This document shows positions 1 through 64,000 of a DNA stretch of 64,000 nucleotides, one piece after another; the first letter of the stretch is position 1, and each line of letters begins with the position of its first letter. Below the pieces are notes generated by a model. That model worked only from the letters and a program-made list of their open reading frames with translations, made no database searches and was not told the origin of the DNA. Origin of the DNA: Candidatus Thorarchaeota archaeon AB_25 (GTDB taxonomy: Archaea > Asgardarchaeota > Thorarchaeia > Thorarchaeales > Thorarchaeaceae); the NCBI GenBank assembly GCA_001940705.1, contig MEHG01000001.1, forward strand, positions 25,128 to 89,127, given 5' to 3'. The position numbers and the translations under genes are program-made.

Positions 1-1057
1 TTACTCTTTTTCCTGCTCGCAGCAGTTCAGATATCAGTAGAGCTAAGATATGGTGTCGCGAATTTTCAGTACCTCCGCATACGAGTGTTCCGGTTTCAAG
101 GTCCTGATGGGACATTCCTGCAGGGGGACCAGTTTGGAGTGTGTCAGGATTGAGTGTAACTCCAAGTTGATAATCATCAGGACGACCTCGAATCGGTGCA
201 ATGAACTGACCGGGAATATTGCTGCCAACCTCAGAAGCTAGCTCACTTCGTAGCTGAACCAACCATTCGGACAATTCTGAACCTGCTGCATAAAACCAAT
301 TACCTTGTTTGTCGATTTCATGCTGCTTCATTCTTTTGTAAAGCGCTCTTGGTTTTAGTCGCACCCATTCTTTCTCTGGAACTGCGGCTCGCACCGCAGA
401 CTCAAACGAGTCACTCTGAGTGGAGTCTCGTATTTGCCCAATAATCGTCGTGTGTGCAATCCAAAGACCACTACGTCGAGTAAGATATGCTTCCAGATTT
501 CCCTTTGATAATCTATTGAGATATCCTTCTAGCAAATCAGAGATCTTTTCTTCATTCATAGCCCGAGCTATCTTTTCTGGTTTCATTGTGACGAAGAGAC
601 CAAATCCATTTGATGTATCAATGGCACGCACCAACGAACCAACATTGCCAAGAAGATTGGGACTTGGCTTACCAAGATCCATTCCGACGGAGTAACGTGA
701 TCCTCCTACACCTTTCACATGTAGATTCTCTGGTGTCACTAGACACGAAAGATCACTTTCTGGGACTTCTTCCCAGGATTCTTGAATGAGTGCACTCATC
801 TCTTTTGTTTCTCGAATTTTCGGGGAAAAGAAATGGATGATCAGTAATACAGCGGAGGTGATTGTGACAATCACTGGAACGTAAAGACCAATCACAATTG
901 AGAGAAATGATGTAAACAGCAGGATTGCTAGTGGACGTCCAACAACACGATTCTCCCATCGAATCTCAGTCCCTGTAGTAATTGTACTCGATGATTCTGA
1001 AAGCTCCTGAAGAGGGTCGACCTCTGGTTTCGTACCAAGAATCAGTCGTTTACCCAA
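1..1057 (-). CDS. Partial CDS (first ~352 codons; 3' end lies beyond the window edge): membrane-anchored protein whose cytoplasmic part ends in a degenerate P-loop-like segment (HerA/VirB4-like NTPase fold suspected, not proven)
   Basis: Not in the supplied track because no stop lies in the window. I checked every minus-strand codon from 1057 down to 2 by hand and found no stop. TTG start at 1057 is preceded by AGGAGGGAG (6-nt spacer) and overlaps the upstream stop by 8 nt. One long hydrophobic stretch: RPLAILLFTSFLSIVIGLYVPVIVTITSAVLLIIHFF. The last residues GTLVCGGTENSRHHILALLISELLRAGKRV look like a Walker-A neighbourhood lacking GK[ST]. Confidence 0.65.
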   Translation of the reverse strand, partial: MGKRLILGTKPEVDPLQELSESSSTITTGTEIRWENRVVGRPLAILLFTSFLSIVIGLYVPVIVTITSAVLLIIHFFSPKIRETKEMSALIQESWEEVPESDLSCLVTPENLHVKGVGGSRYSVGMDLGKPSPNLLGNVGSLVRAIDTSNGFGLFVTMKPEKIARAMNEEKISDLLEGYLNRLSKGNLEAYLTRRSGLWIAHTTIIGQIRDSTQSDSFESAVRAAVPEKEWVRLKPRALYKRMKQHEIDKQGNWFYAAGSELSEWLVQLRSELASEVGSNIPGQFIAPIRGRPDDYQLGVTLNPDTLQTGPPAGMSHQDLETGTLVCGGTENSRHHILALLISELLRAGKRV

Positions 1058-1355
1058 GTTTTACTCCCTCCTGCTTTACAACTAGTCGTTTGGTTGTTCT
1101 TTGGAGCATGTCCAAAACTTGCTTGAGACGGTTGACGTATGCAGGGTCTCCGCCAGCAACAACAATCGAACGGTTCCCTGTCATCAACAGCTCTGGCATA
1201 TTTCCAAGTGTTGGATTTCCGTGAGCAACAAGTAAGGGCTGTCGTACGAGAACGGTCCATTTGTAGCCATGACCTAGTTCAAGAGACCTCATGATATCTT
1301 CTGGTTTGACACCAGGGGGTATTTCCAGACCGGAACGTAATTCATTAGGATACAT
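1050..1355 (-). CDS. Hypothetical protein (101 aa), member of the RadA-like/XPD operon
   Basis: Track ORF. The start overlaps the upstream stop by 11 nt and the stop overlaps the downstream TTG start by 8 nt. No recognisable motif. Confidence 0.5.
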   Translation of the reverse strand: MYPNELRSGLEIPPGVKPEDIMRSLELGHGYKWTVLVRQPLLVAHGNPTLGNMPELLMTGNRSIVVAGGDPAYVNRLKQVLDMLQRTTKRLVVKQEGVKLG

Positions 1356-1944
1356 TGGTCTGCAAACCTCCTGTGTTCACTATCAGAATATCCTGTTTCT
1401 CTGCTCGCTCCACAGGCAAATGTGGGTAAGCTGCTCTCATCGCGCTCTCTAGAATCATGATGTCTGCCATCATGAGTTTCGAAAGTTGTTCTAATCTCAA
1501 TCGAGTGTTCGGCAATCGGAGTGCGCTTCGACGGACTAGCATACCAACTTTCGTCAATTCATTTCCAATTGGGCGTGTTATGAAGAAGACTAGAGTTCCA
1601 CCATTTTCATTCTGAAACCGTGTGTGCATAGCCTGTAGAACTTTGCTTGCAGAATGGCTAAGATCAATCCCTAGTGGTACACTACCAAGTAGTCGCGCAG
1701 CACACAGTTCGACTCGCCAAGGTCTGACAATTGCGACAAATCCTCGTTGTTCATCCCATAGGACATTCGGATCATAGCTTGACCAATAGTCGAGATAGAG
1801 GACTGCAACATAGACTAGAAGTCCTGTTCCAATCAGGGCTAATCCTGTGAGATCATTGGGTGTAATCCAGATTTTCAGGAGTAATGTGGTGGTTATCACT
1901 GAAAGTGCGAGCCACTTTAGTCCAGGCGTGTTAATGATATTCAT
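1345..1944 (-). CDS. Hypothetical membrane protein (199 aa; two N-terminal TM helices plus a soluble C-terminal domain)
   Basis: Track ORF. ATGA overlap with the XPD-like stop (1941-1944). Hydrophobic segments LKWLALSVITTTLLLKIWI and LALIGTGLLVYVAVLYL. Confidence 0.55.
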   Translation of the reverse strand: MNIINTPGLKWLALSVITTTLLLKIWITPNDLTGLALIGTGLLVYVAVLYLDYWSSYDPNVLWDEQRGFVAIVRPWRVELCAARLLGSVPLGIDLSHSASKVLQAMHTRFQNENGGTLVFFITRPIGNELTKVGMLVRRSALRLPNTRLRLEQLSKLMMADIMILESAMRAAYPHLPVERAEKQDILIVNTGGLQTNVS

Positions 1945-3902
1945 TCTGTCAAACCCTCCTGCATCTTTACAAATTGGCTAATCGCAAGTTTGAGCTCCTC
2001 AACATCTCTATACGGCCAGACATCAGATACGATCTCTTCACCGAAGACCTTCAGATGCTTGAGAAATCGATTATCAAGTAAAACTACAACTCCAGTATCA
2101 GTTGGAGACCTTCGTAATCGACCAACCAACTGGGCAACCTGACGTATTGATGGAACAACTGCTGCATAGTAATACCCGGTCCCATTTCCAAACCGAGAGT
2201 CATACCATCGTTGAAGCGCAGCCTGATAGCTTGTGGGTGGACTAAATGGAATTCCCACACCAATGATCAGGTCAATCATACTGGTGCCATCGCTGACTAG
2301 GTCAATACCCTCAGAGAACTTCCCACCATAGACACAGAATACTGCTTGAGGTTTGTCCGAAATAGCTTCAGCAAGTGTTTCTATACGCTCTGCCCTGGTC
2401 TCAACAAGGGTCTCTCGAAAGCCAGTGTCAATTGAGTAACTCATGACCTCGTGTAGCATCTTGTAACTTGGAAACGAGATCAGTGCACTCTTGTTTGCGG
2501 GCATGGTCGTTAATGCCGCACTGATTCTGTCTGCAAGACTACGCCAAAGGTCTGGACCCCGCAACTGGTACTTTGTATTCAGCGTCTTGTCAACGAGCAC
2601 AAGCCTTGTGCCTCTAGGATATGGACTCAAAAGGTCTTCAGAGACCGCTCCTGTCACTCCAAGGAGTCTCGAATAGTAATCAAGAGGTCTCAGAGTGCCG
2701 GACATCAGAACAGCTGATCTCGCACTCCGTAGAATTGGTGCTGTTAGTCCTGATGAGTTCAAGGGTTGAATCATGAGTACAGATTTTGAGGTTGGTGCAT
2801 CTTCCTTCCAAGATTTCTTGTCCTGCAGTGTGACATGCCATCCCTCACTCTTCGATGCCCTCTGAGAAGTGAATAGAAACTCGATGAGTCGGTCCAGCGG
2901 GGTCTCTATTAGTCCTGCATTCTCTGGGTCTCCTAATCCTGGTCTTCCTGCGGAGTGTAGTATCTCGAGGTCATCCTCCTTGACGAATCGAGGTGCAACA
3001 TCCCACTTGTCAAGAACTCGTTCACTTCGATTATACATTCTATCCAGGTTGACCATCATGGTCTCCCAGAGGAAGTCTATGACCTCTCTTATCCATTTGA
3101 GACCGGTCTCTTTAGTGACCAGCTGATGGTTCTCCTTTAACCATCGTAGGTCTTCATTGCTGAGCTGAGATGTTTCTGCATCGAGGACATGGCCAGGGAG
3201 ATTATGTGCTTCATCAACCAGGAGATCAACCTCAGGCAAGGAGATTCCAAGGGATGAAAGGAGTGCATCACGCACTCTTGATCTGAAGATGTAGCTGTAG
3301 GGTCCGATTATGACACGACTGCTCCTGGCACACCAGCGCATCATCTCATATGGACAGACGCCTTCATCAGCAGCCCTTTCTTCGACTCTTTCTCTCGTCA
3401 CGACTCCTGTATTAAGAAGGTCCTCAACGACCTCGCGAAGCACATCACGAATGACAATTCTTCCTTCCGCCTTATTCTTCTGGTAGAAGTTCCAATAGTG
3501 GTGACATGACCCAGTTTTTATCATCTGAGCGCAGGCTCGCATGAATCCTGTAGAGCTCAGAGACTCCATCTGGTGTCGAATTGGACAGACGTGAACTCTC
3601 GAGACCATGGTCGTAGCAGTGAGGTCTGGTTTGACTGAACGAAGTACCTCCAGCTCACTCTCGAAGACCTTAGACTGAGAATGAGTCCTTGTCAAAGCGA
3701 ACAGTCTAGAGGCGTTGTCATGACCTCGAGCAGCCAGATAACCAGAAAGGACTGCAATTGTCTTTCCTACACCGCAATCAGCGGAAAGTAATCCGACAGT
3801 TTTCGTTGAGTACGTGTCAACTGCGAGACCGACTGCCTTCTCCTGATGTGGTCTAGGAGAATATGGAAAGAATTCCATTGTGTCGGTCGTCGCTGCGCTC
3901 AA
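1941..3902 (-). CDS. xpd: XPD/Rad3-family (DinG-like) 4Fe-4S DNA helicase
   Basis: 653-aa ORF. N-terminal FPYSPRPHQ, Walker A DCGVGKT, DEAH box VDEAHNL. Cys residues in VCPIRH, CAQMIKTGSC and GVCPYE lie between motifs I and II, as in the XPD Fe-S domain. The start is either the TTG at 3902 (GAGG upstream, abuts the upstream stop) or the ATG at 3878 (MEFFPYSPRP). Confidence 0.9.
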   Translation of the reverse strand: MSAATTDTMEFFPYSPRPHQEKAVGLAVDTYSTKTVGLLSADCGVGKTIAVLSGYLAARGHDNASRLFALTRTHSQSKVFESELEVLRSVKPDLTATTMVSRVHVCPIRHQMESLSSTGFMRACAQMIKTGSCHHYWNFYQKNKAEGRIVIRDVLREVVEDLLNTGVVTRERVEERAADEGVCPYEMMRWCARSSRVIIGPYSYIFRSRVRDALLSSLGISLPEVDLLVDEAHNLPGHVLDAETSQLSNEDLRWLKENHQLVTKETGLKWIREVIDFLWETMMVNLDRMYNRSERVLDKWDVAPRFVKEDDLEILHSAGRPGLGDPENAGLIETPLDRLIEFLFTSQRASKSEGWHVTLQDKKSWKEDAPTSKSVLMIQPLNSSGLTAPILRSARSAVLMSGTLRPLDYYSRLLGVTGAVSEDLLSPYPRGTRLVLVDKTLNTKYQLRGPDLWRSLADRISAALTTMPANKSALISFPSYKMLHEVMSYSIDTGFRETLVETRAERIETLAEAISDKPQAVFCVYGGKFSEGIDLVSDGTSMIDLIIGVGIPFSPPTSYQAALQRWYDSRFGNGTGYYYAAVVPSIRQVAQLVGRLRRSPTDTGVVVLLDNRFLKHLKVFGEEIVSDVWPYRDVEELKLAISQFVKMQEGLTE

Positions 3903-4526
3903 TCAGTCTGCCTCCACTCTTAGTCGTGCCTCTGCGCGGTAAATTCTGAATTTCAATGAGAAGTACTTGTGTAGCATTCGTTGGAATCTCATCATGAGGT
4001 CAGGAGAACTGAATCCGGTCTCCTTCCTTGCCATCCGTTCAACAATAGGGGGGCTGAACCCATTCTTTCGAGCAGCCTTCCAGAACCATTTCTCAACCTC
4101 CCTCATCGTTGAGAGTAAATGGGAAAGTGAATCTTCGATGATTGACATCAGCTCTTGGACTGACTTCTTTGGGTCTTTTGGAAGCCCAGAGACCTTGATA
4201 CCTGTGGGTAAGTAGACTGCTACCCCTTCCGTACTGTCTAGCTTGACTTCTCTTGGAACACCTTTAGTTCCACGAAGGGTCTCTAGTAGTGAGAGAAGCT
4301 TTGGAAGCTGTGGGAGCATAGGTCTCTCTGAGTCTGTGCTTCTCCAGTCAACTCTGGTCACTACGTAGAGTTCTGGGTCAGGACCTCTCGCACGCTCCAA
4401 CACTGTAATCCTGTGCGCCGATTCTCGCAACAAGAGGTTCACCAGGTTAATCATTGAGCTACGAGGTATGTTGGGTGGAGTCGTTGGTACCCATGTCGAC
4501 TGGTCGGGATTATCAGTACTAGACAT
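3903..4526 (-). CDS. Hypothetical protein (207 aa)
   Basis: Track ORF with an 8-nt overlap with the upstream gene; its stop abuts the XPD-like start. No motif recognised. Confidence 0.55.
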   Translation of the reverse strand: MSSTDNPDQSTWVPTTPPNIPRSSMINLVNLLLRESAHRITVLERARGPDPELYVVTRVDWRSTDSERPMLPQLPKLLSLLETLRGTKGVPREVKLDSTEGVAVYLPTGIKVSGLPKDPKKSVQELMSIIEDSLSHLLSTMREVEKWFWKAARKNGFSPPIVERMARKETGFSSPDLMMRFQRMLHKYFSLKFRIYRAEARLRVEAD

Positions 4527-4974
4527 CAGTCCACGCCTCCTTTGTCAGGGATACAGCAACACCATTATTGCAGATCGCTCCCTCAGACTCGAGTGTGTCC
4601 ATGAACTTCATGGCACGACCTAGGTCTATTCCCGCCTCACTACATTCCCTCATCACATTCTCGATGGAAACTGCGCGGCCTCTGTTCATATCTATAAGTG
4701 ATTCAATGATATTGAACACTCGTCGTTTGATCCCAATTCCTCGACCATTTCCACCTTGTTTCACCTTGGAGATCTGCGACTCGATAACGAGCTCGCGGAC
4801 ACAGGACTGGGCTTCCTGGACTGTCACAGCATAGAGAGTGCCAGCCTCATGCAGGATGATTCCTTGGCAGAGGCTGCAGCGAGAGGCTTCATCTTCAGTT
4901 TCTACGTGGGAATAGCCAATATTCCTGCAGTGATTGCATCGGTATACTCTGAACATCCCTCGCATACGGTTCAC
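4519..4974 (-). CDS. Zn-ribbon (CxxC...CxxC) plus C-terminal winged-helix-like DNA-binding protein
   Basis: YRCNHCRN...x17...RCSLCQG gives four Cys in a ribbon spacing. The C-terminal RVFNIIESLIDMNRGRAVSIENVMRECSEAGIDLGRAMKFMDTLESEGAI looks like a wHTH. The GTG start shares nt 4974 with the RadA-like stop; alternative ATGs at 4965 and 4956. Confidence 0.55.
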   Translation of the reverse strand: MNRMRGMFRVYRCNHCRNIGYSHVETEDEASRCSLCQGIILHEAGTLYAVTVQEAQSCVRELVIESQISKVKQGGNGRGIGIKRRVFNIIESLIDMNRGRAVSIENVMRECSEAGIDLGRAMKFMDTLESEGAICNNGVAVSLTKEAWTDV

Positions 4975-6050
4975 TAACTCTCACCCACCACGGTCTCGGC
5001 CTCGACTACAATCTCTTCTTCAACCTCGGGAGTGTCCTCCTTCACCTCGAGACCCTCACCTTGTTTTTCGAAGTATTCCTTTATGTCAGGTTCAATCTCT
5101 TTCTTCGTCTTCGCGTCTGGATACATACCACCCCAACCAACGATGAGCTCTGCATCAAACTCAGGAAGTCCAGCGTTATCCTGCAACTCGATCTTTCGGA
5201 TATCGCCCTTGGTTCTTCGTGTGTAGAATCTGTAATCGCTAGCGTGTGATATGATATGGCCTCCCACTGGAGCATTCGGGTTTCCTCCATAGGTGGAGAT
5301 CTTAGCCATGACTTGGTTGGAATAAGCGAAAATGCAGTCGGTCGCTGTGGACGTTCGGCGCATCTGGTTGAGGAGGTTGTTCATGTCCTGTTGCCTGATT
5401 CTCATGTTTTCCAGACCTGTGTACTCTGCGCGGAAGAGACCTGTGAACGAGTCAATGACCACTAGTTTGTAATCTTGCTCGGCACACATCTGGGGTATTG
5501 TCTCAAAGATCTCTGTTATCTGGCCAGATAGGACGACCTCTGCACGACCGATGTTTCCAAGGGTCACGTCTGGATCTAGTCCGTGTCTAATTGCATTGGC
5601 CCTGATGGTACGTGGTTTGAAGCTGGACTCAGTGTCCAACCAGAGAACCCTTCCTTCGAGACCTCCCTTCTCAAGTGGGAGCTGAGCTGTCACGGCTAAT
5701 TGACTGACCCACTGAGTTTTTCCGCCTCTTGCTGGGCCGAAAAATTCTACTATGCTTCCGACCTCGATTCCGCCACGAAGGGCCTGATCGACCTTTGGGA
5801 TTCCAGTGGTGAGTCGGGGCTTAGTCGCCATCTCTTGCTCTATCTCGAGACCTGACCTGAACCCGAACTTACCCACGAGGAGCCGAGCGTTCTTGATGAC
5901 CTTCTCGCATGTACCTTCACCCATCTTAGTCTTCTTTAGTAATTCAACTGGGTTCTGGACAGCTAGAAGTTCAGCTGTTGTGACGTAAACTTCCCTCAGT
6001 TTCTTTGCGACTGCGGGACCAATACCCTGAACAGCCTCGAGTTCTGTCAT
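4974..6050 (-). CDS. radA: RadA/Rad51-type recombinase homolog, divergent, with an acidic C-terminal extension
   Basis: N-terminal HhH-like segment (VQGIGPAVAKKLRE). Walker A FFGPARGGKTQ, Walker B KLVVIDSF. Core similarity to archaeal RadA throughout (LWLDTESSFKPRTI, SNQVMAK..GGNPNAPVGGHIISHAS). About 45 extra C-terminal residues rich in E/V. Confidence 0.85.
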   Translation of the reverse strand: MTELEAVQGIGPAVAKKLREVYVTTAELLAVQNPVELLKKTKMGEGTCEKVIKNARLLVGKFGFRSGLEIEQEMATKPRLTTGIPKVDQALRGGIEVGSIVEFFGPARGGKTQWVSQLAVTAQLPLEKGGLEGRVLWLDTESSFKPRTIRANAIRHGLDPDVTLGNIGRAEVVLSGQITEIFETIPQMCAEQDYKLVVIDSFTGLFRAEYTGLENMRIRQQDMNNLLNQMRRTSTATDCIFAYSNQVMAKISTYGGNPNAPVGGHIISHASDYRFYTRRTKGDIRKIELQDNAGLPEFDAELIVGWGGMYPDAKTKKEIEPDIKEYFEKQGEGLEVKEDTPEVEEEIVVEAETVVGES

Positions 6051-6514
6051 GGAATCTCCTCCTCTTCAAGCCGCTTAGAAACTGGACCCTCCAATGGGAC
6101 CAGTCTGAGGAATGCTGGCAGGTCAAACATTGGGACGACGATCTCACCGTTAGACCGCAATAGTGTAAGACCATTTAGAAGTTGGATGACCTCTTCCTGT
6201 CGTGCTAGTGGTACTCGAAAGTACAGCCCTTCAGGGGTGACCTCACCAGTTATGCTGATATAGCCACCAAGAGCGTCATATGCGGACCCAACTAGACCGT
6301 CACCGTCTTGTGGGGCTGTTCCAGGATCTGCAGGTACAACATCTCCCACCAATCGAATCATCTGGAAGATGTCATCATAGAACTCTTCCCAGAGCCAACT
6401 GGGACTTCTGTTCTCTGCGACCCGTAATCCTGCTGCTGCACCCGCGAGCCACGCCACTTGGGGCATGGTGAAAGGTGCACGAGGAACACTTTGAATAAAA
6501 TCGTCTACTTGCAT
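6047..6514 (-). CDS. Hypothetical protein (155 aa)
   Basis: Track ORF. ATG abuts the upstream TAG (6514-6517) and there is an ATGA overlap with the RadA-like start (6047-6050). Confidence 0.55.
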   Translation of the reverse strand: MQVDDFIQSVPRAPFTMPQVAWLAGAAAGLRVAENRSPSWLWEEFYDDIFQMIRLVGDVVPADPGTAPQDGDGLVGSAYDALGGYISITGEVTPEGLYFRVPLARQEEVIQLLNGLTLLRSNGEIVVPMFDLPAFLRLVPLEGPVSKRLEEEEIP

Positions 6515-7267
6515 CTAAATTTCTACCTCCTCACCGATCTGTACTCCGCTAATGACCTCTGGTAGTGGTTGAAGATCCTCCAACCATTCCTTGAGGCCGC
6601 GTATCATGGGGTCTCTCAACTGGCCATTGCTAAGTACTGAAGCTAAGAGAGCCTTTGATGCTACCACAACTCTTTGCAGTGCCAACTCACGTTCTGAGAA
6701 TGTCATTGGACGGAACCATGGCATCGTCACAAATCCAGATTCTCCAGCAAGGTATTCTCGCCAGTCAATCTCCCAGTTCGCGACAAGGGGATCACGCCTA
6801 ACTATTCCAAGTAGGACATCGGTCCACTCAGTCCAACGCTTCATGAAGTTGCGAACCGACGCAGACAGAGCCTTCAGACTGCCACCCTTTCTCTCGGACA
6901 GTCCTTCAAAAACAAGAACCAGTCTGGTCGCGTCATCCTTGGCAATCGCACTGAGTGCAAGTCCAGTGTTGATGGATGTGGTCATGAGTGCTAGTCCAGG
7001 GACAATCCCTGGAATGTCGCAAGGGAGATACCTGCCTTTCCGCTCTGGTTCAAACTTTTGGAACGGAGAGAGGATATCACTCCTTAGTCCAACAATCATG
7101 ATCAGACTTGCATCTCTGTCTGGTCCGTGATATCGAAGCCGAGCTTTTAGGACAGTCCGGTCGGTGTTACTGAACATCACTTGAAGCGGCAGGGTGACGT
7201 CTATCATTCCCGTACCCTTCGCTTCTCTGTGAGCGGCCATCAGTTGATCTTCGAGTTGTGTTAGCAT
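6515..7267 (-). CDS. Hypothetical protein (250 aa), first gene of the operon
   Basis: Track ORF preceded by ~520 bp of non-coding DNA. No motif recognised. Confidence 0.55.
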   Translation of the reverse strand: MLTQLEDQLMAAHREAKGTGMIDVTLPLQVMFSNTDRTVLKARLRYHGPDRDASLIMIVGLRSDILSPFQKFEPERKGRYLPCDIPGIVPGLALMTTSINTGLALSAIAKDDATRLVLVFEGLSERKGGSLKALSASVRNFMKRWTEWTDVLLGIVRRDPLVANWEIDWREYLAGESGFVTMPWFRPMTFSERELALQRVVVASKALLASVLSNGQLRDPMIRGLKEWLEDLQPLPEVISGVQIGEEVEI

Positions 7268-7278
7268 ACCTTTGCACC

Positions 7279-7310
7279 GTACGTATGCAACGTATACGTA
7301 GACCTATACG
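7279..7310 (-). promoter_or_regulatory. Clustered CGTATA repeats and a 10-nt palindrome immediately upstream of the operon start (candidate operator/promoter element)
   Basis: GTACGTATGCAACGTATACGTAGACCTATACG. CGTAT(G/A) at 7282 and 7291, inverted TATACG at 7305, perfect palindrome ACGTATACGT at 7290-7299. Lies 12-43 nt upstream of the ATG at 7267. Confidence 0.25.
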
Positions 7311-7555
7311 AAAGTTGGGTCTATGATGAAGAAGGCATCATAACCCTTATTTTCCATAATGAAGGTCTATCAAAATTAGCGGTCAGATTATTGAATATCT
7401 TGAGCTAGAAAATCTCGTTTAGTCGACTCATTTCTATTATTCAGTATACCCTTAGGTCCTTTTCTGCAACAGAAGTAATAGACGAACAACAAAAATCGAA
7501 CACTAATACACGAAGTTCTGTGGGACTCACAAAGGATGGAGTACTAGCTGGGCTC

Positions 7556-7726
7556 GATTGCACATTTGACCCTTGATGATTGAAAGAAAATGTGGAGGAA
7601 GCCCTAAAAGGTCAAAGAAGCGTTATCCGCCCGTATAATCTCGACGCTGAGGTTATCTATATCCCCTAATTGTCCTACTCGACTCTTAGCTTGTAGGGTC
7701 ACTGGACAGAGAACACTTTGCTTTCC
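7556..7726 (+). promoter_or_regulatory. Conserved ~170-nt leader element, copy A, upstream of GH3 paralog 1
   Basis: Aligns without gaps to 11916-12085, roughly two thirds identical by hand count. Includes the identical 20-mer GATTGCACATTTGACCCTTG. Confidence 0.5.
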
Positions 7727-7790
7727 TTTTCCATGTTTATGCCATGGGATGCAGGAGTTGTATCCTGAATCCTAAGGAGGCAAAAGCAAG

Positions 7791-9332
7791 ATGTCAATTA
7801 TGAGAAAGCTTGTGTCTGTAGTGGCCAAGCGCAAGATGAAGGAGATCGAATATGTACTAGATCATCCGATTGAGGAATCAAACAAGTTACTAACAGACTT
7901 ACTCACTAAACATCAGGATTCAGTCTTAGGACGAAGGTATGGATTTGATTCCATCACATCTCCTGAGCAGTTTGCTGAGAGAGTTCCTCTTACAGACTAT
8001 AAGAAGATGAAACCTATCATTGATGAGGTGTACAAGAATCCTACTGGGAAGATAATGACTTCAGAACCAGTGATCTGGTATCTGACTACGTCAGGATCGA
8101 CTGGAAATCAGAAACAGATGCCGTTGACCAAGTCTGGATTAAAGACGGCCTCGGTCGGTGGTTCCCGAATGTGGATGGGGTATATGAATCAACATCCTGA
8201 CAACTCGAAGATACTCGATGGGACGATGATAATGTTCGGAGCGCCATCCAACACAGGCGAGATAAATGGAGTACCAACGGGGTATGGTTCGGGAGTGTAT
8301 GTGGGCAATCAGAACAGGATCTTCAAACGACTCATCAAACCAGGTGAGGATGTATTTTGTATTGAGGACATGGAGGAGAAGATGAAGGCCTACGCTCTGT
8401 GCACAGCAACGAACGATGTGACAGCATTACAGGGCATAGCAACCCTAAACCTTGCGTTCATGCGTAGAATGGAGGAACAGTATGGTCCTTGGCTCCTTGA
8501 ACAGCTAAAAGGAACAAAGCATGAACGAAAAATCCGTGAATCGCTGGACTCTGATGGACGGCTCGATGTAGCAAAGTTTTGGCCCAATCTCAGACTATTC
8601 GTGAGTGGAGGAATCGATGTAGACCCATACAGAAAGTGGGTAAAAACTGCGTTACCAAATTCAACTGTCTGGGAAGGCTATGCCGCCTCAGAGGGATATC
8701 TTGGAAGTCAGATTCTCCCCGAAAATGGTCTTCAACTAATGCCGGACTTGAATTATCTAGAGTTCATTCACGAGCGCGAGATTGAAAGTGAAACCCCCAG
8801 GGTAATTCCGCTCTCAGATGTGAAGAAAGGATCACGTTACGAGCTTGTGATGTCCAATCATAATGGTTGGTACCGATACAGATTGGGTGATATGGTGACT
8901 TTCACAAGAACAGATCCATACACAATCAGGCATATCTCTCGCAAAGGAGGGATAGTAAGTCTGGCTGGTGAAAAACTGAGTGATGCACATGTGATCAATG
9001 CGATGTCTGAAGCAAGTAAGGTGACCGGAGCACAGGTCATGGATTACTCTGTAGTAGGGGTTGCTGAGGGAAACATTCCTTACTATGTTATCGCAGCATT
9101 GTTCAATGACGATGTGGACTCTCGGGAATTCGTTGATGCCTTTGAGGAAGCAATTGGAGAAGTGAATTGGGAATTCATCAACAGTCAGGGAATGGGGGCT
9201 CTTGGTCCAACTATTCTACGAAAGATGGTAAAATCCAGACATGACGAGGTCGTGAAGGAAACCCACCTTCAAGCTAAACCAGTTCCTTTGACAGTGGATA
9301 AGGCTGTCTTTGAGGTCTGTGAGGCGACATAG
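7791..9332 (+). CDS. GH3-family acyl-acid amido synthetase-like adenylating enzyme (paralog 1)
   Basis: 513 aa. The TTSGSTGNQKQMPLT motif corresponds to the GH3 SSGTSxGxxKxxP nucleotide-binding motif. Overall length and C-terminal layout fit GH3. AAGGAGG lies 9 nt upstream of the ATG. Confidence 0.8.
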   Translation: MSIMRKLVSVVAKRKMKEIEYVLDHPIEESNKLLTDLLTKHQDSVLGRRYGFDSITSPEQFAERVPLTDYKKMKPIIDEVYKNPTGKIMTSEPVIWYLTTSGSTGNQKQMPLTKSGLKTASVGGSRMWMGYMNQHPDNSKILDGTMIMFGAPSNTGEINGVPTGYGSGVYVGNQNRIFKRLIKPGEDVFCIEDMEEKMKAYALCTATNDVTALQGIATLNLAFMRRMEEQYGPWLLEQLKGTKHERKIRESLDSDGRLDVAKFWPNLRLFVSGGIDVDPYRKWVKTALPNSTVWEGYAASEGYLGSQILPENGLQLMPDLNYLEFIHEREIESETPRVIPLSDVKKGSRYELVMSNHNGWYRYRLGDMVTFTRTDPYTIRHISRKGGIVSLAGEKLSDAHVINAMSEASKVTGAQVMDYSVVGVAEGNIPYYVIAALFNDDVDSREFVDAFEEAIGEVNWEFINSQGMGALGPTILRKMVKSRHDEVVKETHLQAKPVPLTVDKAVFEVCEAT

Positions 9333-9342
9333 ATTGGATTCC

Positions 9343-10230
9343 ATGAATGAAACCCAAACTGCTCATTCTGTACAACATGCAAGGGTGGTGGGCAATCACT
9401 ACCAATGCATGACTGACAGAAACATTGGAATGATTAATGCTGATGAGCAGAACAGAATCGCAAACACAGTGATAGCTCAGGCAGGTGTCGGTGGCAACGC
9501 AGACATTGTCATAACTCTCGCACAGATGGGGTTTCAGCACTTCAGGTTAGCTGATCCTGATATCTATGAACTCTCGAATCTGAACCGTCAGCTAGGTGCT
9601 AGAGTTTCGACATTGGAACGAAACAAGGCCCGAGTGGTTACAGAAGACGTGCTGGAAATCAATCCAGAAGCCGAAATCAAAGTGTATCCCGATGGCATCA
9701 CCTGGGACAATGTTGAGGAGTTCGTGGATGGAGCAGATGTCATAATCGATGGACTCGATTTGTCAGTCATGCATCTCAGAAAGAGAATGTTTGATCTGGC
9801 TAGGGTTCGCGGCATACCTGTCATCACATGTCCTGTCATTGGATGGGGTGCAGGTATTGCTATCTTCGATCCAGAAAGGAGCCCCTCGTTTGGAGACTTC
9901 TTTGGAAAGATTCCTCAAGATCAGAAATCAGACGAGTGGCGGAGGTTCATCAGCAACTATGCTCTTCACTTCATCTCATCCAGACCAACAGGGATTGATG
10001 TCACCCTCGGTATGAAACGGACGTTGGAAGGAAGACCCCCTGCAGTTGCTGCACCTTGCAGACTGAATGCCGCTCTAGTACCAACCGCAATCTTTGGCTA
10101 TCTGTTTGACAAGGGAAATCTCCCCTTAGTACCAACCACACTCTACGTGGATATCCTTGGCGGAAAGATTTCTAGCACTGGACCAAAGAAGCGATGGTTT
10201 GTCAAGAAAGCCATTGATGTTTTGTCCTGA
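9343..10230 (+). CDS. ThiF/MoeB/HesA (E1-like) adenylyltransferase family protein
   Basis: Rossmann motif AQAGVGGNAD, arginine-finger motif ELSNLNRQ, DGLD. No CxxC zinc motifs. The track ORF begins at the TTG at 9310, inside the GH3 gene; I prefer the ATG at 9343, 10 nt after the GH3 stop. Confidence 0.8.
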   Translation: MNETQTAHSVQHARVVGNHYQCMTDRNIGMINADEQNRIANTVIAQAGVGGNADIVITLAQMGFQHFRLADPDIYELSNLNRQLGARVSTLERNKARVVTEDVLEINPEAEIKVYPDGITWDNVEEFVDGADVIIDGLDLSVMHLRKRMFDLARVRGIPVITCPVIGWGAGIAIFDPERSPSFGDFFGKIPQDQKSDEWRRFISNYALHFISSRPTGIDVTLGMKRTLEGRPPAVAAPCRLNAALVPTAIFGYLFDKGNLPLVPTTLYVDILGGKISSTGPKKRWFVKKAIDVLS

Positions 10231-10243
10231 GATAGTACAGCGA

Positions 10244-11185
10244 TCATGGTGTTTCTTGGACTCTGAAGCGAAGTTGAGCACGCCTTCGCTGAAGCCATCC
10301 ATCTAGGTCATCAACAAGGTACTTAGAGAAGATGATTATCGAAGTTGCATAAAGTATTACTACTAGAAGCAGGGCGATTGCCATTTGAATAGGGGGATTA
10401 CCAAGCAGGACATCCGGCCCAGCTATCACCTCTGAAGTCGATATCTTGATGTTTTCATTCAGGAAGTTGATCAACCAATGTGCGATTATCGGTCCTAGCA
10501 GTGTTCGTCTACTACTGAACTTCTCATAGTAGATACCGAATACTCCACCCAAGAGACCTGAGAATACAACATACACGAAAATGTGGGATGTGCTTAGAGT
10601 TCCAGTCCCTGCGAAGTAGAAGGGCCAGACGAGATGGTAGAGGCCGAAGATCGCTGCAGAGATTAGGATTGCTCGATTGACTGAAACATATTCTCGCAAT
10701 CCGTTCTGAAGAGCTCCTCGAAACAAGATCTCCTCATAGACCGCATTGATTAGAAAAAAGATTGCACTATACCATAATAGGTCCGGTCGGATTATGGTTA
10801 CACTTAGATCTCGAGAAGAGTCAATGAATGCCCAGTAGATAACCGAGGCAATAGCATTACCCATTAGGAACAACGCAACACCCAGAATGATTCCGAGTGT
10901 CACGTGCCTTCTTGTGTCTTCAATCTTCAATCCTAGAACGGAGGTTATCTGATTTCTTCGAAAGAACCAGAAGAATCCAAGAATAATGAGAAGTGGAAAG
11001 AGCTTACTGGGAAGGATGTTAAGCCACGACTCACTGAGGCCTAGGAGGAAAACATCGACATTCCTCCATACCACACCAATGAACAGGAACAGCCCTGCCA
11101 GAGCGAGCAGTGGAACATGGTCCCAAGTTTGTTTACTTGGTTCTTCGATCTCAGTCGTACTGACACTCAGCTGTTTCTTTCCCAT
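10244..11185 (-). CDS. CPBP (CAAX/Abi) family intramembrane metalloprotease
   Basis: Motifs YEEILFRGAL, FGLYHL and AHWLINF in a polytopic membrane protein. The track ORF (to 11560) overlaps the upstream gene out of frame, so I trimmed it to the ATG at 11185, 2 nt after the upstream TAG. Confidence 0.8.
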   Translation of the reverse strand: MGKKQLSVSTTEIEEPSKQTWDHVPLLALAGLFLFIGVVWRNVDVFLLGLSESWLNILPSKLFPLLIILGFFWFFRRNQITSVLGLKIEDTRRHVTLGIILGVALFLMGNAIASVIYWAFIDSSRDLSVTIIRPDLLWYSAIFFLINAVYEEILFRGALQNGLREYVSVNRAILISAAIFGLYHLVWPFYFAGTGTLSTSHIFVYVVFSGLLGGVFGIYYEKFSSRRTLLGPIIAHWLINFLNENIKISTSEVIAGPDVLLGNPPIQMAIALLLVVILYATSIIIFSKYLVDDLDGWLQRRRAQLRFRVQETP

Positions 11186-11187
11186 GA

Positions 11188-11853
11188 CTACAGGACACTC
11201 CTTGCTTCTACCTTGTACCATGGGTTTACGAGCGCCAATGTTGCCATTGCAGTAGATATTGCAGTAATCATTGCTGGAACAGAAGCCAAACCAATTGCCA
11301 TGAATGCAACAAGCCCTGCTTGTCCAACAAATGAGAACGCAGATGAGACAACCATCAGATCGCTGCGAACTTCTTTCAGACGTCCAGTCTTCCAGGTAAT
11401 AGCAAACGTGAGTACCATTCCACCCATGAAGAAGATGATGATGGGTAGATGAAGGAGCATGATAAGCTCCTGTGTCGGACCAAGAAGCAAAATACTCACC
11501 CAATAGACGATAACCAATCCAATGATTCGGAGATGGTGCTTTCTGATTCTGGGCAACCATATGTGGAGTAGAACGCCAACAAGGGGGACAGCTATTCCTC
11601 CAACAATGAGTGCTCTCATACGAAACACTTCAAGGGTCATTTCCAAGTATCCATACTCTGAAAGTAGGACCATGGTCTGATTAATTGCATGAGCAATGAA
11701 CACAATTCCAAACATCAGTGGTAGATCTGTCATGAGTCTGTTTTCTTGACGATACCAAATTATGATCAAATAGACCGCCATGATTGCTGCGAGTACAGAG
11801 GCGGCAAGACCAGGTAATAGTGTGAGGTCAAATACAAATTGCAATATGAACAC
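11188..11853 (-). CDS. Hypothetical polytopic membrane protein (221 aa, about 7 TM segments)
   Basis: Track ORF, hydrophobic throughout, directly upstream of the CPBP gene. Confidence 0.6.
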   Translation of the reverse strand: MFILQFVFDLTLLPGLAASVLAAIMAVYLIIIWYRQENRLMTDLPLMFGIVFIAHAINQTMVLLSEYGYLEMTLEVFRMRALIVGGIAVPLVGVLLHIWLPRIRKHHLRIIGLVIVYWVSILLLGPTQELIMLLHLPIIIFFMGGMVLTFAITWKTGRLKEVRSDLMVVSSAFSFVGQAGLVAFMAIGLASVPAMITAISTAMATLALVNPWYKVEARSVL

Positions 11854-11915
11854 CTATTGTTTAATTTTCCATAACATCATCATTGCGACACAATTTAAGG
11901 CCAGAGAAGAGCTAG

Positions 11916-12085
11916 GATTGCACATTTGACCCTTGCAGAACAGAACAAAAAGTGGAAAGGCCTCTAGGTTTCCAAATAAACAATATGGGCCCTCATAATC
12001 CAAGCGCTAACGTTATCGAACCTTCATCACTGTTCTACTCGATTCATAGTTGGCAGGATTGTTGTACAGAGGACACTTAGTTTCC
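11916..12085 (+). promoter_or_regulatory. Conserved ~170-nt leader element, copy B, upstream of GH3 paralog 2
   Basis: Same 20-mer GATTGCACATTTGACCCTTG and the same order and spacing of conserved blocks as 7556-7726. Confidence 0.5.
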
Positions 12086-12210
12086 ATTGTCTACACCTAA
12101 TGTATACGGTTTCGGGAGAGTTCTCCTGAGACTGGGAGGCAAGACTAGATGTCGAATCGAGAAAACGAAACATTTCGCATTGAAGAATCACAGGGAGGGG
12201 TGGTTCTCTG

Positions 12211-13749
12211 ATGGGAGTGATAAGCAAGCTCATTCCACTGTTGGCAAAGAGGAAGGCAAAGACGATTGCCGAGATCCTGAACAATCCAATCAGTCTGACT
12301 GAGGGCAAACTCATGTCGATACTTGAAACTCATAGTCAAACCAGGTTTGGAAAGGACAATAGCTATGCCAACATCCGGACACCTGAGCAATTTAGTGAAA
12401 CAGTCCCACTTCATGATTATCATTCAATGAAGCCCTATTGGGACCAGATTCATGTGAATCCTGAACAACCAATCATCACAGCAGACCCTGTGATATGGTA
12501 TGTCCAGAGTAGTGGATCTACTGGAAAACCGAAAGCCCTACCTCTAAGTGCGGCTGGTCTGAGCGACTACACTGGAGGGAGCATGTTGTTCCTCATGTCA
12601 TTCATCAATGCCAAGAAGGGAAACAACAAGATCTTCGATGGAACGATGCTCACCTTTGCTGCACCTGCAAAGATGGGTGAGATCAATGGAGTACCCCTCG
12701 GGTACATGACTGGAATCTCTCGTGAGATGATCGCCAACGCATTGCTCAAGAAGCTCATCAAACCGGGAGAGGATATCTTCAACATGACAAAGATGGGCGA
12801 GAAGCTCTGGGCATATGCAAAATATGCGGTCACAGAGAACATCACCTCTCTGGGTGGTATCACCACTCTCATCTTCGCATTCATTCGCCGTATGCAGAAT
12901 GAGTACGGACCCAGTCTGCTTGAGGAGTTCAAAGGCACAAAGCATGAGGCTAGGATCAGGGAGGCACTCAACGATGAAGGGACCCTTGACCTGAATGTCC
13001 TCTGGCCCAACCTGATAATGGTCGGTGCCACTGGTGTTGATGCGGATCCTTACAAGCCGTGGTTGAAAAGCACACTTCCGAAAGCGACTCTCTGGGATAA
13101 CTACGCTGGTTCTGAGGGTCTCTATGGAACTACACTCTTGAAGAACACAGACAATGGTATCCAGCTGTTACCACACATCAACTACTTGGAATTTATCCCT
13201 GAGTCTGACATCGAGAAGGAGGACCCAACAGCTATCCCCCTAGTAGATGTAAAGAAAGGCCAAAGGTACGAGTTGGTCCTCACTAACCTGATGGGCTACA
13301 CCCGATACAGGATTGGTGATGTGATGACTTTCAAGGACACAGACCCATATTCTGTATACAGGATTGGACGCAAGGGTAAGTCTGTCAACCTGACAGGTGA
13401 GAAGCTGTCAGACGCCCATGTCACAGAGGGTGTTGCTTATGCAACCAAGCAGACAGGAGCGGAGATACTGGACTACAACGTCTATGGAACAATTGGAGAT
13501 GGTCAGGCAAACTATATCATAGCAGCCATGTTCAACAACGATGTGAATCCAGTAGAGTTCGCACAAGCATTTGATGAGTGCGTCGGGAAAAACAACGGTG
13601 AGTTCAAGTATGTCCAGGAGTTTGGATCACTGGGACCCACCATCGTGAAGAAGGTAACCAAGTCTCACACCGAGAGCATCATCGAACGAACTCACATCCA
13701 GGCAAAGGCTGAACCTTTGACTGCCGAAGTTATTGAAGGAAGTGCATAG
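12211..13749 (+). CDS. GH3-family acyl-acid amido synthetase-like adenylating enzyme (paralog 2)
   Basis: 512 aa. QSSGSTGKPKALPLS motif. About half of the residues are identical to paralog 1 by eye. GGGAGGGGTG lies upstream of the ATG. Confidence 0.8.
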   Translation: MGVISKLIPLLAKRKAKTIAEILNNPISLTEGKLMSILETHSQTRFGKDNSYANIRTPEQFSETVPLHDYHSMKPYWDQIHVNPEQPIITADPVIWYVQSSGSTGKPKALPLSAAGLSDYTGGSMLFLMSFINAKKGNNKIFDGTMLTFAAPAKMGEINGVPLGYMTGISREMIANALLKKLIKPGEDIFNMTKMGEKLWAYAKYAVTENITSLGGITTLIFAFIRRMQNEYGPSLLEEFKGTKHEARIREALNDEGTLDLNVLWPNLIMVGATGVDADPYKPWLKSTLPKATLWDNYAGSEGLYGTTLLKNTDNGIQLLPHINYLEFIPESDIEKEDPTAIPLVDVKKGQRYELVLTNLMGYTRYRIGDVMTFKDTDPYSVYRIGRKGKSVNLTGEKLSDAHVTEGVAYATKQTGAEILDYNVYGTIGDGQANYIIAAMFNNDVNPVEFAQAFDECVGKNNGEFKYVQEFGSLGPTIVKKVTKSHTESIIERTHIQAKAEPLTAEVIEGSA

Positions 13750-13751
13750 CA

Positions 13752-14117
13752 GTGGCAAGTAAATATCAACTTAGACTACTTGCAGGAGGATTACTCATCA
13801 TATCCGCATGTACTCACACCATTCAGGTGTTTGTCTACGGAGGCGTGTGGCACAATATTGGTGCAGCAGTCTATGGTGCAATGTACCTCTTTTTTGGTAT
13901 CGGGCTAATCCGGTATCTCGACAAGAGGGGTCTCGTGGCACTATGCGTGATCCTACCCCTGATTGGGGGTGTTGGAGGAGTGATTAGATTCCTCTTCTTA
14001 CACACACATGTTGCCAACTACTTCATCATACTCCATGTATTGATAGACATAGTAGTAGTCCCGGTTTCCATCTACATGTATCGGAATATTGGGACTAGTG
14101 TAGCAACCACCATGTAA
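13752..14117 (+). CDS. Small hypothetical membrane protein (121 aa, about 4 TM)
   Basis: GTG start 2 nt after the GH3 stop with GAAGGAAG upstream. Hydrophobic throughout. Confidence 0.5.
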   Translation: MASKYQLRLLAGGLLIISACTHTIQVFVYGGVWHNIGAAVYGAMYLFFGIGLIRYLDKRGLVALCVILPLIGGVGGVIRFLFLHTHVANYFIILHVLIDIVVVPVSIYMYRNIGTSVATTM

Positions 14118-14125
14118 CATGGAAA

Positions 14126-14178
14126 GGAGGAGTACTTCGCTCCAGTTATTTGGAGCCAAATCCTCCACTATTGTTTTT
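14126..14178 (+). terminator. Nested hairpin followed by a T-run
   Basis: GGAGGA (14126-31) pairs with TCCTCC (14161-66). The inner pair is GCTCCA (14139-44) with TGGAGC (14151-56). TTGTTTTT follows. Confidence 0.4.
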
Positions 14179-14312
14179 CCTCAATAGTCCACAGCAACTT
14201 CCCCTAGATTATTCCAGATTGATTGATTTAAGCAACCCAAGAGACAATATCTGACGAGATGATTCAAATACCACCCTTCCCACTGTACATCTGATTGGGT
14301 GGTGAGAAGTGC

Positions 14313-15392
14313 ATGGTTCGGATCGCTCATATCTCTGACTCGCATCTGGGGAGTTCGCTCTTCCAATTATCAGAGAGAAGAGAAGATGCACGTAAGTGCC
14401 TCAAGAAAGCAGTAGACATGGCTATGCAACATTCACCAGATATATTGGTACATACTGGTGACCTGTTTCACTCTCCCTTACCCCAGAATGAGGACATGAT
14501 ATTCGTTATTGAGTTGTTCAAGAGTCTGAAAGATAAGGTGCGACTCATCGTCCTTGATGGAAATCACGATTTGCCTTACAACTACAGATATGCCTACAGT
14601 CCGCTTCGAGGTCTCGAAACAATGGAGCTCATTGTTTCAACCGGGTCTGAACCCTACAAGACCTTCACCGAGTCTTTCGACGGTAAGAAAGTGGAGATAC
14701 ATCTTGTTTCGTGGACTACTAGTCACCAGCTTGAACATTTTCTGAATTCAGCAAAACCAGTAGAGAAGAACGCCTTGTTCTTTGCACACGACATTCATAT
14801 TCCGAAAGAGAACCTACCTGTCTACTTTCAATATTATGGCTGCGGACACAAGCACAATTTCTGGCTCGATGAGGAATATGACATTGGGAGACCTGGATCC
14901 ACTTGTATTGTGAATTGGCATCGTGAAATGGGAGGCAGAAAAAAGCTCATTGTAGTGGATATTGACAACTCTGACAAAAATGAGTATACATTGCAGACTC
15001 TGAATGATGTGAGAGAGTTCAAATTCGTCACAGGTCTGGATATCACAGGAATGGGAGCAGCAGAAGTTAACACCATGCTCAAGAGCTCTCTCGGAAAGCT
15101 CTCACCAAAGAAGAAGAAACCGATTATCATCGTGCAGGTCAATGGGCTAATCGATAATGAGACCGAGCGAGGGATTGAACGAGCTAATCTATTAGAGTAC
15201 GGAGAGAAGAAGCTCGACCCACTCTTCCTTCACATTGAGCCAAACTGGTCATCGGTTGGAGCTAGGCCAATTGAGCTCTCAGAACCACTTGACGTAGAGA
15301 CCTCGATTCTAGAGTACATGGAGCAGACAAAGGATAAGCGTGCAGCACAAGTGAAGATGATGATGCCAAGGTTCTTTGGAGGTGCAGATTAG
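14313..15392 (+). CDS. Mre11/SbcD-type calcineurin-like nuclease
   Basis: MVRIAHISDSHLG, GDLFH, DGNHD and GCGHKH motifs. The track start (TTG at 14295) is probably too early; the ATG at 14313 gives the canonical N-terminus. Confidence 0.8.
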   Translation: MVRIAHISDSHLGSSLFQLSERREDARKCLKKAVDMAMQHSPDILVHTGDLFHSPLPQNEDMIFVIELFKSLKDKVRLIVLDGNHDLPYNYRYAYSPLRGLETMELIVSTGSEPYKTFTESFDGKKVEIHLVSWTTSHQLEHFLNSAKPVEKNALFFAHDIHIPKENLPVYFQYYGCGHKHNFWLDEEYDIGRPGSTCIVNWHREMGGRKKLIVVDIDNSDKNEYTLQTLNDVREFKFVTGLDITGMGAAEVNTMLKSSLGKLSPKKKKPIIIVQVNGLIDNETERGIERANLLEYGEKKLDPLFLHIEPNWSSVGARPIELSEPLDVETSILEYMEQTKDKRAAQVKMMMPRFFGGAD

Positions 15393-16666
15393 TGATCAGA
15401 CGAATTGGCCTCCAAAACTTCAAGGTCTACAAAAACCAGGAATTCACTCTAGAAGATGGCTCCACCGCAATTGTTGGACCAAATGGGTCCGGGAAGACAT
15501 CAATCCTTGAAGCGATTGAATTTGGTTTCTTCAGAATGGTCACTCGAAAGGAGAAGAAAGTGCCACAAGTTGAAGATCTCATTCATCATAAAGGAAAACG
15601 TGCCATCGTTGAACTCGAGTTCGTTGCTCCGATAAACCGCCGTAACTACTTTGTGAAGAGAACAATCCATCCTGGGGAAACGAATGCCGAATTGTTCTTG
15701 GTTGGAAACAAGGACCCCGAGGAAACGGGAGTCACGCGAGTTGACAATAAGATTGTAGAGTTAATTGGATTGAATCGCCACGCCTTTTCAGCCTTAACTT
15801 ACGTTCGGCAGGGAGAGATAGACAGACTGTCAAGACTCGCTCCTAAAAGCAGAAGAGCTGACCTGTACTCAATGATGGGTCTTGGAATCTATGATAAGCA
15901 GAGCTCAAAGGTACAGAAAGAAATCCGTCAGATGGACAAGGACTCCCAGAACATCTCGGAATCAATCAAGAGGTTAAAACAAGTTCAAGACCACCTTCCA
16001 GAAAAGAAAGAAATTGATGCTGCGCTGAAAGCCTTGGATTCTATTGAGGAGTCCATCATAAAGAAGCAGATACAAGAAGTGATACAGAAGGTCAGTGATT
16101 CAGTAATCGCGGTGGAAGAACAGCTAGCATCTCCCGAACTGTCTACTAAACCAGAGGAACTGAAAGAAGAGACCGAAATTGCAAAGCATCTCAAGGTTCT
16201 CCTCAACACCATTCCTGATGTAGCAGAGAATCAACTGCGACCCCATATCAGACGTGAGGCAAGAATGATTTTCCGTGAGATATTTGGAGACCGGTATAGT
16301 GACTTGGTAATTGACGATGACTATGAAATTGCTCTCTATGATTTGAAAGGCAATCGAGTCTCACTCATGGCAGCTTCCGGCGGCGAGGACGTATGCGTGA
16401 ACTTTGCTTTGCGTGTTGCAGTGAATACGGCTCTTCAAAGGCATTCGACCACAGGTCCTCCACCAGGATTGATAATCTTGGACGAGCCCGGGGCGGGCCT
16501 TGATGCACAGCGCAGACGATGGTTACCTGAAGCGATTACAAAACTCGATGTCGTCAACCAGGTTCTCGTAGTCACACACATGGAGGAACTAAAAGGGTCC
16601 ACAGACCATGTCATCTCGCTGATTCCGCAGGGTAAGGGAAGACAGCCGATTGTTGAGGTTGACTAA
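15392..16666 (+). CDS. Short Rad50/SbcC-like ABC-type ATPase (424 aa) with a short coiled-coil insert and no zinc hook
   Basis: Walker A GPNGSGKT, Q-loop VRQGE, signature ASGGE, Walker B LIILDEP, H-loop VVTH. The GTG start overlaps the Mre11-like TAG by 1 nt. The whole protein has a single Cys. Confidence 0.75.
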   Translation: MIRRIGLQNFKVYKNQEFTLEDGSTAIVGPNGSGKTSILEAIEFGFFRMVTRKEKKVPQVEDLIHHKGKRAIVELEFVAPINRRNYFVKRTIHPGETNAELFLVGNKDPEETGVTRVDNKIVELIGLNRHAFSALTYVRQGEIDRLSRLAPKSRRADLYSMMGLGIYDKQSSKVQKEIRQMDKDSQNISESIKRLKQVQDHLPEKKEIDAALKALDSIEESIIKKQIQEVIQKVSDSVIAVEEQLASPELSTKPEELKEETEIAKHLKVLLNTIPDVAENQLRPHIRREARMIFREIFGDRYSDLVIDDDYEIALYDLKGNRVSLMAASGGEDVCVNFALRVAVNTALQRHSTTGPPPGLIILDEPGAGLDAQRRRWLPEAITKLDVVNQVLVVTHMEELKGSTDHVISLIPQGKGRQPIVEVD

Positions 16667-17850
16667 ACATCATCGAATATCGAACTGTGGTCTTCGACCT
16701 TTTCACCTTTCATGATCAAGCTCCGAAGCTTGAGTGCCACTTTGCGGCTCCCTAATGCTATACCACCAACAAGGACACCATCCTTCAAGACCGCTTTCAA
16801 GTACTTGCCATTCTCCATGTCAACCGAAACATGAGTCTCATACTCAGGCGAGTCAGGATGGACAACCCCTATACTGGTCAGGTCTATCCCGGCAACCTGC
16901 AATTGACTCGAAGGAGTAATTCCTTCAAATTTCGAACTCCCAAATTCGAGCATGTTCTGAGCAGCGACCCTAGAGGTTGCTGTTGCCCACGGAATGATCC
17001 CATACCACTTCTCGTTCCACTGAGCGCAATCACCTGCTGCAAAAACGCCCTTTGCAGATGTCTGCATATGATCATCCGCAGTGACACCATGATGAAAATC
17101 AATGCCAGAGTTCTTAGCTATAAGGGTGTTTGATCGAACTCCTGTTGCAATGACAACAAGGTCTCCCTTAATCTCGTCACCCTGTTTTGAAATAATACCT
17201 GTAGCATCCTCTTCGCCAGTAATCCCCCGACATTCATACCCAGTGAGGAGTTGGATACCCTTCTTTTCAATCTGTTTCGCCAGAACATTGCTGCCTTGCA
17301 GGTCCAGTTGGATTGGAAGAAGACGGTTTTCATAATCGACCACAATAGGGTCACCTCCAACTTCCTTCATAGCAGCTGCGAGTTCTATTCCGAGTATACC
17401 TCCTCCTATGACAATTTCCCGGCCAGAACCCTTTACTGCCTCACGGATATCAAGCGCGTCATCGAGAGTTCGGATGACATGCACGTTATTCTTGTCCAAA
17501 CCTTCGAATGGAGGGATGAAGGGCCGGCATCCAACCGCTATTAGAATGGAGTCATACCTCTCATAATCCTCAGATGTGGAGATCACAGCCATTCTCGCAG
17601 TGTCAATCTGAAAGACAGGTGTTGAGAGGAAAAGGTCAACATCGTTCTTCTCATACCAATCAATGTCGTAACGTATTGTTTCTTTGATGGTTCGTCGGTT
17701 TGCAATCAGATCAATGAGGTTGGGACGAGGGTAGAAACTATGTCTTTCATCAGTGAAGACATCAATCTCAACATCTTGGTTCTTGCTTCGAATCTCACGA
17801 ATTGCAGTGGTTGCAGCGACCCCATTGCCGATAATCCCAATCCTTGTCAT
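16663..17850 (-). CDS. FAD/NAD(P)-dependent pyridine nucleotide-disulfide oxidoreductase family protein
   Basis: N-terminal IGIIGNGVAATTA dinucleotide fold, a second GGGILGIELA fold, and AAGDCA near the C-terminus. Confidence 0.8.
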   Translation of the reverse strand: MTRIGIIGNGVAATTAIREIRSKNQDVEIDVFTDERHSFYPRPNLIDLIANRRTIKETIRYDIDWYEKNDVDLFLSTPVFQIDTARMAVISTSEDYERYDSILIAVGCRPFIPPFEGLDKNNVHVIRTLDDALDIREAVKGSGREIVIGGGILGIELAAAMKEVGGDPIVVDYENRLLPIQLDLQGSNVLAKQIEKKGIQLLTGYECRGITGEEDATGIISKQGDEIKGDLVVIATGVRSNTLIAKNSGIDFHHGVTADDHMQTSAKGVFAAGDCAQWNEKWYGIIPWATATSRVAAQNMLEFGSSKFEGITPSSQLQVAGIDLTSIGVVHPDSPEYETHVSVDMENGKYLKAVLKDGVLVGGIALGSRKVALKLRSLIMKGEKVEDHSSIFDDV

Positions 17851-17970
17851 GGCGTGATGCTCCCTTGATACTTAGACTACTTCATGGCCCTATTGAGTAT
17901 GTCGCAAGGTTCGTTAGTGACAAATAGATATACTAAAATCAAGGGGGCAATTTTGCCCCCACTCCTACTT

Positions 17971-17978
17971 TTTATATA
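17971..17978 (+). promoter_or_regulatory. TATA-box-like TTTATATA upstream of the HAD gene
   Basis: Lies 36 nt upstream of the TTG start at 18014, a spacing compatible with an archaeal TATA plus a short SD-containing leader (GAGGTTTGGGG). Confidence 0.3.
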
Positions 17979-18013
17979 TTAGACACAACACCAAAATCTC
18001 AGAGGTTTGGGGA

Positions 18014-18751
18014 TTGGAAAAAATCAAAGCTATTTTCTTTGATATGCACAAGACAATAACAGATGTTGATGAAGGTTTTATCGCTCTTACACGGAAGGTG
18101 GCTCATTCAGTAGGAATTGATTTGACAAGATTCTCGGATAAGGAACTCAGTGTCGCAAGTGAAAGTTTTGATGACTGGTTTAGCCATTATCAGATCGAAC
18201 AAGACGTGGACATCCATTTCGGAAATGAAGCAGAACATTGGATTGAAGCGAACAGAATTATGTTTGAATCTCTAGGATTTGAAGGTCTCTCAGACGAGTT
18301 TTTGGTTTCTATTGAAATGGAATGGAAGGAACTTTTGAAAACATGGGAATCGCTCAAACCTGATGTAAAATCTACATTCTTCGAATTGATTAGGAGAGGA
18401 TATCAACTTGGAATCTGCACTCGACGTCCAGATGATCCAACCAATCTTCTGAGAGATTGGGAAATTCTTGAGTTCCTATCCACAGTTCAATGGACATCTG
18501 TTCCGGGTTATGCAAAACCACATCCATACACGCTCATACTGGCAGCAGATGAGATTGGAGTTAATCCAATTCGCTGTGCGTTTGTTGGCAACTCTGTAGA
18601 TGCAGATGTAGTCGCAGCTCAACGAGCAGGAATGTTGCCTATACTCACAACATGGGCGGACAGTGAAGAGGCGAAGAAAGCACCAGAAGGAACTCGTATT
18701 ATTGGTGAAATTTCAGATTTACTCCATGCGTTCTCAAAAGTTCAATCATGA
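18014..18751 (+). CDS. HAD-superfamily hydrolase (variant motif I DMHKT)
   Basis: IKAIFFDMHKT (motif I with His in place of the second Asp), CTRR, and GNSVDADVVAAQRAG (motif IV-like). Confidence 0.7.
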   Translation: MEKIKAIFFDMHKTITDVDEGFIALTRKVAHSVGIDLTRFSDKELSVASESFDDWFSHYQIEQDVDIHFGNEAEHWIEANRIMFESLGFEGLSDEFLVSIEMEWKELLKTWESLKPDVKSTFFELIRRGYQLGICTRRPDDPTNLLRDWEILEFLSTVQWTSVPGYAKPHPYTLILAADEIGVNPIRCAFVGNSVDADVVAAQRAGMLPILTTWADSEEAKKAPEGTRIIGEISDLLHAFSKVQS

Positions 18752-18756
18752 AGGAA

Positions 18757-20082
18757 TCAAGAGTCAGTTTCCTCTTTTTTTGGAGTGTCGGCATCTGTTA
18801 CAGTAGGCTCATCGGTTTTGGGTTTTTCTTTTTTGGGGATAATTCTACTTATCCATCTAAATAGATTCGTTCTGAATGAGGACCCAAGTCGTATTGGAAG
18901 TATAATAGAATTGAGAAGAACTCGAAGCACCTTGTTCTTCATGGTTGCCTGTTCTGGATAACCAATATATGCAAGAGTGTGCTCGCACAGGATGTGTTCT
19001 AGCGCAACTACTAAGGCCTCCTTGGCTAGTTGTGTAAGGTCAAGCTTTTTGAAAACATCACTACTACTGAAATCCTTCTTTTCAACAACACTCTTCCATT
19101 TGAGATACTTTGACTTCTCTAGAATATCGGTCAATGAATAACCAAGCTCAACTATGTAGGGAACAAGTTTCTTCTGTACATCCGTGGGCGTTGGTTCATG
19201 TGATAGTTCATTATGCATTATTTCAATTGCAGGTAACTGTTCTGCCGGGGGGCGGAACCATAGAATATGAAGGAGCCCCTCAATTTTCCGTAGTGTCTTT
19301 CTGTTTCTCTCTTCAATGTGATCAGGTATCTTGTCCAGAACTTTTTCCTTTGCCTTTTCTACAGCCCCGCCACTCAGGTTCCTCCAAATTCGATTTAATT
19401 CAATGACAGACTTAGCATACCTATTGAATTTGAAGTCAAGGTATTCTTCAATATCATTAGAAGTTAGCACATCTATAGATTTCATATCAAAAGAGGAAAT
19501 GCCGCCTGCGATATCCCATAGACGCTTTGTCAGAAAGTCAAACAGACCAGATGCCTTAGGGCACTCTATCCTAAGTGCATGATCCCCCGGTTGAGCAACC
19601 AAGAAACATGATTGGAGTGCATTCTCTATTGAGTTGAAAGGTGACAGATTAGTTGGGAAAAGGTCCATAGCCCCGTGACCTGTTGTCGACCAAGCGAACA
19701 AGCTACCGGTTTTTTTGTCATGTTCGACAATGATTCGTTCTTTATCACCCAAATGATCAAATTTCTGAGTGAATCCCTTTGAGTAAGCCATTACAGCATA
19801 GAGTACATACCTTTCCTTTGTTGATTCAAAACCAGGCATTTTCAAAATAAGGCCGACCATATCAAGCGGTTCACCTTCTGATAACCATGCACCTGATGCT
19901 TGGTCAAACTCCCATCTATCGCCTAATTCATAGAAAACCTTTCGGAGACTCCTCAGGTCAATTGCTTCTTGTGCCTTCTTGAGAGTCTGGCGTTCCCACT
20001 GTTCATAGTCACGTAGCATTTTGGACATACTATTACGTTCTAGTTCAAGCCATTGCGTTTCGATTTTAAGCTTGACCTTCAA
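18757..20082 (-). CDS. Hypothetical protein (441 aa), no recognisable domain
   Basis: Long track ORF in an AT-rich stretch with a K/E/T-rich C-terminal tail. Start uncertain. Confidence 0.5.
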   Translation of the reverse strand: MKVKLKIETQWLELERNSMSKMLRDYEQWERQTLKKAQEAIDLRSLRKVFYELGDRWEFDQASGAWLSEGEPLDMVGLILKMPGFESTKERYVLYAVMAYSKGFTQKFDHLGDKERIIVEHDKKTGSLFAWSTTGHGAMDLFPTNLSPFNSIENALQSCFLVAQPGDHALRIECPKASGLFDFLTKRLWDIAGGISSFDMKSIDVLTSNDIEEYLDFKFNRYAKSVIELNRIWRNLSGGAVEKAKEKVLDKIPDHIEERNRKTLRKIEGLLHILWFRPPAEQLPAIEIMHNELSHEPTPTDVQKKLVPYIVELGYSLTDILEKSKYLKWKSVVEKKDFSSSDVFKKLDLTQLAKEALVVALEHILCEHTLAYIGYPEQATMKNKVLRVLLNSIILPIRLGSSFRTNLFRWISRIIPKKEKPKTDEPTVTDADTPKKEETDS

Positions 20083-20178
20083 CTATATCGTCATCCCCGG
20101 GTAAATTCGTGCATATGTTTTGGAAATTACAGTCTAACCTCGTTTTGGTGTGTGTCCACTTATGGATATCGCATCAAG

Positions 20179-21234
20179 TCAGACATTGTGTCTCATATTT
20201 GCAAACGATAGGACTTCCAGAAAAGCTTCTGCACTCCTCTTTGATAATTCATCAATCATTGAAGGGCTTTTTACAAATGATGATCTTGTAGTTACTGAGA
20301 AATCGGATGACTCGTTGATCACTCTTACAATGGGACCATCGGGAGTCTCTATGCGCTCTGTGCACCAATTATTCTCTGTGAGTTTTTGTGAACCAATTGA
20401 ACCATCATACACAGAATTCAGAATATTACTTGTTGCTTTCACAACGATTCGTTCCTTTTCTGTTGAGGGATATCCCATGTGATATTCCAGTGCTGAATTA
20501 TCTCCAATTTCAATCTTAATACTGAAGTCCACAAGGATTAATGAACGCCACTTCTCTAGTACTTGAACAAAGATTCGATAACGACTTTCGGGGATGAGAG
20601 CATCAACAGTCTTGAAGCGTTTCTCGATATAATATTGTAGATGGCTCAAATCATCTTCAAACCCATAATTTCGTGTGGTCCAATAGCCACTCAGATAACT
20701 CCCAAAACAAGCTAAGATCAGAACGAGAGCACCAATGAAGCAAAATGGATATCCTCCGACCCCAAAATAGAAGGAGGTTGATGAGATTGCCGCCCAAACC
20801 AGAATTCCAAACCATGCAAGATCACTCAAATCATCCAAGCTTCCGTCGTCATACTTGGTGATATGAAGTTCTAGTTTTTCAAAAAAAAGAGGAATCTCTC
20901 CGATGTGGATGTCAACTTCATGAATTCTTTCTGTGGAGATCAAGTTCGGAGGATCGATGAAATGGAGTTTATCTCTGTTTGTAATCCCAAACTCATAATA
21001 TGTTCTGGTCGCAGGAAATCCAATTGCGATTTGAGAACCAAAAAGAAGGAGTGCAGATATAATTCCATGTACTGTTGAGCAAATGAACCAGAGATAAAGA
21101 CTGTAAACAGCGTTGATGAGTAGACTGAATGCTAAAACCCCGAGGTGGTTCATCTTCGCATCGAAGCTATCTATCAAGACAAGCTGCTTCGACGATACCG
21201 CCTCCAATTTGCTCATGGAATCTGCCTCTCTCAA
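20179..21234 (-). CDS. Hypothetical membrane protein (about 345 aa; N-terminal TM helices, soluble C-terminal half)
   Basis: Track ORF. A likely ATG start at 21216 gives MSKLEAV. Confidence 0.5.
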   Translation of the reverse strand: MREADSMSKLEAVSSKQLVLIDSFDAKMNHLGVLAFSLLINAVYSLYLWFICSTVHGIISALLLFGSQIAIGFPATRTYYEFGITNRDKLHFIDPPNLISTERIHEVDIHIGEIPLFFEKLELHITKYDDGSLDDLSDLAWFGILVWAAISSTSFYFGVGGYPFCFIGALVLILACFGSYLSGYWTTRNYGFEDDLSHLQYYIEKRFKTVDALIPESRYRIFVQVLEKWRSLILVDFSIKIEIGDNSALEYHMGYPSTEKERIVVKATSNILNSVYDGSIGSQKLTENNWCTERIETPDGPIVRVINESSDFSVTTRSSFVKSPSMIDELSKRSAEAFLEVLSFANMRHNV

Positions 21235-21301
21235 TCACCATCGCTGAGGTGGTTTAAAGCCTTGATGTTTAAAGCGATAGTTGAGTGGTCCTTAATACTT
21301 T

Positions 21302-21694
21302 TTAATCAATGAAGAACACATCGCCCTGATTTTCCACTGCTTCCACACGTATGTGCATATCGTTCTCGAGAACATGTGTTGCGTCATTTACCTTAACTAC
21401 AGCGATGGCTCCGTGTTGAGTTGCATAGGTAGCAAACTGGCTTATTGATTCACCAAACTCAGCTAGAACAGCTGTAACCTCCTCAAACAGACGGTCCATT
21501 GAAGCTGGATTCTCATTGAAGTAAATTTCCAAGTCATTATGAAGAACCGGAATTGAATCTGAAGTCCACTCTCTTTCGAGCTCTTCTGGCGCACATATGA
21601 TCACGGCTTTGCCGGAGAACTCCCCCGCTTCGCTCACTGATTCACCTCGTAGAATGGGAAAGCTGTATCTTTGTGCATCATCTTTTTTATTCAC
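21302..21694 (-). CDS. Small protein resembling the PEP-utilising-enzyme mobile (swivel) domain but lacking the phospho-His
   Basis: The C-terminal AVLAEFGESISQFATYATQHGAIAVVKVNDATHVLENDMHIRVEAVENQGDVFFID follows the GG.TSHAAI.ARE.GIPAVVG..AT..L..G..V.VDG..G.V pattern, but without TSH. Confidence 0.35.
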   Translation of the reverse strand: MNKKDDAQRYSFPILRGESVSEAGEFSGKAVIICAPEELEREWTSDSIPVLHNDLEIYFNENPASMDRLFEEVTAVLAEFGESISQFATYATQHGAIAVVKVNDATHVLENDMHIRVEAVENQGDVFFID

Positions 21695-21837
21695 AGTTCA
21701 ACACGCTCTTCTAAATTATGACTACTGACAAACCGTTTGGATAAGCGGAACTTTAACGTTTCGGAGAGTGTCAGTTTTCGATTTCAGCTACCTTCAACCT
21801 AATAACGGGTACACGATATGGTATCAATGGTGCTTCT

Positions 21838-22365
21838 ATGACTGTTTATGAGTTCGAGAGAAGGGTACCTGCTATTGGTGAAACATCATATGTGAGTCAC
21901 TCTGCTTCGGTAATCGGAAAAGTCACGATTGGTGAAGAGTGCTATATTGCCCCTGGTGCCGTGGTGAAAGGAGACTACGGCGAAATACAGATTGGCAATG
22001 GAACAAGTGTGCAGGACAATGTCATCATTCATGCCCGACCTGATGAGCTGACAGTAATAGGAAATAACGTAACATTAGGTCATGGATGCATAATTCATAA
22101 CGCCACTGTGAAAGATGATGCAGTCATTGGAATGGGGGCAATAGTCTCAGATTACTCCAATGTAGGAGAGTGGGCAATCGTCGGAGAGGGGGCTGTTGTC
22201 AGGGCAAGATTCGAAGTTCCAGATGGGAAGATTGCGGTTGGTGTTCCAGCCAAGGTGATTGGTGATGTTCAGGATCATCACAAGGAAGAACTAATCCGAT
22301 TCAAGGCAATATATAGAGACCTCGCCAGGAGATATCCTGTTGGCTTGAAGAAGCTCAAGGATTGA
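21838..22365 (+). CDS. Gamma-carbonic-anhydrase-like / left-handed beta-helix (hexapeptide repeat) protein
   Basis: Typical N-terminal P.IGE.SYV...ASVIGKVTIGE, repeated hexapeptides, and His residues in IIHA and GHGCIIH. Confidence 0.85.
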   Translation: MTVYEFERRVPAIGETSYVSHSASVIGKVTIGEECYIAPGAVVKGDYGEIQIGNGTSVQDNVIIHARPDELTVIGNNVTLGHGCIIHNATVKDDAVIGMGAIVSDYSNVGEWAIVGEGAVVRARFEVPDGKIAVGVPAKVIGDVQDHHKEELIRFKAIYRDLARRYPVGLKKLKD

Positions 22366-22370
22366 TTTTC

Positions 22371-22405
22371 TAAAAGAAAAGGAAGAAGAGGGTGATCAAC
22401 CCTCT
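22371..22405 (-). terminator. Hairpin plus T-run between convergent genes (T-run on the minus-strand side)
   Basis: AGAGGGT (22387-93) pairs with ACCCTCT (22399-405). On the minus strand it is followed by CTTCCTTTTCTTTTA. Confidence 0.45.
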
Positions 22406-22412
22406 CATCCAT

Positions 22413-23183
22413 TTAGACAAGTGAAACCATTTTGTCTCTGTTGAATCTACTAAAGGCTAAAGCCCAAGTAACGAGGAATAGGCCCAATGCAATCAATATA
22501 GTTATGATATTGGAGAACCAAACCGAGCTCTGATCAATTGTTCCTCCTGTCCCTAGGGATAGATATGGCAAAAACATTGGAATCATGAAGATCAGAATTG
22601 TTGCTCCTGATGTCTGATATGCTTCGTAAACGCGCGACACTCTGCCAGAAATGAGTATCATGATCGAATTCATAGCGAGGATCATGAGAGGTGCTGCTGT
22701 CAAGAGTAGGAATAGCCCTGCAATATCAGGAAACAACATGAATGCATGTCCGGTCATTAGGAGGATGACAATAGTGCCAATCTCTGAAGCAAAGACTGAA
22801 CCCAGGAGTAGTGCCATGGATGGGATGAAGGAGCTCAGAACCTTTCCGATCAATAATTCACGGTCTGTTAAAGGAGTACAGAGGAGCGGTTCAAGCGTGT
22901 TCATCTCGCGTTCTCCTACGAATGCATTTGCAGCAATAAGCGACGCAGGGATTATTGCGACAATTCCCAACATCGGAGCTATTGTTGGGTTCATTATTTG
23001 CATGATTACCAAGAACTCTGTTGGATTTGAAGGAGATATTGAGATTGCCATTAGTCCTACAATCGCTAGAATCATTATTGGTCCAAGTGCAGCGACTGCA
23101 ATCAGTCCGTATTTCACATAACCAACTTGAAGCGCCATCTTTAGATCAGCCTTGGCAACAAGTATTGATTTGTTTAGAGCCAT
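22413..23183 (-). CDS. ABC-2-type transporter permease
   Basis: 256-aa polytopic membrane protein. Its start shares nt 23183 with the stop of the ABC ATPase gene. Confidence 0.7.
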   Translation of the reverse strand: MALNKSILVAKADLKMALQVGYVKYGLIAVAALGPIMILAIVGLMAISISPSNPTEFLVIMQIMNPTIAPMLGIVAIIPASLIAANAFVGEREMNTLEPLLCTPLTDRELLIGKVLSSFIPSMALLLGSVFASEIGTIVILLMTGHAFMLFPDIAGLFLLLTAAPLMILAMNSIMILISGRVSRVYEAYQTSGATILIFMIPMFLPYLSLGTGGTIDQSSVWFSNIITILIALGLFLVTWALAFSRFNRDKMVSLV

Positions 23184-24139
23184 TATGCATCGCCTCCTTT
23201 TACAACCTCAAGGTAGAGATCTTCGAGCGTTGCCTCCTCTTCAGCAAATTCCACTATCTTGATTCCTTGAGATAGCAAGGATTGCATCAATGAAGAATTG
23301 TTTTCAGTCGGGTCCTCAATAGTCACAATAATCGAGTCAATTTCATTGTTGACTTCCTCAACAAAATTCATGGACTTCGCAATCGAACTTGCATTCTCGA
23401 TATCACCGACGATTCGAATCCTGAACCTCTGTTTTGCGAGTAGTTTTGAACGTAGTTCCTGAGTTGATCCATGAAGTAGGACCTTTCCCTCGTCGATGAT
23501 AGCAATTTGATCACAGACTCGCTGAACCTCAGGTAGATTGTGTGAGTTGATGAAGAAGGTCTGTTTGAACTTCTGTGACAAGCTAAGAATTAGCTCTCGC
23601 ACACGTTTTGCCGCAATTGGATCTAAAGCTGATGTGGGTTCATCAAGGAGTAATACCCTTGGTCTATGAAGTATTGCTCTGCACAGCGCCAGTCGTTGTC
23701 GATTACCTGTGCTAAGTTCTCCTGCTTTGTCATCCTTTCTGTCCCAAAGAGCCATGAATGTAAGAAGTTCTTCAATTCGTTCATCAATCTCCTCTTCAGG
23801 TACATCATAGAGTCTTGCGAAATACTGTAGGTTTTCGTATGCCGTGAGTGTGCCATAGATGGTGTGATTGCTCTCTTCTGGAAGCACACCAGTAATCTCA
23901 CGAACATGAACTGGTTCTTCAATGATATCAAAACCACCGACCATTGCAGTACCTTCAGTTGGACGCAATAACGTGCTAAGCAGTCGGGTTGTTGTTGACT
24001 TGCCAGCTCCATTGGGTCCGAGAAGCCCGAAGATTGTACCCTCCGGGATATTTAGATCCATATGGTCAACTGCGACCAGATCTCCAAAATTCTTCGTAAG
24101 TCCAGAGATAGTTACCTCATCCAAACGAACCACTTCCAC
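23183..24139 (-). CDS. ABC transporter ATP-binding protein
   Basis: Walker A GPNGAGKST, signature LSTGNRQRL, Walker B LLLDEPTSALD, H-loop NSHN. Confidence 0.9.
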   Translation of the reverse strand: MEVVRLDEVTISGLTKNFGDLVAVDHMDLNIPEGTIFGLLGPNGAGKSTTTRLLSTLLRPTEGTAMVGGFDIIEEPVHVREITGVLPEESNHTIYGTLTAYENLQYFARLYDVPEEEIDERIEELLTFMALWDRKDDKAGELSTGNRQRLALCRAILHRPRVLLLDEPTSALDPIAAKRVRELILSLSQKFKQTFFINSHNLPEVQRVCDQIAIIDEGKVLLHGSTQELRSKLLAKQRFRIRIVGDIENASSIAKSMNFVEEVNNEIDSIIVTIEDPTENNSSLMQSLLSQGIKIVEFAEEEATLEDLYLEVVKGGDA

Positions 24140-24207
24140 ATCTGCATAATGTTGTCGTGGAATAAAAAGATGATTGCAGAGGAAAAGAGTCTTCCATCTT
24201 CAATCAT

Positions 24208-24468
24208 CTAAACGGTTATAATTTTCTCAACGACCGCAGTATGAGTGTCCCTTATTCCTGGAATCGTGTGAATCTTGTGAACCGTGATTTCGTAGAGTTC
24301 CTCCAGATTTGTTGTTTCGAGAAGCACCACAATATCGTAGCCTCCAGTTGTAACTGCCACTGATGTAGCCTCATCGATTTTCTGGAGTGCTTCAACTACT
24401 TCGTCAGTCATTCCAAGTTCAATTTCCATCAGAATATATGCAAAGACTCTATCTGTCATCTTTCTCAA
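24208..24468 (-). CDS. Stand-alone Lrp/AsnC-type ligand-binding (RAM) domain protein
   Basis: 86 aa. The AYILMEIE...VAVTTGGYDIVVLLE...IHTIPGIRDTHTAVV pattern matches the AsnC_trans_reg domain with no HTH. Confidence 0.7.
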   Translation of the reverse strand: MRKMTDRVFAYILMEIELGMTDEVVEALQKIDEATSVAVTTGGYDIVVLLETTNLEELYEITVHKIHTIPGIRDTHTAVVEKIITV

Positions 24469-24481
24469 TTCCTTTTTTCTA

Positions 24482-25741
24482 TCAAGTATATTCTTTGATC
24501 ACCACTAGGGTTTCAATATCACTAATCCCTTGAATCTTCTGAATCTTCTTCAGAATCAAGGAATTTGTTTTTGCCAGATTTCTGCTCTTAACTCTAAGTA
24601 GGTAGTCATGATGCCCTGCAAGAGCTGCGGCTTTTTCAACTCCCTTTATGTCAAACAGCTCAAGAAGTAGATCACCTGTCAGTGGTTTCACCTTAATGAG
24701 CACGAGTGAACGGACATCTGAAGCCTCTAATGCAATAACACCGATCATCACTAGTATAATACCAAACATCTTCAATGACCACATGAACGCATCCGCATCA
24801 AGCACGCCAAATGCTCCGGGTAAGAGTAGATTACCAATCACTGTGACAGGGATTCCAAGCACTACAGAGATCGAGGAAAGAGAGTTGACAACTGCCATTT
24901 TACCTCTCCCAAGAGCTCTGATATACATCACGATTGCGAAGAATGCAGCAACAGAGCTTCCAATCATATACCCAAGAAGAGGGATAAAACTGACAGCCAT
25001 TGATAGCCAAGCTGATTCGTTCATGAAAGGTAAGATTAGCAGGCTCATAACCAAATTCAGAATGAGTAGACTCCAAATCCTCATATTCAGTGAATCTACT
25101 CTGAGACCTGGGCGAAGTTCATATCTCTTTGTTTTCCGCTGGTAGTATGTAATGAGTGCGGAAGATATGTTCATCGGACCCAGAACCATAAGAAGAGTCA
25201 CAATGTCAAACCCACCAGGCGTTGCCCCAACGAGGAGAACTCCAAAGAGGATGGAGATGATTGATTGAATTTCTATTATTGTCGGAGTGTCTTTTTCAGC
25301 CAGGAGATCCCCAATCAAGAGATAGATGATTACTAGCTGACCATAGGGTAGAACTGTAGAAGCGTCTGAAGAGCCGGCTAATATGTAATAGAATAATGTA
25401 GAAATCCCTGCAAACACTCCCGCCAAGGCGATGTATATCATTGGTGTCTTTGGCAATATTCGTAATCTGTCAAAGTCTGGGTCAAGTGTGTATCCAAGAG
25501 CACGCTTCGTTCCATTTCTAGTCCGTGTAATGCTCAACACAAGGACTACAAGAAAGGTCACAATGAAGCTGGTCCATTGGGCAAGAAACCCATATGCAAG
25601 GGGAGCGATACTCGACGTATTGAGTGCAACAATATCAAACACAACAGAAAAGGTCCGCATGACACCCGAACCCAAAGCCAGTGAATAGAACACTGTTGTA
25701 GCAGAACGACGACTCACAGGCCTCTGACTTCGACTGCTCAC
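24482..25741 (-). CDS. Polytopic (DMT/EamA-like) membrane protein fused to a C-terminal Lrp/AsnC-type RAM domain
   Basis: About 10 hydrophobic segments, then LVLIKVKP...ALAGHHDYLLRVKSRN...IQGISDIETLVVIKEY. Confidence 0.6.
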   Translation of the reverse strand: MSSRSQRPVSRRSATTVFYSLALGSGVMRTFSVVFDIVALNTSSIAPLAYGFLAQWTSFIVTFLVVLVLSITRTRNGTKRALGYTLDPDFDRLRILPKTPMIYIALAGVFAGISTLFYYILAGSSDASTVLPYGQLVIIYLLIGDLLAEKDTPTIIEIQSIISILFGVLLVGATPGGFDIVTLLMVLGPMNISSALITYYQRKTKRYELRPGLRVDSLNMRIWSLLILNLVMSLLILPFMNESAWLSMAVSFIPLLGYMIGSSVAAFFAIVMYIRALGRGKMAVVNSLSSISVVLGIPVTVIGNLLLPGAFGVLDADAFMWSLKMFGIILVMIGVIALEASDVRSLVLIKVKPLTGDLLLELFDIKGVEKAAALAGHHDYLLRVKSRNLAKTNSLILKKIQKIQGISDIETLVVIKEYT

Positions 25742-25798
25742 TGATTACTCCCCCATAATTCTCTACTATTCTGTGGTGGTAATTGCCACCAAGGAGAA

Positions 25799-26995
25799 TT
25801 ACTCCTTGGCGACATCTTCCACTTTTTCTTCAGGGACTGTTTCAGTTTCATCGGTCTCAACAGCGGGAGCTGGTTCTTCAACAACCTCGGGTTCTGGTTC
25901 AGGCTCTGCTTGTGGTTCATTAACCTCCTCAGCAGGGACTTCTGCCTCAGCTTTCTTCGACCGCTTTCTAGACTTCTGGGACTTCTTCTTGTCGTCGGTC
26001 ACCTGACGTTGTGCCAAAATGAACTCGTCAAAAGTGAGTCTCCCGCCCGATTGAAGTTTCTCAACCGCAGCATCTGTACGTTCACGTTCCTGGGCTCTCT
26101 GCTGGTCACGTATCTCCATACGCTCAACATCACGTTTCTCAACAGTGAACTTTCGAAGCTTGCCCTGGATATCTTCGATTTGTGTGCGAGCTTCTTTTAG
26201 CTTCGCCTCACCATCTTTAACTTTCTTTAGCCATTCAACGAAATTCTTGTGTGCTGTATCAGCTGACTTCTTGTATTCCTCAAGTTGAGGACGAATCCGT
26301 ACGACCTCTTGATGGTGTATTTGTGACTGTTCCGAGAGGTCAATGACTTTCTCGTGAGCCTCTGAAGCCTCTTCCTTAAGTTTTCTCGCAAGTCTACGCA
26401 GCTCGCTGATTCGATCTTGTTTCTCTTTCTCTAGACCGATCTTCACAAGCTTAGATTCTATCTTAGCAATCTCTTCAACAATAGAAAGCTCTTCATCTCT
26501 TGTGAGCTGGTCGGTCTGTTGACGCCATTCAAGCTCTTCTACACGACGCATCATACGACGCTGATCAGTGGACGGACTTCCAACAAGGTTACTTCGAAGT
26601 TCTCTGATTTCGTCGTACACGCTTTTCAGTTGTGCATGAATTGCGGTTCTACGATCTTTGGCTTCGGAAATGCCTTTGTTAATCCGGTCGCGTTCTTCAC
26701 GCTCGGCTTTCACAGACTCAATGAGACCCCTAACTTCCTTGTTATGTTCGTCTCGAATGTTCTTGTATTCCCTCATTTGATCTCGGTCACGTCTGAGAAC
26801 CTCAAGTTCGTCCCGAGCTTGCATTTTGAGTTCACGGAGCTTTGCTCTCAAGAACTCAACTTCTTCTGGTTTGGCTTCTGCAGCTTCAGTCAAAGGCATT
26901 CTGTCCTTAGAATTTCGTTTTGCAAGTCCTGCATAGCAGGACGGATTTCGTTCACCCCGCAGGGTGCTTCGACAAAGTTTCTCGCTAGTAGCCAT
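25799..26995 (-). CDS. Coiled-coil protein (archaeal COG1340-like) with a basic then P/E-rich acidic tail
   Basis: Heptad-rich K/E/R sequence over about 300 aa. The tail reads KKKSQKSRKRSKK followed by EPEPEPEVVEEPAP. A more likely start is the ATG at 26899 (MPLTEAAE). Confidence 0.5.
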   Translation of the reverse strand: MATSEKLCRSTLRGERNPSCYAGLAKRNSKDRMPLTEAAEAKPEEVEFLRAKLRELKMQARDELEVLRRDRDQMREYKNIRDEHNKEVRGLIESVKAEREERDRINKGISEAKDRRTAIHAQLKSVYDEIRELRSNLVGSPSTDQRRMMRRVEELEWRQQTDQLTRDEELSIVEEIAKIESKLVKIGLEKEKQDRISELRRLARKLKEEASEAHEKVIDLSEQSQIHHQEVVRIRPQLEEYKKSADTAHKNFVEWLKKVKDGEAKLKEARTQIEDIQGKLRKFTVEKRDVERMEIRDQQRAQERERTDAAVEKLQSGGRLTFDEFILAQRQVTDDKKKSQKSRKRSKKAEAEVPAEEVNEPQAEPEPEPEVVEEPAPAVETDETETVPEEKVEDVAKE

Positions 26996-27019
26996 CTTAA
27001 AAGGTTTCGCATGGAACGA

Positions 27020-27928
27020 CTAAACTCGTGACAAAGTCTCAGCTATCCGCTCCGAAATATCAAAATCGGTGACCTGTTGGAGACCAGTCCATCCGGGGGT
27101 TGCGTTCACCTCTAGAACCCAAAGATTTTCATCAACATCGGGGATGATATCCACACCAACCAATTTTCCTTTCACAGACTTTGCAGATTTCACTGATAGG
27201 TCAGTCACATCAAGTGTATTTTCTCTAGGAACTCCACCAGTGTGTATGTTTGTCGTAATCCCTTCTCCACCTACTCGTTGCATAGTAGCAATAACTTCAC
27301 CATCAAGTACCAATGCGCGAATATCATATCCTGGACTCTTCACATATTCTTGAAGCAGGTAGGCGCCCTTACCAAACATCTGACTATGGAATTTCAGGTA
27401 GTCATAGATGTTATCCAAATCAAATTCTCGTTCTATTAGCTGAACACCCAATCCTCCAAATCCTGTTATTGGTTTCAGAACACAGGGAAAATGCTCTTTG
27501 ACAAATATCGCTGCATCATCGATAGATTCTGTGATGAGCGTCTTTGGAACAGGAAGTCCAGCAGAGACCAATCGGCGCATAGTTTCAGCTTTATTTCTCA
27601 TTAGAAGGAGTGATGATACTGAATTGACGACACTGACACCCATTTCTGTCAGTGCAGAAAGTAGTCCAACACGATTGAAGAATGCACCAATGTCGGTTGC
27701 ACCGATATCAAGAACGAAGAGGAGGTCTAGTAATGAAAGATCTTCACCATTCATCGATATCTCATGCTTGTCAGTGGAACCCCTCCTGGATACCTTCCAT
27801 GGGATGACATGAATTGCATCCACACCCAATCGACAAAACGCCTCCTCGAGACTCTGTGCTCGCCTAGACCAAGGATCTGAGGAGAAGAGACCAGCTTTCG
27901 ATACATATTTGGGACCCAATCTATTCAC
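27020..27928 (-). CDS. RimK-family ATP-grasp ligase (alpha-L-glutamate ligase-like)
   Basis: VLKPITGFGGLGV, YLLQEYV, DIRALVLDGEVIA, TNIHTGG, GVDII....LWVLEVNATPG. Confidence 0.8.
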   Translation of the reverse strand: MNRLGPKYVSKAGLFSSDPWSRRAQSLEEAFCRLGVDAIHVIPWKVSRRGSTDKHEISMNGEDLSLLDLLFVLDIGATDIGAFFNRVGLLSALTEMGVSVVNSVSSLLLMRNKAETMRRLVSAGLPVPKTLITESIDDAAIFVKEHFPCVLKPITGFGGLGVQLIEREFDLDNIYDYLKFHSQMFGKGAYLLQEYVKSPGYDIRALVLDGEVIATMQRVGGEGITTNIHTGGVPRENTLDVTDLSVKSAKSVKGKLVGVDIIPDVDENLWVLEVNATPGWTGLQQVTDFDISERIAETLSRV

Positions 27929-27999
27929 TCCATTTTAGAAGAAACTAGTTCATACCCATAACGACTATCTTTTATGTTCTCTCAATTTTGACTCATTAG

Positions 28000-28398
28000 T
28001 TGAATTCTATGAAATTATTCTCTGACGAAGAGCTTGATACCATTAACAAGGAACTTCTGGGAAAGACAGGGAATTTCCTGATTGCTTTTCGAAACAAACA
28101 CGGGCCAACTCTTCTGAAGAAGCTCTGGACAGAAATGCTTGAAGAATTAGGACATTCCGTAAAATGTCTAAGCTGGTGGTCCAGTGCTGGTAGGTTGGGC
28201 CTCTTAGAGTGCGAAACAGAGAATGGTCTCTCAGTGTATGGTCAATGGGCGTTGGATGACAAACAAGAACTGCTCAATGTCATGGAGCTTGATGAGGATG
28301 AGTTAGGAAACATCCGGGATGGTTTTGATGCTGGAACTGTCACTTCTTCTGCGATGAGAGCGTACAGAATAGGAGAGTCAGGCGGCGAGAAGGAATAG
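28000..28398 (+). CDS. Hypothetical protein (about 130 aa)
   Basis: Track ORF with a probable ATG at 28009. No motif recognised. Confidence 0.4.
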   Translation: MNSMKLFSDEELDTINKELLGKTGNFLIAFRNKHGPTLLKKLWTEMLEELGHSVKCLSWWSSAGRLGLLECETENGLSVYGQWALDDKQELLNVMELDEDELGNIRDGFDAGTVTSSAMRAYRIGESGGEKE

Positions 28399-28404
28399 GT
28401 CGTT

Positions 28405-30237
28405 CTAGTCAACTGTAAGAGTTTTTGAGAGATTTCTGGGTAGATCAGGATTGATGCCAATATCAACTGAGAGAAAGTAGCTCAGTAATTGGAGTGGTAT
28501 TACATCAAGCAGCGGATTGATGAGTACATCAGATTTTGGCACTTCCAGATAGTCATGTTTGTTAGCCACATATGGTTCGAGTGTTTTTTCGAACTCACCA
28601 ACTACAATAGTCCGACCGTGTCTTGCCTTCACTTCGTTGATGTGATTGATTACCATCCAACTGTCCTCAGTCGTAGTAGTAAAAATCACAGGATAGTTCT
28701 TTGTCACTATACTAAGCGGCCCGTGTTTGAACTCGGATGAATACATCCCCTCACAGTGATTATAGCAGATCTCTTTGATCTTCAGGGCTCCTTCTCGGGC
28801 CACACCGTCTGTAAAGCCATAACCAAGGCAGTATAGATCTTTGACATCCATCATTGTTCGTGCCAGATTCTTTGCAAGAATGCCGGTTCGATCGATGGTG
28901 GTCTGAGTCAATGAAGGTAAGTCGTTTCGGAGTTGATTGATGAAAATCTTAGCTTCCGAGGAGTCTATGTGTCCATTACGTTCACCCAGCTTAGCAGCCA
29001 AGTAGGCAAAGATGATGCTCTGCGAGAAGTATGTCTTAGTGGCAGGCACAGACACCTCATAGCCACAAGCCATTGGAATGTGTGAGTCAGCTTGGAACAT
29101 CAGAGTACTACCAATGACGTTCAAGACTCCGAGAGTTTTTCCATAGTGCTTTGCATTGATCAAATTCAGTACATTCAGGATGTCTTTTGTTTCACCACTC
29201 TGTGAAACAAGAATACTAAGACTATCCTCATCCATTGTCGTACCATACATAGGTTGGAATTGACCACCGATAGCATGAAGCATCGGAATGCCTGCGAGCC
29301 TGTTGAAGTAATAGGTTCCAACTATACTTGCATTATATGAAGAACCGCATGCAACCAAGTAGTGTCTAGAGGCGTTTTCTATGAGTTTCAACCATTCCTC
29401 ATTTTTGGAGCTCTCAAGAATGCCAAGGACATCCTGTGCTACTTTCGGCTGTTCATTTATCTCCTTCAGCATGAAATGAGGATAACCACCTTTCTCTGCA
29501 GCTCGTGCATCAACATACGAAATCTGGGGGACTCGCTCAAGTTGTTTTCCATCTTCAATCCGGTAGACTTTGACATCATGAGGAGTCAGGACCAGCATCT
29601 CACCGTCTGCAAGGTAGATGACATTGTTCGTGAGAGGAAGGACTGAGGGTAGATCGCTTGAAACGATTGTGGCATTGTCAGCCACGCCAGCGACGAGGGA
29701 CGAACCCATCTTGACTGCATATATCTCCTGTTCATCAGCCCGACCAACAGCGTATGCAAAAGCACCCTTGAGATCCTGAATGGAGAGTCTCACTGCTTCA
29801 AACATATCTCCGGTCTGTTCATAGTACTTGTCCACAGCGTGAACACAAAGCTCTCCATCGTTCTCCGACCTGACGATGTGTCCAGTTTCTATGAGTTCCT
29901 TTTTGTACTCAACATAGTTGTGGAGATTACCATTGTGTGCGCCATAGAAGACCTCTTCGCAACCAAAGTGGGGTTGTGCATTCATCTTTGTGGGTGCACC
30001 ATAGGTTGCCCACCTCAATTGAGCAATCCCGCGATCACCTTTCATGCTCGAAAGCCCGAGGAGTTCGTTGACTTCCTCTATTGTGCCAACATCTTTTCTT
30101 AGGTCCACTGCTCCATTGCGAACTGCAGCAACACCTACGCTATCATAACCCCTGTAAGTCAGCTTGCTGCTACATCTAACAAGAAGCTCGCCAATGTTGT
30201 CACTGTTTTGAGTGACGATCCCAGTGATGCCGCACAT
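28405..30237 (-). CDS. glmS: Glutamine--fructose-6-phosphate aminotransferase (isomerising)
   Basis: MCGI N-terminal nucleophile (second ATG of the track ORF), two SIS domains, C-terminal LSKTLTVD. Confidence 0.92.
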   Translation of the reverse strand: MCGITGIVTQNSDNIGELLVRCSSKLTYRGYDSVGVAAVRNGAVDLRKDVGTIEEVNELLGLSSMKGDRGIAQLRWATYGAPTKMNAQPHFGCEEVFYGAHNGNLHNYVEYKKELIETGHIVRSENDGELCVHAVDKYYEQTGDMFEAVRLSIQDLKGAFAYAVGRADEQEIYAVKMGSSLVAGVADNATIVSSDLPSVLPLTNNVIYLADGEMLVLTPHDVKVYRIEDGKQLERVPQISYVDARAAEKGGYPHFMLKEINEQPKVAQDVLGILESSKNEEWLKLIENASRHYLVACGSSYNASIVGTYYFNRLAGIPMLHAIGGQFQPMYGTTMDEDSLSILVSQSGETKDILNVLNLINAKHYGKTLGVLNVIGSTLMFQADSHIPMACGYEVSVPATKTYFSQSIIFAYLAAKLGERNGHIDSSEAKIFINQLRNDLPSLTQTTIDRTGILAKNLARTMMDVKDLYCLGYGFTDGVAREGALKIKEICYNHCEGMYSSEFKHGPLSIVTKNYPVIFTTTTEDSWMVINHINEVKARHGRTIVVGEFEKTLEPYVANKHDYLEVPKSDVLINPLLDVIPLQLLSYFLSVDIGINPDLPRNLSKTLTVD

Positions 30238-30348
30238 CAAGGCTTGATTTCTATGTTCAGTAATTAAGAGTTACGTAGGAGAGAGAAGTGCACCATTTTT
30301 CGAGTGGAAAGAGCAGAGGCGAAGCAATTATATCGCCGATTCAACTGA

Positions 30349-31083
30349 ATGGGGAGAGAGAAGAGAGGACACGCCATGGGAAGGCAAAAACGAATGGCAT
30401 TGCTTTTACACCCGTTCCGGAGGGAACTATACCAGGTACTATGTGAGAATCCTGGGACGTACCTCCTAGAACTGGTCGACATTCTTTCCTCCCCACTTGG
30501 AACTCTCACATGGCATCTCAGGATACTCGAACGCGAAGGGTTAGTCAAATCAATCAAGTTCGCTGGAAAGAGACTGTATTATCCAAGAATGCTGAGGTCA
30601 CAGCAGGCAGAAATGGCATATCTGACAATGAGAAGTGATACAGCACAGAAGATATTCGCTTTTATTGTCAATAATACTGGATGCTACCAAGAACAGATGG
30701 CCGAATCACTTGGAGTCCATCATGATACAGTTCGCTGGCATATCTCGAGAATGGAGGAAGTTGGACTCGTCAAGGTCGTTCGGGAAGGTAGGAAAAAACG
30801 CCACTACTTAGATGAACTCGGAGACCTGTTATTGAAGGGTAGTCTAAACACTATCACCGAGGCTTATGTTTTATTCCTGATGGAGAAACTGGAGGATGGA
30901 TGTCTTAATCCAGAGATTCGTGAGTCGATGCCCGATCATGTTACTATTAGAATTGACTGTCCCGAAAGAGGAAAGGATTGTTTCATAACAATCAATCTTA
31001 CTGATTGGGAGTTCCAATTCATAGATGACGAAGGCACTGAAACCACAATAGAACAGGAACGAGCTGAAGCTGGTGGGAGTTAA
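30349..31083 (+). CDS. Transcriptional regulator with two ArsR/MarR-like winged-helix domains
   Basis: RRELYQVLCENPGTYLLELVDILSSPLGTLTWHLRILEREGLV and a second QEQMAESLGVHHDTVRWHISRMEEVGLV. Start uncertain. Confidence 0.65.
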   Translation: MGREKRGHAMGRQKRMALLLHPFRRELYQVLCENPGTYLLELVDILSSPLGTLTWHLRILEREGLVKSIKFAGKRLYYPRMLRSQQAEMAYLTMRSDTAQKIFAFIVNNTGCYQEQMAESLGVHHDTVRWHISRMEEVGLVKVVREGRKKRHYLDELGDLLLKGSLNTITEAYVLFLMEKLEDGCLNPEIRESMPDHVTIRIDCPERGKDCFITINLTDWEFQFIDDEGTETTIEQERAEAGGS

Positions 31084-31796
31084 CCAGCACTATCTAATAT
31101 CAGACGGACCTTTTGAGCAACTTCATTTGGATTTGGTCCAGGGCAGACTACTGCCAAGAGGCGGGTTTCATCGACCCTTGTTATTAGGAGCCTGAGTCCA
31201 TCTGTATCAAGAGAGATTGAATCAGTAACTTCTGAGTAGGTTAAACCATTCGCAAACAGCGACGCCATAAGTCCAGCTACCTCTACTTCATCTTTGAAGC
31301 CCACTGAACCGAGAGGTAGACCATCAATCGTCAATAATACACCCTTTGTGACTTCAGGTATCTCTTCAACTATTGTCCCAAGGATAGTCTGTTTGCCAAA
31401 AGCCCTGGTCGAGCTCATAACAAGCTCCATCCTGGTCGCGAGAGACTGAAATGCGGGAATCAGGGGTTCAAGGTTCAATCCTGCATCATCTGCTCTTGAT
31501 ATCATTATAATAAGATGATAATGGGGTTGCACTACGGTAAGAATTCGTTCAATGCTGGTCGTGTGAATAAGATGAGTAGGTCCAGTACTTTTCAGATGAT
31601 GAAGCGCAGAGGTTCCACCCCAGATTAATGCTGAAGAAACTGTTGCAATCACTCGAGGATCAATTTCTCCACCTCGGGAAACAGCTGCAACCACAACTCC
31701 TTCTCTAGTACATAGAACAGCATTGTTTACTGACCGATGTACCTTCAGTGTTTCTTCAAGAAGAGTTGCTACCTCTCCTAGTGTTTCTCCTGGCAT
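31080..31796 (-). CDS. Tandem roadblock/LC7 (MglB-like) domain protein
   Basis: Two repeats of the roadblock pattern: VLCTREGVVVAAV...ATVSSALIWG and VLLTIDGLPLGSV...AGLMASLFANG. Confidence 0.7.
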   Translation of the reverse strand: MPGETLGEVATLLEETLKVHRSVNNAVLCTREGVVVAAVSRGGEIDPRVIATVSSALIWGGTSALHHLKSTGPTHLIHTTSIERILTVVQPHYHLIIMISRADDAGLNLEPLIPAFQSLATRMELVMSSTRAFGKQTILGTIVEEIPEVTKGVLLTIDGLPLGSVGFKDEVEVAGLMASLFANGLTYSEVTDSISLDTDGLRLLITRVDETRLLAVVCPGPNPNEVAQKVRLILDSAG

Positions 31797-31857
31797 AGCT
31801 CCACCAGCGCGTATTCTTAGAGTCTTGGCATGCTTACGTATTTATAACTGATACTCT

Positions 31858-33084
31858 TTGCAGTACAGACGTCAAAAGGCCTCATCGTCTCAGAGCAACA
31901 AGTTTAAATCGACGAGCCAAAGCATCGAGGCTAACGACCATGGAGGCATGATTTTGAGCTCAAGGTCAGGCAATGTTGCATCCATTATAATAGTGATATT
32001 GGTATTTTCCGCAGTAGGCGGTTTTGTATTCTTAACCAATCAATATGTTCCTTCAAACATTGCGGTTGTTACACTAGACACGGGATTTAACGACAGAAGT
32101 TTTGCGGACCAAGCAGGTGAAGGTCTGTATATGACTGATGTCGTTGTCAGTTTGGACATCAGACTCGCTGTTGATCTCGATGATGCACAAGATATCATGG
32201 AGAATATCGCAAGAGGGGGAAGGCATGATCTGATAATTGTAATTGGAACAGATCCAGCCTTACATGCCAGAGTCCAAACAGTTGCTACAGAATTTGTAGG
32301 TCAGAAATTCGCATTGATAGGCGGTGAAGTGGCTTTAGACAATGTAGCTTCAGCAACATTCGCATTAGACGAAGCAGCATTTCTCGGAGGTGCATTAGCT
32401 GCTTACGCATCAGTTGAAACTGAGGAGCGAAATGGCATTGTTGGCATTATAGGGTCAGTGGAAACAGATCCAACAGTTCAGAGTCTAATTGATGGTTTTC
32501 TGCAAGGACTCCAATACGCAAACGCGTCCCAAGATATCAATGGCACAATAAGACTTCTACCTACAGAATATGTCGGTTCTTATAATGACACATCAACCGC
32601 AGAGTCAATCGCCAGAGATATGTTTGACCCTGATGATGGCAACGCTACTGTAATCTTTGCTCCAGTTCGAGCAAGCATTATGGGAATTCGGGCTGCCATG
32701 GAATGGGCAAATCTCACATATCACACAGAGTTTGGGAACGACACTACTAGAGAACCATTTGTGATTGGTGCTGAAGCCATTCAGGACTATCTTGGAAACC
32801 CAAATATTTTGATTGCAAGTGGTCCATCATGGGTTATTGGAAGTGTAGTCCCCAGATCAGATTTGGCAGTGTATAGAATTCTCAATGCCACTCTCTGGGA
32901 TGATTTCCCTGGAGGCTTAGAAAATGGTAGTGCAAATCACACCATTGGAAGCCTTTCGAACGATGGTGTTGGCCTATTAGGTGTGGAAGAATTCAGAGAA
33001 GAGAATTGGGTCACAGACTACATGCTCAACGTTACAGTGGATTACCGGCAAGGAATTATCAACGGTACAATTGTTGTAACATAG
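31858..33084 (+). CDS. BMP-family (PnrA-like) substrate-binding protein with an N-terminal membrane anchor
   Basis: VVTLDTGFNDRSFADQAGEGL, ATFALDEAAFLGGALAA, VGIIGSVE..PTVQSLIDGFLQG. TM segment IIIVILVFSAVGGFVFL. Start codon uncertain. Confidence 0.6.
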   Translation: MQYRRQKASSSQSNKFKSTSQSIEANDHGGMILSSRSGNVASIIIVILVFSAVGGFVFLTNQYVPSNIAVVTLDTGFNDRSFADQAGEGLYMTDVVVSLDIRLAVDLDDAQDIMENIARGGRHDLIIVIGTDPALHARVQTVATEFVGQKFALIGGEVALDNVASATFALDEAAFLGGALAAYASVETEERNGIVGIIGSVETDPTVQSLIDGFLQGLQYANASQDINGTIRLLPTEYVGSYNDTSTAESIARDMFDPDDGNATVIFAPVRASIMGIRAAMEWANLTYHTEFGNDTTREPFVIGAEAIQDYLGNPNILIASGPSWVIGSVVPRSDLAVYRILNATLWDDFPGGLENGSANHTIGSLSNDGVGLLGVEEFREENWVTDYMLNVTVDYRQGIINGTIVVT

Positions 33085-33103
33085 ATATCTACGGTCGTAT
33101 CTT

Positions 33104-33138
33104 GGGGGCTAGTGCCCCCACTTTTTCCTTTTTCTTCT
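33104..33138 (+). terminator. GC hairpin plus long T-rich run
   Basis: GGGGGC (33104-09) tagt GCCCCC (33114-19), followed by CTTTTTCCTTTTTCTTC. Confidence 0.55.
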
Positions 33139-33792
33139 ATGGTGGTTAGAATGAACGTTCCGAATGAAATAATAGATTTAGCAATGAAAGGAGAGACCCT
33201 TAAAAAAATTGGGCGAACAGGGTGGTCCCTTGCTGGTGTTGACTGTGTTAGACAAGAATCAGTGGGAGACCACACATTTGGCACCATCTTTCTTTCCCTC
33301 ATGCTTTCCAAGTATCTTCTTAGTCAGGGTGAGAAATTGGATTTGGGCAAAGTCCTTTCAATGGCAACAATTCACGATCTTCCCGAATCTTTGACATCAG
33401 ATATACCGCGAACGGCTGTGGAGCTTGGAGGTGATTTACTTCAAACTGGGAAAGCAGAAGCTGAGAAGAGTTCCATGCATAGAATAACTGAAAAGAGCAA
33501 GAACTTCGGAGATTGGTTTGCTACTCTTTGGATGGATGTTGAGGGAAAAAACACGCTTGAAGCCCGGATAGTTTGGGGAGCAGACATAATCGATATGTTA
33601 GTTCATGCAATTTCCTTAGAAACATCAGGAGTATCTCCGGAAATTCTTGAGCAATTCTTTGTCAAAAGTCATGATTTGGTGAAACAATTGGATTTGAAGA
33701 TTGTTGACGAAATCTTTTGGGTGTTATACAATAAGCATATTGACTATGCAATCAAAAGAGGAGTTGAGTTGAATAAAATCACCCAGACTTAG
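33139..33792 (+). CDS. HD-domain phosphohydrolase (YfbR-like 5'-nucleotidase family)
   Basis: LKKIGRTGW...ESVGDHTF...ATIHDLPESLTSDIP. The track start at 33112 lies inside the terminator hairpin; the ATG at 33139 or 33151 is more likely. Confidence 0.75.
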   Translation: MVVRMNVPNEIIDLAMKGETLKKIGRTGWSLAGVDCVRQESVGDHTFGTIFLSLMLSKYLLSQGEKLDLGKVLSMATIHDLPESLTSDIPRTAVELGGDLLQTGKAEAEKSSMHRITEKSKNFGDWFATLWMDVEGKNTLEARIVWGADIIDMLVHAISLETSGVSPEILEQFFVKSHDLVKQLDLKIVDEIFWVLYNKHIDYAIKRGVELNKITQT

Positions 33793-34426
33793 CTGCAACA
33801 GTATTCCTTCTTGATGTAATCAAATCTCGATGCAATCCTGCGGCTATCGTTCGAGCTACACGAATAGGCTCAGGAACCCGGCCATCAACAGTAATTCTGT
33901 CAAGTAATTTACGAGCTCGATTTATGCTAACTCCAGCTGTCGAGAGATAGAGCGAGTGTCCGGTGCTCAATTCGATTATTTCTCTCTCACCTGCACGCTC
34001 AAGAATATCTAAACGAAGTTTCCAATCAATAGGGAAATATTCCTGCAGATATTTTTCAATTCCATTAGAAGGATGATATGAAACACAAATTACTGGTGTT
34101 TTTGTAGTCTCGTGAAGTGCAAAGATATCCACAATGTTGAACCAAGAAATAACTGACCCTCCAAGCAACCATACCCGAATGTCTCTTCTATTGAGTCGAT
34201 TGTATAATGAGGTCAGTTCTTTGGTTGAGTCAGTACCTCCGATTTCCGGTGTGCAAACGCCAAACCCATCAATTCTCAGATCGCCTCTCATGACCACTCC
34301 AGCCATGATACTTCGTATCTCATTTTTCTCGAAACTTTCAGCCACCCCTAAAACACGTACACCCCTTTTCCAGCTTAATGCTGAATCATTCGGAGATGCA
34401 GTGTCGAGTCTATGTATTGTGTTCAA
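33779..34426 (-). CDS. DUF99 / endonuclease-V-like archaeal protein
   Basis: RVLGVAESF...MAGVVMRGDLRIDGF...GGTDSTKEL...VWLLGGSVISWFNIVDI...TKTPVICVSY matches the DUF99 pattern. Confidence 0.75.
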   Translation of the reverse strand: MNTIHRLDTASPNDSALSWKRGVRVLGVAESFEKNEIRSIMAGVVMRGDLRIDGFGVCTPEIGGTDSTKELTSLYNRLNRRDIRVWLLGGSVISWFNIVDIFALHETTKTPVICVSYHPSNGIEKYLQEYFPIDWKLRLDILERAGEREIIELSTGHSLYLSTAGVSINRARKLLDRITVDGRVPEPIRVARTIAAGLHRDLITSRRNTVAAKSG

Positions 34427-34515
34427 AGTGTAGACCTACCTTTATACTTGAAACAGTGTTCTGAATGCATTACTTACATTAGTCATGCAAACTTTATTAA
34501 TGCGCATTTCCAAGT

Positions 34516-34941
34516 GTGGATTATTCAGTAGAGAGAGAGAAAAAAAGAGTGGCAGCCATGTTTGATCCAAGCTTCGAAGAGCTGCAAGGGAAACTAAGGC
34601 AGATTATGGAGGAAGCCTCTGCACTTGCAGCAGGAATCAGAGCATGGATGCTTCTGTCCAAAGAGGGTCTTCCAATATCATCAGCTGTTCCACAGGGATT
34701 AGAAGAAGCTGAAATTGCTGCAATGGCCGCATCAATTTTAGGAGTTGCGGATTTGGCAGCTGAGAGAATGGACCAAGGAATACTTGAAGAGATTCTCATG
34801 ACGAATGAGAAAGGCCTCATGATAATGAAAAGTGCTGGGGAGAAAGCGATTCTTGTCCTAGCAGCCAGCAAGGGGATGAAGACAGGTCTCTTGGTTTATG
34901 CTGCAAACACAGCAGCAGAGAAGATAGCTCCACTGTTGTGA
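34516..34941 (+). CDS. Roadblock/LC7 (MglB-like) domain protein
   Basis: WMLLSKEGLPISS...AAMAASILGVADLAAERM...MTNEKGLMIMKSAGEKAILVLAA. Alternative ATG at 34558. Confidence 0.75.
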   Translation: MDYSVEREKKRVAAMFDPSFEELQGKLRQIMEEASALAAGIRAWMLLSKEGLPISSAVPQGLEEAEIAAMAASILGVADLAAERMDQGILEEILMTNEKGLMIMKSAGEKAILVLAASKGMKTGLLVYAANTAAEKIAPLL

Positions 34942-34943
34942 TC

Positions 34944-36944
34944 TCAGAAGATACGGAGCAACCAATACACAGCCTGTCTTACAAATCGTAAATCCTGATC
35001 AGACCTATACAGATTGTTCAGTGCCCAGTTATCTAAGAAAAAGTTGCTTCCAGTAGCAATAAGCCGTCCACCATAACTGTTTTCAAGACCAGCTAAGACG
35101 GTCCGATTTTCCGTATATAATGTGCCATTTGTATCTACCCAATTATATTCAGTCCAAGCAATCTCATAGGTATCTCCAGTCAAGTTGAGTGAACAGCCAT
35201 TGTAATCAAATGAGTCCACAAGATTTGTAATGTTGTGAGGAATCATATCGGTTATCAGACAAGTTGATGAAATCCCGTTGACAATGATTGTTATACTGGG
35301 AATATGGTCGTTTACTAGAGTGATATTGAAGAGATTGAATAGATCATTCGCATGAGTATGGTCAATGCTTGAATTAGAAAGTCCTACTAGGAAAAGATTA
35401 CCACCATTTGCATAATAATCAGCATAAGCTGCAAGCTCTTCTGGTGTATACGTATAGATTCCTAACTTTCTATAGGCGAAATCATCTGCAACAGTTGCCC
35501 ATGCACAGGGGTCCAATACAAAGACACCATCATACATCGAGAGAACATCTAGAGTTAGATTATCAGTCTCTCTTAACTCATCTACTGCAATTCCTGTCGA
35601 GGTAAGTATATAGTAGAGCTGTCTGAACTGCCCGTAGATTGAATCACTCGACCAAGACGTATGACTGATATCAAATGCTACGTTCCGGAGAGCAACAATA
35701 GCATTAACCTCCAAGTCGATTCTCATTTGTAGATAACCTGAAGCGGAGAGAGAAATTGAGGCTTCTACATCTTCTACTATACCTGAGGACTCAACTTTCA
35801 AATCAACGTCATAAGAGCCGGTTTGATTCACAGAGATTGAGGTTGGACCATCTAGCCATTTGCTCCCAACCCCACGATAGCTAATAGAAAAGGTGTCATA
35901 ATCTGATGCAAAGACTGAGATGCGTATCTTGGATGTGTGGTTGACAAAATACCGTTCAAAGGAGAAAGGTGTTTCAGTGGGAGTGACGACAGCAATTAGA
36001 GGAAGACTATCACGTTTCTCGACAAAGTCGATATAGAGCAACGTAGTTACTAGATCAAACAAACCAGCTCCGACTTGCCATTCTTCATATGGTAGTGTAG
36101 AGGCACCAATCATCACAGCTGCTTTTACCATCCCAGGGGTCCATGACCAACCGTTCGTTATGCAATGTGAGATGATCTTGGCCACGCCTGCGGCTACAAT
36201 AGGAGCTGCAAAACTAGTTCCTAGTACAGTTCGCCCGTTTTCGCTGTAGCTGCCAAATGCTGAGATGTCTGGTTTCATTGTCCGATCTCTTAGGGGACCT
36301 CTAGCTGAGAAGGAATATAATTCGTTGTAACTATCAATCGCGGCTACTGCAATAACTTCAGGATACATAGCAGGTGATTCAACCGAGCTTCCGCTGATAC
36401 CATTCTGACCATTATTGCCTGCTGCGGCAACAATTGAAACACCACGATCGAATGCCCACTGAACAGCTTCACCCACCAGGTCATTGTCGATTGGTGCTAT
36501 TCCTAAACTTAGATTTATGACACTGCAATTCTCTTCTAGTACAACCCACCTGATAGCCTCAAATATAGCAATAGGTGTAGCAACATCATTTTCAGCCACA
36601 ACCTTTGCATTCACAAGTGCAGCATCGGTTGCTTCAGAAGCAATGATTGTAGCAACGTATGTCCCGTGAGGTATGCCAAGTGGACTACTATCCATTGTTG
36701 AGTTGTCATCTTCAGAATAGCCATATGATGTATTTACAAAACTCCTCTCCGCAACAACTCTGGGTTCCAGCTCTTGATTGATATTTATTCCAGAGTCTAT
36801 GACAGCAACTCTCACAGCTAGATCAGGTATTGAATAAGTTGGGGGAATCATGTATAGTCCGGCTATACTCCCTATGATGATTATAGTGGAGAGTAGTAAG
36901 ACTGTACCTCTTCGTCGTTTGGGTTCAGTACCATCATCCACCAT
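34944..36944 (-). CDS. Membrane-anchored subtilisin-like (S8) serine peptidase with a ~330-aa uncharacterised C-terminal region
   Basis: Catalytic triad contexts VAVIDSGI, HGTYVA and GTSFAAP. N-terminal TM segment VLLLSTIIIIGSIAGLYMI. Confidence 0.85.
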   Translation of the reverse strand: MVDDGTEPKRRRGTVLLLSTIIIIGSIAGLYMIPPTYSIPDLAVRVAVIDSGININQELEPRVVAERSFVNTSYGYSEDDNSTMDSSPLGIPHGTYVATIIASEATDAALVNAKVVAENDVATPIAIFEAIRWVVLEENCSVINLSLGIAPIDNDLVGEAVQWAFDRGVSIVAAAGNNGQNGISGSSVESPAMYPEVIAVAAIDSYNELYSFSARGPLRDRTMKPDISAFGSYSENGRTVLGTSFAAPIVAAGVAKIISHCITNGWSWTPGMVKAAVMIGASTLPYEEWQVGAGLFDLVTTLLYIDFVEKRDSLPLIAVVTPTETPFSFERYFVNHTSKIRISVFASDYDTFSISYRGVGSKWLDGPTSISVNQTGSYDVDLKVESSGIVEDVEASISLSASGYLQMRIDLEVNAIVALRNVAFDISHTSWSSDSIYGQFRQLYYILTSTGIAVDELRETDNLTLDVLSMYDGVFVLDPCAWATVADDFAYRKLGIYTYTPEELAAYADYYANGGNLFLVGLSNSSIDHTHANDLFNLFNITLVNDHIPSITIIVNGISSTCLITDMIPHNITNLVDSFDYNGCSLNLTGDTYEIAWTEYNWVDTNGTLYTENRTVLAGLENSYGGRLIATGSNFFLDNWALNNLYRSDQDLRFVRQAVYWLLRIF

Positions 36945-37082
36945 CCATACTCAACTCGTTTGAGTTTAGGTCTATCACCAATGAGGCTCCTTAAAATCCT
37001 AATGAGGTGGCTATAAAGTCTGTTTGGAAGAAGCAATCTCTAAGATGATGTAAACCAAATCCTTAATTCATTTGCAAAACCT

Positions 37083-37913
37083 GTGAACCAGAGGTTGCAT
37101 CAATTGGTCATGGATGACCCTGACTTATACGAACTTGAGGAAGCAACGGGCATTGGCATCTTCGAACCTGGAACCCTCCTAGAGAATGAGATTGACAAGA
37201 ATCAAATGATTGGTGTATTAGCCTATACAGCTTTGGGCATGGTCCTGATGGTAATAGCTACTATCGTGATCATGGTTCCATTGATGATGACGCCACTCAT
37301 TGTGATTGATATCTACTCATACTACATATACATCGATCCGCTTGCAATGCTAATTCTGACCGTTGCAGAGATTGCATTCGTCATACCCCCCTTGTATTAT
37401 ATTAGAAAACGTGGACTTCCAAAGTCAGCAATAGGCATCAAGAATATGCTTTCAGGAAAGGATGCTCTCCTTGGTATCTTTATTGGACTCTTGATGCTTG
37501 GTGCAAACCTTGTAATATCGTGGTTCGTTACGACTGCAACAGGCCCTCCATCTTCAGGAACCGACGACCTTTTGGTTGCGAGAAATCTAGCTGAAATGAT
37601 TGGATGGTCATTTGTCATGTTTGTGTTTGTTGCATTCACTGAGGAACTCATTTTCAGAGGGTTCATGCAAAGGCGTATGGAGATGTATTTCAGAGGTCGT
37701 GGAACAGCGAACTACAAGCTTGTTGCGCTACTAATCAGCAGTTTCATTTTTGGAGCAATTCATTTCGACATCATTGGACTTCCAACAAGGTTCGTACTTG
37801 GAATGTTTCTTGGTGACCTGGCGCAAAGAAGGAGTTACAATATTCTAGGTCCATCTATTGCTCATGGAATGAATAATGCCATTGTGATCATCCTGGCTAG
37901 TCTAGGTTTCTGA
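37083..37913 (+). CDS. CPBP (CAAX/Abi) family intramembrane metalloprotease (second copy)
   Basis: FTEELIFRGF, FGAIHF, AHGMNN. Confidence 0.8.
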   Translation: MNQRLHQLVMDDPDLYELEEATGIGIFEPGTLLENEIDKNQMIGVLAYTALGMVLMVIATIVIMVPLMMTPLIVIDIYSYYIYIDPLAMLILTVAEIAFVIPPLYYIRKRGLPKSAIGIKNMLSGKDALLGIFIGLLMLGANLVISWFVTTATGPPSSGTDDLLVARNLAEMIGWSFVMFVFVAFTEELIFRGFMQRRMEMYFRGRGTANYKLVALLISSFIFGAIHFDIIGLPTRFVLGMFLGDLAQRRSYNILGPSIAHGMNNAIVIILASLGF

Positions 37914-37923
37914 AAAATAATAA

Positions 37924-37946
37924 GGGATCTGACATTAGCAGATCCC
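37924..37946. terminator. Hairpin between convergent genes
   Basis: GGGATCTG (37924-31) pairs with CAGATCCC (37939-46). No strong T-run. Confidence 0.3.
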
Positions 37947-37988
37947 GGTATTCATCTAGTACAATGTGAGTGCCGATTGTAGCGAATC

Positions 37989-38192
37989 TCACGCATCGTA
38001 CTTGAAAGCCACTTTAATGTTAGCTCGGAAAGCTACGACCTTGTTATCATCCACCTTGCAGGTGAAATGATCAACATCAATTCCTACAATACCCCTGACA
38101 CTCTTCGCTGCAACTGCAAGGGCATTTTTGCAGGCGTTTTCCCAGCTATCAGGTGACTCACCGATTAATTCTATTACTTTAACTACACTCAT
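37989..38192 (-). CDS. Dodecin (small flavin-binding protein)
   Basis: 67 aa. The VVKVIELIGESPDSWENACKNAL...IKVAFKYD pattern is typical of dodecins. Confidence 0.8.
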   Translation of the reverse strand: MSVVKVIELIGESPDSWENACKNALAVAAKSVRGIVGIDVDHFTCKVDDNKVVAFRANIKVAFKYDA

Positions 38193-38272
38193 GAACTATC
38201 AGACCTCCTTGCTAAGGTTGGAATTCGAGCCTTAAGGGTCTTACCACACAAACAAGAATTTGGCAATAAGCA

Positions 38273-39466
38273 CTATGCCAAAGTTGTTCGACGTGCAAAT
38301 ATGAACCAAGCAAGTAGAATGAGAATCAATGAAAATTCTAGAATGATTAAGATATCACCTGTAAACTCAGCAAGTGCTACACCCTTGAATGCAGTGTCAG
38401 ACATCATAACTCGACCGAGATTGAGTGGGAAATAGTCATCGATTAGACCGACATCCATAAACCCAGTTCCTACAATCGTACTACCAAAAAGAAGGAATAG
38501 GAACGATTGATTTGCTTGGAGTCGTGTTGTAACAATAGTAGAGATCACCACACCAAGAGCAGATCCAGAGAGTGACATAAGCCCAAGGACAATATTCATC
38601 GTAAGATATTGAGCCCAGACATCAATATTAAACAAAACCTGCCAGAGAACAAGTAGGAATTGTGCTTGGAGCATTCCAACCATGAAATAAGCACAAACTT
38701 TTGCAAGTATAGCTTCCATCTTGCTCGCGGGTGTTAGAAGCATTCTGTTAAGGGGAACATCTCCAACTATAGCCTGTGCCGCCGTGGCAGCAACACCTAT
38801 GAACACAGAGAACACAATCATGAAAACTCCGAAGGTAGCCTCAAATCCTCCGGAACCAGGAGGTTGAAACTCAGCAACCATATCAGTATCAATCTCTCCT
38901 CTGATCCATCCATGGTCAGAACGAAATTCTTGCACAACTCTGTTGAAGGTTGAAAAGACAGTTGTTTGGCTCGCGAAATCTGTACTGCTGACGTGGATGT
39001 CTACGAACGCAGGAATGTCCCCTGTTATGTTTCCTTCAAAGCCATATGGGATCACAGCATATGCTTGAACTCTATCAAAGTAGAGTGCATCTAATGCCTC
39101 AACTTCCGTTTCAAACACTGTTATAATGAAGTCAGGACTGTTCGTGAGATACCAGGTAAAATTCTCCGATAGATCTTCCCCAGGGAAAGTATTAGTTGGA
39201 TCAATATCAACGAGACCCATTCTGATTGCGTCTTCATTTTTGCCTGTTTCAGGTGAAACGCCAATAGCACCCTGGTTTGTGACTGCCCACATTGTCCCCA
39301 TAATCATTGTGGGTAGGATGAATACAAGCAGTAACGCAAACTTATCGTTTTGAACCAATCTGAGTTCCTTTAGGAACATTGACCAGATGCGCCACATCTT
39401 TGTGTTCTTCTTCTTTCCTACCTTAGACAAACGTAATTCACCTGACTCGTCAGTCTGGTTCTTCAA
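38273..39466 (-). CDS. ABC-2-type transporter permease with a large extracytoplasmic loop (no ATPase partner adjacent)
   Basis: N-terminal FLKELRLVQNDKF, one TM, a ~170-aa loop, then 5 TM segments. Alternative start at 39397. Confidence 0.6.
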   Translation of the reverse strand: MKNQTDESGELRLSKVGKKKNTKMWRIWSMFLKELRLVQNDKFALLLVFILPTMIMGTMWAVTNQGAIGVSPETGKNEDAIRMGLVDIDPTNTFPGEDLSENFTWYLTNSPDFIITVFETEVEALDALYFDRVQAYAVIPYGFEGNITGDIPAFVDIHVSSTDFASQTTVFSTFNRVVQEFRSDHGWIRGEIDTDMVAEFQPPGSGGFEATFGVFMIVFSVFIGVAATAAQAIVGDVPLNRMLLTPASKMEAILAKVCAYFMVGMLQAQFLLVLWQVLFNIDVWAQYLTMNIVLGLMSLSGSALGVVISTIVTTRLQANQSFLFLLFGSTIVGTGFMDVGLIDDYFPLNLGRVMMSDTAFKGVALAEFTGDILIILEFSLILILLAWFIFARRTTLA

Positions 39467-39497
39467 CTGCAGACCTTTTATGGGTTTTCTGCTGGCC

Positions 39498-40403
39498 TTA
39501 TGATTTAAGAAAACCTAGAACTTCAGCGCTCATCAAAAGGTAAAGGACCATCGTGCTTGAATCACCCCAAGTTTGAGCATGTTCTTGGACTTGTTTTGTT
39601 GTCATCCTTCGACCTTGATTGTACAGATTCCCTAGAATCTTCTGAATAACGAGATCACTATATGCAAAACCTGTGAAGTTTCCAAGACCAGCCAAGGACA
39701 GCACTCGAATGGTCCATTCTCCAATACCTCTTATTGGTTTCAGTGCTGTATATACTTCTTCGTAGGGAACTCCTATGAAGGAATCGAGTTCTAGCTCACC
39801 TTCAAACACTAGACGTGCAGCTCTGTGAATATACTCGACCTTGTAACCAAATCCAAATTCTCGCAAAGCATCCATTCCAGTTTCTGTAATCGTGCGAGCA
39901 TCTGGAAAGTAGTACCAAGACTGGTTCTTGAACGATACGGGTCTAGTAAGCCCAAATATCATTCTCTTTGTGAAGACGTTTGCAGATTTATACGAAACCT
40001 GTTGTTGAATGATTGTCTTGATTAACGCTTCATATGGAGTCGGTGACATATAGGGTCTAACACCAGAAACTAGAGGGGCAAGATGTGATATGATTGGATC
40101 TTCACTTATTTGTTTCAGCGCAACATCAATTTTGAAATCGAGATTAAGGGTTCTTTTAACCAACGCTCGTAGAGTTCGGTTTTCTATATCATTCTCGGAG
40201 TAGTCAACTCGTAGAGACCCCCCAGGGTTCTTTTGCTGGATGATAAGTGCCACATGTTGGTTATCAATACTATAAACGCGACCAAAGTATCCATCTCCAG
40301 TTCTTTCAGGGACCGGTTGGATATCTGGGTATATCCAGGAATGCACTGAAGACAGTAGATTGTAACCACTTGGAACGTTCACGCGGAATGACAAATCAAT
40401 CAC
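39498..40403 (-). CDS. HhH-GPD superfamily DNA glycosylase (AlkA/Ogg-like)
   Basis: IIQQQVSYKSA, HhH LKPIRGIGEWTIRVL, catalytic-Asp context AYSDLVIQK. Confidence 0.75.
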   Translation of the reverse strand: MIDLSFRVNVPSGYNLLSSVHSWIYPDIQPVPERTGDGYFGRVYSIDNQHVALIIQQKNPGGSLRVDYSENDIENRTLRALVKRTLNLDFKIDVALKQISEDPIISHLAPLVSGVRPYMSPTPYEALIKTIIQQQVSYKSANVFTKRMIFGLTRPVSFKNQSWYYFPDARTITETGMDALREFGFGYKVEYIHRAARLVFEGELELDSFIGVPYEEVYTALKPIRGIGEWTIRVLSLAGLGNFTGFAYSDLVIQKILGNLYNQGRRMTTKQVQEHAQTWGDSSTMVLYLLMSAEVLGFLKS

Positions 40404-40731
40404 TCTTAGAAAGACTCAGCATCTGCTAGATTGATGTCCAGCAGACGCTTGTTATTGAGTTAGTATTGCTGGTCAGAACGAGTCTGATACTACTCCTTAT
40501 CCTTTTTGAAAGGGTTCTTCTTGAAGGGGTTCTTTGGAGCGTGCAATTTGAGTTTGAAAGTATCCTTAACCTTTTCATTAGTTGAGTCTTTTTCTTCACT
40601 CAATTATCTTTCCTCACAAACCACAGTGTGGCCTTCTTGATTGTGTAATGAGTCTATTTGAATATATCATACATTCAAATACAGAGCATCAGGATTATAA
40701 CAAGGCCATATGAAGTGAAACAGGAGATACA

Positions 40732-41079
40732 ATGGAGAGCAAATCTAGTTTCTCGTTGGATGCACCTATCGTGCGATTATCACTGATGGTCCTTGTCACC
40801 ATTTTACTTAATTTTGGATTGTTCTTCATTCTGAATTTCCTAGCGCCTCTAGTCACAGGACTTGTTGTTGGATTCTTGATTGCGAAAATAAGATATGGTG
40901 TGGCTGTTGGGTTCATAGGGAACATTCTCAGCTACTGCATTGTCTTTGTTATGACTGAGTGGTTCATAGGGTTTACAACTCCGCTCCTTGATGTTGCTAT
41001 AGCGGTTCTCATAATGGGAGGAATTGGTGCTGGTGGCGGATTGATTGGGTCTCTTATTTCAACGAAAATACGCAGATAA
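40732..41079 (+). CDS. Small hypothetical membrane protein (115 aa)
   Basis: Three to four hydrophobic segments. Track ORF. Confidence 0.45.
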   Translation: MESKSSFSLDAPIVRLSLMVLVTILLNFGLFFILNFLAPLVTGLVVGFLIAKIRYGVAVGFIGNILSYCIVFVMTEWFIGFTTPLLDVAIAVLIMGGIGAGGGLIGSLISTKIRR

Positions 41080-41080
41080 T

Positions 41081-42325
41081 TCATGTATCAACAACTATTC
41101 TTCCGGGAGTGAATTGAGCATTTGGACCAACTGTGGAACTTCTCAATGGATTGCCAAATAACATCCATTCTGATACCGAAACAGCATTGTCAATTGTCAG
41201 GGTGGTTGTTTCTCCTTTTCGCACATTCTCGAGCTCTGCGAATACTTTTGGTTCAAGGTTTTCTGTCAGAGTCTTGTCAACAGCCAGCTTCACTTCACCT
41301 ATGAGTTCGTGAGAGTCTAGCAGATCGAGAAATCCAAACTTCCATCCATCACAATAAGCACAGGTCCGCCAATCATCGAATGGTTTGACATTATTCATAG
41401 TGTCAAGAGTCGCACCAATGTAGGAGGCTCCTGAGTTCAAGAACGCTTTCAGTAGGGGGCCTTCCAGTGCAGTACTGCAGGCTTCTGAATACACGACAGG
41501 ATACCCTTCGAACTTGATTGCTGAAGCCTGATTGTGACTTAGGATGACCGAGTTGTGGGTGGCCCATCTGTCCGGAGTGCCATGAATACGTGCTGTGAAC
41601 ACACCATCTGAGAATTGAAGGATGAATTCACTGACTGAGAGTAATTTCGCTTCATCCTCGGTATATCGATTTAGTACTTCTACATCGAACCCAAGTTCAG
41701 CAAGTGCTTTGACATGTATATCAGATCTAGTTGGTTGACTATCAAAGACGATAGCTATATCGCTATCAACAATGAATGGGTCCATGTGATAGAGGACTGT
41801 TGTAGGAGGTCCGAATATCCGACCAAAGGGGAAATCTGGGATACCATCACCATCTAGATCCTGAATGAACCAATCAGTGAAGGCATAGTCACCGTCGTAT
41901 GAGATTTGAGTCGCGGGAAGTTCCTTATTGGTACCGATAAGAAGAGCACCCTTGTGATAACTAGGGTCATAATTCTCCCTAATCGTCTTCTGAGTGAGGA
42001 CCCAAGAACGACCCTTTTCTACAATAAAGTCGGACCCAAGTTCTTTGGCCTTACGCTCGTATTGAGCAGCATTCTCATCTCCTACCCTGCCACAGACAAC
42101 AAGCATTCGTTTGAGAAGATCTCGGCTCATCTTCCCAACATCAAAAGCAAGCTCTTCATCAACTCTTTTCTTTCTGAACTTCTTCTTGATTTCGTTGATG
42201 GTTCCAAGACCCCTTTTACTGATGATGTTCATGACAGACAAGTCATCATCAAAAGTGATAATTACTGTTACTGGTGTAGCTGCCAACAGGTTACTGAGCA
42301 GGAAATGAGTGTGGAATGACTTCAA
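41081..42325 (-). CDS. Peptidase C25 (gingipain/caspase-fold)-like protein, no obvious signal peptide
   Basis: YDGDYAFTDWFIQDLDGDGIPDFPFGRI, His-Gly context RIHGTPDRW, Cys context VYSEACSTAL, C-terminal MLFGNPL. The track start overlaps the divergent HAD start; alternative ATG at 42232. Confidence 0.4.
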   Translation of the reverse strand: MKSFHTHFLLSNLLAATPVTVIITFDDDLSVMNIISKRGLGTINEIKKKFRKKRVDEELAFDVGKMSRDLLKRMLVVCGRVGDENAAQYERKAKELGSDFIVEKGRSWVLTQKTIRENYDPSYHKGALLIGTNKELPATQISYDGDYAFTDWFIQDLDGDGIPDFPFGRIFGPPTTVLYHMDPFIVDSDIAIVFDSQPTRSDIHVKALAELGFDVEVLNRYTEDEAKLLSVSEFILQFSDGVFTARIHGTPDRWATHNSVILSHNQASAIKFEGYPVVYSEACSTALEGPLLKAFLNSGASYIGATLDTMNNVKPFDDWRTCAYCDGWKFGFLDLLDSHELIGEVKLAVDKTLTENLEPKVFAELENVRKGETTTLTIDNAVSVSEWMLFGNPLRSSTVGPNAQFTPGRIVVDT

Positions 42326-42966
42326 GAATCAAGATAATCTCACTAGATTTGGATGGAGTCCTATTTGATGGATTTAGTGCTGTATTTGTGATAGCTCAAC
42401 AAATTGGGTTGAAAGACCAATATCTGGAACTTATCCAGAGGGCTGCTCAGGAGGAAATGACCCTAAGAGATACCGTCACTGAGGTCGCGAAGATATGGAA
42501 AGGAATACCTATCGATGCGACCTATCACTATCTTGTGAAGAGACTGCCACTGATGGAGGGTGCTGAGGAAACAGTGGCGACACTTCAAGAGTGGGGTTAT
42601 GATGTGGGTTGCATCTCAAGTGGAGTAAGTCAATTCTTTATGGAACCATTTGCTCGAAGACTGAATCTGGATTTCGCATACTCCCACATACTTGGCTCAG
42701 AGAATGAGGTTCATGATGGAACGGTGCAGTTCATCATGGGGGGTCCAGAGAAAGCCACGATAATATGGCAGTATGCTCAGATCAAAGAGCATCCACTGGA
42801 TAGTATCGCGAGCGTAGGAAATGGTTTCAATGATATTGACCTATTCAATATTTCTTCATTCAGTGTAGCATTCAATCCAGTGGACAAGAAAGTGAGTGAT
42901 GCAGCCTCGGTAACCATTGAGTCCAAAGACCTGCGTTCTATCCTACCACACTTCGAGAGACTCTAG
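42316..42966 (+). CDS. HAD-superfamily phosphatase (SerB-like)
   Basis: ISLDLDGVLF (DxDxV), ISSGVSQF, GNGFNDIDL. Confidence 0.75.
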   Translation: MTSRIKIISLDLDGVLFDGFSAVFVIAQQIGLKDQYLELIQRAAQEEMTLRDTVTEVAKIWKGIPIDATYHYLVKRLPLMEGAEETVATLQEWGYDVGCISSGVSQFFMEPFARRLNLDFAYSHILGSENEVHDGTVQFIMGGPEKATIIWQYAQIKEHPLDSIASVGNGFNDIDLFNISSFSVAFNPVDKKVSDAASVTIESKDLRSILPHFERL

Positions 42967-44099
42967 CCAAGAATCTTGTTGAACGCTTGCTTGATGTGTT
43001 CCTTGTCCTCATTAGTAAGAAGGGGATGCACAGGAATGTCGAAGTGTCTTAGTCCAATTTCTTCAGACACTGGAAGAGTCAATGCTGAATAATCTGGATA
43101 GTCGACGAACTTTGACCAACGCCACTTCTGGATGTTAAGGTATGTATCCTGCTTGTGACAAGGCAATGCATAGACCGCTCTTGATCCAACACCTTCATTT
43201 CTTAGAGCAGTAACAATCTCATCTCTGTTCATCTTGTCAGAGTAGAGTCGGGGTACATAGAGATGATATGATGATTTCAAACCCTCAACTTCTACCTGAG
43301 GTTTGATTGATTCAAACTCTGCGAAGAAGTCATCATATTCTTGTGCAATACTTCGTCTCTTTTTGACTGCTTCTGGTAATCGTTTGATCTGTTCGATTCC
43401 TATTGCAGACACAAGGTCCATCATCCGGTTGTTGTATCCAATTCTGAAATGACTATACCCACCCTGTTTTCCGCGACCATGGTTCTTGACCATCAGAATC
43501 TCATCATAGAGTTCTTCGTTGTCAGTGGTGATCATTCCACCTTCGCCGGTCATCATATTCTTGGTTGCATAGAACGAGAATGTGGCTACATGTCCAAGTG
43601 CACCTACTTTCTTTCCATCAACCTCAGCTCCATGAGCCTGGCAGGCATCCTCGATGACCTGCAGGTCATGAGAATCTGCTATATCCATGATATGCTTCAT
43701 GTCAGCAGGCATTCCAAAAATATGCACGGGCATGATTGCTCGGGTCTTGTCGGTGATTGCATCTTCAATCAAATCAGGGTCAATATTGTAGGAGTCCGGT
43801 TTGATATCTACAAAAACCGGGATTGCACCTACCATCGCAATAGAGTTTGCAGAGGCAATGAAAGTGAAGGGAGATGTGATAACCTCATCTCCAGGCTGAA
43901 TGTCCATGGCTTCAAGAGCAGTACTAAGAGCGGTAGTTCCATTACTGGTCACAGTCGCAAACTTAGTACCAGTATACTCAGCATACAGCTTCTCCAGCTC
44001 TCGAGAAACATTTCCCTCAGCTAGCATCCCTGATTCAAGGACACGTTTTACAGCTTCTATTTCCTCTTGACCAATTATCGGTTTAGTGAAAGGAATCAT
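42963..44099 (-). CDS. DegT/DnrJ/EryC1/StrS-family PLP-dependent sugar aminotransferase
   Basis: MIPFTKPIIGQEEIEAV, TSNGTTAL, FSFYATKNMMTGEGGMI (PLP Lys context). Confidence 0.85.
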   Translation of the reverse strand: MIPFTKPIIGQEEIEAVKRVLESGMLAEGNVSRELEKLYAEYTGTKFATVTSNGTTALSTALEAMDIQPGDEVITSPFTFIASANSIAMVGAIPVFVDIKPDSYNIDPDLIEDAITDKTRAIMPVHIFGMPADMKHIMDIADSHDLQVIEDACQAHGAEVDGKKVGALGHVATFSFYATKNMMTGEGGMITTDNEELYDEILMVKNHGRGKQGGYSHFRIGYNNRMMDLVSAIGIEQIKRLPEAVKKRRSIAQEYDDFFAEFESIKPQVEVEGLKSSYHLYVPRLYSDKMNRDEIVTALRNEGVGSRAVYALPCHKQDTYLNIQKWRWSKFVDYPDYSALTLPVSEEIGLRHFDIPVHPLLTNEDKEHIKQAFNKILG

Positions 44100-44164
44100 G
44101 CCAGTTCACTTGTGGCTGGAAACATCCAGAATAAAACCCTTTGGCCAGTGTGAAAGATGTACTG

Positions 44165-44731
44165 TTATGACGTGGTTGCTTCAGGTGTCGCATCAATCTC
44201 GGCTTGTATCTCTTTGTAGTAAGCTGTACGACGTCTGTTCTCAATAAGCCCGACAATACCGATTGATGCGCTCATCGACACAAGTGCCACAAGCATATAG
44301 ACCAAGTTAGCAAGATAGAAGATCATCGCCAGTGCAAGTCCACTCATGAATCCCGTAGAAGCTCTAGTGAAATTTGTTGTCTTTCTTGGAGTGAGTCTCT
44401 GACTCATCCAATCAATGATTGTTGTGTAACCAAGTGCTACAGAAACAAAGAACCAGAACCACTCAGGGATCAACTGAATTTGAAATATGAAGAGAAAGAG
44501 AAGACCTCCACCCAGCCCGCCATAGATTCCACTACAGCGACCGCATAGATAGAGTGATCGACCCATGATGGATACACGTAGGCAGTGACCATACATCGAA
44601 GGCGGATGATGTGAAAGAAGCATATGCATACCTTCACGAAAATCACCAGTTCGTTCGAATTCATCCATGCTATCAACCAAGAGCTCATCCGACTGTCTTG
44701 CGGCTTCATCTTCACTACTCACAGGTATCAC
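44165..44731 (-). CDS. DUF2085-like membrane protein
   Basis: HCLRVS...LCGRCSGIYGG motif followed by 4 TM segments. Confidence 0.55.
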   Translation of the reverse strand: MIPVSSEDEAARQSDELLVDSMDEFERTGDFREGMHMLLSHHPPSMYGHCLRVSIMGRSLYLCGRCSGIYGGLGGGLLFLFIFQIQLIPEWFWFFVSVALGYTTIIDWMSQRLTPRKTTNFTRASTGFMSGLALAMIFYLANLVYMLVALVSMSASIGIVGLIENRRRTAYYKEIQAEIDATPEATTS

Positions 44732-45019
44732 ACAATGACACTCCTTTTCTGCGACTCTTAAAACCTATCGCTTCAAGTCCAAATTCTATATTGATGAAAT
44801 TCTTAAAATATACTTTAAACATACGATTTATGCGTACGCTCAGTTAAAGAACCTCCACGGGATGAATAAACATCTACAGACAGCCTCTATCTTTCGTTCT
44901 GGTCATTTTCAGGGTTGTTTGGGGCGATATGTACGATTAAACAGAACGATAATGAGAGGATTTTAATGCAGGTTTATAGAATCATAATTCACTTAAACAA
45001 GATGTTGGAATGAATAACG

Positions 45020-45511
45020 ATGGAGAAACTGCTACTTGTCGATATGGACAAATGCACTGCATGTAAGCAGTGCACTCTTGCATGTTCTCTTATCAAGGAG
45101 GATCTGTTCGATCCCCTGAGAGGCAGAATAAAAATTCTGAAGAAAGAGGATATTGCACTAGGACTTCCGCTTGTCTGTGAACAATGTGAATCATATCCAT
45201 GTGTTGCTGCCTGCCCGAATGGAGCACTATCAAGGGATGAAGCAACTGGAGTAATCACGGTTGACGAGAAACTCTGTACCTCTCAAGGGGCATGTGTCGA
45301 TGCGTGTATCTACCACTCAATTCGACTTCACCCTGAAACAAAGCAACCGATGTTTTGTGACCTTTGTGGAGGTGACCCATATTGTGTCAAGCATTGTGTG
45401 CCTGAGGCATTAATCTGGGTTGACAAATCTGATGAATCGGAGAAGATGAAGAAGAAGCTACGGTCAGCGCGAATGACTATGTATCGTGATCTCGAGAAGG
45501 AGGCGACATGA
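45020..45511 (+). CDS. 4Fe-4S poly-ferredoxin-like subunit
   Basis: Four Cys clusters: CTACKQCTLAC, CEQCESYPCVAAC, CTSQGACVDAC, CDLCGGDPYCVKHC. Confidence 0.85.
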   Translation: MEKLLLVDMDKCTACKQCTLACSLIKEDLFDPLRGRIKILKKEDIALGLPLVCEQCESYPCVAACPNGALSRDEATGVITVDEKLCTSQGACVDACIYHSIRLHPETKQPMFCDLCGGDPYCVKHCVPEALIWVDKSDESEKMKKKLRSARMTMYRDLEKEAT

Positions 45512-47439
45512 AAGTGTACGGACATCAAGGAAAGATATTGCATGTGGATCTGACCAAAGGTAAGACTTGGGTCGAAGACATACCAGAGGACTGGAGAAGG
45601 CTATATGTTGGGGGAAGAGGCATAAGCGCTAGACTCCTTTGGGATTATTGCAAGGATTCTGATATCACATGGGATGATCCTCGGAACATCATCATTTTTG
45701 CTCCGGGTGCAGTAACCGGTACAACAGCGCCGGCATCAGGCAGAACTTCTGTCACAACTATAGGTTGCACAACAGGACTCTACTTGAAGAGTAACACTGG
45801 AGGTCATTGGGGAGCTGAGTTAAAGTACGCGGGATATGACCACTTGGTTGTACATGGCGCGGCAAAGGAACCATCCTACATCCTTATCCAGGATGACAAT
45901 GTTGAGATTCGAAGTGCAAAGGATCTATGGGGCAAAGATATCGTCGAAACTGATACTCTTCTCAAGAAGTGGCATGGTGAAGACTCTCGTGGTCTGTACA
46001 TTGGACCAGCGGGAGAAAATCTGGTGAGAGCCTCCTCTATTATGTGCTCGCTCTACCATGCTGCAGGAAGAGGTGGAGGAGCTGCAGTGATGGCCAAGAA
46101 GAACTTGAAAGCCGTCAGTGTGAGGGGAACCAAGCCAGTTCGCGTGAAAGATACAAAGAAATTCGCAGAGGTTGCCCAAGAGATGCGTGAGAATCTTCGA
46201 GCGGATAGTGGGGCTCAAGGTTTGCATGAATTAGGAACAGCCGGTTCCATTCCGGCAATTAACGAGATGCACGCGTTTCCAGGGAAAAACTGGCAGACGG
46301 GTTACACTGAGAATGTATACCCAATCACAGGACAGGCACTGCATGAGCTTGGATACATGAAGAGACGTGTAGGATGCTTTGGATGTACTATAGGATGTCA
46401 TAGATACTCTGAGATTACTAAAGGACCCAACAAGGGAATTTCTAGTGGAGGTCCAGAGTACGAAACTTTCGGAGCGTTAGGAAATGGTCCCGGCATCATT
46501 GATACAGAAGGGGTTCTGATTCTCAACGAAATCTGTAATCGTCTAGGACTTGATACAATCACAGCAGGTACAGTCTCTCAGTGGGCAATCGAGAGCTATA
46601 AGAGAGGTGTGCTCACCAAAGAGGACACAGATGGACTCGATCTCGATTGGGGCAAACTGGAAGAAGTGAAGAAGATTGTAGAGAAAATCGCACTCCGTGA
46701 GGGAAAACTGGGTGACCTTCTAGGGGATGGCTTGAAAATTGCAACTGAGAAGATCGGCAAGGATTCCTACAAATGGGCAATCATGAATAAGAAGGGTCTT
46801 GAACAATCAAATGTGGAAACCCGGTCTGCTAAGGCATATGCTCTCGCTTTTGCTGTCAATGTACGAGGAAACGACCACCTTATGACTGAAACGTTTGCTG
46901 AGTTTGGTTCTAGTCCTGAGGCAGTTGACCTAATAGAAAAGCTCACAGGAGACAAGAAATGGGCATCTTCTTACTTCACAGAGTTCAGAGCGGAAATTGT
47001 ACGATGGCATGAGGACTGTTATGAAATCACTGAGGCACTAGGCTTCTGTGTATTCACATCAACAGCAGCCTTCGGAGTTAATCCCGACAATATGGCTCGA
47101 ATCTATGCAGCGGCGACGGGAATCGAGATGTCGGAAGAGGAGATGATGCTGACTGGTCGACGTGTCTGCACTCTAGAGAAGGCATTCAACATAACTAGGG
47201 GCGCAACCCGTGAACATGACAATCTTCCATGGCGTTTGATGAACGAGGGTGCAGCTTCTGGTCCACTTAAGGGAGAAACCAACTCTCAGAAGGAGCTAGA
47301 CAATGCTCTAGACCAGTACTATGGTTTGCATGAATGGGATTTGAAGACCAGCTGGCCATATAGAAAAACTCTGGAGAAGCTAAAACTCAAGGATGTAGCA
47401 GATCATCTAGACAAACTTGGTCTGCTTCCAAAGGAGTAG
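45508..47439 (+). CDS. aor: Tungsten-type aldehyde:ferredoxin oxidoreductase family protein
   Basis: N-terminal GKILHVDLTKGK...YVGGRGISARLLWD, 643 aa. ATGA overlap with the ferredoxin gene. Confidence 0.9.
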   Translation: MKVYGHQGKILHVDLTKGKTWVEDIPEDWRRLYVGGRGISARLLWDYCKDSDITWDDPRNIIIFAPGAVTGTTAPASGRTSVTTIGCTTGLYLKSNTGGHWGAELKYAGYDHLVVHGAAKEPSYILIQDDNVEIRSAKDLWGKDIVETDTLLKKWHGEDSRGLYIGPAGENLVRASSIMCSLYHAAGRGGGAAVMAKKNLKAVSVRGTKPVRVKDTKKFAEVAQEMRENLRADSGAQGLHELGTAGSIPAINEMHAFPGKNWQTGYTENVYPITGQALHELGYMKRRVGCFGCTIGCHRYSEITKGPNKGISSGGPEYETFGALGNGPGIIDTEGVLILNEICNRLGLDTITAGTVSQWAIESYKRGVLTKEDTDGLDLDWGKLEEVKKIVEKIALREGKLGDLLGDGLKIATEKIGKDSYKWAIMNKKGLEQSNVETRSAKAYALAFAVNVRGNDHLMTETFAEFGSSPEAVDLIEKLTGDKKWASSYFTEFRAEIVRWHEDCYEITEALGFCVFTSTAAFGVNPDNMARIYAAATGIEMSEEEMMLTGRRVCTLEKAFNITRGATREHDNLPWRLMNEGAASGPLKGETNSQKELDNALDQYYGLHEWDLKTSWPYRKTLEKLKLKDVADHLDKLGLLPKE

Positions 47440-47470
47440 AGGGGACAACTCCCCTCTTCTTTTCTTTTTG
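47438..47470 (+). terminator. Intrinsic-terminator-like hairpin plus T-run directly after the AOR stop
   Basis: AGAGGGGA (47438-45) caac TCCCCTCT (47450-57), then TCTTTTCTTTTTG. Confidence 0.55.
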
Positions 47471-47482
47471 CAAGCGTGATAA

Positions 47483-48499
47483 ATGATGAAAGGGTTCAAA
47501 GAATTTGGAGTTGCCATGACAGGTGTATTCCCTGTCAGTGAAGCCGTTGAATTAGCCAAGGTTGCTGAGAAATCCGGTCTTGGTTCTGTATGGTTTGCCG
47601 AGGACTATTTCTTCCGCGGGGGCATTCCTTACATGGCTGCAGCAGCAATGGCTACAGAGAAACTCAGGATAGGGTTAGGAGTTGTAAATCCTTACTCTCG
47701 ACACCCCGCACTGATTGCTATGGAGTTTGCAACGCTCGATGAGATGTCCAACATGAGGACTGTTTTTGGAATAGGTTCTGGAGTGCCCTTCTGGATGGAC
47801 CAGATGGGGATCTACGACAAGAAACCATTGTCCAGAACCCGAGCCTGTGTGAACCTTGTGCGAAAAATCATGACTGGTGAGAATGTCAATCATGAAGACA
47901 AGTTCTTCTCAGCCAAGGACATCAAACTTGTCTTTGAGCCAGTACGAAAGAGTGCACCGATTTACCTCGCCTTTGAGGGCACCCAGGGATTAGCTCTGTC
48001 GGGTGAGATTGGAGACGGTGTCATTTTGTCCATTTTCTGCAATCCCTCGTATGTCAAATTTGCATGGGACCGCGTAGCAGTGGGAGCTAAGAAGGTGGGA
48101 AAGTCGCTTGATGACTATGAGATGGTAGCATATATGCCAATGGTCATTAATGATGATCTCGATAAGGCAATCAACACAGCTCGCGAATTCACCAAGCTAT
48201 ATCTACCACATTCTCAGCCTGGAGGCCCTCTGATGGCCCACGCAGGTGTCAAATCCGAGGACACACATTCAATGAGTAAAGCAGCGGAGAAGGGCGATGA
48301 CGCATTGCTTTCTGAACTTATCACCGATGATATGGTTAAGGAGCTTTGTTTGGTCGGAGACAAAGAAGCTTGTATCAAGAAACTACAACAGATGATTGAT
48401 GCAGGTGTAAACACCATCGTTGCATTTCCAGTTCCTGGAACTGAACCAATAGATAATGCAAAGATACTGGGTACAGAATTCACACATCAAATGAAGTAA
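47483..48499 (+). CDS. LLM-class (luciferase-like, probably F420- or flavin-dependent) oxidoreductase
   Basis: Typical N-terminal FGVAM...AVELAKVAEKSGLGSVWFAEDY and IGLGVVNPYSRHPALIAME. Confidence 0.8.
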   Translation: MMKGFKEFGVAMTGVFPVSEAVELAKVAEKSGLGSVWFAEDYFFRGGIPYMAAAAMATEKLRIGLGVVNPYSRHPALIAMEFATLDEMSNMRTVFGIGSGVPFWMDQMGIYDKKPLSRTRACVNLVRKIMTGENVNHEDKFFSAKDIKLVFEPVRKSAPIYLAFEGTQGLALSGEIGDGVILSIFCNPSYVKFAWDRVAVGAKKVGKSLDDYEMVAYMPMVINDDLDKAINTAREFTKLYLPHSQPGGPLMAHAGVKSEDTHSMSKAAEKGDDALLSELITDDMVKELCLVGDKEACIKKLQQMIDAGVNTIVAFPVPGTEPIDNAKILGTEFTHQMK

Positions 48500-48513
48500 T
48501 AGGATTTAAGGAA

Positions 48514-49770
48514 ATGAATGAATCAGTAGAACCATTTTGTCTAGATGTAGCTGGAGAACCAGAACTTACACCCGATGTCAAGAAAAGAAACAGACAGATT
48601 GGGTATGTCACCGCATTCCTTACTGTTTTCACTCTTGGCACAACCGAGATCTTTGCCTCCTGGTACTCAACACAAATGGGTGGCACCCCACTCGAAGCGG
48701 GATTGGCTTTTGGTATATTTGGACTAGTCTACATGTTCTCACCAACAATTGGAGGGCGTCTTTCAGATACTAAAGGGCGTAAGAAGACACTCCTTCTGTC
48801 TACAGGAGGATACATCATTGTGATAATCCTGTACCTCCTACCGTTTGTGAGTGCTTGGCAACTCATCGCAATACGGGCGATAGAAGGTTTTGTTTTCGGA
48901 TTTGTCGCTCCGACCATAGAAGGAATGGTCAGTGAATTAGAAACTGAGTCCGAAGTTGCGACTTTGGGTAATTTCTCAACCTCGTGGAGTGCGTCGATGA
49001 TTCTTCCTCCAATGGTGATTGCATATCTATCAGGAGTGTATGGTGACACTTCTGGAATCTTCGTGGTTCTGGGAGTTGAAATTCTTGCTCTGATGATTGT
49101 TGCAGGACTTCTCCAAGGATATAGACGAAAACCTATCGAGTCATCAATATCCAACGTAGGAATCCTCCCATCAACAACCACAGCTCAAGTTGGAAGGGTG
49201 AGTAAGGCGTCACCCTTATTCATTGCATCGTATTTGTCGGTGATGCTCTGGGGTGTTGTTTCAACCATAGTTCTAGGTCTCTTTCCGTCGTATATCACAA
49301 TACTGAGTGATACAGGATATCCTTTCGGAGCGGAAGATTTTGGGAATCTCCTTCTCATTTGGAATCTGGCTCGAACATTGACTTTCATTGTAATTGCGAG
49401 AGTAGCTGGAGAAAGAATGAAACAGGCCATAGTTGCTGGAGCAGTACTTTCAATATTATCTGGTCTCATGCTCTTCCTCTTCATAGACGTCTGGATCTTC
49501 ACTATTGCAATGATTCTTTCGGGAATAGCTGTAGGCTTCAATTACCTGGGAGCTCTGTATCTAGTAGTATCTTCAACAGATATTGAGAAAGGAACACATG
49601 CAGGTTTGGTGGAGAGCATGGGTGGAGTGGGACTCTTCCTCGGGCCCATTGTAGGTGGATGGCTGATGGAGATCGGATTAACACTCCCATACCTCATGTG
49701 GGCATTACTAGGGATTGTTGTTCTAATCTTGATAGTGTTGCTTCTGAAGAAGGATAGCAAATATATCTAA
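48514..49770 (+). CDS. MFS transporter
   Basis: About 12 TM segments. Motif-A-like GGRLSDTKGRKK between TM2 and TM3. Confidence 0.75.
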   Translation: MNESVEPFCLDVAGEPELTPDVKKRNRQIGYVTAFLTVFTLGTTEIFASWYSTQMGGTPLEAGLAFGIFGLVYMFSPTIGGRLSDTKGRKKTLLLSTGGYIIVIILYLLPFVSAWQLIAIRAIEGFVFGFVAPTIEGMVSELETESEVATLGNFSTSWSASMILPPMVIAYLSGVYGDTSGIFVVLGVEILALMIVAGLLQGYRRKPIESSISNVGILPSTTTAQVGRVSKASPLFIASYLSVMLWGVVSTIVLGLFPSYITILSDTGYPFGAEDFGNLLLIWNLARTLTFIVIARVAGERMKQAIVAGAVLSILSGLMLFLFIDVWIFTIAMILSGIAVGFNYLGALYLVVSSTDIEKGTHAGLVESMGGVGLFLGPIVGGWLMEIGLTLPYLMWALLGIVVLILIVLLLKKDSKYI

Positions 49771-49783
49771 ACTTGATTCAGAG

Positions 49784-50548
49784 TTATCTCTTCAAAATAT
49801 CATCAAAAGACCCTTCAAGAGATGGAGGTTCATTGATTCCTTTCTTAGGTGGAAAAGGGTAGGCTACTTTGCTATGAGAGAGCCCAGATTCTACGAGCAT
49901 GAATGCAGACTTAATCGCCACTATCCAAGGATCGATAATTGGCACTTGCAACTCATCCATGATTGGTTTAAGGTTCACCTCATGGGATAGTGCTGTACAA
50001 CCAAGAACAATGACATCGGCACCATGATTCTCAATGAGTGTCTTACTCTCCTGAAGTATTGCTTTCTGTGCCTGTTCTGGTTTCTTTGCAATATCTAACA
50101 CAGGTATCTTTAGGTATCGAACTCCAGCGCAGAATGACTCCAATCCCTCTTTTCGAACACCATGTTCGATACACTTCTTCAGCGCTTCACCTTGGACAGT
50201 CACTACACCAAATCGCGTTCCAAGTGTGAGAGCTAAATGGAAGGCTGTGTTACGTGGACCAACAACAGGGACCTTCGAGACCTCGCGAGCCGCCTCAAAA
50301 ACTGGATCGCAAGCACAATCTATCACTATCACATCATAACCTTCGTTATTAGCTCGAACTATCTGTTCCAGAATGAAGGGAGCGTTGTACGCCTCATCGG
50401 TCAGTGATTCAACACTGTGTGTTCCATGCTTAGGTGTGAAATTACCAATCTCACAACCGGGTGGAGTGTGTAGCTCAACAAAGGATTTCTTCTTCGGATC
50501 TTTCCACCAGTCAATACCTGTTGCACCAATGAGGGCTAATCGTGTCAT
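49784..50548 (-). CDS. Asp/Glu/hydantoin racemase family protein
   Basis: Two catalytic-Cys contexts, VIDCACDP and LGCTALSH. I prefer the ATG at 50548 (GGAG upstream, MTRLALIGA) over the track start at 50575. Confidence 0.7.
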   Translation of the reverse strand: MTRLALIGATGIDWWKDPKKKSFVELHTPPGCEIGNFTPKHGTHSVESLTDEAYNAPFILEQIVRANNEGYDVIVIDCACDPVFEAAREVSKVPVVGPRNTAFHLALTLGTRFGVVTVQGEALKKCIEHGVRKEGLESFCAGVRYLKIPVLDIAKKPEQAQKAILQESKTLIENHGADVIVLGCTALSHEVNLKPIMDELQVPIIDPWIVAIKSAFMLVESGLSHSKVAYPFPPKKGINEPPSLEGSFDDILKR

Positions 50549-50599
50549 ATGATATCTACTCCTATGTGAATACATAGCTGGAATAGCTGACTCTCTGAA

Positions 50600-51736
50600 C
50601 TAATGTAGCCGCCCTATTATCTCTTCCATTGGTTTATACTCTAGTTCGGGATGACCGTATCTCTCTGGTGAAAATGCTTTCTTCCCAATCTCAGTACTTC
50701 CAGCAAAACGTAATCGCTCATGAGCAGGAACAGCTGTGACAACCACATCTAGACCTTCCTTGAGGTCGGCACTCATTATTCCATGACCTGTATCAGGATT
50801 ATGCAAACAGATGAGGTCTGGGAACATTACAACAGGTTCACCATCGCTCATAGCCATCATATACTCGTTCTTCACGACGACCTCGAAACGACCCTTGAGA
50901 CCCTCAGCTTTGAGTTGCACTAAGACATGCCAATGTCCCATGCGGTCCTCACCCTTGACCTCCTCTATTTTACCACGGGCTAACACTTGACCACCCATAG
51001 TGTCTAGAAATGCATCAATTGGGTTGTTCTTGTTCTCATTAGCATCTCGAACAGCAGCACCTAACTCAATTGACTTTGAGATGCTGTTTGGAATCACTGC
51101 TTTCTTCAATTGTGCTCCTGACTGGTAGTAGTGATTATTAGCTCCAGCACCACCGTCCTGAACTACAGCAAACCTTCCAATCTCATCTGCTAGCGCTGGA
51201 GAAGTTGTCTTGTCAACTATGATGATACTCCCATTCTTGGACACCACAGGCATGGGACATAGTTCTATCCCATATCCAACGAAAGTAATCATTTGAGTCT
51301 CAGGTGCGGATCTTCCTAATCCGTCACCATCAACGCTTGTTATACCAGCTCTGGCAGCTAGGGAAAGCATCACGGTTGTGTTTGTTCCACCGAGTTCAAA
51401 CGGAACTAAATGGTCAACTTTCTTTCCAGTGATTCGTTCAGATATCTTCATTGCTTCATAGAGCTCGTATCTGGTCTCCCAAGCCTCTAACATGTCACCA
51501 ATTGATGTGAACACCTTGACAGAACCCATGTAACCTCCACACACAATGAAGGCATCATCTTTGATGTCCTCGGGGGGGGTTATTTCGTAGACTCTTCCCT
51601 TGTCATAATCCCAATCTACCATGGGTTTGCCAAAGGATACAGGGTCTCCACCGCCGCCGGTTCCAAGTATTCCTACTCCTGTAAGCATATCATACGCGTT
51701 CTCTTTTGAAAGCCTCATTGCCTCAAAACCCCACAA
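50600..51736 (-). CDS. DUF917 family protein (paralog 1)
   Basis: N-terminal GILGTGGGGDP signature, ~370 aa, PFELGGTNT. Confidence 0.7.
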   Translation of the reverse strand: MWGFEAMRLSKENAYDMLTGVGILGTGGGGDPVSFGKPMVDWDYDKGRVYEITPPEDIKDDAFIVCGGYMGSVKVFTSIGDMLEAWETRYELYEAMKISERITGKKVDHLVPFELGGTNTTVMLSLAARAGITSVDGDGLGRSAPETQMITFVGYGIELCPMPVVSKNGSIIIVDKTTSPALADEIGRFAVVQDGGAGANNHYYQSGAQLKKAVIPNSISKSIELGAAVRDANENKNNPIDAFLDTMGGQVLARGKIEEVKGEDRMGHWHVLVQLKAEGLKGRFEVVVKNEYMMAMSDGEPVVMFPDLICLHNPDTGHGIMSADLKEGLDVVVTAVPAHERLRFAGSTEIGKKAFSPERYGHPELEYKPMEEIIGRLH

Positions 51737-51747
51737 ACGTACTCCAT

Positions 51748-52596
51748 CTAATCTGCGTTTCTTGTTCCTTCCATTGAATGAACAAATTTGTACCAGCGTT
51801 TCTTTGTACCGACCTTAGCACGTCGATTCCAGCTCCGAGACTTAGGAGCATCCTCAATCAGCTGAAGTAGCTTTTGAGCTTTAGAAATCACTAAGTCTTT
51901 CTGGTTCTGATCGATATCATTCAAACTGGGTACAAAGTCAATGAACTTCTTGATATTCTCAGTAACTGTGTAATAAAAGCCCCAGTCATCAGAGAGTATC
52001 TTTGAGATGTAATTGCCATTTACTGCATTGTCATCGTCTTCTTCATTCACATCATGTGCAAGGAATGTGATGACTAGATCTTTCAGGTCCTTTGCGTTTA
52101 TCTCAACAATCTGTGTCTTTTCCAAGAACAGCTCAGCTAAGGGTATTGTTGGTTGATCGACTTCTAGACGTTTGTTCTCCTTGAAGTCAATCTTGTGACA
52201 GAATTCAAGATGGTCGTAGAAAACATCGATTTTCCTACCGGTCCTTTGATCAATGAAGAGATCCCTGAGAGTTGATGCCCTTGCAAAGCTGGGTGGAACC
52301 CAGTGGTATCCAAGATCATCTCTGAAGAGATTAATCAATTTCTGCCGATGCTTGTAGTAAGAGACATAGTCGATGTCAGTCACTTCGCGGCCCATTTTGA
52401 TATGTAGGTCTGTGTATTCAGGGCTCTTTATTCTGAAAGCAAGGCAGCCTATTACTCTGAGAGGAATCCCTAGTTCATCTGCAACTTTCTCGATTCTTAT
52501 CGCTTCATCCATGAAATCATCAAGAATCGGACCATATTTACCTGTCACTTCTTGGTGCACCTCTCGGTCGGTATCTACAACGATGTAGTATGGCAT
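51748..52596 (-). CDS. Hypothetical protein (282 aa)
   Basis: Track ORF. A weak hint of a nucleotidyltransferase-fold motif (IGCLAF...TDIDYV) that I cannot substantiate. Confidence 0.45.
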   Translation of the reverse strand: MPYYIVVDTDREVHQEVTGKYGPILDDFMDEAIRIEKVADELGIPLRVIGCLAFRIKSPEYTDLHIKMGREVTDIDYVSYYKHRQKLINLFRDDLGYHWVPPSFARASTLRDLFIDQRTGRKIDVFYDHLEFCHKIDFKENKRLEVDQPTIPLAELFLEKTQIVEINAKDLKDLVITFLAHDVNEEDDDNAVNGNYISKILSDDWGFYYTVTENIKKFIDFVPSLNDIDQNQKDLVISKAQKLLQLIEDAPKSRSWNRRAKVGTKKRWYKFVHSMEGTRNAD

Positions 52597-52728
52597 TAAT
52601 ATCTTGTGTCATGGCAGTGATTTTTGTTTATTTTTCTAAGTCATATTAAATTAGTACAACGTCGTTATACCATTAAGGATTTAAACCAACAGAAGGAGAA
52701 CTCTCGCACAACAACCCGAGGTAATAAA

Positions 52729-53670
52729 ATGAGAATATTCCTAGCAGCCGATCCACATGGAAGTCAGCAGACATGGGAGAAAATGTGCAGAGCTCCTAAA
52801 GTGTTCAAGGCTGATGTTGCCATGATGTGTGGAGACCTCACAGGTAAGGCAATCATGCCGATCATTCAAGAGAAAGAAGACAGATGGTATGCGCAGCCAC
52901 ATGGGAGCAAGAAGACCTTCAAGAAACAGAAGGACCTCGATAGATTCGTCAAGTTCACAGAGGATGAAGGTTACTATCCCAAGATTTTGACACCTGAAGA
53001 ACTTGCCCAACTTCAAGAGAAGAAGGGAGCCATTACGGAACTGTTTCAAGAACTAATGGTCAAGAGAATTCAATTGTGGATGGATATGGCAAATGAGAGA
53101 ATTCCTGAAGAAGTCATGGTGGTTGTGAATCCAGGAAATGATGATGATTATTCGATTGATGAAGTCATCAAGAATGACCCCCGGATAATCTATCCACTTC
53201 AGAGAGTGGTAGATGTTAAGGGATACCCGATGATAAGCCTAGAATGGGTCAATTCCACCCCATGGAACACTCATAGAGAATGTTCTGATGAAGAGATGAT
53301 GGTAAAGCTCGAAGCTGAATTTGCACGACTCGAAACAGACGATTACTCTAATGTCCTTTGCAATTTCCATGATCCACCATATAATTCTGGACTAGATATA
53401 GCTCCAACACTAGACGAAGAATTCAAGATAAAGAAATCTGGTGCTATGGAGGTTCTAGGTCCTGTGGGCAGCAAGTCAGTTAGAGCAGTGATTGAAAAGT
53501 ATGAGCCACTTCTTGGCATGCATGGGCACATACATGAAAGTGTCGGATACCGTCAGATTGGTAGAACACTTTGTGTTAATCCTGGTTCAGAGTATAGAGA
53601 GGGAATTCTCAAAGGATTTGTCATCAACATCGAAGATGGCAAAGTCAATGCAGGTAGAGTAGAACTCTGA
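52729..53670 (+). CDS. Calcineurin-like metallophosphoesterase
   Basis: MRIFLAADPHGS, MCGDLTGK, NPGNDDD, HGHIHES. The ATG at 52729 has GAGGT 6 nt upstream, so the track start at 52624 is probably too early. Confidence 0.8.
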   Translation: MRIFLAADPHGSQQTWEKMCRAPKVFKADVAMMCGDLTGKAIMPIIQEKEDRWYAQPHGSKKTFKKQKDLDRFVKFTEDEGYYPKILTPEELAQLQEKKGAITELFQELMVKRIQLWMDMANERIPEEVMVVVNPGNDDDYSIDEVIKNDPRIIYPLQRVVDVKGYPMISLEWVNSTPWNTHRECSDEEMMVKLEAEFARLETDDYSNVLCNFHDPPYNSGLDIAPTLDEEFKIKKSGAMEVLGPVGSKSVRAVIEKYEPLLGMHGHIHESVGYRQIGRTLCVNPGSEYREGILKGFVINIEDGKVNAGRVEL

Positions 53671-53690
53671 TTTACGCTTCAATTTTGGAG

Positions 53691-53723
53691 AGTGCATTTG
53701 CACTTTCCTTTCTCCCTTTTTCT
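53691..53723 (+). terminator. Short hairpin plus T-rich run
   Basis: AGTGC attt GCACT, followed by TTCCTTTCTCCCTTTTTCTTC. Confidence 0.4.
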
Positions 53724-53816
53724 TCAACAATCTACAAAGCATTTCCTGATTCCATCGAAAATATATAGTAGTTAGCTTATACCATATTTAACAAGTTTAA
53801 TTTGGAATTGGTTCGA

Positions 53817-54932
53817 ATGGCACTTTTATTAAAGACCAGAACAGACGTTGAGGACCTCACCACAGGCTGCACATTTTTTGGTACAGGTGGCGGTGGTGAC
53901 AAAAAGCTGGGTTCCGAGATGCTCTATCCACACGTAGATGCAGGAAAGACGATTGAAATCGTAGATGCTAGTACTGTCAAAGATGACGACTGGGTTGCTT
54001 GTGCGTATTATTCTGGTACGATAGCTCCACCAACACCAGAAATAGAAGCTTTGCGAACCAGGTTTCCTTGGGACTATTATGAGAAGGAATTAGCCCTCGG
54101 TTTGGCTACACTTGAAGACCATATGGGTATCAAGTTTTCAGCTGTTGTACCATTTGAGTTAGGGGGTGTCAACACTCCAGCCCCAATTGATGCTGCAGTT
54201 AAGCATGGTATTCCGTGTGTTGATGGAGACTATGCTGCGCGAGCGGTTCCTGAGATTTGTCAAAACACTGTATGTGTCAAAGGCTATTCTATGGCACCAA
54301 TGGCACTCATTGATTGGTTTGGCAATAAGAGCATAGTAGAACATGTGATAAACTACGAGATGGGAGAAAGGCTCTCTAAGGCTCTTAGTGAAGTTGCATG
54401 GGGTAGACTAGGAAATGTTGCATTCCCTATGCAAGGAAAAGATTTCCAAGAAGTAATCATACCAAATACTCTGACAAAGAGCTACAATGTTGGAAAGATC
54501 ATTCGAGAGTGCAGAGAATCAGGAGATGACCCAGCCGACAAAGTAGTAGAGAAAGTTGGTGGATGGGTCCTGTTCAGAGGAGAAGTAGTTGGTAGAACCT
54601 GGGAGAATAGAGCAGGTTACATGTGGGGAGAAACGGAAATCAAGGGTTCAGGAGCCAAACCTGGCAAGATATTCAAAGTCTGGTTCAAGAATGAGAACCA
54701 TGTTACTTGGTTGGATGACAAACCCTGGGTTATGAGTCCAGACATTATTGAGATAATTGACGCTATGACTGGGGAGCCTATCACGAACACTGACATCAAG
54801 AAAGGAGACAAAGTCAGTGTGATAGGAATGAAGGGTGAATCAATCTTCAGAGGTCCTGAAGGCCTTAAGGTGTTGGGACCCCGCCATTTCGGATTTGATC
54901 TCGACTACAAACCAATAGAGGACTTAGTCTAA
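53817..54932 (+). CDS. DUF917 family protein (paralog 2)
   Basis: FFGTGGGGD signature, PFELGGVNT. ATG at 53817 (track TTG at 53802). Confidence 0.7.
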   Translation: MALLLKTRTDVEDLTTGCTFFGTGGGGDKKLGSEMLYPHVDAGKTIEIVDASTVKDDDWVACAYYSGTIAPPTPEIEALRTRFPWDYYEKELALGLATLEDHMGIKFSAVVPFELGGVNTPAPIDAAVKHGIPCVDGDYAARAVPEICQNTVCVKGYSMAPMALIDWFGNKSIVEHVINYEMGERLSKALSEVAWGRLGNVAFPMQGKDFQEVIIPNTLTKSYNVGKIIRECRESGDDPADKVVEKVGGWVLFRGEVVGRTWENRAGYMWGETEIKGSGAKPGKIFKVWFKNENHVTWLDDKPWVMSPDIIEIIDAMTGEPITNTDIKKGDKVSVIGMKGESIFRGPEGLKVLGPRHFGFDLDYKPIEDLV

Positions 54933-54998
54933 GATCATGAGGGTCTGCAGCTGCCTTAGCAGGCCCTCACACATCCAGAAGGAACCGTTTCAGCTGTT

Positions 54999-55691
54999 CT
55001 ACAGTATTTTAACAACGTAGTGTTTTCTGAATCCGGATGGTATTTTCACAACCTCAATACCAGTATAATCTTCATTGAAGAATTTGACGAGATTCTTCTC
55101 AGGATCTATACCGCTCTTTCGCATAGTTCTTGCAATGTAGTTGATGAGAGTTTGAACCCAGTTTTGGAGGACAACATTCTCCCTTGTTGTGAGATCAGGA
55201 TTGGCCTCCAAGTAGTCGTGAATCAACCATGCCACCTTTCGATTGAACCAGGCTCCAACGAGAAAATTAATCATCACTAGGGCAACTGCGCCAAGTGCGA
55301 GTGGAATAGCAAATGGAGTGAGGAAAGCTACCTGAAACACCCAAGTTATCAACAAAATTGGAACTGCAATTGTTATGAATGCAATTGACAGGAAAGACAT
55401 GTATTGCTTCTTGTTCAAAGCAGGTTCTACTTCTGGGACCTTGGGACCTATAGCTGCGAGTTTGTGGAGAACAGCCCTTACAGTCCCCCATTGTTTGATG
55501 AAACTCTGGGGTAAATCACCCTTGTTCATTGCCTTATCGACAAAGGTGAGGTCATAGGTTCTATTGATGCGATAGCCATCAAAAACGGTTGTCAAATTCT
55601 TGCTAAATTTCAAATCTAATCCGCTCGGATCAAATTTGAAGCCCTCTAACGAGGTTGGTTTTCCTTTCGAACGTTTCGCCCTATGACTCAT
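54999..55691 (-). CDS. Hypothetical membrane protein (230 aa, 2-3 central TM segments)
   Basis: Track ORF with hydrophobic core FLSIAFITIAVPILLITWVFQVAFLTPFAIPLALGAVALVMINFLVGAWF. Confidence 0.5.
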   Translation of the reverse strand: MSHRAKRSKGKPTSLEGFKFDPSGLDLKFSKNLTTVFDGYRINRTYDLTFVDKAMNKGDLPQSFIKQWGTVRAVLHKLAAIGPKVPEVEPALNKKQYMSFLSIAFITIAVPILLITWVFQVAFLTPFAIPLALGAVALVMINFLVGAWFNRKVAWLIHDYLEANPDLTTRENVVLQNWVQTLINYIARTMRKSGIDPEKNLVKFFNEDYTGIEVVKIPSGFRKHYVVKIL

Positions 55692-55844
55692 CGGTTTGTG
55701 GCCTCTTCTCGGAGCGAGATGGGAACAGCTAATTAATACTATCGATTGTTCGAATCACTCCAAGTGAGTCTTTTAAGAACGTTTAAGAACTCGCTACCAT
55801 GAGCAGGCTCGTACCATTGTACTCAACAAGGTGAAGAATGCAAA

Positions 55845-56780
55845 ATGACAGATGATGAGAGATTGCCTGATATTGAATACTTGGGAATTTGTCCGCATAG
55901 TGAGAAGAAACATGAATTGCAGATTAATTCCAAATGTGCACGATTCATTCTTCCTCGTGAGAAGAAAAGGAAACACTTTCAGGCACTCTATGATGCTGAG
56001 TGGGGTGAAGTGGTTTCATTTGAGGTGTGTGAGGTCCATTTTGCCAAGGATGGCGAGACTTGGCCACTTGGCGAAGAGATAGTTGACGATAAATTCGAGT
56101 CTATTGATACCGCGGGACTAGTATTCCTATACATGATGCCCTTTGGAAGAGCGTTCTTTCCAGTTTGGACAACGATTCCCTTTGAAGATGTTCCAACCGT
56201 CAAGAAGCTTATAGAAGAACGTCTTGAACAGCCATCCCTTCCAGGATTAGCACATCACGGTACTTCTGCTGCTGTCAAGTACATTCTAGATCATTGCGAA
56301 GAGCGTAGTCGTATTAGAGCTGAATGGAATGACTGGGCTAGGAAAGGTCGCATGGCAAAGCCCAATCCGAGATTCAGAGAAAGAGGTCCCGACTATGTTT
56401 ATTGTAAAGAGGGGATGGCAATTGATTTCTATGGTGCTGGAGAACAACTCGAGCAGATGTCAACCTTCTGGCCTTGGAGAAGAATAAAACGCGTCTTTCC
56501 GGATGATCAAGAGTTAGTTGTTCGTTACCAATGGCATGAAGACTCTTATGTCTTCAACCAGCAGGTCTTAGAGGAGGATGCTAGACACAAATTCGCTGAA
56601 GAAGCTGATAGGGCTCTTGAAATGTACAATGCTTCAGATGATGTTGACGAGTTTCTTATGATCAGACCTTGGTCATTCCCATCCAGATTCCATAGGACTT
56701 GGGATAAACTTGAAGCATTCTCAAGTAAAGCAAGCAGGAACAAATTCCCGCCTATCTATGACTTTCAGGAAGAATATTGA
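55845..56780 (+). CDS. Hypothetical protein (311 aa)
   Basis: Track ORF. No motif recognised. Confidence 0.5.
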   Translation: MTDDERLPDIEYLGICPHSEKKHELQINSKCARFILPREKKRKHFQALYDAEWGEVVSFEVCEVHFAKDGETWPLGEEIVDDKFESIDTAGLVFLYMMPFGRAFFPVWTTIPFEDVPTVKKLIEERLEQPSLPGLAHHGTSAAVKYILDHCEERSRIRAEWNDWARKGRMAKPNPRFRERGPDYVYCKEGMAIDFYGAGEQLEQMSTFWPWRRIKRVFPDDQELVVRYQWHEDSYVFNQQVLEEDARHKFAEEADRALEMYNASDDVDEFLMIRPWSFPSRFHRTWDKLEAFSSKASRNKFPPIYDFQEEY

Positions 56781-56817
56781 ATCTCCTCGAGAATCAACAT
56801 TCTAGCAGTTTGTTTTG

Positions 56818-56856
56818 AAAAAGAAAAGGGGGAGAAGAGAGCTTGCGGCTCTCTTC
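56818..56856 (-). terminator. 9-bp hairpin between convergent genes, with the T-run on the minus-strand side
   Basis: GAAGAGAGC (56834-42) ttgcg GCTCTCTTC (56848-56). On the minus strand it is followed by CCCCCTTTTCTTTTTC. Confidence 0.55.
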
Positions 56857-56870
56857 ATTACTCTAAGGGA

Positions 56871-58406
56871 CTACTCCGGTGGGAGTTGTCCAAAGATGGC
56901 TGACATCTCAATGCCCTTAGCCTTGTTCTTAGCACCATAGTACATGTAGGCCAGTTGACCTATCACGTAGACTAGAACCGTGAACAGGACTTCGTAAGGC
57001 AGTTCTGGTACGTAAGCAATGATGGCCCAGAAGAATACTGCGCCAGATACGATACCACCCAAAGATATCAATGGGATGCCCAAGAACTTCCAGGCTCCAC
57101 TTCGCTCCCACAACGTAGGTCGATAGTACGGTAATGAAACCGCAGCTAACGCCATCTGCCATCGGATGAAGACGTAGGTGTAAGCCACGCCGATCAGCGA
57201 TGCCAATGCGGTACCGAAGAAGAACTGGAGTGCTGTAGCATATGCAACAGTACCAACTGAAAGAATCAGCCAGAACCACAGTGTAATGTGTGGTACGTGA
57301 TACTTCGGATGGACTCTAGCAAATGCTTCAGGACAGAACCGGTCCATAGCCATCGAGTGCATAGGCCGCGTCACCCACAGTGCGTTACTCGGTGAGTCTA
57401 AGACACTCGCAAAGACCGGACATAATATCACGAACCATGCTAGTGGATTAGTACCAAGTATGACTGCAGCGTAGTTACCGAATCCGGGGAATACTCCTCC
57501 TGCGACGTTGATGCCGTAGAGGAAATTACCCATGCTGCTCTCAACTGCGTAGCCTGATAGCAGGAAGAAGCCAGCAATGCCAGCCCAACCACCAATGTTG
57601 CTCAGTGGTATGTTCCTACTTGGTTGTGAAACTTCACCAGCCACGGGCATAATCAGGTATGGCCACATACCACCTACGGTTAGTAGGAGGGCGGGCCCTA
57701 CAGCGGCTGGATTAAACGGTATATGCCCTGAAGCGTCAAAGGCAGCAATTGGGGCCCATGTTCCAGCACCCATTGTTCCTTCCCAGACAGTTTGTGTGAT
57801 AGGTGTGCCTATTATTACAAGATCAGCAATCAGTAGCGCAACTATGTTGACAATTCCAAGGATTATTACAAACCATCCTAACCACTTTACAGACAAGTAG
57901 CTGAAGATGAACCCTACAAGAATCATCGCAACCGCTGCGGTGAATAGCAAGATGATGTCACTGCCCAAAGCTGTAGCAGCAGCGACCAGACCTGCGTTTC
58001 CAGTTGCAGTTCCTATAACTGTCAAACCGCCTGCGAAAATTTGTACGGCGAAAAAGCTTCCAGTCCCTCTAAAGACAGGGTTGGTAATTACACTTCGCCA
58101 GCCTTCCATCACACCAAAAATGGGGCTCAGACCACGTCCAGTGAAGTGGTATGAAGCACCAGATCTTGGCATGGCAAGCATTAGACACATGAGGGCAAGT
58201 GCTTCAAAGAACACTGTCCCTGCACCGAGTGCATACATGGGTACTAGATGCGCACCAGCATACCAAGTCGAAACCTGGGGTCCGAAGTAATGGAACCAAG
58301 GTCCGAGTGTTAGTGCAATTGGAAGAAGAAGTGCAAATCCCGTGCCTACTTCTTTTACAAGGCCGGAACTCTCTCGCACGAAGAGGAGCTTTTCTTCCTC
58401 ACTCAA
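56871..58406 (-). CDS. APC-superfamily (amino acid/polyamine/organocation) permease, paralog A
   Basis: 511 aa, more than 12 TM segments. Shares N- and C-terminal signatures with 62358-63935 (..SGL.K..GT.., ..AI...L.PE). TTG start with AAGGAGAA upstream. Confidence 0.6.
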   Translation of the reverse strand: MSEEEKLLFVRESSGLVKEVGTGFALLLPIALTLGPWFHYFGPQVSTWYAGAHLVPMYALGAGTVFFEALALMCLMLAMPRSGASYHFTGRGLSPIFGVMEGWRSVITNPVFRGTGSFFAVQIFAGGLTVIGTATGNAGLVAAATALGSDIILLFTAAVAMILVGFIFSYLSVKWLGWFVIILGIVNIVALLIADLVIIGTPITQTVWEGTMGAGTWAPIAAFDASGHIPFNPAAVGPALLLTVGGMWPYLIMPVAGEVSQPSRNIPLSNIGGWAGIAGFFLLSGYAVESSMGNFLYGINVAGGVFPGFGNYAAVILGTNPLAWFVILCPVFASVLDSPSNALWVTRPMHSMAMDRFCPEAFARVHPKYHVPHITLWFWLILSVGTVAYATALQFFFGTALASLIGVAYTYVFIRWQMALAAVSLPYYRPTLWERSGAWKFLGIPLISLGGIVSGAVFFWAIIAYVPELPYEVLFTVLVYVIGQLAYMYYGAKNKAKGIEMSAIFGQLPPE

Positions 58407-58585
58407 TTTGCGTTGTTCTCCTTTTTTTTCTCTCTCACGACAAGAAAACGAGTCGTATCGTGATTGCTCTCTACATCTATTCCGTGATATTTAAACTAAA
58501 GGGTGCATTTTTTTCGTACTTCTAACATCAATATAAGATTATTAGTTCCTATTCATTACGGTAAACGCCGGAATCAGTACATACT

Positions 58586-59380
58586 CTAAGACAAACGTCG
58601 AAGTCGTTTGAAGAATTCGTGGTCGAGTAGTAGAACCTCTACATTCTTCGAACGAACACCAGTTCGGCTCTCTAGAAGAATATTCAGCATGATGTCAATG
58701 TCTATTATATGAACTGGAGGAACCAAAGCCTTGACGGTTTTTGATGAAAAGCCAAGTGCCTCTTGTTTTCCCTCTGGAGTGACGGTGCCGTTTGTGATAA
58801 GCACACCTTGATTGGACTGATAGGTGGAGAGAGACCCTCGAATCTCACGGATAATGTCAGCCCCTACCTTTTCTTCGTACTCGCACTTCTTTGCATATAC
58901 GACGACAGGAGACCTACCACCATCATCTCGCCATGTTGTGAGAAGAACAACGGTTCCGTTATATTTGTGAACTTCAACAGCCTCTTCAATTCGGGCACGT
59001 ATGTTGAGTAGTAAGATTCTCGCTAGGTCATCGAACCCTTTCAGGTCAAGCTTGGCTATCTCATTTCGTATCTCACGTCGAGTTGCACGATTGAAATCAG
59101 CAGCGCGGGAGCGCACTTCAGAAATCAGCTCTTCATCAACTGCTCCTTCACATAGGTCATTGTATTGGTAGAGTCCTGGACCTGTGCGTAGAAAGTAAGC
59201 AGGTCTATTGCCTTCTTGAGCTTGTTTTCCTTCAATGGAAAGAGAGGCAGAAACTGACGCGGGATCACGTTCTAAAGCTGCAGCGATTTTCTTATAATGC
59301 ACTGGTTCGACTCGTGCGTGCTGTGCCAGCCATTCCCGGAGTGTGAGTTTGGATTCTTTATCTGCCAATTTCAATTCCAA
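58586..59380 (-). CDS. Mrr-like restriction endonuclease family protein (N-terminal wHTH plus C-terminal PD-(D/E)xK-like domain)
   Basis: The C-terminal DDGGRSPVVVYAKKCE...IIREIRGSL...GVLITNGTVTPEGKQEA follows the Mrr_cat pattern as I remember it. Confidence 0.45.
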   Translation of the reverse strand: MELKLADKESKLTLREWLAQHARVEPVHYKKIAAALERDPASVSASLSIEGKQAQEGNRPAYFLRTGPGLYQYNDLCEGAVDEELISEVRSRAADFNRATRREIRNEIAKLDLKGFDDLARILLLNIRARIEEAVEVHKYNGTVVLLTTWRDDGGRSPVVVYAKKCEYEEKVGADIIREIRGSLSTYQSNQGVLITNGTVTPEGKQEALGFSSKTVKALVPPVHIIDIDIMLNILLESRTGVRSKNVEVLLLDHEFFKRLRRLS

Positions 59381-59565
59381 CTGTAGCTATCGTTTGTTCA
59401 CGAAGAGTCAAGGTTATTTCGGTTGAAGTCCCCTTTATGATGTTTACCCTTCATTATTGTTTCTGTGAGTATTTGAGGTAATTACCTCCTATGACCCACA
59501 TCAACTCATCAATTTAAACTTTAACCACATATTAGCTGGATTGGATTGTGAAGAAACTCATTGCA

Positions 59566-60036
59566 TTATTTCTCGTAGCGGTAAATGCAGTGATCATCAC
59601 CTTGCATCATACATTTCGGAACACTCATAGAGAGAGAGGAGTCAACTGCTTGGCCGATTCCTTCATCAATCTTCGTAACCCAATGGCATATGTCTTCATT
59701 CGCACCTTTCGCACGAAATGTGTCAATCCAAGGGCAGGCTGTCACTTTTAAATCAATAAGTCGGTCAGTAACTTCGTTTATTTCTAGTTCGAAACCAAAG
59801 TAGGGATGAGCTGCGGCAAAGAACTCGTAGATTGATTTTAGATCACCCGGTCTAAGTCCACCGTCTTTCACACTCTGTTCTCCAAGCTCCAGACCATGTA
59901 ACCGGTTAGCTTCTCCCAAGGCTTCAAGACCCTTCTTACCAAAGTTCTTCCTAACTGTTTCAACGTAGACTGTATGAGCTGCAGCAACAGTTGACATTCC
60001 AACAATTCTTACATCATCTGCAGATGGTTCATCCAT
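59566..60036 (-). CDS. Small Cys-containing protein resembling the 'L-2-amino-thiazoline-4-carboxylic acid hydrolase' (ATC_hydrolase) domain family
   Basis: 156 aa. LKVTACPW...EDICHW...VPKCMMQGDDHCIYRYE. GGAGGA lies 7 nt upstream of the ATG and the gene starts 15 nt after the MttB-like stop. Confidence 0.4.
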   Translation of the reverse strand: MDEPSADDVRIVGMSTVAAAHTVYVETVRKNFGKKGLEALGEANRLHGLELGEQSVKDGGLRPGDLKSIYEFFAAAHPYFGFELEINEVTDRLIDLKVTACPWIDTFRAKGANEDICHWVTKIDEGIGQAVDSSLSMSVPKCMMQGDDHCIYRYEK

Positions 60037-60051
60037 TTCTCATTCCTCCAT

Positions 60052-61500
60052 CTAACTAGACTTCAATTTCTTTATGCGATCCTTGATGAATTTCCTCATG
60101 TCTGATTCAATTTTCTTATCAAGTGGTTCAATCTTGTGTGTCGAGAGAATCTCCTTAACCTTCTCTCTAGCAACTTCTTCAATGGTCTTTGAACCTTGCT
60201 TTTCCCACTCTGGCCGTGAGGTCCGATTAGTGATCGATGGGTGCCATTGTTCCTCGAGAAGATGTTTCTTTGTAAATCTCAATGCTTCAGGGGTGTTCAA
60301 ATGGTTCCTATCATGTCCAACGGTTTCTATAAGGTCCACAGCTAAGGTTTCTGGAGTTATTTTAATGCCTTTGCATATACGCTTAATCGCTCCGCAGATA
60401 TCATTGCTAATTGCAAACATCTCGTAACTAGCTGTGATTCCAGCTTCAACTATCCCGTAGACCCCGTCATGAACCACATCACAACCTGAAACAGCCGCAA
60501 GTAACGCGTTCATAGTGTTCTCATATGCAGCTTGTTGGTCAGGCACTTTAGAGTCTACCACACCAGCAGCACCAAAATAGGGAAGACCATAGTAATGAGC
60601 CATCTGGCAAAACGCAGCATGAATCAGCCCATTCTCTGGCGATCCATAGGCGGCAGTGCCGTACCGCTGATCCAATATTGTGGCACATGACCCCCACATG
60701 ATAGGAGTTCCAGGACCAATTAGCTGAGTCAAGACCACTATTGCATGGTTCTCTGCAATACCTTGCACAATTGTACCTGCAAGTGTTACAGGCCCACTCG
60801 CACTGGACAACAAACCAGTGCTAATATCAAAGGGTATTCTATACTTAGCACAATCAAGAATCATATCAATGATTTCAGGAGTGAATTTCAGAGGGGGAAC
60901 ATTATTGAATCCGGTATCAATGATAGATGGATTCTTGATAAACTCGTCTTCTCCTCCTACATAGATCTTTGTCATCTCTATGACATCTCTAAAGCCCTCT
61001 GGAGTTAATGCCACATGACTAATGTGTTTCTCAGTACTCTTGAACATTGCAAGAGCCATTTCCTGCTCCCATATGGTCTTTGGTACATCCTGAGGTAAAA
61101 TGTTCAGTTTGACGTAGTCAACGGTTGGGAAATAATCTGCTAGGAGTGTAAACTCTTCTAGGTCCTTGATTGTTGAGAATCGACGTTCTCCGGTTTCCAA
61201 GTCTATTGTATAATGGGCACCAAATGCATTTGTGAAATAAGAGTTCCCATCACCAATGACGATATTGTGTTTTGGATTTCGAGCAACGAGTTTGTGCCTT
61301 CCAGGACTTTTCTGAAGTGCATCATGAAGCATGTATTCAGGGATTTTTACGATCTTTTTCTTGTCATCAACAGTCGCTCCAGCATCAGCGAGTTTCTTCA
61401 ATGCTGCATCATGTTGAATGACTATACCAACTCGTTCAAGAACTTCCATAGCTGCTGTATGTATAGCAGATATCTCACCGCGACTTAGTAATCTATACAT
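60052..61500 (-). CDS. MttB-superfamily methyltransferase, non-pyrrolysine type (quaternary-amine:corrinoid methyltransferase-like)
   Basis: LSRGEISAIHTAAMEVLERVGI, VKIPEYML, SASGPVTLAGT, GSPENGLIHAA, DSKVPDQQAA. Uninterrupted frame with no in-frame TAG. I prefer the ATG at 61500 (GGAGG 6 nt upstream) over the track start at 61518. Confidence 0.85.
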   Translation of the reverse strand: MYRLLSRGEISAIHTAAMEVLERVGIVIQHDAALKKLADAGATVDDKKKIVKIPEYMLHDALQKSPGRHKLVARNPKHNIVIGDGNSYFTNAFGAHYTIDLETGERRFSTIKDLEEFTLLADYFPTVDYVKLNILPQDVPKTIWEQEMALAMFKSTEKHISHVALTPEGFRDVIEMTKIYVGGEDEFIKNPSIIDTGFNNVPPLKFTPEIIDMILDCAKYRIPFDISTGLLSSASGPVTLAGTIVQGIAENHAIVVLTQLIGPGTPIMWGSCATILDQRYGTAAYGSPENGLIHAAFCQMAHYYGLPYFGAAGVVDSKVPDQQAAYENTMNALLAAVSGCDVVHDGVYGIVEAGITASYEMFAISNDICGAIKRICKGIKITPETLAVDLIETVGHDRNHLNTPEALRFTKKHLLEEQWHPSITNRTSRPEWEKQGSKTIEEVAREKVKEILSTHKIEPLDKKIESDMRKFIKDRIKKLKSS

Positions 61501-61525
61501 GAAATTCCTCCATATCATTTATCAA

Positions 61526-62173
61526 CTAGCCTTTGACAAGCTGTTTCACCAGACTAACAGCTGATACAGCGTCTCCAGCCCAGCCATCGGCTCCTATTTC
61601 GTCAGCCCATTCTTGAGTTGTAGGAGCTCCACCAATTATTACCTTGACATCTCCCCTCAATCCTGCCACTTTCAGTTGCTCGATCACAGCCTTTTGAGCG
61701 GGCAGTGTTGCAGTAAGTAGAGATGATAAACCTAGGACATCGGGCTTGTGTTCTTTCACCTTCTCCACGAAGGCTTCTGATTGGACATCCTCACCAACAT
61801 TCAAGACTTCGAATCCATCAGCCTCAAGCAAGGTTCCTACTATGTCTTTGCCAATACTATGAATGTCACCTTGGACTGTGCCTATCATAACTTTCCCTGC
61901 TGAAATCATCTCTGCTTTGGATTCTTTGATCACAGGGAGGAGGACGGACATTCCAGCTTTCATGGCATCTCCAGCCATGACTAGTTCAACGAGGAAGGCT
62001 TCTCCCTCACTAAATAAATCACCTACTTCCTTTACGCCCTTTGCTAGTCCATTAGTAATTGCATCCAATGGTGGTATGTCTGATTCAAGGGCCTTCTTGG
62101 CAAACTCTACAGATTTCTCAGAGTCTCCCTCACTAACAGCGGTTTTCAGGCTTTCAAGAATTGAAGATGTCAT
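61526..62173 (-). CDS. Cobalamin-binding corrinoid protein (MtbC/MttC/MtgC-like)
   Basis: N-terminal helical cap, then the B12-binding motif GTVQGDIHSIGKDIV (DxHxxG), SSLLT and GGAP. Confidence 0.9.
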   Translation of the reverse strand: MTSSILESLKTAVSEGDSEKSVEFAKKALESDIPPLDAITNGLAKGVKEVGDLFSEGEAFLVELVMAGDAMKAGMSVLLPVIKESKAEMISAGKVMIGTVQGDIHSIGKDIVGTLLEADGFEVLNVGEDVQSEAFVEKVKEHKPDVLGLSSLLTATLPAQKAVIEQLKVAGLRGDVKVIIGGAPTTQEWADEIGADGWAGDAVSAVSLVKQLVKG

Positions 62174-62310
62174 ATCAAGTCTCCTCCTCTAACACCCTTA
62201 ATCAAATGCTATACTTACTTATATCTCTGCTCATAGAAGTTATAAAAAATCAAAATCTGCGTTTTAAGATGCTTTATACAAAAATCTGTTTTTCACTATG
62301 AAATTGAAAT

Positions 62311-62348
62311 TAGAAAAATAAAGAGAAGCCTGAGGTAATCCTCAGGCT
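62311..62348 (-). terminator. 9-bp hairpin plus T-run after the APC permease gene
   Basis: AGCCTGAGG (62327-35) taat CCTCAGGCT (62340-48). On the minus strand it is followed by TCTCTTTATTTTTC. Confidence 0.55.
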
Positions 62349-62357
62349 AGTAATTTA

Positions 62358-63935
62358 TTACTCTGGCGATAATGATGTATAGATTGCATCCATATCGATG
62401 TTTTGCTTCTGCATTCGTCGAGCAAAGTATACGAACCACGCCGCCGAGAAGCCATATTGCACGCACATCGATATGATCGATAAGAAAGCCGCTCCTTGGA
62501 ATAAGCCAATTACCAGAAATAGCGAAGTTGGAAGCAATATGACGCCTAAGAGCGACAATATCGCAAATCCTCCTACTTCCGGTTGCGGTTTTATACTTCC
62601 TTCATACAACGGCCGTCTCAAGAACGTTAGTTGTAACGCCGCCATTGATTGGAATAACATTTCTATACCCCATAGGCCCACCAGCGAAGTCACTACAGCT
62701 AACCATCCACTAAGACCAGGCAGAGCGTATGCGAATGCAAATGGTGCTCCGAAACAGAAGTAATAGATGATTGCATAGGTGGGTGTGTGATGCTTAGAAA
62801 GCTTTCCGAAGAATGAAGGCATCATTCTGTCAAGAGAAGCTTGGAAGAATCCTCTAGTGACCCAGGCCATGTTTACCGGTGTCGAAGTTAAGGCAATCAC
62901 AACTGGAGATAACAATATCCAACCAGAAACCAATGGATTTCCTGCGATCGACGCACTGAAGGTTCCCATGCTTCCTTGAAACACTCCTGTTTGCGTCAGA
63001 TTCCCAGTTGCCGCCGCCACCCCATATTGACTTGAGAATGTCCCAAATGTTCCCTGGAACAGCGCACCGCCACTAGTGAGTAGAACAGCCAAGATTAGAG
63101 CACCACCCACTTGAGAAACAACAAGGTTCTTTGCTGGATCAGCAACCTCACCACCATATAGTAGAATGAGATATGGCCATGTTAATCCTATTGGCCAGAT
63201 AGTAGCCAAGAGGGTCATTTCCAGACTAAACGCTGGTGCCGTATATCCTGCTGCGGTTGCAACTGTTGTAACTTCCGAATAGGCACCTGCACCCCAGACT
63301 GCATCCCAGCGACTGGGTACATTAGCGGCGGGTGTGCCAAGCATTACGAATAATGCCAAACACCATCCGATAGTTGAGAATACTCCTCCGAACATTTGTA
63401 TCCGCGGTTCCATTTTTAACAACGGCCCAAGGTAGGCAATAATTGAAAATATTGCCAGCATCAGTATTGAAACAAAAACCAATACCATTGGATTTGCACC
63501 GGATAAAGTAGATCCTAAAGCTGACATTGCGGTGTTGTTATATACAGCACCCCACTGTCCGAATGCAGCTCCTAGGAAAACGAGGAACAAGTAAAACTCG
63601 CTTGTCTTGAGAATCGGGTTTGCAATTATCCCACGCCAAACTGCTATCGTACCAGCTACAGGATTGAAACCTCGCGCTGAGATTTGATATAGTCCTGAAG
63701 AACGGGGCATGGCCATCGACAGTAATGTCATCATTACTGTGTAGATGAGCATAAACAACATACCTATTCCCCAAGTTGCTCCAGCATTTATTCCTGGATA
63801 CATGTCCTGAAGGATGCCGACAAACAACCATTGATACGTTCCTAAACTTGCGCCTAGGATCATAAATAGGGATGTCCATGTACCAAAATACTTGGTCAGC
63901 CCTGATGTCGGTCTAAGAAATAGTACTTCTGACAT
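62358..63935 (-). CDS. APC-superfamily permease, paralog B
   Basis: About 525 aa, more than 12 TM segments. ATG at 63935 with GGAAGGAG 6 nt upstream (the track starts at the TTG at 63938). Confidence 0.6.
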   Translation of the reverse strand: MSEVLFLRPTSGLTKYFGTWTSLFMILGASLGTYQWLFVGILQDMYPGINAGATWGIGMLFMLIYTVMMTLLSMAMPRSSGLYQISARGFNPVAGTIAVWRGIIANPILKTSEFYLFLVFLGAAFGQWGAVYNNTAMSALGSTLSGANPMVLVFVSILMLAIFSIIAYLGPLLKMEPRIQMFGGVFSTIGWCLALFVMLGTPAANVPSRWDAVWGAGAYSEVTTVATAAGYTAPAFSLEMTLLATIWPIGLTWPYLILLYGGEVADPAKNLVVSQVGGALILAVLLTSGGALFQGTFGTFSSQYGVAAATGNLTQTGVFQGSMGTFSASIAGNPLVSGWILLSPVVIALTSTPVNMAWVTRGFFQASLDRMMPSFFGKLSKHHTPTYAIIYYFCFGAPFAFAYALPGLSGWLAVVTSLVGLWGIEMLFQSMAALQLTFLRRPLYEGSIKPQPEVGGFAILSLLGVILLPTSLFLVIGLFQGAAFLSIISMCVQYGFSAAWFVYFARRMQKQNIDMDAIYTSLSPE

Positions 63936-64000
63936 CAATCTCTCCTTCCTTTTTTTCTATCTTCTCTCCTAAAGCAACTGGAGAAGATGAATATATTGTG

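Follow-up and report, generated by a model that had tools for sequence, protein, structure and literature searches.

A 15-gene operon, conserved by vertical descent in Thorarchaeota, combines a predicted recombinase, two helicases and a nuclease with four membrane proteins. Its gene content suggests, at somewhat less than even confidence, that the products act as one membrane-anchored homologous-recombination machine, with operon structure alone pointing to complex formation. The window analysed (64,000 nt of Candidatus Thorarchaeota archaeon AB_25) contains the unit's first eight and a half genes; the set was completed as g1 to g15 from related contigs (Table 1).

Organization and distribution of the operon

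All nine minus-strand ORFs that the original prediction had placed between position 7267 and the window edge were present, with the junctions described for them: there is a tagATG between g1 and g2 and an ATGA overlap at both g2/g3 and g6/g7, g3 and g4 have a single base in common, g4/g5 and g8/g9 overlap by 8 nt and g7/g8 by 11 nt, and g5 abuts g6. Motifs of the GGAGG/GGTGG type lie 6–10 nt upstream of the starts of g2–g9, giving every internal start a GGAGG-like ribosome site. The predicted translationally coupled operon was confirmed as a coupled unit, but its number of genes was not. Only 352 of the 784 codons of g9 lie inside the window, the full length being obtained by extension leftwards on two related loci (L001 and L006), and six co-directional genes follow past the edge. 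The non-coding DNA preceding g1, predicted at about 520 bp, measured 523 bp; it contains no ORF of at least 60 aa and no Rfam match, carries DNA blocks conserved between related species, and is presumed to be the promoter and leader of the operon.

Table 1. Genes of the operon and its upstream region, with positions in the window
Feature	Position	Strand	Description
g1	6515-7267	minus	250-aa ORFan, first gene of the operon
g2	6047-6514	minus	155-aa ORFan
g3	4974-6050	minus	358 aa, predicted RadA/Rad51-type recombinase
g4	4519-4974	minus	151 aa, GTG start, zinc ribbon and winged-helix-like domain
g5	3903-4526	minus	207-aa ORFan
g6	1941-3902	minus	653 aa, TTG start, predicted XPD/Rad3-type 4Fe-4S superfamily 2 helicase
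g7	1345-1944	minus	199-aa membrane protein
g8	1050-1355	minus	101-aa ORFan
g9	1-1057	minus	352 codons, open at window edge (full gene 784 aa)
g10	outside window		Hel308-like helicase
g11	outside window		550-aa membrane ORFan
g12	outside window		RadB/KaiC-like ATPase, intact P-loop
g13	outside window		3-TM ORFan
g14	outside window		RadB-like protein without Walker A
g15	outside window		FEN1-like nuclease, C-terminal PIP box
Non-coding region, 523 bp	7268-7790	.	between g1 and a divergently transcribed GH3 gene

The gene order recurs outside this genome, in 46 distinct species-level Thorarchaeota loci taken from the genomes returned by a g9 scan. With three exceptions, g1–g15 were in the same order wherever a locus was long enough, and so the arrangement is not a product of chance. 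In these genomes the cluster is single-copy and occupies the same chromosomal context with the same flanking genes, distant species included. Reduced versions were found in Loki-, Hel-, Baldr- and Freyrarchaeia; those of Hel-, Loki- and Baldrarchaeia comprise adjacent genes for g9-like, Hel308-like, RadB- or RadA-like and FEN1-like proteins together with small ORFans. The complete chromosome CP070761.1 has no g1–g3 at this locus, which indicates that the RadA module is separable, and in one lineage (L039, L042) g2 is swapped for an additional RadA-like paralogue. A search of IMG/VR viral contigs did not find the cluster, and no published account of this gene arrangement was found in the literature.

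Membrane proteins and ORFans

N-terminal transmembrane (TM) helices in g7 and g9, and with them a membrane-tethered unit, had been proposed from the window sequence, and both proposals were borne out by TM segments conserved in g7, g9, g11 and g13. There are three TM-like segments in g13, two or three in g11 and one or two in g7, where the hydrophobic segments are N-terminal to a soluble part of roughly 145 aa and segment 32–50 is kept in 28 of 30 orthologues. Neither g5 nor g8 has a TM segment.

The five ORFans said to resemble nothing known likewise had no matches in Pfam, NCBIfam, PADLOC, PHROGs or PDB sequence profiles. The six ORFan families gave no matches, 83 orthologues searched against Pfam gave none, and a g1 profile built from 13 orthologues retrieved nothing from PDB sequences; the g1 orthologues occupy the same position in Thorarchaeota loci. 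The three folds recognized at the outset (RadA-like, XPD-like, and zinc ribbon plus winged helix-turn-helix) were recovered by Pfam, NCBIfam and PDB searches, the winged-helix similarity being weak. In g4 the zinc ribbon cysteines C13, C16, C33 and C36 are invariant, and residues 84–136 show weak, repeated similarity to the C-terminal winged helix of MCM (2m45 at E = 0.038, Mcm7, 4fdg; NCBIfam MCM).

The g9 protein consists of a conserved N-terminal peptide, a TM hairpin, an N-domain, a VirB4/HerA/TrwB-fold domain and a C-terminal winged helix, the last matching PadR/HTH_34 in distant homologues. A homologue search returned 125 sequences, from Thorarchaeota only. Using an AlphaFold2 model (pLDDT 72.6), Foldseek placed TrwK/VirB4 first at 3e-11, followed by HerA, TrwB and DndH (VirB4/HerA/TrwB range 3e-11 to 1e-8), with no FtsK entry among the best 50 matches. 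The Walker A position reads C/V-G-G-x4-R (GGxxxxR) with R334 invariant and neither Lys nor Ser/Thr anywhere in the family, and only the Asp of Walker B is retained (D528) rather than an acidic pair. This P-loop degeneration is ancient and family-wide, being shared by Thor, Loki, Hel, Baldr and Freyr members. Because the family as a whole lacks the Walker A lysine, a role of g9 as translocation motor is improbable; judged by its motifs, it is probably a scaffold.

The predicted recombinase and two RadB-like proteins

Conservation within the cluster is highest for g3, a predicted RadA/Rad51-type recombinase that is divergent from canonical RadA. An HhH domain at the N-terminus is followed by a core in which Walker A (GPARGGKT) and Walker B are both intact, by regions that align with the L1 and L2 loops of Pfu RadA, and by an acidic C-terminal tail of roughly 50 aa (Pfam Rad51 1.5e-55, HHH_5 1.7e-6). 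G105, G110, K111, T112 and D200 are invariant among orthologues. The linker reads GF(R/K)SG, with F64 invariant and Gly where the FxxA polymerisation motif has Ala. Against NCBIfam RadA PRK04301 the score of 258.2 bits is borderline, 0.8 bits under the cut-off of 259, and against TIGR02236 it is 231.4 bits, below the cut-off of 361. The top PDB match was P. furiosus RadA (196 bits), with matches extending to RAD51B and XRCC3. Identity is 38% to Pfu RadA and 35% to human RAD51, whereas these two share 49% with each other. Second RadA clades are known from other Asgard lineages (PMC12722695). The two shorter proteins, g12 and g14, score 27 and 47 bits respectively against a RadB cut-off of 172. 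Catalytic residues are invariant in g3, g6, g10, g12 and g15.

Helicases and nuclease

Among 40 orthologues of g6, Walker A (GxGKT; G44, G46, K47, T48), the DEAH box (D230, E231, A232, H233) and the 4Fe-4S cysteines (C106, C124, C133, C183) are invariant, and Pfam matches were to DEAD_2 and Helicase_C_2. These features identify a predicted XPD/Rad3-type helicase divergent from canonical XPD: the score of 166.3 bits against the NCBIfam rad3 subfamily lies below the cut-off of 246.95, and the top PDB match, archaeal XPD, reached only 124 bits. The second helicase, g10, has DEIQ as motif II and falls below both Hel308 equivalog cut-offs (279 against 1200 bits for NF040935, 367 against 887 for PRK02362); its alignment with Hel308 is confined to residues 7–396, and the PDB Hel308 match of 245 bits covers the N-terminal half. 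Among family relatives the two types have opposite polarity, XPD-type helicases being 5'-3' and Hel308-type 3'-5'.

All seven catalytic carboxylates of g15 are invariant (D29, D78, E150, E152, D171, D173, D222) and the C-terminal PIP box reads QxTLEQW[ILV]. Aligned with A. fulgidus FEN1, g15 has 7- and 5-residue gaps opposite KNVYVDVKPEIIILES, and the beta-hairpin region is missing. With 117 bits against a TIGR03674 cut-off of 352, g15 is not a canonical Fen1-1. The main text of Feng et al. (2025, PMC12680538) reports canonical Fen1-1 in all Asgard archaea and Fen1-2 as an extra copy; this main text does not describe the present gene neighbourhood. By its sequence features, g15 fits Fen1-2 as a candidate member, sharing the long branch, beta-hairpin deletion and PIP box reported there, and the cluster-linked FEN1-like genes of Loki and Hel are comparably divergent. 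Every recognizable enzyme of the cluster scored under its orthologue cut-off (RadA, rad3, Hel308 and FEN1 models), pointing most probably to additional paralogues that work alongside housekeeping copies. Replication-fork repair and DNA uptake would each suit a Hel308-like helicase and a PIP-box nuclease equally well.

Comparison with known systems

The original prediction had likened the operon to the Ced (Sulfolobales) and Ted (Thermoproteales) DNA import systems. All of these are chromosomal and lineage-wide, have a link to homologous recombination, and combine a membrane-bound VirB4/HerA-fold protein with small membrane proteins; the g9 fold, being that of the Ced/Ted ATPase, lends the analogy some substance. 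The likeness stops at fold level, to VirB4 and HerA, with no detectable sequence similarity between g9 and CedB or TedB. Against the analogy, the VirB4-like g9 has no Walker A lysine and two membrane components were not recognized. The analysis recognized no VirB6/CedA-like channel of 6–7 TM segments, at most three TM-like segments occurring in any cluster protein and no Pfam matches in the 83 orthologues, and no small two-TM VirB2/CedA1-like pilin, g8 having no TM segment and g7 its soluble domain, both with no family matches. The Thorarchaeota operon differs further in itself including a recombinase, two helicases and a nuclease, and in its Asgard host. Repair genes next to DNA-import genes do have a precedent in the Ted loci of Thermoproteales, where Rad50 and HerA-like genes lie close by (PMC9905601).

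The operon had been distinguished from the herA-mre11-rad50-nurA locus and from an XPB-Bax1 pair, and the domain searches upheld both distinctions; Mre11, Rad50 and NurA domains were absent from all 15 proteins. As in herA-mre11-rad50-nurA, a HerA-superfamily protein is encoded with nuclease and helicase functions feeding RadA-dependent recombination. However, the Thorarchaeota HerA-like protein, which bears a winged helix, is membrane-anchored and P-loop-degenerate, a FEN1-type enzyme takes the place of the nuclease, and XPD-, Hel308- and RadA-like proteins and two RadB-like proteins are added. Bacterial competence couples uptake to recombination through the ComEC channel, the ComFA helicase/translocase, DprA and RecA. 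The operon resembles it in function alone, through its membrane proteins, an SF2 helicase that would do the pulling, and a recombinase plus loader; the membrane parts are not known to be homologous, and neither a ComEC-like channel nor another surface component was recognized in the cluster. Rad51/RadA paralogue mediators (Rad55-Rad57, BCDX2/CX3, RadB/aRadC) offer a parallel in which a full recombinase, here g3, is accompanied by two short RecA-core proteins, and as in the heterodimeric mediators one partner has a P-loop (g12) and one does not (g14); here, though, both are encoded with membrane proteins and lie far under the RadB cut-off.

Alternative functions of the operon

The same proteins could instead serve membrane-tethered housekeeping repair with no DNA transport, namely fork restart, or chromosome resolution or segregation at a membrane attachment site, with g9 as an FtsK-like anchor, no longer a motor, built of a TM domain, a HerA/FtsK-superfamily body and a winged helix at the C-terminus. 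The domain order of g9 does parallel FtsK and a degenerate P-loop would be harmless in a pure anchor, but its fold matches are VirB4, HerA and TrwB, with FtsK outside the 50 best. Helicases of the Hel308 family are active at stalled forks, the g15 PIP box implies PCNA-coupled synthesis, and occurrence throughout the sampled Thorarchaeota, in fixed order and with vertical divergence, suits a housekeeping role; this role would nevertheless leave the use of paralogues instead of housekeeping enzymes unexplained, and no pathway of archaeal repair is known to require four membrane proteins. Such a function is unlikely, while still to be taken seriously. A dedicated multi-subunit unit, not housekeeping, had been predicted; the conserved unit was upheld, whereas its dedicated nature drew only indirect support, from RadA-, XPD-, Hel308- and FEN1-like scores below cut-offs and from the Fen1-2 fit.

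It is quite improbable that the operon is a core recombination and excision-repair locus in which g3, g6 and g10 are the sole RadA, XPD and Hel308, fast-evolving and with unrelated membrane genes embedded. The full RadA architecture of g3, its near-threshold NCBIfam score, its high conservation and the RadA name given to it in many genomes annotated by NCBI and JGI would agree with this, as would profile searches that reported Hel308 missing in many Asgard genomes (PMC10946056). Yet the distance of g3 from both Pfu RadA and human RAD51, exceeding that between those two, would be surprising if g3 were the orthologue, given how closely its hosts are related to eukaryotes. The two RadA-like cluster genes of one lineage, the lack of g1–g3 at the CP070761.1 locus, and the fit of g15 to an extra copy where the main text of PMC12680538 has Fen1-1 in all Asgard archaea argue in the same direction, and the tight coupling to four conserved membrane proteins would be unexplained.

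Anti-mobile-element defence, also raised in the original prediction, did not hold up well and is very unlikely. On this reading viral or plasmid DNA would be detected and broken down at the membrane by the helicases, the nuclease and a ring of HerA type, on the models of SIR2-HerA, Hachiman (with its Hel308-like HamB) and Zorya; g9 resembles HerA of SIR2-HerA complexes, g10 shares a core with HamB, and the components sit on long branches, like arms-race genes. In PADLOC, g6 matched a DinG-type model at 2e-80, but the other eight window proteins scanned gave no match below E = 0.01. Single-copy presence in every Thorarchaeota genome of the g9 scan, with fixed context and order, is unlike patchy mobile defence islands and fits poorly with defence, as does absence from viral contigs; the recombinase, its predicted mediators and the PCNA-binding flap nuclease serve to build DNA, not to destroy it, and no toxin-type effector is evident. 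Poorly supported like defence, and hardly credible, is a remnant or domesticated conjugative-element or provirus module of replication and recombination genes with a VirB4-like transfer ATPase, which the TM hairpin before the VirB4-like fold (compare VirB3-VirB4 fusions) and PHROGs matches of recombinase and helicase might suggest but which synteny already largely refutes, the flanks being identical in distant species, viral-contig matches, integrase, attachment-site repeats, tRNA gene, capsid and other transfer genes all lacking, composition showing no anomaly, and the P-loop degeneration being ancient.

Proposed mechanism

In the membrane-anchored recombination machine favoured here, g9, probably ringed like its structural relatives, would form with g7, g11 and g13 a non-catalytic platform keeping DNA at the membrane. 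Motor and unwinding activity would come from g6 and g10, yielding single strands on which g3 may build the strand-exchange filament, aided by g12 and g14 as Rad51-paralogue-like mediators. PCNA would recruit g15, which would trim the 5' flaps that strand invasion and repair synthesis leave behind. The role favoured for the machine, although by itself less likely than not, would be to take in or exchange DNA across the membrane and integrate it directly, by analogy with bacterial competence and with Ced/Ted.

Extent and organization of the operon

ORF calling of the window returned nine minus-strand genes (g1–g9) at exactly the coordinates originally given, and each of the abutting or overlapping junctions from g1 to g9 was upheld. 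A GGAGG/GGTGG-type motif is located 6–10 nt 5' of the start of every gene from g2 to g9, and together the junctions and motifs carry the signature expected of coupled translation from one mRNA. The genes are real, but the size of the unit has to be raised from nine to fifteen, as judged from related contigs. The window edge cuts g9; a metagenome contig with an identical copy of g7 carries the g9 reading frame on to 763 codons or more, and homologues of g9, all annotated as hypothetical and originating from metagenome-assembled Thorarchaeota genomes, are ~784 aa long. The same 15 co-directional genes were present on three contigs carrying g9 homologues of 96%, 43% and 40% identity. Downstream of g15, a convergent ORFan and a shorter ORF are present in most loci reaching that far; neither gave a family match, and both may be part of the system.

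The non-coding stretch upstream of g1, noted as about 520 bp, measures 523 bp and extends to a divergent gene for a GH3-family adenylating enzyme. It holds short DNA blocks that are identical between species, TTGCAGAAAWGGACC, ATAATCYGRCCGCT and TTATGATNCCTTCTT, with another, GTACGGTGCAAWAG, immediately 5' of the g1 ATG, and these are candidate promoter or operator elements. An Rfam scan of window positions 1–8000 gave no match to an RNA element upstream of the operon. The GH3 gene is syntenic in most Thorarchaeota loci and is followed by a ThiF/E1-like gene and, 3 kb further on, by a second GH3 paralogue with 45% identity to the first. A GH3 and an E1-like enzyme beside a DNA-repair-type operon may represent a conjugation or tagging pair. 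In three distant lineages, very large proteins (1337 to ~2600 aa) directly adjoin the cluster.

Coordinates of the operon genes and associated features in the window and in related loci (L numbers)
Feature	Sequence	Coordinates	Strand or direction	Description
g1	window	6515-7267	-	ORF
g2	window	6047-6514	-	ORF
g3	window	4974-6050	-	ORF, RadA-like
g4	window	4519-4974	-	ORF, Zn-ribbon/winged helix
g5	window	3903-4526	-	ORF
g6	window	1941-3902	-	ORF, XPD-like
g7	window	1345-1944	-	ORF
g8	window	1050-1355	-	ORF
g9	window	1-1057	-	ORF, open at window edge
g9 N-terminal motif	window	1014-1036		residues 8-15
g10	L006	12352-14547	co-directional, after g9	Hel308-like, 731 aa
g11			co-directional, after g10	550 aa
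g12			co-directional, after g11	RadB-like, 246 aa
g13			co-directional, after g12	321 aa
g14			co-directional, after g13	RadB-like, 237 aa
g15			co-directional, after g14	FEN1-like, 330 aa
Convergent ORFan	L006	19571-21607	-	~680 aa, downstream of g15
Short ORF	L006	21616-22212	+	~198 aa, after the ORFan
Non-coding stretch	window	7268-7790		between g1 and the first GH3 gene
GH3 gene	window	7791-9332	+	adenylating enzyme
ThiF/E1-like gene	window	9310-10230	+
Second GH3 gene	window	12211-13749	+
Extra RadA-like gene	L039	4145-5143		at g2 position
Extra RadA-like gene	L042	4031-5143		at g2 position
Locus without g1-g3	L035 (CP070761.1)	1-6200		complete chromosome
Very large protein	L005	22277-end		prenyltransferase/alpha-2-macroglobulin-like, Big domains
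Very large protein	L054	16621-end		as for L005
Very large protein	L055	553-4566		as for L005

g9 and the membrane proteins

In the AlphaFold2 model of g9 (pLDDT 72.6), a long transmembrane hairpin and an N-domain precede an alpha/beta domain of the P-loop type, and a winged helix lies at the C-terminus. The closest structure to this model is TrwK/VirB4 of the R388 type IV secretion system, followed by HerA, TrwB/VirD4, DndH and TdpAB (E 3e-11 to ~1e-8). These relatives have GxxxxGK[S/T] at a strand-loop-helix position that in g9 reads C/V-G-G-x4-R, the arginine being invariant, and of the Walker B motif g9 retains the aspartate alone. Judged from sequence and the predicted structure, g9 is a new Asgard-wide family of the VirB4/HerA fold in which the P-loop lysine is replaced by arginine. 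The extreme N-terminus, before the transmembrane hairpin, contains an invariant G-x2-P-x2-D-P (21/21 aligned Thorarchaeota sequences) and then a nearly invariant leucine, a pattern that resembles a short docking motif.

Four products, g7, g9, g11 (two to three segments) and g13 (three segments), are identified as membrane proteins by conserved hydrophobic segments. For g11, AlphaFold2 gives a beta domain at the N-terminus, a bundle of helices and an acidic tail that is disordered; the model had no significant match in the PDB or BFVD, and a NurA-like or other nuclease fold for this protein is thus unsupported. As single sequences, g1, g2, g5, g7, g8 and g13 had no match (in four libraries for those of the window), and nothing was found in Pfam with sets of 12–15 orthologues of each. 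Scans of 83 orthologues against Pfam gave no consistent match, and profile searches of PDB sequences with g1, g5 and g11 found nothing. In all, about eight protein families emerge that have no known relatives.

The recombination and repair enzymes

g3 encodes a recombinase of the RadA/Rad51 type at full length: the HhH domain, both Walker motifs (A and B, intact) and the L1 and L2 loops are present, and there is an additional acidic tail. g6 is an XPD-type helicase in which Walker A, the DEAH box and four iron-sulfur cysteines are invariant. The helicase core of g10 is of the Hel308 type, and its motif II reads DEIQ (invariant glutamine) rather than DEIH; the divergent C-terminal half of the protein does not align with Hel308 and contains a conserved zinc-type motif, CxC(x10)CxH, at residues 537–552. 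Two further ATPase-like proteins are present, g12 being RadB/KaiC-like with an intact P-loop and g14 RadB-like without one. The FEN1-family nuclease g15 retains seven of seven catalytic carboxylates, and the QxTLEQW[ILV] at its C-terminus is aligned to the A. fulgidus FEN1 PIP box. In g4 the four cysteines of a ribbon are invariant, and similarity to the C-terminal winged helix of MCM is weak but was found repeatedly.

The sequence comparisons indirectly favour these enzymes being paralogues that exist beside other copies. Every scored enzyme falls under its curated orthologue cut-off: g3 reaches 258.2 bits against RadA PRK04301 (cut-off 259) and 231 bits against RadA TIGR02236 (cut-off 361), g6 166 bits against rad3 (247), g10 279 bits against Hel308 NF040935 (1200), and g15 117 bits against FEN1 TIGR03674 (352). 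P. furiosus RadA and human RAD51 are 49% identical to each other, whereas g3 has 38% identity with the former and 35% with the latter (the human sequence used may be inexact), a distance that would be odd for an orthologue in a close relative of eukaryotes. g15 is without the hairpin region of archaeal FEN1, and loss of this region is, in Feng et al. 2025 (PMC12680538), the criterion for the divergent Asgard Fen1-2; g15 appears from its sequence to be that published protein. The paper further states that all Asgard archaea have the canonical Fen1-1. These observations, and a second RadA clade on record in Heimdall-, Njord-, Gerd- and, less robustly, Lokiarchaeia (PMC12722695), argue against the operon being just the core recombination locus of Thorarchaeota, a reading that we consider improbable even though many g3 orthologues are named RadA by NCBI and JGI and no other protein of the operon is as conserved as g3. 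A search for g3 homologues recovered only g3 orthologues among the 120 matches listed.

Conservation and distribution

Scanning the g9 alignment against one genome per species (GTDB) identified 46 separate loci, all but a few with the label Thorarchaeota or Promethearchaeota, the remainder comprising one Hermodarchaeota label, several metagenome-assembled archaea and one Desulfuromonadales label. The last (L043, MAXT01000013.1) is 2.1 kb long, encodes g9 and g10 at 47–60% identity to Thorarchaeota proteins and is probably a mis-binned archaeal contig. A BLAST/HMM table of ORFs bore out conservation of gene order outside this genome, with g1 to g15 in sequence wherever the contig was long enough and with usually the same flanking genes. 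There are three exceptions. In one Thorarchaeota lineage (L039 and L042), an extra RadA-like gene, with an HhH domain, the Walker A sequence GKSSSGKT and ~30% identity to g3, occupies the g2 position, giving the cluster two tandem RadA-type genes. g2 was undetected in L005 and L050. The locus on the complete chromosome CP070761.1 is without g1–g3 and has a shortened g4, with FtsX/ABC-transporter and DUF166 genes upstream where g1–g3 would be expected.

When the g9 alignment was used for an exhaustive profile search, 145 cluster representatives were returned, and the named members outside Thorarchaeota are from Loki-, Hel-, Baldr- and Freyrarchaeia. The GGxxxxR motif is common to all members, and loss of the P-loop lysine is therefore ancient. 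A sister lineage (L054) has GH3 followed by g1- to g12-like genes, RadA-like and XPD-like among them. A Helarchaeota locus (L058) carries RadA-like, Zn-ribbon, RadB-like, ORFan, Hel308-like, g9-like and two small genes with a convergent FEN1-like gene; a Lokiarchaeota contig (L057) has g9-like, FEN1-like and Hel308-like genes within 12 kb; and a Baldrarchaeia locus (L055) has RadB-like, ORFan, Hel308-like, two small genes and a split g9. From these partial Thorarchaeota-like neighbourhoods, the recurring core consists of the g9-like and Hel308-like proteins, RadA/RadB-like ATPases, the FEN1-like nuclease and small ORFans. The fullest form, as one operon, belongs to Thorarchaeota, and an XPD-like gene turned up in these and the sister lineage alone; for Freyrarchaeia the record is a g9 homologue alone.

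The cluster is a vertically inherited chromosomal operon. A mobile-element origin is rejected: the window holds no tRNA gene or compositional break, distant species share the same flanks, and no g9 relatives were found in IMG/VR viral contigs.

Proposed mechanism and role

The original interpretation, a membrane-tethered multi-subunit DNA machine, is partly supported: the conserved coupled operon and the membrane segments of g7, g9, g11 and g13 agree with it, but the g9 P-loop is degenerate and no channel or pilin was recognised. From the directly observed gene set, coupling, conservation, intact or degenerate active sites and membrane segments, we infer that all parts could form one membrane-anchored recombination machine. 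g9 is most plausibly not an ATP-driven motor, and would instead build a ring-like platform with g7, g11 and g13 and hold DNA through its winged helix. Translocation and unwinding would fall to the XPD-like and Hel308-like helicases, with 5'-3' and 3'-5' polarity, respectively, by family precedent. g3, g12 and g14 would build and regulate a strand-exchange filament, and g15 with PCNA would remove flaps.

By analogy with competence and Ced/Ted, DNA uptake or exchange coupled to integration is slightly favoured as the role because four dedicated membrane proteins and the VirB3-VirB4-like architecture are otherwise hard to explain; confidence is low because no channel or pilin was recognised and the g9 P-loop is dead. 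Membrane-tethered fork or break repair also fits the data and is ranked slightly below. The anti-mobile-element defence module that had been proposed is unlikely, since synteny is fixed, the cluster is universal in the class, the enzymology is constructive, no g9 relative occurs in viral contigs and PADLOC gave a single match among the nine window proteins. That match, of g6 to a DinG model, offers no link to type IV CRISPR, since the nine proteins of the window match no further type IV Cas model and Pfam/NCBIfam scans across all 15 gave no Cas domain; XPD-like helicases seem simply to fall within the model.

The uptake or exchange role would resemble natural competence in that uptake is coupled to integration. 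The cluster has no recognisable VirB6-like or VirB2-like part and no catalytic VirB4, the features that define Ced/Ted. Ted loci also carry Rad50 and HerA-like genes (PMC9905601). It does not show the defining features of herA-mre11-rad50-nurA or of any PADLOC defence system, and the nearest known kind are archaeal HerA-centred recombination/repair clusters. No published description of the cluster was found in the literature searched, in which Fen1-2 and the second RadA clades did turn up.

Significance

One conserved co-translated unit brings together a RadA-type recombinase, two Rad51-paralogue-like proteins, two helicases, a FEN1 variant and four membrane proteins. For archaea, a membrane-linked recombination operon of 15 genes would be out of the ordinary even if it were the core recombination locus. 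If the parts act together, they would constitute a dedicated recombination pathway beside the housekeeping one, and would provide a genomic context and a testable function for Fen1-2, the FEN1 variant proposed to be closest to eukaryotic FEN1, and possibly for the extra Asgard RadA copies. If DNA translocation were confirmed, the system would be categorically new.

It is only tentatively, and with more doubt than confidence, that we propose a previously unrecognised Asgard membrane machine that moves DNA across the membrane, or holds it there, and feeds a dedicated recombination pathway. If true, this pathway would be equipped with a separate RadA, mediators resembling Rad51 paralogues, two helicases and a FEN1 of eukaryote-like kind, and the core of the machine, made up of an inactive VirB4/HerA-like ring, Hel308-like helicase, RadA/RadB-like ATPases and Fen1-2, would be common to Thor-, Loki-, Hel- and Baldrarchaeia. 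Such a machine would amount to an archaeal equivalent of recombination-coupled competence or conjugation within the lineage nearest to eukaryotes, where recombination and DNA exchange bear on the origin of eukaryotic recombination, repair and possibly sex.

Follow-up and report, generated by a model that had tools for sequence, protein, structure and literature searches.

In Thermococcales, the glycolytic motif bound by TrmB-family regulators is a short sequence at a fixed distance from the BRE/TATA of functionally linked operons. Archaeal Lrp-type regulators recognize clusters of imperfect sites with A/T centres, wrap the DNA and control several promoters (PMC2995911). In the Lrp/FFRP regions that can be set beside the locus described here (the Ss-LrpB and Sa-Lrp autoregulatory regions and the upstream activating sites of Ptr2), the site clusters lie upstream of the BRE/TATA or overlap it, and their A/T-rich centres are turned towards the protein through the minor groove (PMC2995911). 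Archaeal nucleosomes are positioned by AA/AT/TA/TT helical repeats about 10 bp apart, and A/T-only pentamers are excluded from them (PMC3691661). Riboswitches and other leader RNAs, and coupled uORFs or leader peptides, are the further systems compared here. An upstream element shared by two GH3 genes in a 64-kb stretch of Thorarchaeota DNA (the whole of which is called the window below) is like each of these in some respects and unlike each of them in others.

The two genes, GH3-A and GH3-B, each encode a protein with GH3 N-terminal and central domains. The proteins are 48% identical, and codon alignment of the two genes gives 54% identity overall and 31% at third positions, a level at which neutral DNA of such age should not align. 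By contrast, the regions upstream of the genes (7556-7726 for copy A and 11916-12085 for copy B) form a gap-free alignment with 66% identity over 165 nt, or 65% over 171 nt, much as the initial annotation had judged by hand; random pairs of 171-nt window segments, used as a control, average 25% with a maximum of 41%. The upstream DNA is thus better conserved than saturated neutral sites, which agrees with the earlier view that the leader is selected rather than neutral. Judged by this conservation, the shared GH3 upstream element is under selection, and the positions common to the window paralogues are constrained ones. Conservation sets in sharply at the 20-mer GATTGCACATTTGACCCTTG, which occurs exactly twice in the window, also with three mismatches permitted, and not once in 100 shuffles; upstream of it, the ungapped identity of the two copies is only 17-37%. 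The same distal edge is seen in 28 stacked copies, where information content rises from 0.15 to 1.3 bits at the anchor. A GGACCTAYGAA motif upstream of the anchor was set aside, as by eye it is apparently the C-terminal coding end of the upstream ORF elsewhere (it reads ...RTYERW in L030 and L036, again a by-eye judgement from the sequences).

Homology was first taken to end at 7726 and 12085, and this boundary has to be moved. The homology spans about 235 nt, up to the invariant GGAGGCAAGACTAGATGTC, and MAFFT alignment carries it to a common AGGAGGCAA..AGATGTC in both copies (GGAGG...ATGTC context). In both copies the homologous ATG of this shared block lies 233-235 nt from the element start: the one at 7791 is the GH3-A start codon, and its counterpart in copy B, at 12149, opens a uORF. 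The initial annotation had also recorded an unequal gap between the last conserved block and the start codon, 64 versus 125 nt. This difference is real, and it is accounted for by the 63-nt uORF that only copy B possesses. The parts of the three window copies of the element, including one upstream of the divergent gene X, are listed in the table, with the A at 7557 as +1 in copy A and the A at 11917 as +1 in copy B.

Table. Coordinates in the window of the features of the upstream element and its module copies.
Feature	Position	Strand	Remark
Copy A anchor block GATTGCACATTTGACCC	7556..7572	+	ATTGCA + 5 A/T-rich nt + GACC; exact 20-mer common with copy B
Copy A 5' module, +1..+135	7557..7691	+	Helically phased A/T blocks; putative promoter/operator DNA
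Copy A module block TATAAT	7634-7639	+	
Copy A module block GTTATCTATATCC	7652-7664	+	
Copy A module block TACTCGACTCTTAG	7676-7689	+	
Copy A proximal part, putative 5' UTR	7692..7790	+	Alignments, P3 covariation, without 10.3-nt periodicity
Copy A proximal feature ACAGAGAACACTTTG	7706-7720	+	
Copy A hairpin P3	7747-7772	+	
Copy A Shine-Dalgarno GGAGG	7776-7780	+	
Copy B anchor block GATTGCACATTTGACCC	11916..11932	+	GH3-B
Copy B 5' module, +1..+135	11917..12051	+	
Copy B module block CATAAT	11994-11999	+	
Copy B module block GTTATCGAACC	12012-12022	+	
Copy B module block TACTCGATTCATAG	12036-12049	+	
Copy B proximal part, putative 5' UTR	12052..12148	+	
Copy B proximal feature ACAGAGGACACTTAG	12066-12080	+	
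Copy B hairpin P3	12107-12134	+	
Copy B GGAGG	12135-12139	+	
Copy B uORF, peptide MSNRENETFRIEESQGGVVL then stop	12149..12211	+	Start ATG homologous to GH3-A start codon
Third 5' module copy, upstream of gene X	7336..7471	-	E = 2.9e-11, 28-copy profile
Gene X module anchor TGTTGCAGAAAAGGACC / TGTTGCAGAAAAGGACCTAAGG	7455-7471	-	
Gene X proximal upstream part	7268..7335	-	GTACGGTGCAAAGGT immediately before ATG at 7267

The best protein relatives of GH3-A, with up to 94% identity, belong to Candidatus Thorarchaeota MAGs, and these are Asgard archaea, so bacterial promoter logic is not applicable to the locus. A GH3 alignment scan with one genome per species gives 52 loci. Searched with an nhmmer profile built from both window copies, 12 of these loci have the full element of ~235-240 nt directly upstream of GH3, at 13 further places, and an exact 22-mer pattern scan of metagenome contigs gives 5 contigs, all 5 with a GH3 leader copy and 3 of these copies new. 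With about 18 Thorarchaeota loci in total, conservation upstream of GH3 orthologues in many genomes of the group bears out the shared cis-regulatory element that had been proposed. The copies are of two types: in the A-type (window copy A, L002, L001a and L027) the conserved ATG is the GH3 start, and in the B-type the uORF is inserted. Cis-regulatory modules of this general kind are known; no description of this one was found in the literature.

That the likeness of the two window copies has no function, and stems from a recent gene-conversion tract or a dispersed, MITE-like repeat upstream of both GH3 genes, is highly improbable. Such an origin would fit the identical 20-mer of the window copies, from which each orthologue differs by 2-3 bases, and the third partial copy nearby. 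However, identity in the 5' module is 64% between paralogues within a genome, not above the 68-69% between orthologues, and in the 3' part it is 61-68% for paralogues against 78-88% for orthologues. With paralogues no more alike than orthologues, nothing points to recent gene conversion across the module as a whole. Every copy sits at a syntenic position, upstream of either GH3 or gene X; the 64-kb window has just three, with no fourth found by a 28-copy profile. No terminal inverted repeats of the element were found in the window, and phage and plasmid collections hold no match to it. The check for a dispersed repeat suggested in the initial annotation therefore ends with three window copies, all at syntenic promoters, and with metagenome contigs that every time carry the GH3 leader.

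The third copy ties the element to a quite different operon. Gene X (ORF 6515-7267, minus strand, 250-aa product) is divergent from GH3-A and heads a tightly packed operon of X, p155, RadA, p151, p207, an XPD/Rad3-type helicase and more. Its protein family is so far confined almost exclusively to Thorarchaeota MAGs; searches of Pfam, NCBIfam, PADLOC and PDB sequences give no match for gene X, p155 or p121, and the AlphaFold2 model of the gene X product is poor (pLDDT 55). By tblastn, the divergent [RadA<-p155<-X]<->[GH3->...] order is kept across most of the 52 loci, in which membrane proteins, a CPBP/CAAX protease, ThiF and Mre11-like genes often follow downstream of GH3. A profile made from GH3 copies only matches L054 at 1380-1487, upstream of a gene X homologue (E = 1e-5 to 1e-7), and after it gives weaker in-register gene X matches; with a profile of all copies, every X copy scores at E <= 1e-8 except L050 (E = 9e-4). 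Upstream of the GH3 leader, and on the other strand, a half-element is present in L002, L027, L030, L033, L034, L036, L050, L057 and the window, where it is divergent from copy A and 84 nt apart from it. In L002 the divergent X and GH3 anchors are 54 nt apart, with a G/C-containing spacer.

X-type and GH3-type copies are similar at the anchor, in an A-rich stretch, at (C/T)TNATWATC with its invariant TA at ~+80, at the following CGCTGA and in the TTATC/TATAAA block at ~+100; in the window copy, CAATAATCTGACCGCTAATTTTGATAGACC corresponds to the TATA-like blocks of the GH3 copies. Beyond this point, GTACGGT and the SD-start context GCAA.TAG.ATG are the only sequences common to both types. Spacing to the start codon is regular within each type. 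The anchor-to-ATG distance is 233-235 nt in GH3 copies and 203-204 nt in 7 of the 9 measured X loci, with 188 in L036 and 193 in L050; the window gene X, at 204 nt, is like most other X loci. As far as sequence comparison can tell, three transcription units thus share the module: GH3-A-ThiF, uORF-GH3-B-p121 and X-p155-RadA-...-XPD. These may be co-regulated as one Thorarchaeota regulon. The initial annotation had allowed for either a structured leader RNA or an operator/promoter array, and the presence of the same module upstream of an unrelated operon favours the latter.

The module itself is nearly free of indels in orthologue alignments, although parts of its sequence vary freely. Its anchor, ATTGCA-W5-GACC, is one box with an A/T centre, and this centre varies between copies from T-rich to A-rich (CATTT, CTTTT, GAAAT, CAAAA, AAAAG). 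Swaps of an A-run for a T-run are equivalent in duplex DNA and not in RNA, which argues against a function at the RNA level. The anchor is not palindromic, which is unusual for the site of a dimeric regulator. A weaker WWW-SGMCC recurs at ~+66..+76 in GH3 copies, and no regular array of anchor-like boxes was found in the module. In having a 5-nt A/T centre flanked by conserved arms on both sides and phasing over ~130 bp, the element resembles Lrp/FFRP regions, whose helically phased contacts have their counterpart here as a sequence signature of period, coherent phase and strictly kept length. Unlike those regions, the locus has no (semi)palindromic anchor, no regularly spaced repeats and no linked Lrp-family gene, and binding of such a regulator is putative; no DNA-binding protein was identified among the products encoded nearby, where gene X and p155 are without recognisable domains. 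TrmB-type motifs resemble the element in that they are detected only through comparison of upstream regions. They differ from it in length (15-20 bp against ~110-135 homologous bp here), and the element adds helical A/T phasing and has three regulon members so far.

WW dinucleotides of the module recur with a period of 10.3 bp, which is the best of 21 periods tested in 11 of the 28 copies and among the top two in 14 of 28; of 45 intergenic segments from elsewhere in the window, 2 have it among their top two. The pooled z is 9.5 and the phase is anchored to the ATTGCA block with a mean resultant length R of 0.90, the same in GH3- and X-type copies, but the copies are related by descent, which inflates both the pooled z and the Rayleigh value. 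Peaks lie at +8.5, 29, 39, 50, 60, 70, 81, 91, 101, 112, 122 and 132, which places all TATA-like blocks on one face of the helix. At +136..+236 the period is absent. Because of the inflation, the test was repeated on 28 distant GH3 loci without a sequence-detectable element, a more independent sample. There, the interval -235..-101 has a mean of maximum z of 2.4, with z >= 2.5 in 12 of 28 loci; the corresponding values are 0.7 and 0 of 28 for -100..-1, and 0.5 and 0 of 28 for coding DNA. Phasing of the A/T blocks on one face would explain the fixed length of the region and would imply bent or wrapped DNA.

Could the periodicity simply position chromatin? The phased A/T would then place archaeal histone oligomers (~120-130 bp, ~4 dimers) over the three promoters, and ATTGCA-W5-GACC would be a boundary or a pioneer-factor site. 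As in curved or phased A-tract elements and archaeal nucleosome-positioning sequences, AA/AT/TA/TT recur every 10-10.5 bp with a fixed rotational setting, and this is the reported archaeal nucleosome signal (PMC3691661); its extent over ~130 bp in fixed phase and its conservation in distant loci also fit. However, the reported exclusion of A/T-only pentamers (PMC3691661) finds no parallel in the module, where no such depletion is seen and A5+ or T5+ runs occur in 23 of 27 copies. The region is A/T-rich instead of G/C-centred, and a sequence-specific anchor together with long A/T-only runs is not what nucleosome-positioning sequences have. Positioning by sequence-programmed chromatin is accordingly a very doubtful account of the element.

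The (C/T)TNATWATC block at ~+80 and the TTATC/TATAAA block at ~+100 are present in 22-28 copies, and with a weaker one at ~+150 they make three TATA-like candidates, which a crude TATA score ranks no better than other A/T blocks. No canonical purine-rich BRE is evident adjoining the +80 box. An EM promoter consensus from 36 window upstream regions returned a weak CAAGA(A/C)TCT instead of a TATA box and is unusable for placing the TSS, and tRNA genes that could serve as promoter references occur neither in the window nor in the 57 loci.

Where, then, does the transcript begin? If the TSS were at or just before ATTGCA, the element would be a long transcribed leader, a 5' UTR of ~235 nt (GH3) or ~204 nt (X) that acts as RNA. 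It would do so by way of linear motifs to which a protein or small RNA binds, of an irregular fold that RNAalifold would miss, or of base pairing between the 5' end and the SD/start region. Conservation sets in at ATTGCA as abruptly as it would at a +1, the sense strand is A-rich in GH3 and X copies, and TTTAAG lies ~22 nt upstream of the anchor in a few copies (window copy B, L029 and L053). MFE folds of both window copies join the 5' end with the start-codon region, and a UGCAA just before the X start codon is complementary to the UUGCA of the 5' AUUGCA, a short possible pairing that would suit such a leader. However, most copies lack a TATA-like sequence at -26 relative to the anchor, and the MFE z-scores of the two window copies, -1.2 and -1.0, are uninformative. 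RNAalifold yields 0 consensus pairs for the 5' module in 22 sequences and 0 for whole X upstream regions in 11, and a scan of all column pairs detects no covarying stacks in the module. An Rfam comparison had been proposed in the initial annotation; cmscan gives no relevant match, the only hit at gathering thresholds in the whole window being PYLIS_3, which lies elsewhere, and the only ones at E<=10 over 7300-12400 being two chance snoRNA matches inside coding DNA.

Specific helices fare no better. The CACATTT/AAATGTG pairing pointed out earlier for copy A is not conserved in orthologous copies. Two long-range helices, of TACTCGATTCATAG with the SD-ATG spacer and of the 5' ATTGCAC with the start codon, can form in a few close relatives only, with no compensation elsewhere, and a hairpin P2 around ACAGAGGACACTTAG lacks covariation and equals its shuffles. 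Runs of T5-T7 in the sense strand are an intrinsic termination signal of archaeal RNA polymerase. GH3 copies have 10 of them, all at +113 or earlier, and the stretch +114..+235 has none. In several copies a transcript started at the anchor would be terminated by the T6-T7 runs found at +96..+113. The phase-locked 10.3-nt A/T period, restricted to the distal half, has no RNA rationale, and the A-run/T-run swaps in the anchor spacer would be drastic changes for an RNA. Like riboswitches and leader RNAs, the element lies upstream of paralogues, is better conserved than neutral DNA and has a sharp 5' edge; unlike them, it belongs to no Rfam family and combines oligo-T runs and DNA-type periodicity with a covarying structure only in the SD-adjacent hairpin. 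A long RNA leader is on this evidence possible but unlikely. The evidence thus weighs against the riboswitch-like leader of the initial annotation for the interval to which it was assigned, and what remains of it is the hairpin P3, mostly outside that interval. Together, the indel pattern, the spacer swaps, the T-runs, the periodicity, the absent structure and the absent -26 TATA suggest that the distal half acts as DNA.

A small protein encoded in the 21-codon basic ORF, or in another frame, is hardly credible. Both window copies do have an identically placed ORF of 21 codons, as first reported, and a coding explanation was already not favoured there. The mismatches between copies A and B fall 22/18/20 by codon phase, with no 3-nt periodicity, and across 15 orthologous copies no open frame is kept in any of the six, all having stops or missing starts. 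Only the separate B-type uORF further downstream is kept open.

The proximal part of the GH3 copies behaves differently. A hairpin, P3, ends 0-5 nt before GGAGG, and after covariance-model realignment 74.6% of its cells are paired, compared with 68% in shuffles, none of 500 shuffles being as high; double-sided changes occur in 10 of 13 pairs and the slide control peaks at 0. A covariance-model alignment favours its own structure, so this covariation is counted as moderate support. Indels do occur in the loop of P3, unlike in the 5' module, and distant GH3 loci (L003-5, L008, L012, L015, L037, L039 and L047) have a hairpin of unrelated sequence in the same place, which supports P3 independently of the model. 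Among the parts tested, only this Shine-Dalgarno-adjacent hairpin shows signs of action at the RNA level. P3 must be transcribed to act in this way, and transcription would accordingly start somewhere from about +110 to +185. The linear block ACAGAGGACACTTAG keeps its core ACACTT even in distant loci, and SD-spacer-ATG is invariant across GH3 copies.

In B-type genes the uORF follows. That of copy B has 20 codons, the last of which contain the GGGAGG Shine-Dalgarno of GH3-B, and its TGA overlaps the GH3-B ATG at 12211. The frame is open in all 14 B-type loci, at 20-28 codons and with indels in frame; in 11 of the 14, stop and GH3 start codon overlap as TGATG or TAATG. Codon differences, 42 synonymous and 153 non-synonymous, indicate a weakly constrained peptide. 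A frame that is kept open while its peptide is weakly constrained looks like a translational coupling device rather than a functional peptide. In length, in the overlap of its stop and in 3' codons that double as the GH3 Shine-Dalgarno, the uORF is like known coupled uORFs and leader peptides; unlike leader peptides, it has a weakly constrained product, and no attenuator or terminator alternative structures were found.

These observations favour a composite element, to which a probability of roughly 0.6 can be given: a promoter/operator module in helical phase, with ATTGCA-W5-GACC as its anchor, and after it a short 5' UTR. In this model the distal part, +1 to +110/135 (7557-7691, 11917-12051 and minus-strand 7470-7336), would be promoter-upstream and core-promoter DNA, with the anchor, ATTGCA-(A/T)5-GACC, as a putative sequence-specific site at its far edge. 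A/T blocks every 10.3 bp on one helix face, including the TATA-like boxes at ~+80 and ~+100, would allow the DNA to be bent or wrapped on an oligomeric protein that controls initiation. The TSS would lie near the proximal end of the module, at ~+110 to +135, and the preferred candidate is the conserved TCATAG/TTATGA at ~+131, ~28 nt past the +100 A/T block. The proximal ~100 nt, present in GH3 genes only, would then be the 5' UTR with its linear block, P3 and SD-spacer-ATG, and in B-type genes a short uORF would be translationally coupled to GH3-B.

A more specific version of this composite model, in which the anchor recruits or bounds a wrapped particle (histone or oligomeric regulator, possibly X/p155) whose rotational setting over the TATA-like boxes co-regulates RadA/XPD and the two GH3 operons, is speculative and rather improbable. 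If true, promoters controlled through positioned chromatin would have a natural example, defined by comparative genomics, in the archaeal lineage nearest to eukaryotes.

Almost nothing is known, to our knowledge, about transcription regulation in Asgard archaea, because nearly all of them are uncultured. The locus gives an alignable promoter architecture with a fixed anchor, a fixed length and helical phasing, to which it adds an SD-adjacent hairpin and a coupling uORF. It also gives a candidate three-operon regulon that would join RadA/XPD repair with adenylating ligases of the GH3 type, the membrane proteins encoded next to them and a ThiF-like enzyme. For genome scans it carries a caution, in that conserved "leaders" of archaeal paralogues can be promoter modules that act at the DNA level and not riboswitches. 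A-tract periodicity, the distribution of oligo-T and indel patterns can separate promoter DNA from a riboswitch without RNA data.

Upstream of GH3-A, one of the two GH3 paralogs of the window, the operon headed by gene X is transcribed divergently. This arrangement is kept across Thorarchaeota, the operon being found also at loci L002, L008-L010, L012, L015, L017, L023, L028, L030, L033-L039, L042, L047, L050 and L057. Two genes of the operon, X (250 aa) and p155, are lineage-specific and encode proteins without a recognisable domain. Past GH3, an Mre11-like gene lies at the same place in many loci, so that the GH3 genes lie between repair genes.

In several genomes an ORF of about 150 aa, on the GH3 strand, separates gene X from the B-type GH3 gene, in which an inserted uORF takes up the conserved ATG. 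Read by eye in L030 and L036, the frame ahead of the ATTGCA anchor, which marks +1 of the upstream module shared by GH3 and gene X, ends in ...RTYERW and a stop codon, a few bases short of the anchor. On this reading the ORF of about 150 aa appears to terminate directly ahead of the anchor, and the module in these genomes is a short intercistronic region. The uORF stop and the GH3-B ATG overlap as TGATG, and the GH3-B Shine-Dalgarno is contained in the final uORF codons. The homolog of the uORF ATG is the GH3 start codon in A-type genes.

Two motifs recur in upstream regions. An AAAWAAG-NG-TTATGA-like motif, a candidate for a further BRE/TATA-like element, is present in two copies upstream of gene X (+56..+72 and +117..+133, a spacing of about 61 nt) and in a single copy in GH3 modules (about +56), and this difference in copy number accounts for the out-of-register nhmmer matches. 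Expectation maximisation (EM) over 36 upstream regions of the window gave a weak motif, CAAGA(A/C)TCT, 23-35 nt before about 12 start codons. This motif may represent a signal specific to the lineage, either promoter-proximal or within the 5' UTR. The CAAGACT of the GH3 SD-ATG spacer is similar to it.

Features of the GH3 region and other genes (window positions unless a locus is named)
Feature	Position	Strand	Remark
Gene X, p155, RadA, p151, p207, XPD/Rad3-type helicase, two further ORFs	1050-7267	-	operon, closely packed
AAAWAAG-NG-TTATGA-like motif, examples	7354-7338	-	
same, L054	1434-1450, 1495-1511		
GH3-A	7791-9332	+	
GH3-B	12211-13749	+	
Neighbours of the GH3 genes	9310-10230, 13752-14117, 11188-11853		GH3 genes flanked by membrane proteins, a CPBP protease and a ThiF-like adenylyltransferase
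CAAX/CPBP protease ORF (438 aa), membrane ORF (221 aa)	10244-11853	-	overlap ~370 nt
uORF, 20-28 codons	12149-12211	+	conserved before B-type GH3 genes; MSNRKNGIWSFRIEESQGGVVL-like peptide
Metallophosphatase (Mre11/SbcD-like), SMC_N/AAA_23 (Rad50/SbcC-like)	14295-16666	+	downstream of GH3-B cluster
CAAGA(A/C)TCT-bearing starts (include)	31796(-), 34820(-), 27829(-), 18014(+), 52729(+), 44731(-)		
~150-aa ORF, L060-L067	~1716-2258	-	
~150-aa ORF, L036	~3193-3690	+	
MttB-family ORF (488 aa)	60052-61518		contains PYLIS_3 match
PYLIS_3 match	60462-60561	-	
B12-binding protein gene	61526-62173		adjoins MttB-family ORF

The Rfam PYLIS_3 match (45 bits, above gathering) was rejected as a pyrrolysine insertion site, since the MttB-family ORF that holds it is uninterrupted and has no in-frame UAG; the match is coding homology. 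Where the protease and membrane ORFs overlap, the membrane frame is the better conserved across loci (76% vs 43%), and protease matches begin only at about residue 126; the N-terminal extension of the protease is therefore probably spurious.

Could the GH3 proteins act on lipids? NCBIfam OlsH (lyso-ornithine lipid synthetase) matches each of the two in part, with scores below the threshold. These matches, together with the genes that flank the GH3 genes, hint at lipid or membrane-associated amide-bond chemistry.

Follow-up and report, generated by a model that had tools for sequence, protein, structure and literature searches.

Why does an Asgard archaeon carry two GH3-type genes, one followed by a gene for a ThiF/E1-like enzyme and both close to genes for multi-pass membrane proteins, and do these genes serve a single pathway? 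We addressed this question in a stretch of 64,000 nucleotides (the window) from a Thorarchaeota archaeon, for which an initial annotation had proposed a membrane-coupled cassette for carboxylate activation and amide conjugation, acting on a small molecule or on a protein or peptide C-terminus. The six open reading frames of that proposal are all present, and their coordinates and spacings were confirmed (Table 1). GH3a, ThiF, CPBP, 7-TM and GH3b are covered by near-identical metatranscriptome contigs.

Table 1. Genes and upstream elements of the GH3 cluster, in window positions.
Feature	Position	Strand	Length	Remarks
Conserved non-coding block upstream of GH3a	7540..7740	+		second copy at 11900-12100
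GH3a	7791-9332	+	513 aa	Pfam GH3 N, M and C domains
ThiF-like	9343-10230	+	295 aa	begins 10 nt past the GH3a stop
CPBP	10244-11185	-	313 aa from Met at 11185	Pfam PF02517
7-TM	11188-11853	-	221 aa	2 nt from the CPBP start; no Pfam match
Upstream ORF of GH3b	12149..12211	+	20 codons	MSNRENETFRIEESQGGVVL
GH3b	12211-13749	+	512 aa	Pfam GH3 N, M and C domains
4-TM	13752-14117	+	121 aa	2 nt past the GH3b stop

The GH3 N-terminal domain was matched with E-values of 6e-36 in GH3a and 2e-28 in GH3b, together with the GH3_M and GH3_C domains, and all three nucleotide-binding motifs are intact in both proteins (TSGSTGNQK, YAASEG and YRLGD in GH3a; SSGSTGKPK, YAGSEG and YRIGD in GH3b). The two share 48% identity, and in a neighbour-joining tree the GH3b-type genes form their own clade, apart from GH3a. 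Some homologues carry the label "phenylacetate-CoA ligase-like" given by JGI annotators. The closest PDB structures to GH3a are plant GH3 amido synthetases (E 1e-20) and its best NCBIfam model is OlsH (138 bits vs a cutoff of 620), an ATP-dependent N-acyl-ornithine synthetase that uses free fatty acid, ATP and Mg (JBC 2025, PMC12493201). The initial view that no prokaryotic GH3 has been characterised is thus outdated, and where a match of the GH3 homologues to a characterised, unrelated pathway had been named as grounds for doubt, OlsH now supplies a concrete precedent. From its sequence, GH3a is predicted to be a GH3-family adenylating acyl-acid amido synthetase with an N-acyl (or other acyl) amino acid as product, and GH3b is a paralogous GH3 amido synthetase in one operon with the 4-TM gene.

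The ThiF-like protein matches Pfam ThiF (E 3e-30), and its AlphaFold2 model has an E1 fold (pLDDT 88.8). Among NCBIfam models it scores best with PRK08223 (192 bits, under the trusted cutoff of 266), PRK14851 (155) and PRK14852 (111), with canonical ThiF at 83; scores for the MoeB, ThiF, UbaA and Ube1 models lie 2-8 times below that for PRK08223. Among the motifs first described, SNLNRQ is present and the absence of CxxC zinc sites was borne out, with just three isolated cysteines, whereas the Gly-rich loop reads GVGGNA rather than a strict GxGGxG and has 1 residue fewer than that of the bacterial clade. A motif scan and the alignment with this clade revealed no conserved catalytic Cys. The protein aligns full-length with the clade, keeping the Arg of SNLNRQ, Lys95 and Asp136, and shares 30-38% identity over ~90% of its length with the ThiF proteins of bacterial FeeM-ThiF-oxidase cassettes. 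Judged by these models and motifs, it belongs to the PRK08223 lineage (cyclases of the TyzB/OxzB type) of ThiF/E1-like adenylyltransferases and is not a ubiquitin-like activator, because this lineage is one of N-acyl-amino-acid cyclases and no Gly-Gly-ended or precursor-peptide gene lies nearby: in agreement with the initial annotation, which saw no such gene, there is no Gly-Gly-ended ORF of 25-130 aa within 18 kb of the cluster.

PRK08223, PRK14851 and PRK14852 represent the ThiF part of bacterial cassettes in which ThiF is joined by FeeM (N-acyl-amino-acid synthase) and a flavin oxidase; PRK14851 is a ThiF-oxidase fusion and PRK14852 a fusion of FeeM-like, ThiF and oxidase parts. Five bacterial homologues score above the PRK08223 cutoff (P0170, P0172, P0175, P0176 and P0178), all with a FeeM gene (PF21926) directly 5' of ThiF and three with a nitroreductase-like gene downstream. 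We also surveyed 80 metagenome loci of the bacterial ThiF clade; among those that were informative, 45 of 56 have FeeM and 34 of 52 an oxidase, which in 10 cases is a fusion with ThiF. The 6-kb contig of P0167, an intermediate homologue, lacks both GH3 and FeeM. The published members of these cassettes are OxzAB, TyzABC and TrzAS, in which ThiF forms the oxazolone; the ThiF homologues TyzB, OxzB and TrzS cyclise N-acyl amino acids in an ATP-dependent manner, a conserved Asp of the adenylation motif is essential in such cyclases, and TrzS cyclises before desaturation, limiting O2 leading to the saturated cyclised intermediate (PMC10404671, PMC12856293, PMC12596934, bioRxiv 10.1101/2020.06.11.147165).

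In Thorarchaeota, ThiF lies directly 3' of a GH3 gene in 11 of 11 loci examined, comprising the window and nine genome loci (10/10, on the same strand as GH3) and L139, where ThiF also directly follows GH3 though the flanks differ; GH3 identity among these loci goes down to ~50%. No FeeM or oxidase homologue was found in the window or in 42 related loci. The co-occurrence of GH3, ThiF-like and CPBP genes that the initial annotation asked about is therefore strict for GH3-ThiF only in one direction, as ThiF was found in only about a quarter of GH3 loci, and 7-TM/CPBP genes also occur without GH3 within 5 kb. The lack of ThiF at most Thorarchaeota GH3 loci means that a GH3 function independent of ThiF exists.

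Since the bacterial relatives of this ThiF cyclise N-acyl amino acids, the pair probably makes and activates a small acyl-amino acid and not a ubiquitin-like tag. We propose a two-step small-molecule pathway with GH3 in place of FeeM, to which we give about an even chance. GH3a, to judge by its family, would put an acyl group on the alpha-amino group of an amino acid, leaving an N-acyl amino acid with a free alpha-carboxylate; the ThiF-like enzyme, as its clade membership and conserved adjacency suggest, is predicted to adenylate this alpha-carboxylate, and attack by the amide oxygen would close a 5(4H)-oxazolone. With no flavin oxidase partner and a presumably anoxic sediment, the expected end product would be a saturated reactive oxazolone, or its adduct with another nucleophile, and not a desaturated tyrazolone-type compound as in bacteria; the absence of the oxidase that most bacterial members have also means that the end product may not be an oxazolone. 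As a cassette for carboxylate activation and amide conjugation, the initial proposal holds in general terms, with its small-molecule option favoured, while the protein or peptide C-terminus is disfavoured by the cyclase lineage and the lack of a Gly-Gly-ended gene.

CPBP matches the Rce1-like/CPBP family (E 3e-17) with motifs EEILFR, FGLYH and HWLIN all intact, is predicted to be an Rce1-like intramembrane glutamic protease encoded second in an operon with 7-TM, and adjoins a 7-TM homologue in ~18 loci, in either gene order. The 243 homologues of the 7-TM protein, where the source is named, all come from Thorarchaeota or Hodarchaeota, and the family is Asgard-restricted and the obligate partner of the CPBP gene. 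Its AlphaFold2 model has seven helices (pLDDT 81), for which the best PDB fold matches were GPCRs and the adiponectin receptor, not significant at E 0.02-0.2. The 4-TM protein has about four hydrophobic segments (five overlapping peaks in a crude scan, two of them merging).

It is possible, though we would not expect it, that the shared pathway is limited to GH3a-ThiF and that the rest is inherited Thorarchaeia synteny, with CPBP and 7-TM, and maybe 4-TM too, as unrelated neighbours. A long gene order, RadA-hyp155-hyp250 before the GH3 island and Mre11-Rad50 after it, is kept in most loci; there are GH3 loci without 7-TM, without CPBP or without either; and CPBP was near ThiF in 0/80 bacterial loci. 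GH3, 7-TM and CPBP nevertheless stay linked when the flanks change (L014; L023, L027, L030, L039 and L041, by a TFB pair; and L133, from Hodarchaeota), and in 8 other loci a 4-TM homologue lies directly 3' of a GH3 gene, always one of the GH3b type and mostly at 2-6 nt. In the reading that we favour, GH3b and 4-TM would make up a second amido-synthetase module, one associated with the membrane. The 7-TM/CPBP pair forms a module of its own that often neighbours GH3; its coupling to GH3, and with it the membrane coupling via CPBP first claimed, is not established because pairs also occur without GH3 within 5 kb (L134-L138), and the neighbourhood suggests at most that this operon may handle, hydrolyse or sense a lipid product.

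We consider it unlikely that the substrate is not a lipid, with GH3a joining an aromatic or short acid (phenylacetate, benzoate- or indole-type) to an amino acid in detoxification, storage or signalling and ThiF activating the conjugate for further ligation instead of forming an oxazolone. Plant GH3s do use aryl and jasmonoyl acids, TrzA/TrzS take short C3-C5 acyl chains, the JGI label mentioned above fits, and archaeal membranes are isoprenoid-based, fatty-acid-based or acyloxyacyl amino lipids being reportedly absent from archaea (PMC12493201). However, the sole characterised prokaryotic GH3 works on fatty acids, no conserved second ligase or acceptor gene lies beside ThiF, and the small multi-TM proteins flanking GH3 genes (4-TM, U18, 7-TM) point to a membrane-soluble product.

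The upstream elements bear on regulation and on a peptide substrate. The non-coding blocks before GH3a and GH3b align over 176 nt at 69% identity and share an identical 20-mer, GATTGCACATTTGACCCTTG (2 occurrences vs 0 expected by chance); the GH3a copy aligns gap-free with L002, L024 and L035, and the block gave neither a convincing RNA structure nor an Rfam match. GH3a and GH3b may thus be co-regulated. The upstream ORF of GH3b carries a GGAGG site of its own and ends in a stop codon that overlaps the GH3b ATG (TGATG). It was recovered at 11 other GH3b-type loci (20-28 codons in nine, 40 in L014 and L016), with lengths differing by whole codons and the overlap preserved.

This conserved ORF, the E1 fold, the peptide substrates of many ThiF-like enzymes (PMC12596934, PMC12250964) and peptide processing by CPBP proteases would suit protein or peptide tagging or maturation, in which the ThiF-like enzyme activates a Ub-like/ThiS-like carrier or a RiPP C-terminus, with GH3 as ligase and CPBP as protease. 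We find this improbable: the ORF goes with GH3b, never with a ThiF-bearing GH3, and its "GG" codons fall on the ribosome-binding site of GH3b; the intergenic regions adjoining GH3a-ThiF hold no ORF conserved past the closest relatives of the window; no GH3 enzyme is known to act on anything but small molecules; and the missing Gly-Gly-ended ORF, zinc site and catalytic Cys and the low MoeB, ThiF, UbaA and Ube1 scores all speak against it. An anti-virus defence island of an E1-like enzyme and an Abi/CPBP-type membrane protein is hardly credible, for despite weak Rossmann-region matches to CBASS-type E1-E2 models and a 6A-MBL cap2 model, and gene content that varies between the conserved flanks, PADLOC returned just generic E1 matches of 13-28 bits and nothing for the other five proteins, E2, JAB and effector domains are absent, and GH3 sits at the same chromosomal position in essentially all related genomes, like a core gene.

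Set beside known systems, the window GH3s share fold family, motifs and, from family, the two-step chemistry of adenylation then amide formation with plant GH3s (JAR1, GH3.5/6/8/12; E ~1e-17 to 1e-20 to solved structures), but are ~100 residues shorter, of low identity, and operonic with a ThiF-like or 4-TM gene, an arrangement of which we know no case in plants. OlsH (Singulisphaera acidiphila, a GH3-type lyso-ornithine-lipid synthetase) is likewise a prokaryotic GH3 with three nucleotide-binding motifs, is the top curated model for both and gives the precedent of fatty acid, amino acid and ATP yielding an N-acyl amino acid; at 127-138 bits against the 620-bit cutoff, the window GH3s are not its orthologues, and the island shows no obvious homologue of OlsI, the O-acyltransferase that partners OlsH. 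CPBP has the three catalytic motifs and polytopic build of CPBP/Abi (Rce1-like) proteases, including Mrt-type sorting proteases, but its best curated models (24-48 bits vs cutoffs of 75-435) assign it to no subfamily, and its type is always paired with an Asgard-specific 7-TM protein. As in TcdA (tRNA ct6A dehydratase) and MccB/PaaA, the ThiF-like enzyme would be E1-like, with a carboxylate adenylated for intramolecular cyclisation rather than thioester transfer, whereas their substrates are tRNA or peptides and scores are far lower (TcdA 46 bits; PaaA E 4e-5). The bacterial oxazolone pathways compared, OxzA/OxzB (Pseudoalteromonas rubra), TyzA/TyzB/TyzC and TrzA/TrzS (Mycobacterium tuberculosis) and NasY-ThiF-nitroreductase (Stieleria, Thalassotalea, Massilia), have as upstream enzyme a FeeM/GNAT-type acyl-CoA/ACP transferase instead of a GH3 (ANL-type, ATP-dependent, using free acid), whereas the Thorarchaeota locus has no flavin-dependent oxidase fused or nearby, a divergent ThiF branch, whose score misses the family cutoff and whose Gly-rich loop is changed, and a sediment archaeon as host. 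In both, the gene directly 5' of a ThiF of the same lineage (PRK08223, PRK14851, PRK14852) encodes an N-acyl-amino-acid-forming enzyme (predicted here), and ThiF is expected to use ATP to activate and cyclise the alpha-carboxylate of the acyl-amino acid. We infer that the GH3-ThiF pair is a new variant on the known oxazolone pathway, in which GH3 would have displaced the unrelated FeeM/NAS acyltransferase of OxzAB, TyzABC and TrzAS.

The initial annotation had described a six-gene cluster at 7791-14117, and all six genes were confirmed in the window, at the same positions and with the same spacings; the convergent CPBP and ThiF-like genes have their stop codons 13 nt apart. Homologue names assign the window to Thorarchaeota, an Asgard lineage, and near-identical DNA is contained in marine sediment metagenomes. 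Contigs at least 99% identical to the window, from two sediment metatranscriptomes, partly cover GH3a, ThiF, CPBP, 7-TM and GH3b and lend support to their expression, in runs that were chosen for sharing window sequence and in which DNA carry-over is possible.

Genes of the GH3 island and its immediate flanks
Feature	Position	Strand	Remarks
RadA	4974-6050	-	Tight operon with hyp155 and hyp250
hyp155	6047-6514	-	Conserved; RadA operon
hyp250	6515-7267	-	Conserved; RadA operon
GH3a	7791-9332	+	Pfam GH3 domains
ThiF-like	9343-10230	+	295 aa; 10 nt past GH3a; Pfam ThiF
CPBP	10244-11185	-	313 aa; Pfam Rce1-like/CPBP
7-TM gene	11188-11853	-	2 nt from CPBP
Upstream ORF of GH3b	12149-12211	+	20 codons, MSNRENETFRIEESQGGVVL; own GGAGG site; stop overlaps GH3b start (TGATG)
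GH3b	12211-13749	+	Pfam GH3 domains
4-TM gene	13752-14117	+	2 nt past GH3b
Mre11-like	14295-15392	+	Directly 3' of the island
Rad50-like	15392-16666	+	Start overlaps Mre11-like stop; 424 aa, short for Rad50

The Pfam N-terminal GH3 domain was recognised in the two paralogues with 124.5 (GH3a) and 100 bits (GH3b) and the central domain with 61.6 and 61.5 bits (cutoff 23.6), while the C-terminal domain, at 21.6 and 18.7 bits, fell slightly under its cutoff. All three nucleotide-binding motifs, searched as (S/T)SG(S/T)TxGxxK, Y(A/G)xSEG and YRxGD, are found in GH3a (TSGSTGNQK, YAASEG, YRLGD) and in GH3b (SSGSTGKPK, YAGSEG, YRIGD), with no variation at the motif positions among 12 homologues. The two proteins share 48% identity, and among solved structures they match amido synthetases of the GH3 family from plants (E about 1e-20). 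We thus assign both to the GH3 family (PF03321, acyl-acid amido synthetase), with a predicted amide synthetase activity. OlsH (NF052613), a lyso-ornithine lipid synthetase of GH3 type, is the nearest curated model to both, but the scores (137.7 bits for GH3a and 126.7 bits for GH3b) lie far under its equivalog cutoff of 620, so that we read the window proteins as relatives and not as orthologues. The earlier statement that prokaryotic GH3 proteins are functionally uncharacterised is outdated, as OlsH was demonstrated in 2025 to form N-acyl-ornithine from a free fatty acid and ornithine with ATP and Mg, and its authors proposed that further bacterial GH3s produce other N-acyl amino acids (PMC12493201).

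Against NCBIfam, the ThiF-like protein gave its three highest scores with PRK08223 (192 bits), PRK14851 (155 bits) and PRK14852 (111 bits), compared to 83 bits for canonical ThiF, 63 for MoeB, 50 for UbaA and 46 for TcdA. PRK08223 is therefore by far the best family, yet the score remains below the trusted cutoff of 266 bits, which is exceeded by all five bacterial ThiFs whose loci were inspected; scores of bacterial cassette members run from 320 to 448 bits. Membership among the MoeB/ThiF/UbaA E1 enzymes fails, with 34-83 bits against cutoffs of 152-450 and no CxxC zinc site. The motifs read initially in this protein proved right for SNLNRQ and for the absence of CxxC, whereas the Gly-rich loop, first taken as GxGGxG, is actually altered to GVGGNA. 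Its nearest homologues beyond Thorarchaeota are bacterial (30-38% identity over ~90% of the length), and it can be aligned to the bacterial clade over its full length; R82, Q83 and K95 do not vary among the Thorarchaeota and bacterial sequences, and D136 hardly does. The window protein thereby retains the adenylation residues, namely the SNLNRQ Arg, the Lys after it and the counterpart of Asp D217 in TrzS. The AlphaFold2 model shows an E1 fold (pLDDT 88.8, confident) whose nearest solved structure is AclA from Tenacibaculum discolor (9egb, chain d), followed by PaaA, ThiF and MoeB; no function for AclA emerged from the literature searched. A further homologue (P0167), 38-39% identical to the window protein and placed between the Thorarchaeota and bacterial clades, lies downstream of Mrp-type antiporter subunits on a 6-kb contig with neither GH3 nor FeeM, the bacterial N-acyl-amino-acid synthase (locus L140).

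In bacteria, members of this ThiF lineage occur in cassettes. A nitroreductase-like gene follows ThiF in 3 of five bacterial loci and a MacB-type exporter is found in two. No stretch of a mixed Thorarchaeota and bacterial ThiF alignment was conserved enough for a metagenome scan, and metagenome contigs were scanned with the bacterial ThiF sequences alone, which gave 80 annotated loci. FeeM is encoded in 45 of the 56 loci having sufficient upstream sequence and an oxidase in 34 of 52, fused with ThiF in 10; GH3 and CPBP were found in none of the 80, a sample that cannot reveal loci of the Thorarchaeota type. Of the NCBIfam models, PRK14851 is a ThiF and oxidase fusion and PRK14852 a FeeM-like, ThiF and oxidase fusion, with oxidases that match the Rv1355c and Acg families. 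Many of the bacterial cassettes (L043-L052, L053-L132) are preceded by an unusually long sigma-70/ECF-like gene (about 500 aa) and a small YgaP-like TM protein and are followed by a ~90-aa gene and a MacB-type ABC exporter, neighbours which suggest that the product, oxazolone or N-acyl, is exported under regulation.

This FeeM-ThiF-oxidase cassette is the published oxazolone pathway, described for OxzA/OxzB (bioRxiv 10.1101/2020.06.11.147165), TyzA/B/C (PMC10404671), TrzA/TrzS, that is Rv1356c/Rv1355c (PMC12856293), and the NasY-ThiF-nitroreductase clusters from producers of stieleriacine and related compounds (PMC12479983). In such systems an N-acyl amino acid is formed by the acyltransferase; the homologue of ThiF uses ATP to cyclise this compound to an oxazolone, which the flavin oxidase desaturates using O2. 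TrzS carries out the cyclisation before the desaturation: the intermediate, saturated and cyclised, builds up under limiting O2. The Asp of its adenylation motif is essential (PMC12856293). From the identical cassette architecture (PMC10404671, PMC12479983, PMC12856293), we take PRK08223 to include TyzB.

Scanning a single genome for each species yielded 42 related loci, all from Asgard archaea and mostly labelled Thorarchaeota, which were annotated by BLAST against the window proteins. ThiF of the Thorarchaeota type is present in the window and in 9 of the 42, always directly 3' of a GH3 gene on the same strand. One further locus (L139) has a GH3-ThiF gap of 0 nt and different flanks, and overall GH3 lies directly upstream of ThiF in 11 of 11 Thorarchaeota loci. 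In a neighbour-joining tree, the ThiF-linked GH3s (identity down to about 50%) are scattered over the GH3a-like part and interleaved with ThiF-less loci, which suggests that the pairing is old and that ThiF was then repeatedly lost.

These observations give partial support to the initial reading of the cluster as a carboxylate-activation and conjugation cassette and allow it to be sharpened. Two unrelated enzymes stand ahead of one ThiF lineage: bacterial FeeM, which makes N-acyl amino acids, and, in Thorarchaeota, GH3, which would make them too. In a GH3 product the amino acid would keep its alpha-carboxylate free, the group that this ThiF lineage activates, and on this basis ThiF is proposed to act after GH3. 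By analogy with the bacterial enzymes, ATP-dependent cyclisation of such an N-acyl amino acid is a candidate function for ThiF. We consider the chances that this GH3-then-ThiF chemistry is right to be evenly balanced.

An E1-like enzyme could alternatively act on a carrier or precursor peptide, and the initial annotation had seen no ubiquitin-like or precursor-peptide gene. Our search agrees with it: Gly-Gly-ended ORFs of 25-130 aa number only two in the 64-kb window, both implausible (at 33 kb and 38.7 kb), with none near the cluster, and no candidate beside GH3a-ThiF emerged among the Gly-Gly-ended and conserved small ORFs of three intergenic regions. The upstream ORF of GH3b was rejected as a carrier, since its GG codons fall on the ribosome-binding site and the ORF belongs to GH3b. 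An anti-phage defence system was likewise rejected, PADLOC giving weak generic E1 matches for ThiF and zero for the other genes. A link to DNA repair through RadA and Mre11-Rad50 was dropped because the adjacency belongs to a far longer conserved gene order.

That gene order, …RadA-hyp155-hyp250 / GH3 island / Mre11-Rad50-…, also bears on the membrane genes. The 4-TM gene follows GH3b-type genes exclusively, in 8 other loci and mostly after a gap of a few nt; GH3b/4-TM is a stable pair and constitutes a paralogous membrane-associated module. A relation to U18, a recurrent 4-TM protein encoded upstream of GH3b elsewhere, was rejected, as the two proteins are unrelated. CPBP is predicted to be an Rce1-like intramembrane protease from its Pfam match (PF02517) and its catalytic motifs EEILFR, FGLYH and HWLIN (patterns EExxxR, FxxxH and HxxxN). 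The 7-TM protein has no Pfam match, and all its homologues with a source name are labelled Thorarchaeota or Hodarchaeota. Its AlphaFold2 model (pLDDT 81) is a GPCR-like bundle of seven helices, for which the top 50 Foldseek matches are mostly GPCRs and the adiponectin receptor, all short of significance (best E 0.017, TM-scores 0.4-0.6, none at E <= 0.001). A highly conserved loop, T153-WKTGRLKEVRS-D165, was also observed in this protein.

The 7-TM gene always has CPBP next to it, a pairing seen in about 18 loci. Which of the two leads is variable: 7-TM does in the window and in L001, CPBP in most others. Since the pair also occurs with no GH3 inside 5 kb (L134-L138), 7-TM/CPBP is an autonomous module, separate from GH3; genes for ferredoxin, PPDK and acetyl-CoA synthetase adjoin such GH3-less loci. 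The coupling to the membrane proposed initially is accordingly left between two sets of observations: GH3 and 7-TM/CPBP are frequent neighbours and remain so under changed flanks (L014; L023, L027, L030, L039, L041; and L133 from Hodarchaeota), but the pair is also found free of GH3 and the whole region lies inside the long conserved gene order, for which reason we regard a functional link with GH3 as no more than possible.

As for the flanks, nothing in Pfam, NCBIfam, PADLOC or PDB matched hyp155 or hyp250. The divergent hyp250/GH3 pair persists where RadA or Mre11-Rad50 has relocated (L017, L021, L028, L032), and a tandem pair of transcription factor B (TFB) paralogues replaces Mre11-Rad50 after the GH3b island of several Thorarchaeota, in L022, L023, L027, L028, L030, L032 and L039-L041.

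The non-coding blocks of ~200 nt located 5' of GH3a (7540-7740) and of GH3b (11900-12100) are homologous (176 nt, 69% identity, gap-free), and the block is also kept 5' of GH3 in L002, L024 and L035. Both copies contain the identical 20-mer GATTGCACATTTGACCCTTG (7556-7575 and 11916-11935), with 0 expected by chance. Rfam gave nothing relevant for 7200-14400 (E <= 1), and an RNA element was dropped given a consensus fold of -7.9 kcal/mol in RNAalifold with little covariation; because of this missing match and weak fold, the block is probably a shared promoter/operator co-regulating both paralogues. An upstream ORF is also found in 11 other GH3b-type loci, with lengths that differ by whole codons, and at basal GH3b loci this ribosome-binding site stands immediately 5' of the GH3 start codon. 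The ORF resembles a leader that is translated and translationally coupled, unusual for an archaeon.

In the literature consulted, ThiF-type oxazolone formation is described in bacteria only, and amino lipids of this kind are stated to be absent from archaea (PMC12493201, PMC12596934). If the GH3-ThiF pathway is correct, it would be the first predicted archaeal N-acyl-amino-acid or oxazolone-type pathway, an unrecognised lipid or signal chemistry in Asgard archaea, and a case of non-homologous displacement in which an ATP-dependent GH3 stands for the FeeM acyltransferase before the same ThiF lineage. It would strengthen the view that N-acyl-amino-acid synthesis is the role of many prokaryotic GH3s, supply a function open to testing for a GH3 gene whose chromosomal position is shared by most of the 42 Asgard loci, and offer an oxidase-free ThiF cyclase as a possible biocatalyst for saturated azlactones. 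A wider reading, which we regard as improbable, is that the GH3s make Asgard acyl-amino-acid lipids or signals, possibly reactive oxazolones, that are received or processed by the 7-TM protein, with its GPCR-like topology, and CPBP. Were it true, it would mean archaeal lipid-amide signalling or membrane modification in the prokaryotes closest to eukaryotes, bear on the origin of eukaryotic GH3s (plant hormone conjugation, animal GHDC) and overturn the stated absence of N-acyl amino lipids from archaea.

OlsH is encoded in an operon with the alpha/beta-hydrolase O-acyltransferase OlsI; family scans of the recurrent island genes GH3, ThiF, 4-TM, 7-TM and CPBP found no alpha/beta-hydrolase among these five. 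Most bacterial cassettes have an adjacent or fused oxidase of the nitroreductase superfamily, in contrast to the Thorarchaeota island, a flavin oxidase of this type being absent from the window and the 42 loci (tblastn with two cassette oxidases, E <= 0.01). Finally, tblastn detected no FeeM homologue either in the window or among the 42 loci; the N-acyl-amino-acid enzyme neighbouring ThiFs of the TyzB/OxzB/TrzS type is FeeM, while that of the Thorarchaeota ThiF would be GH3, alike in function and not in homology.
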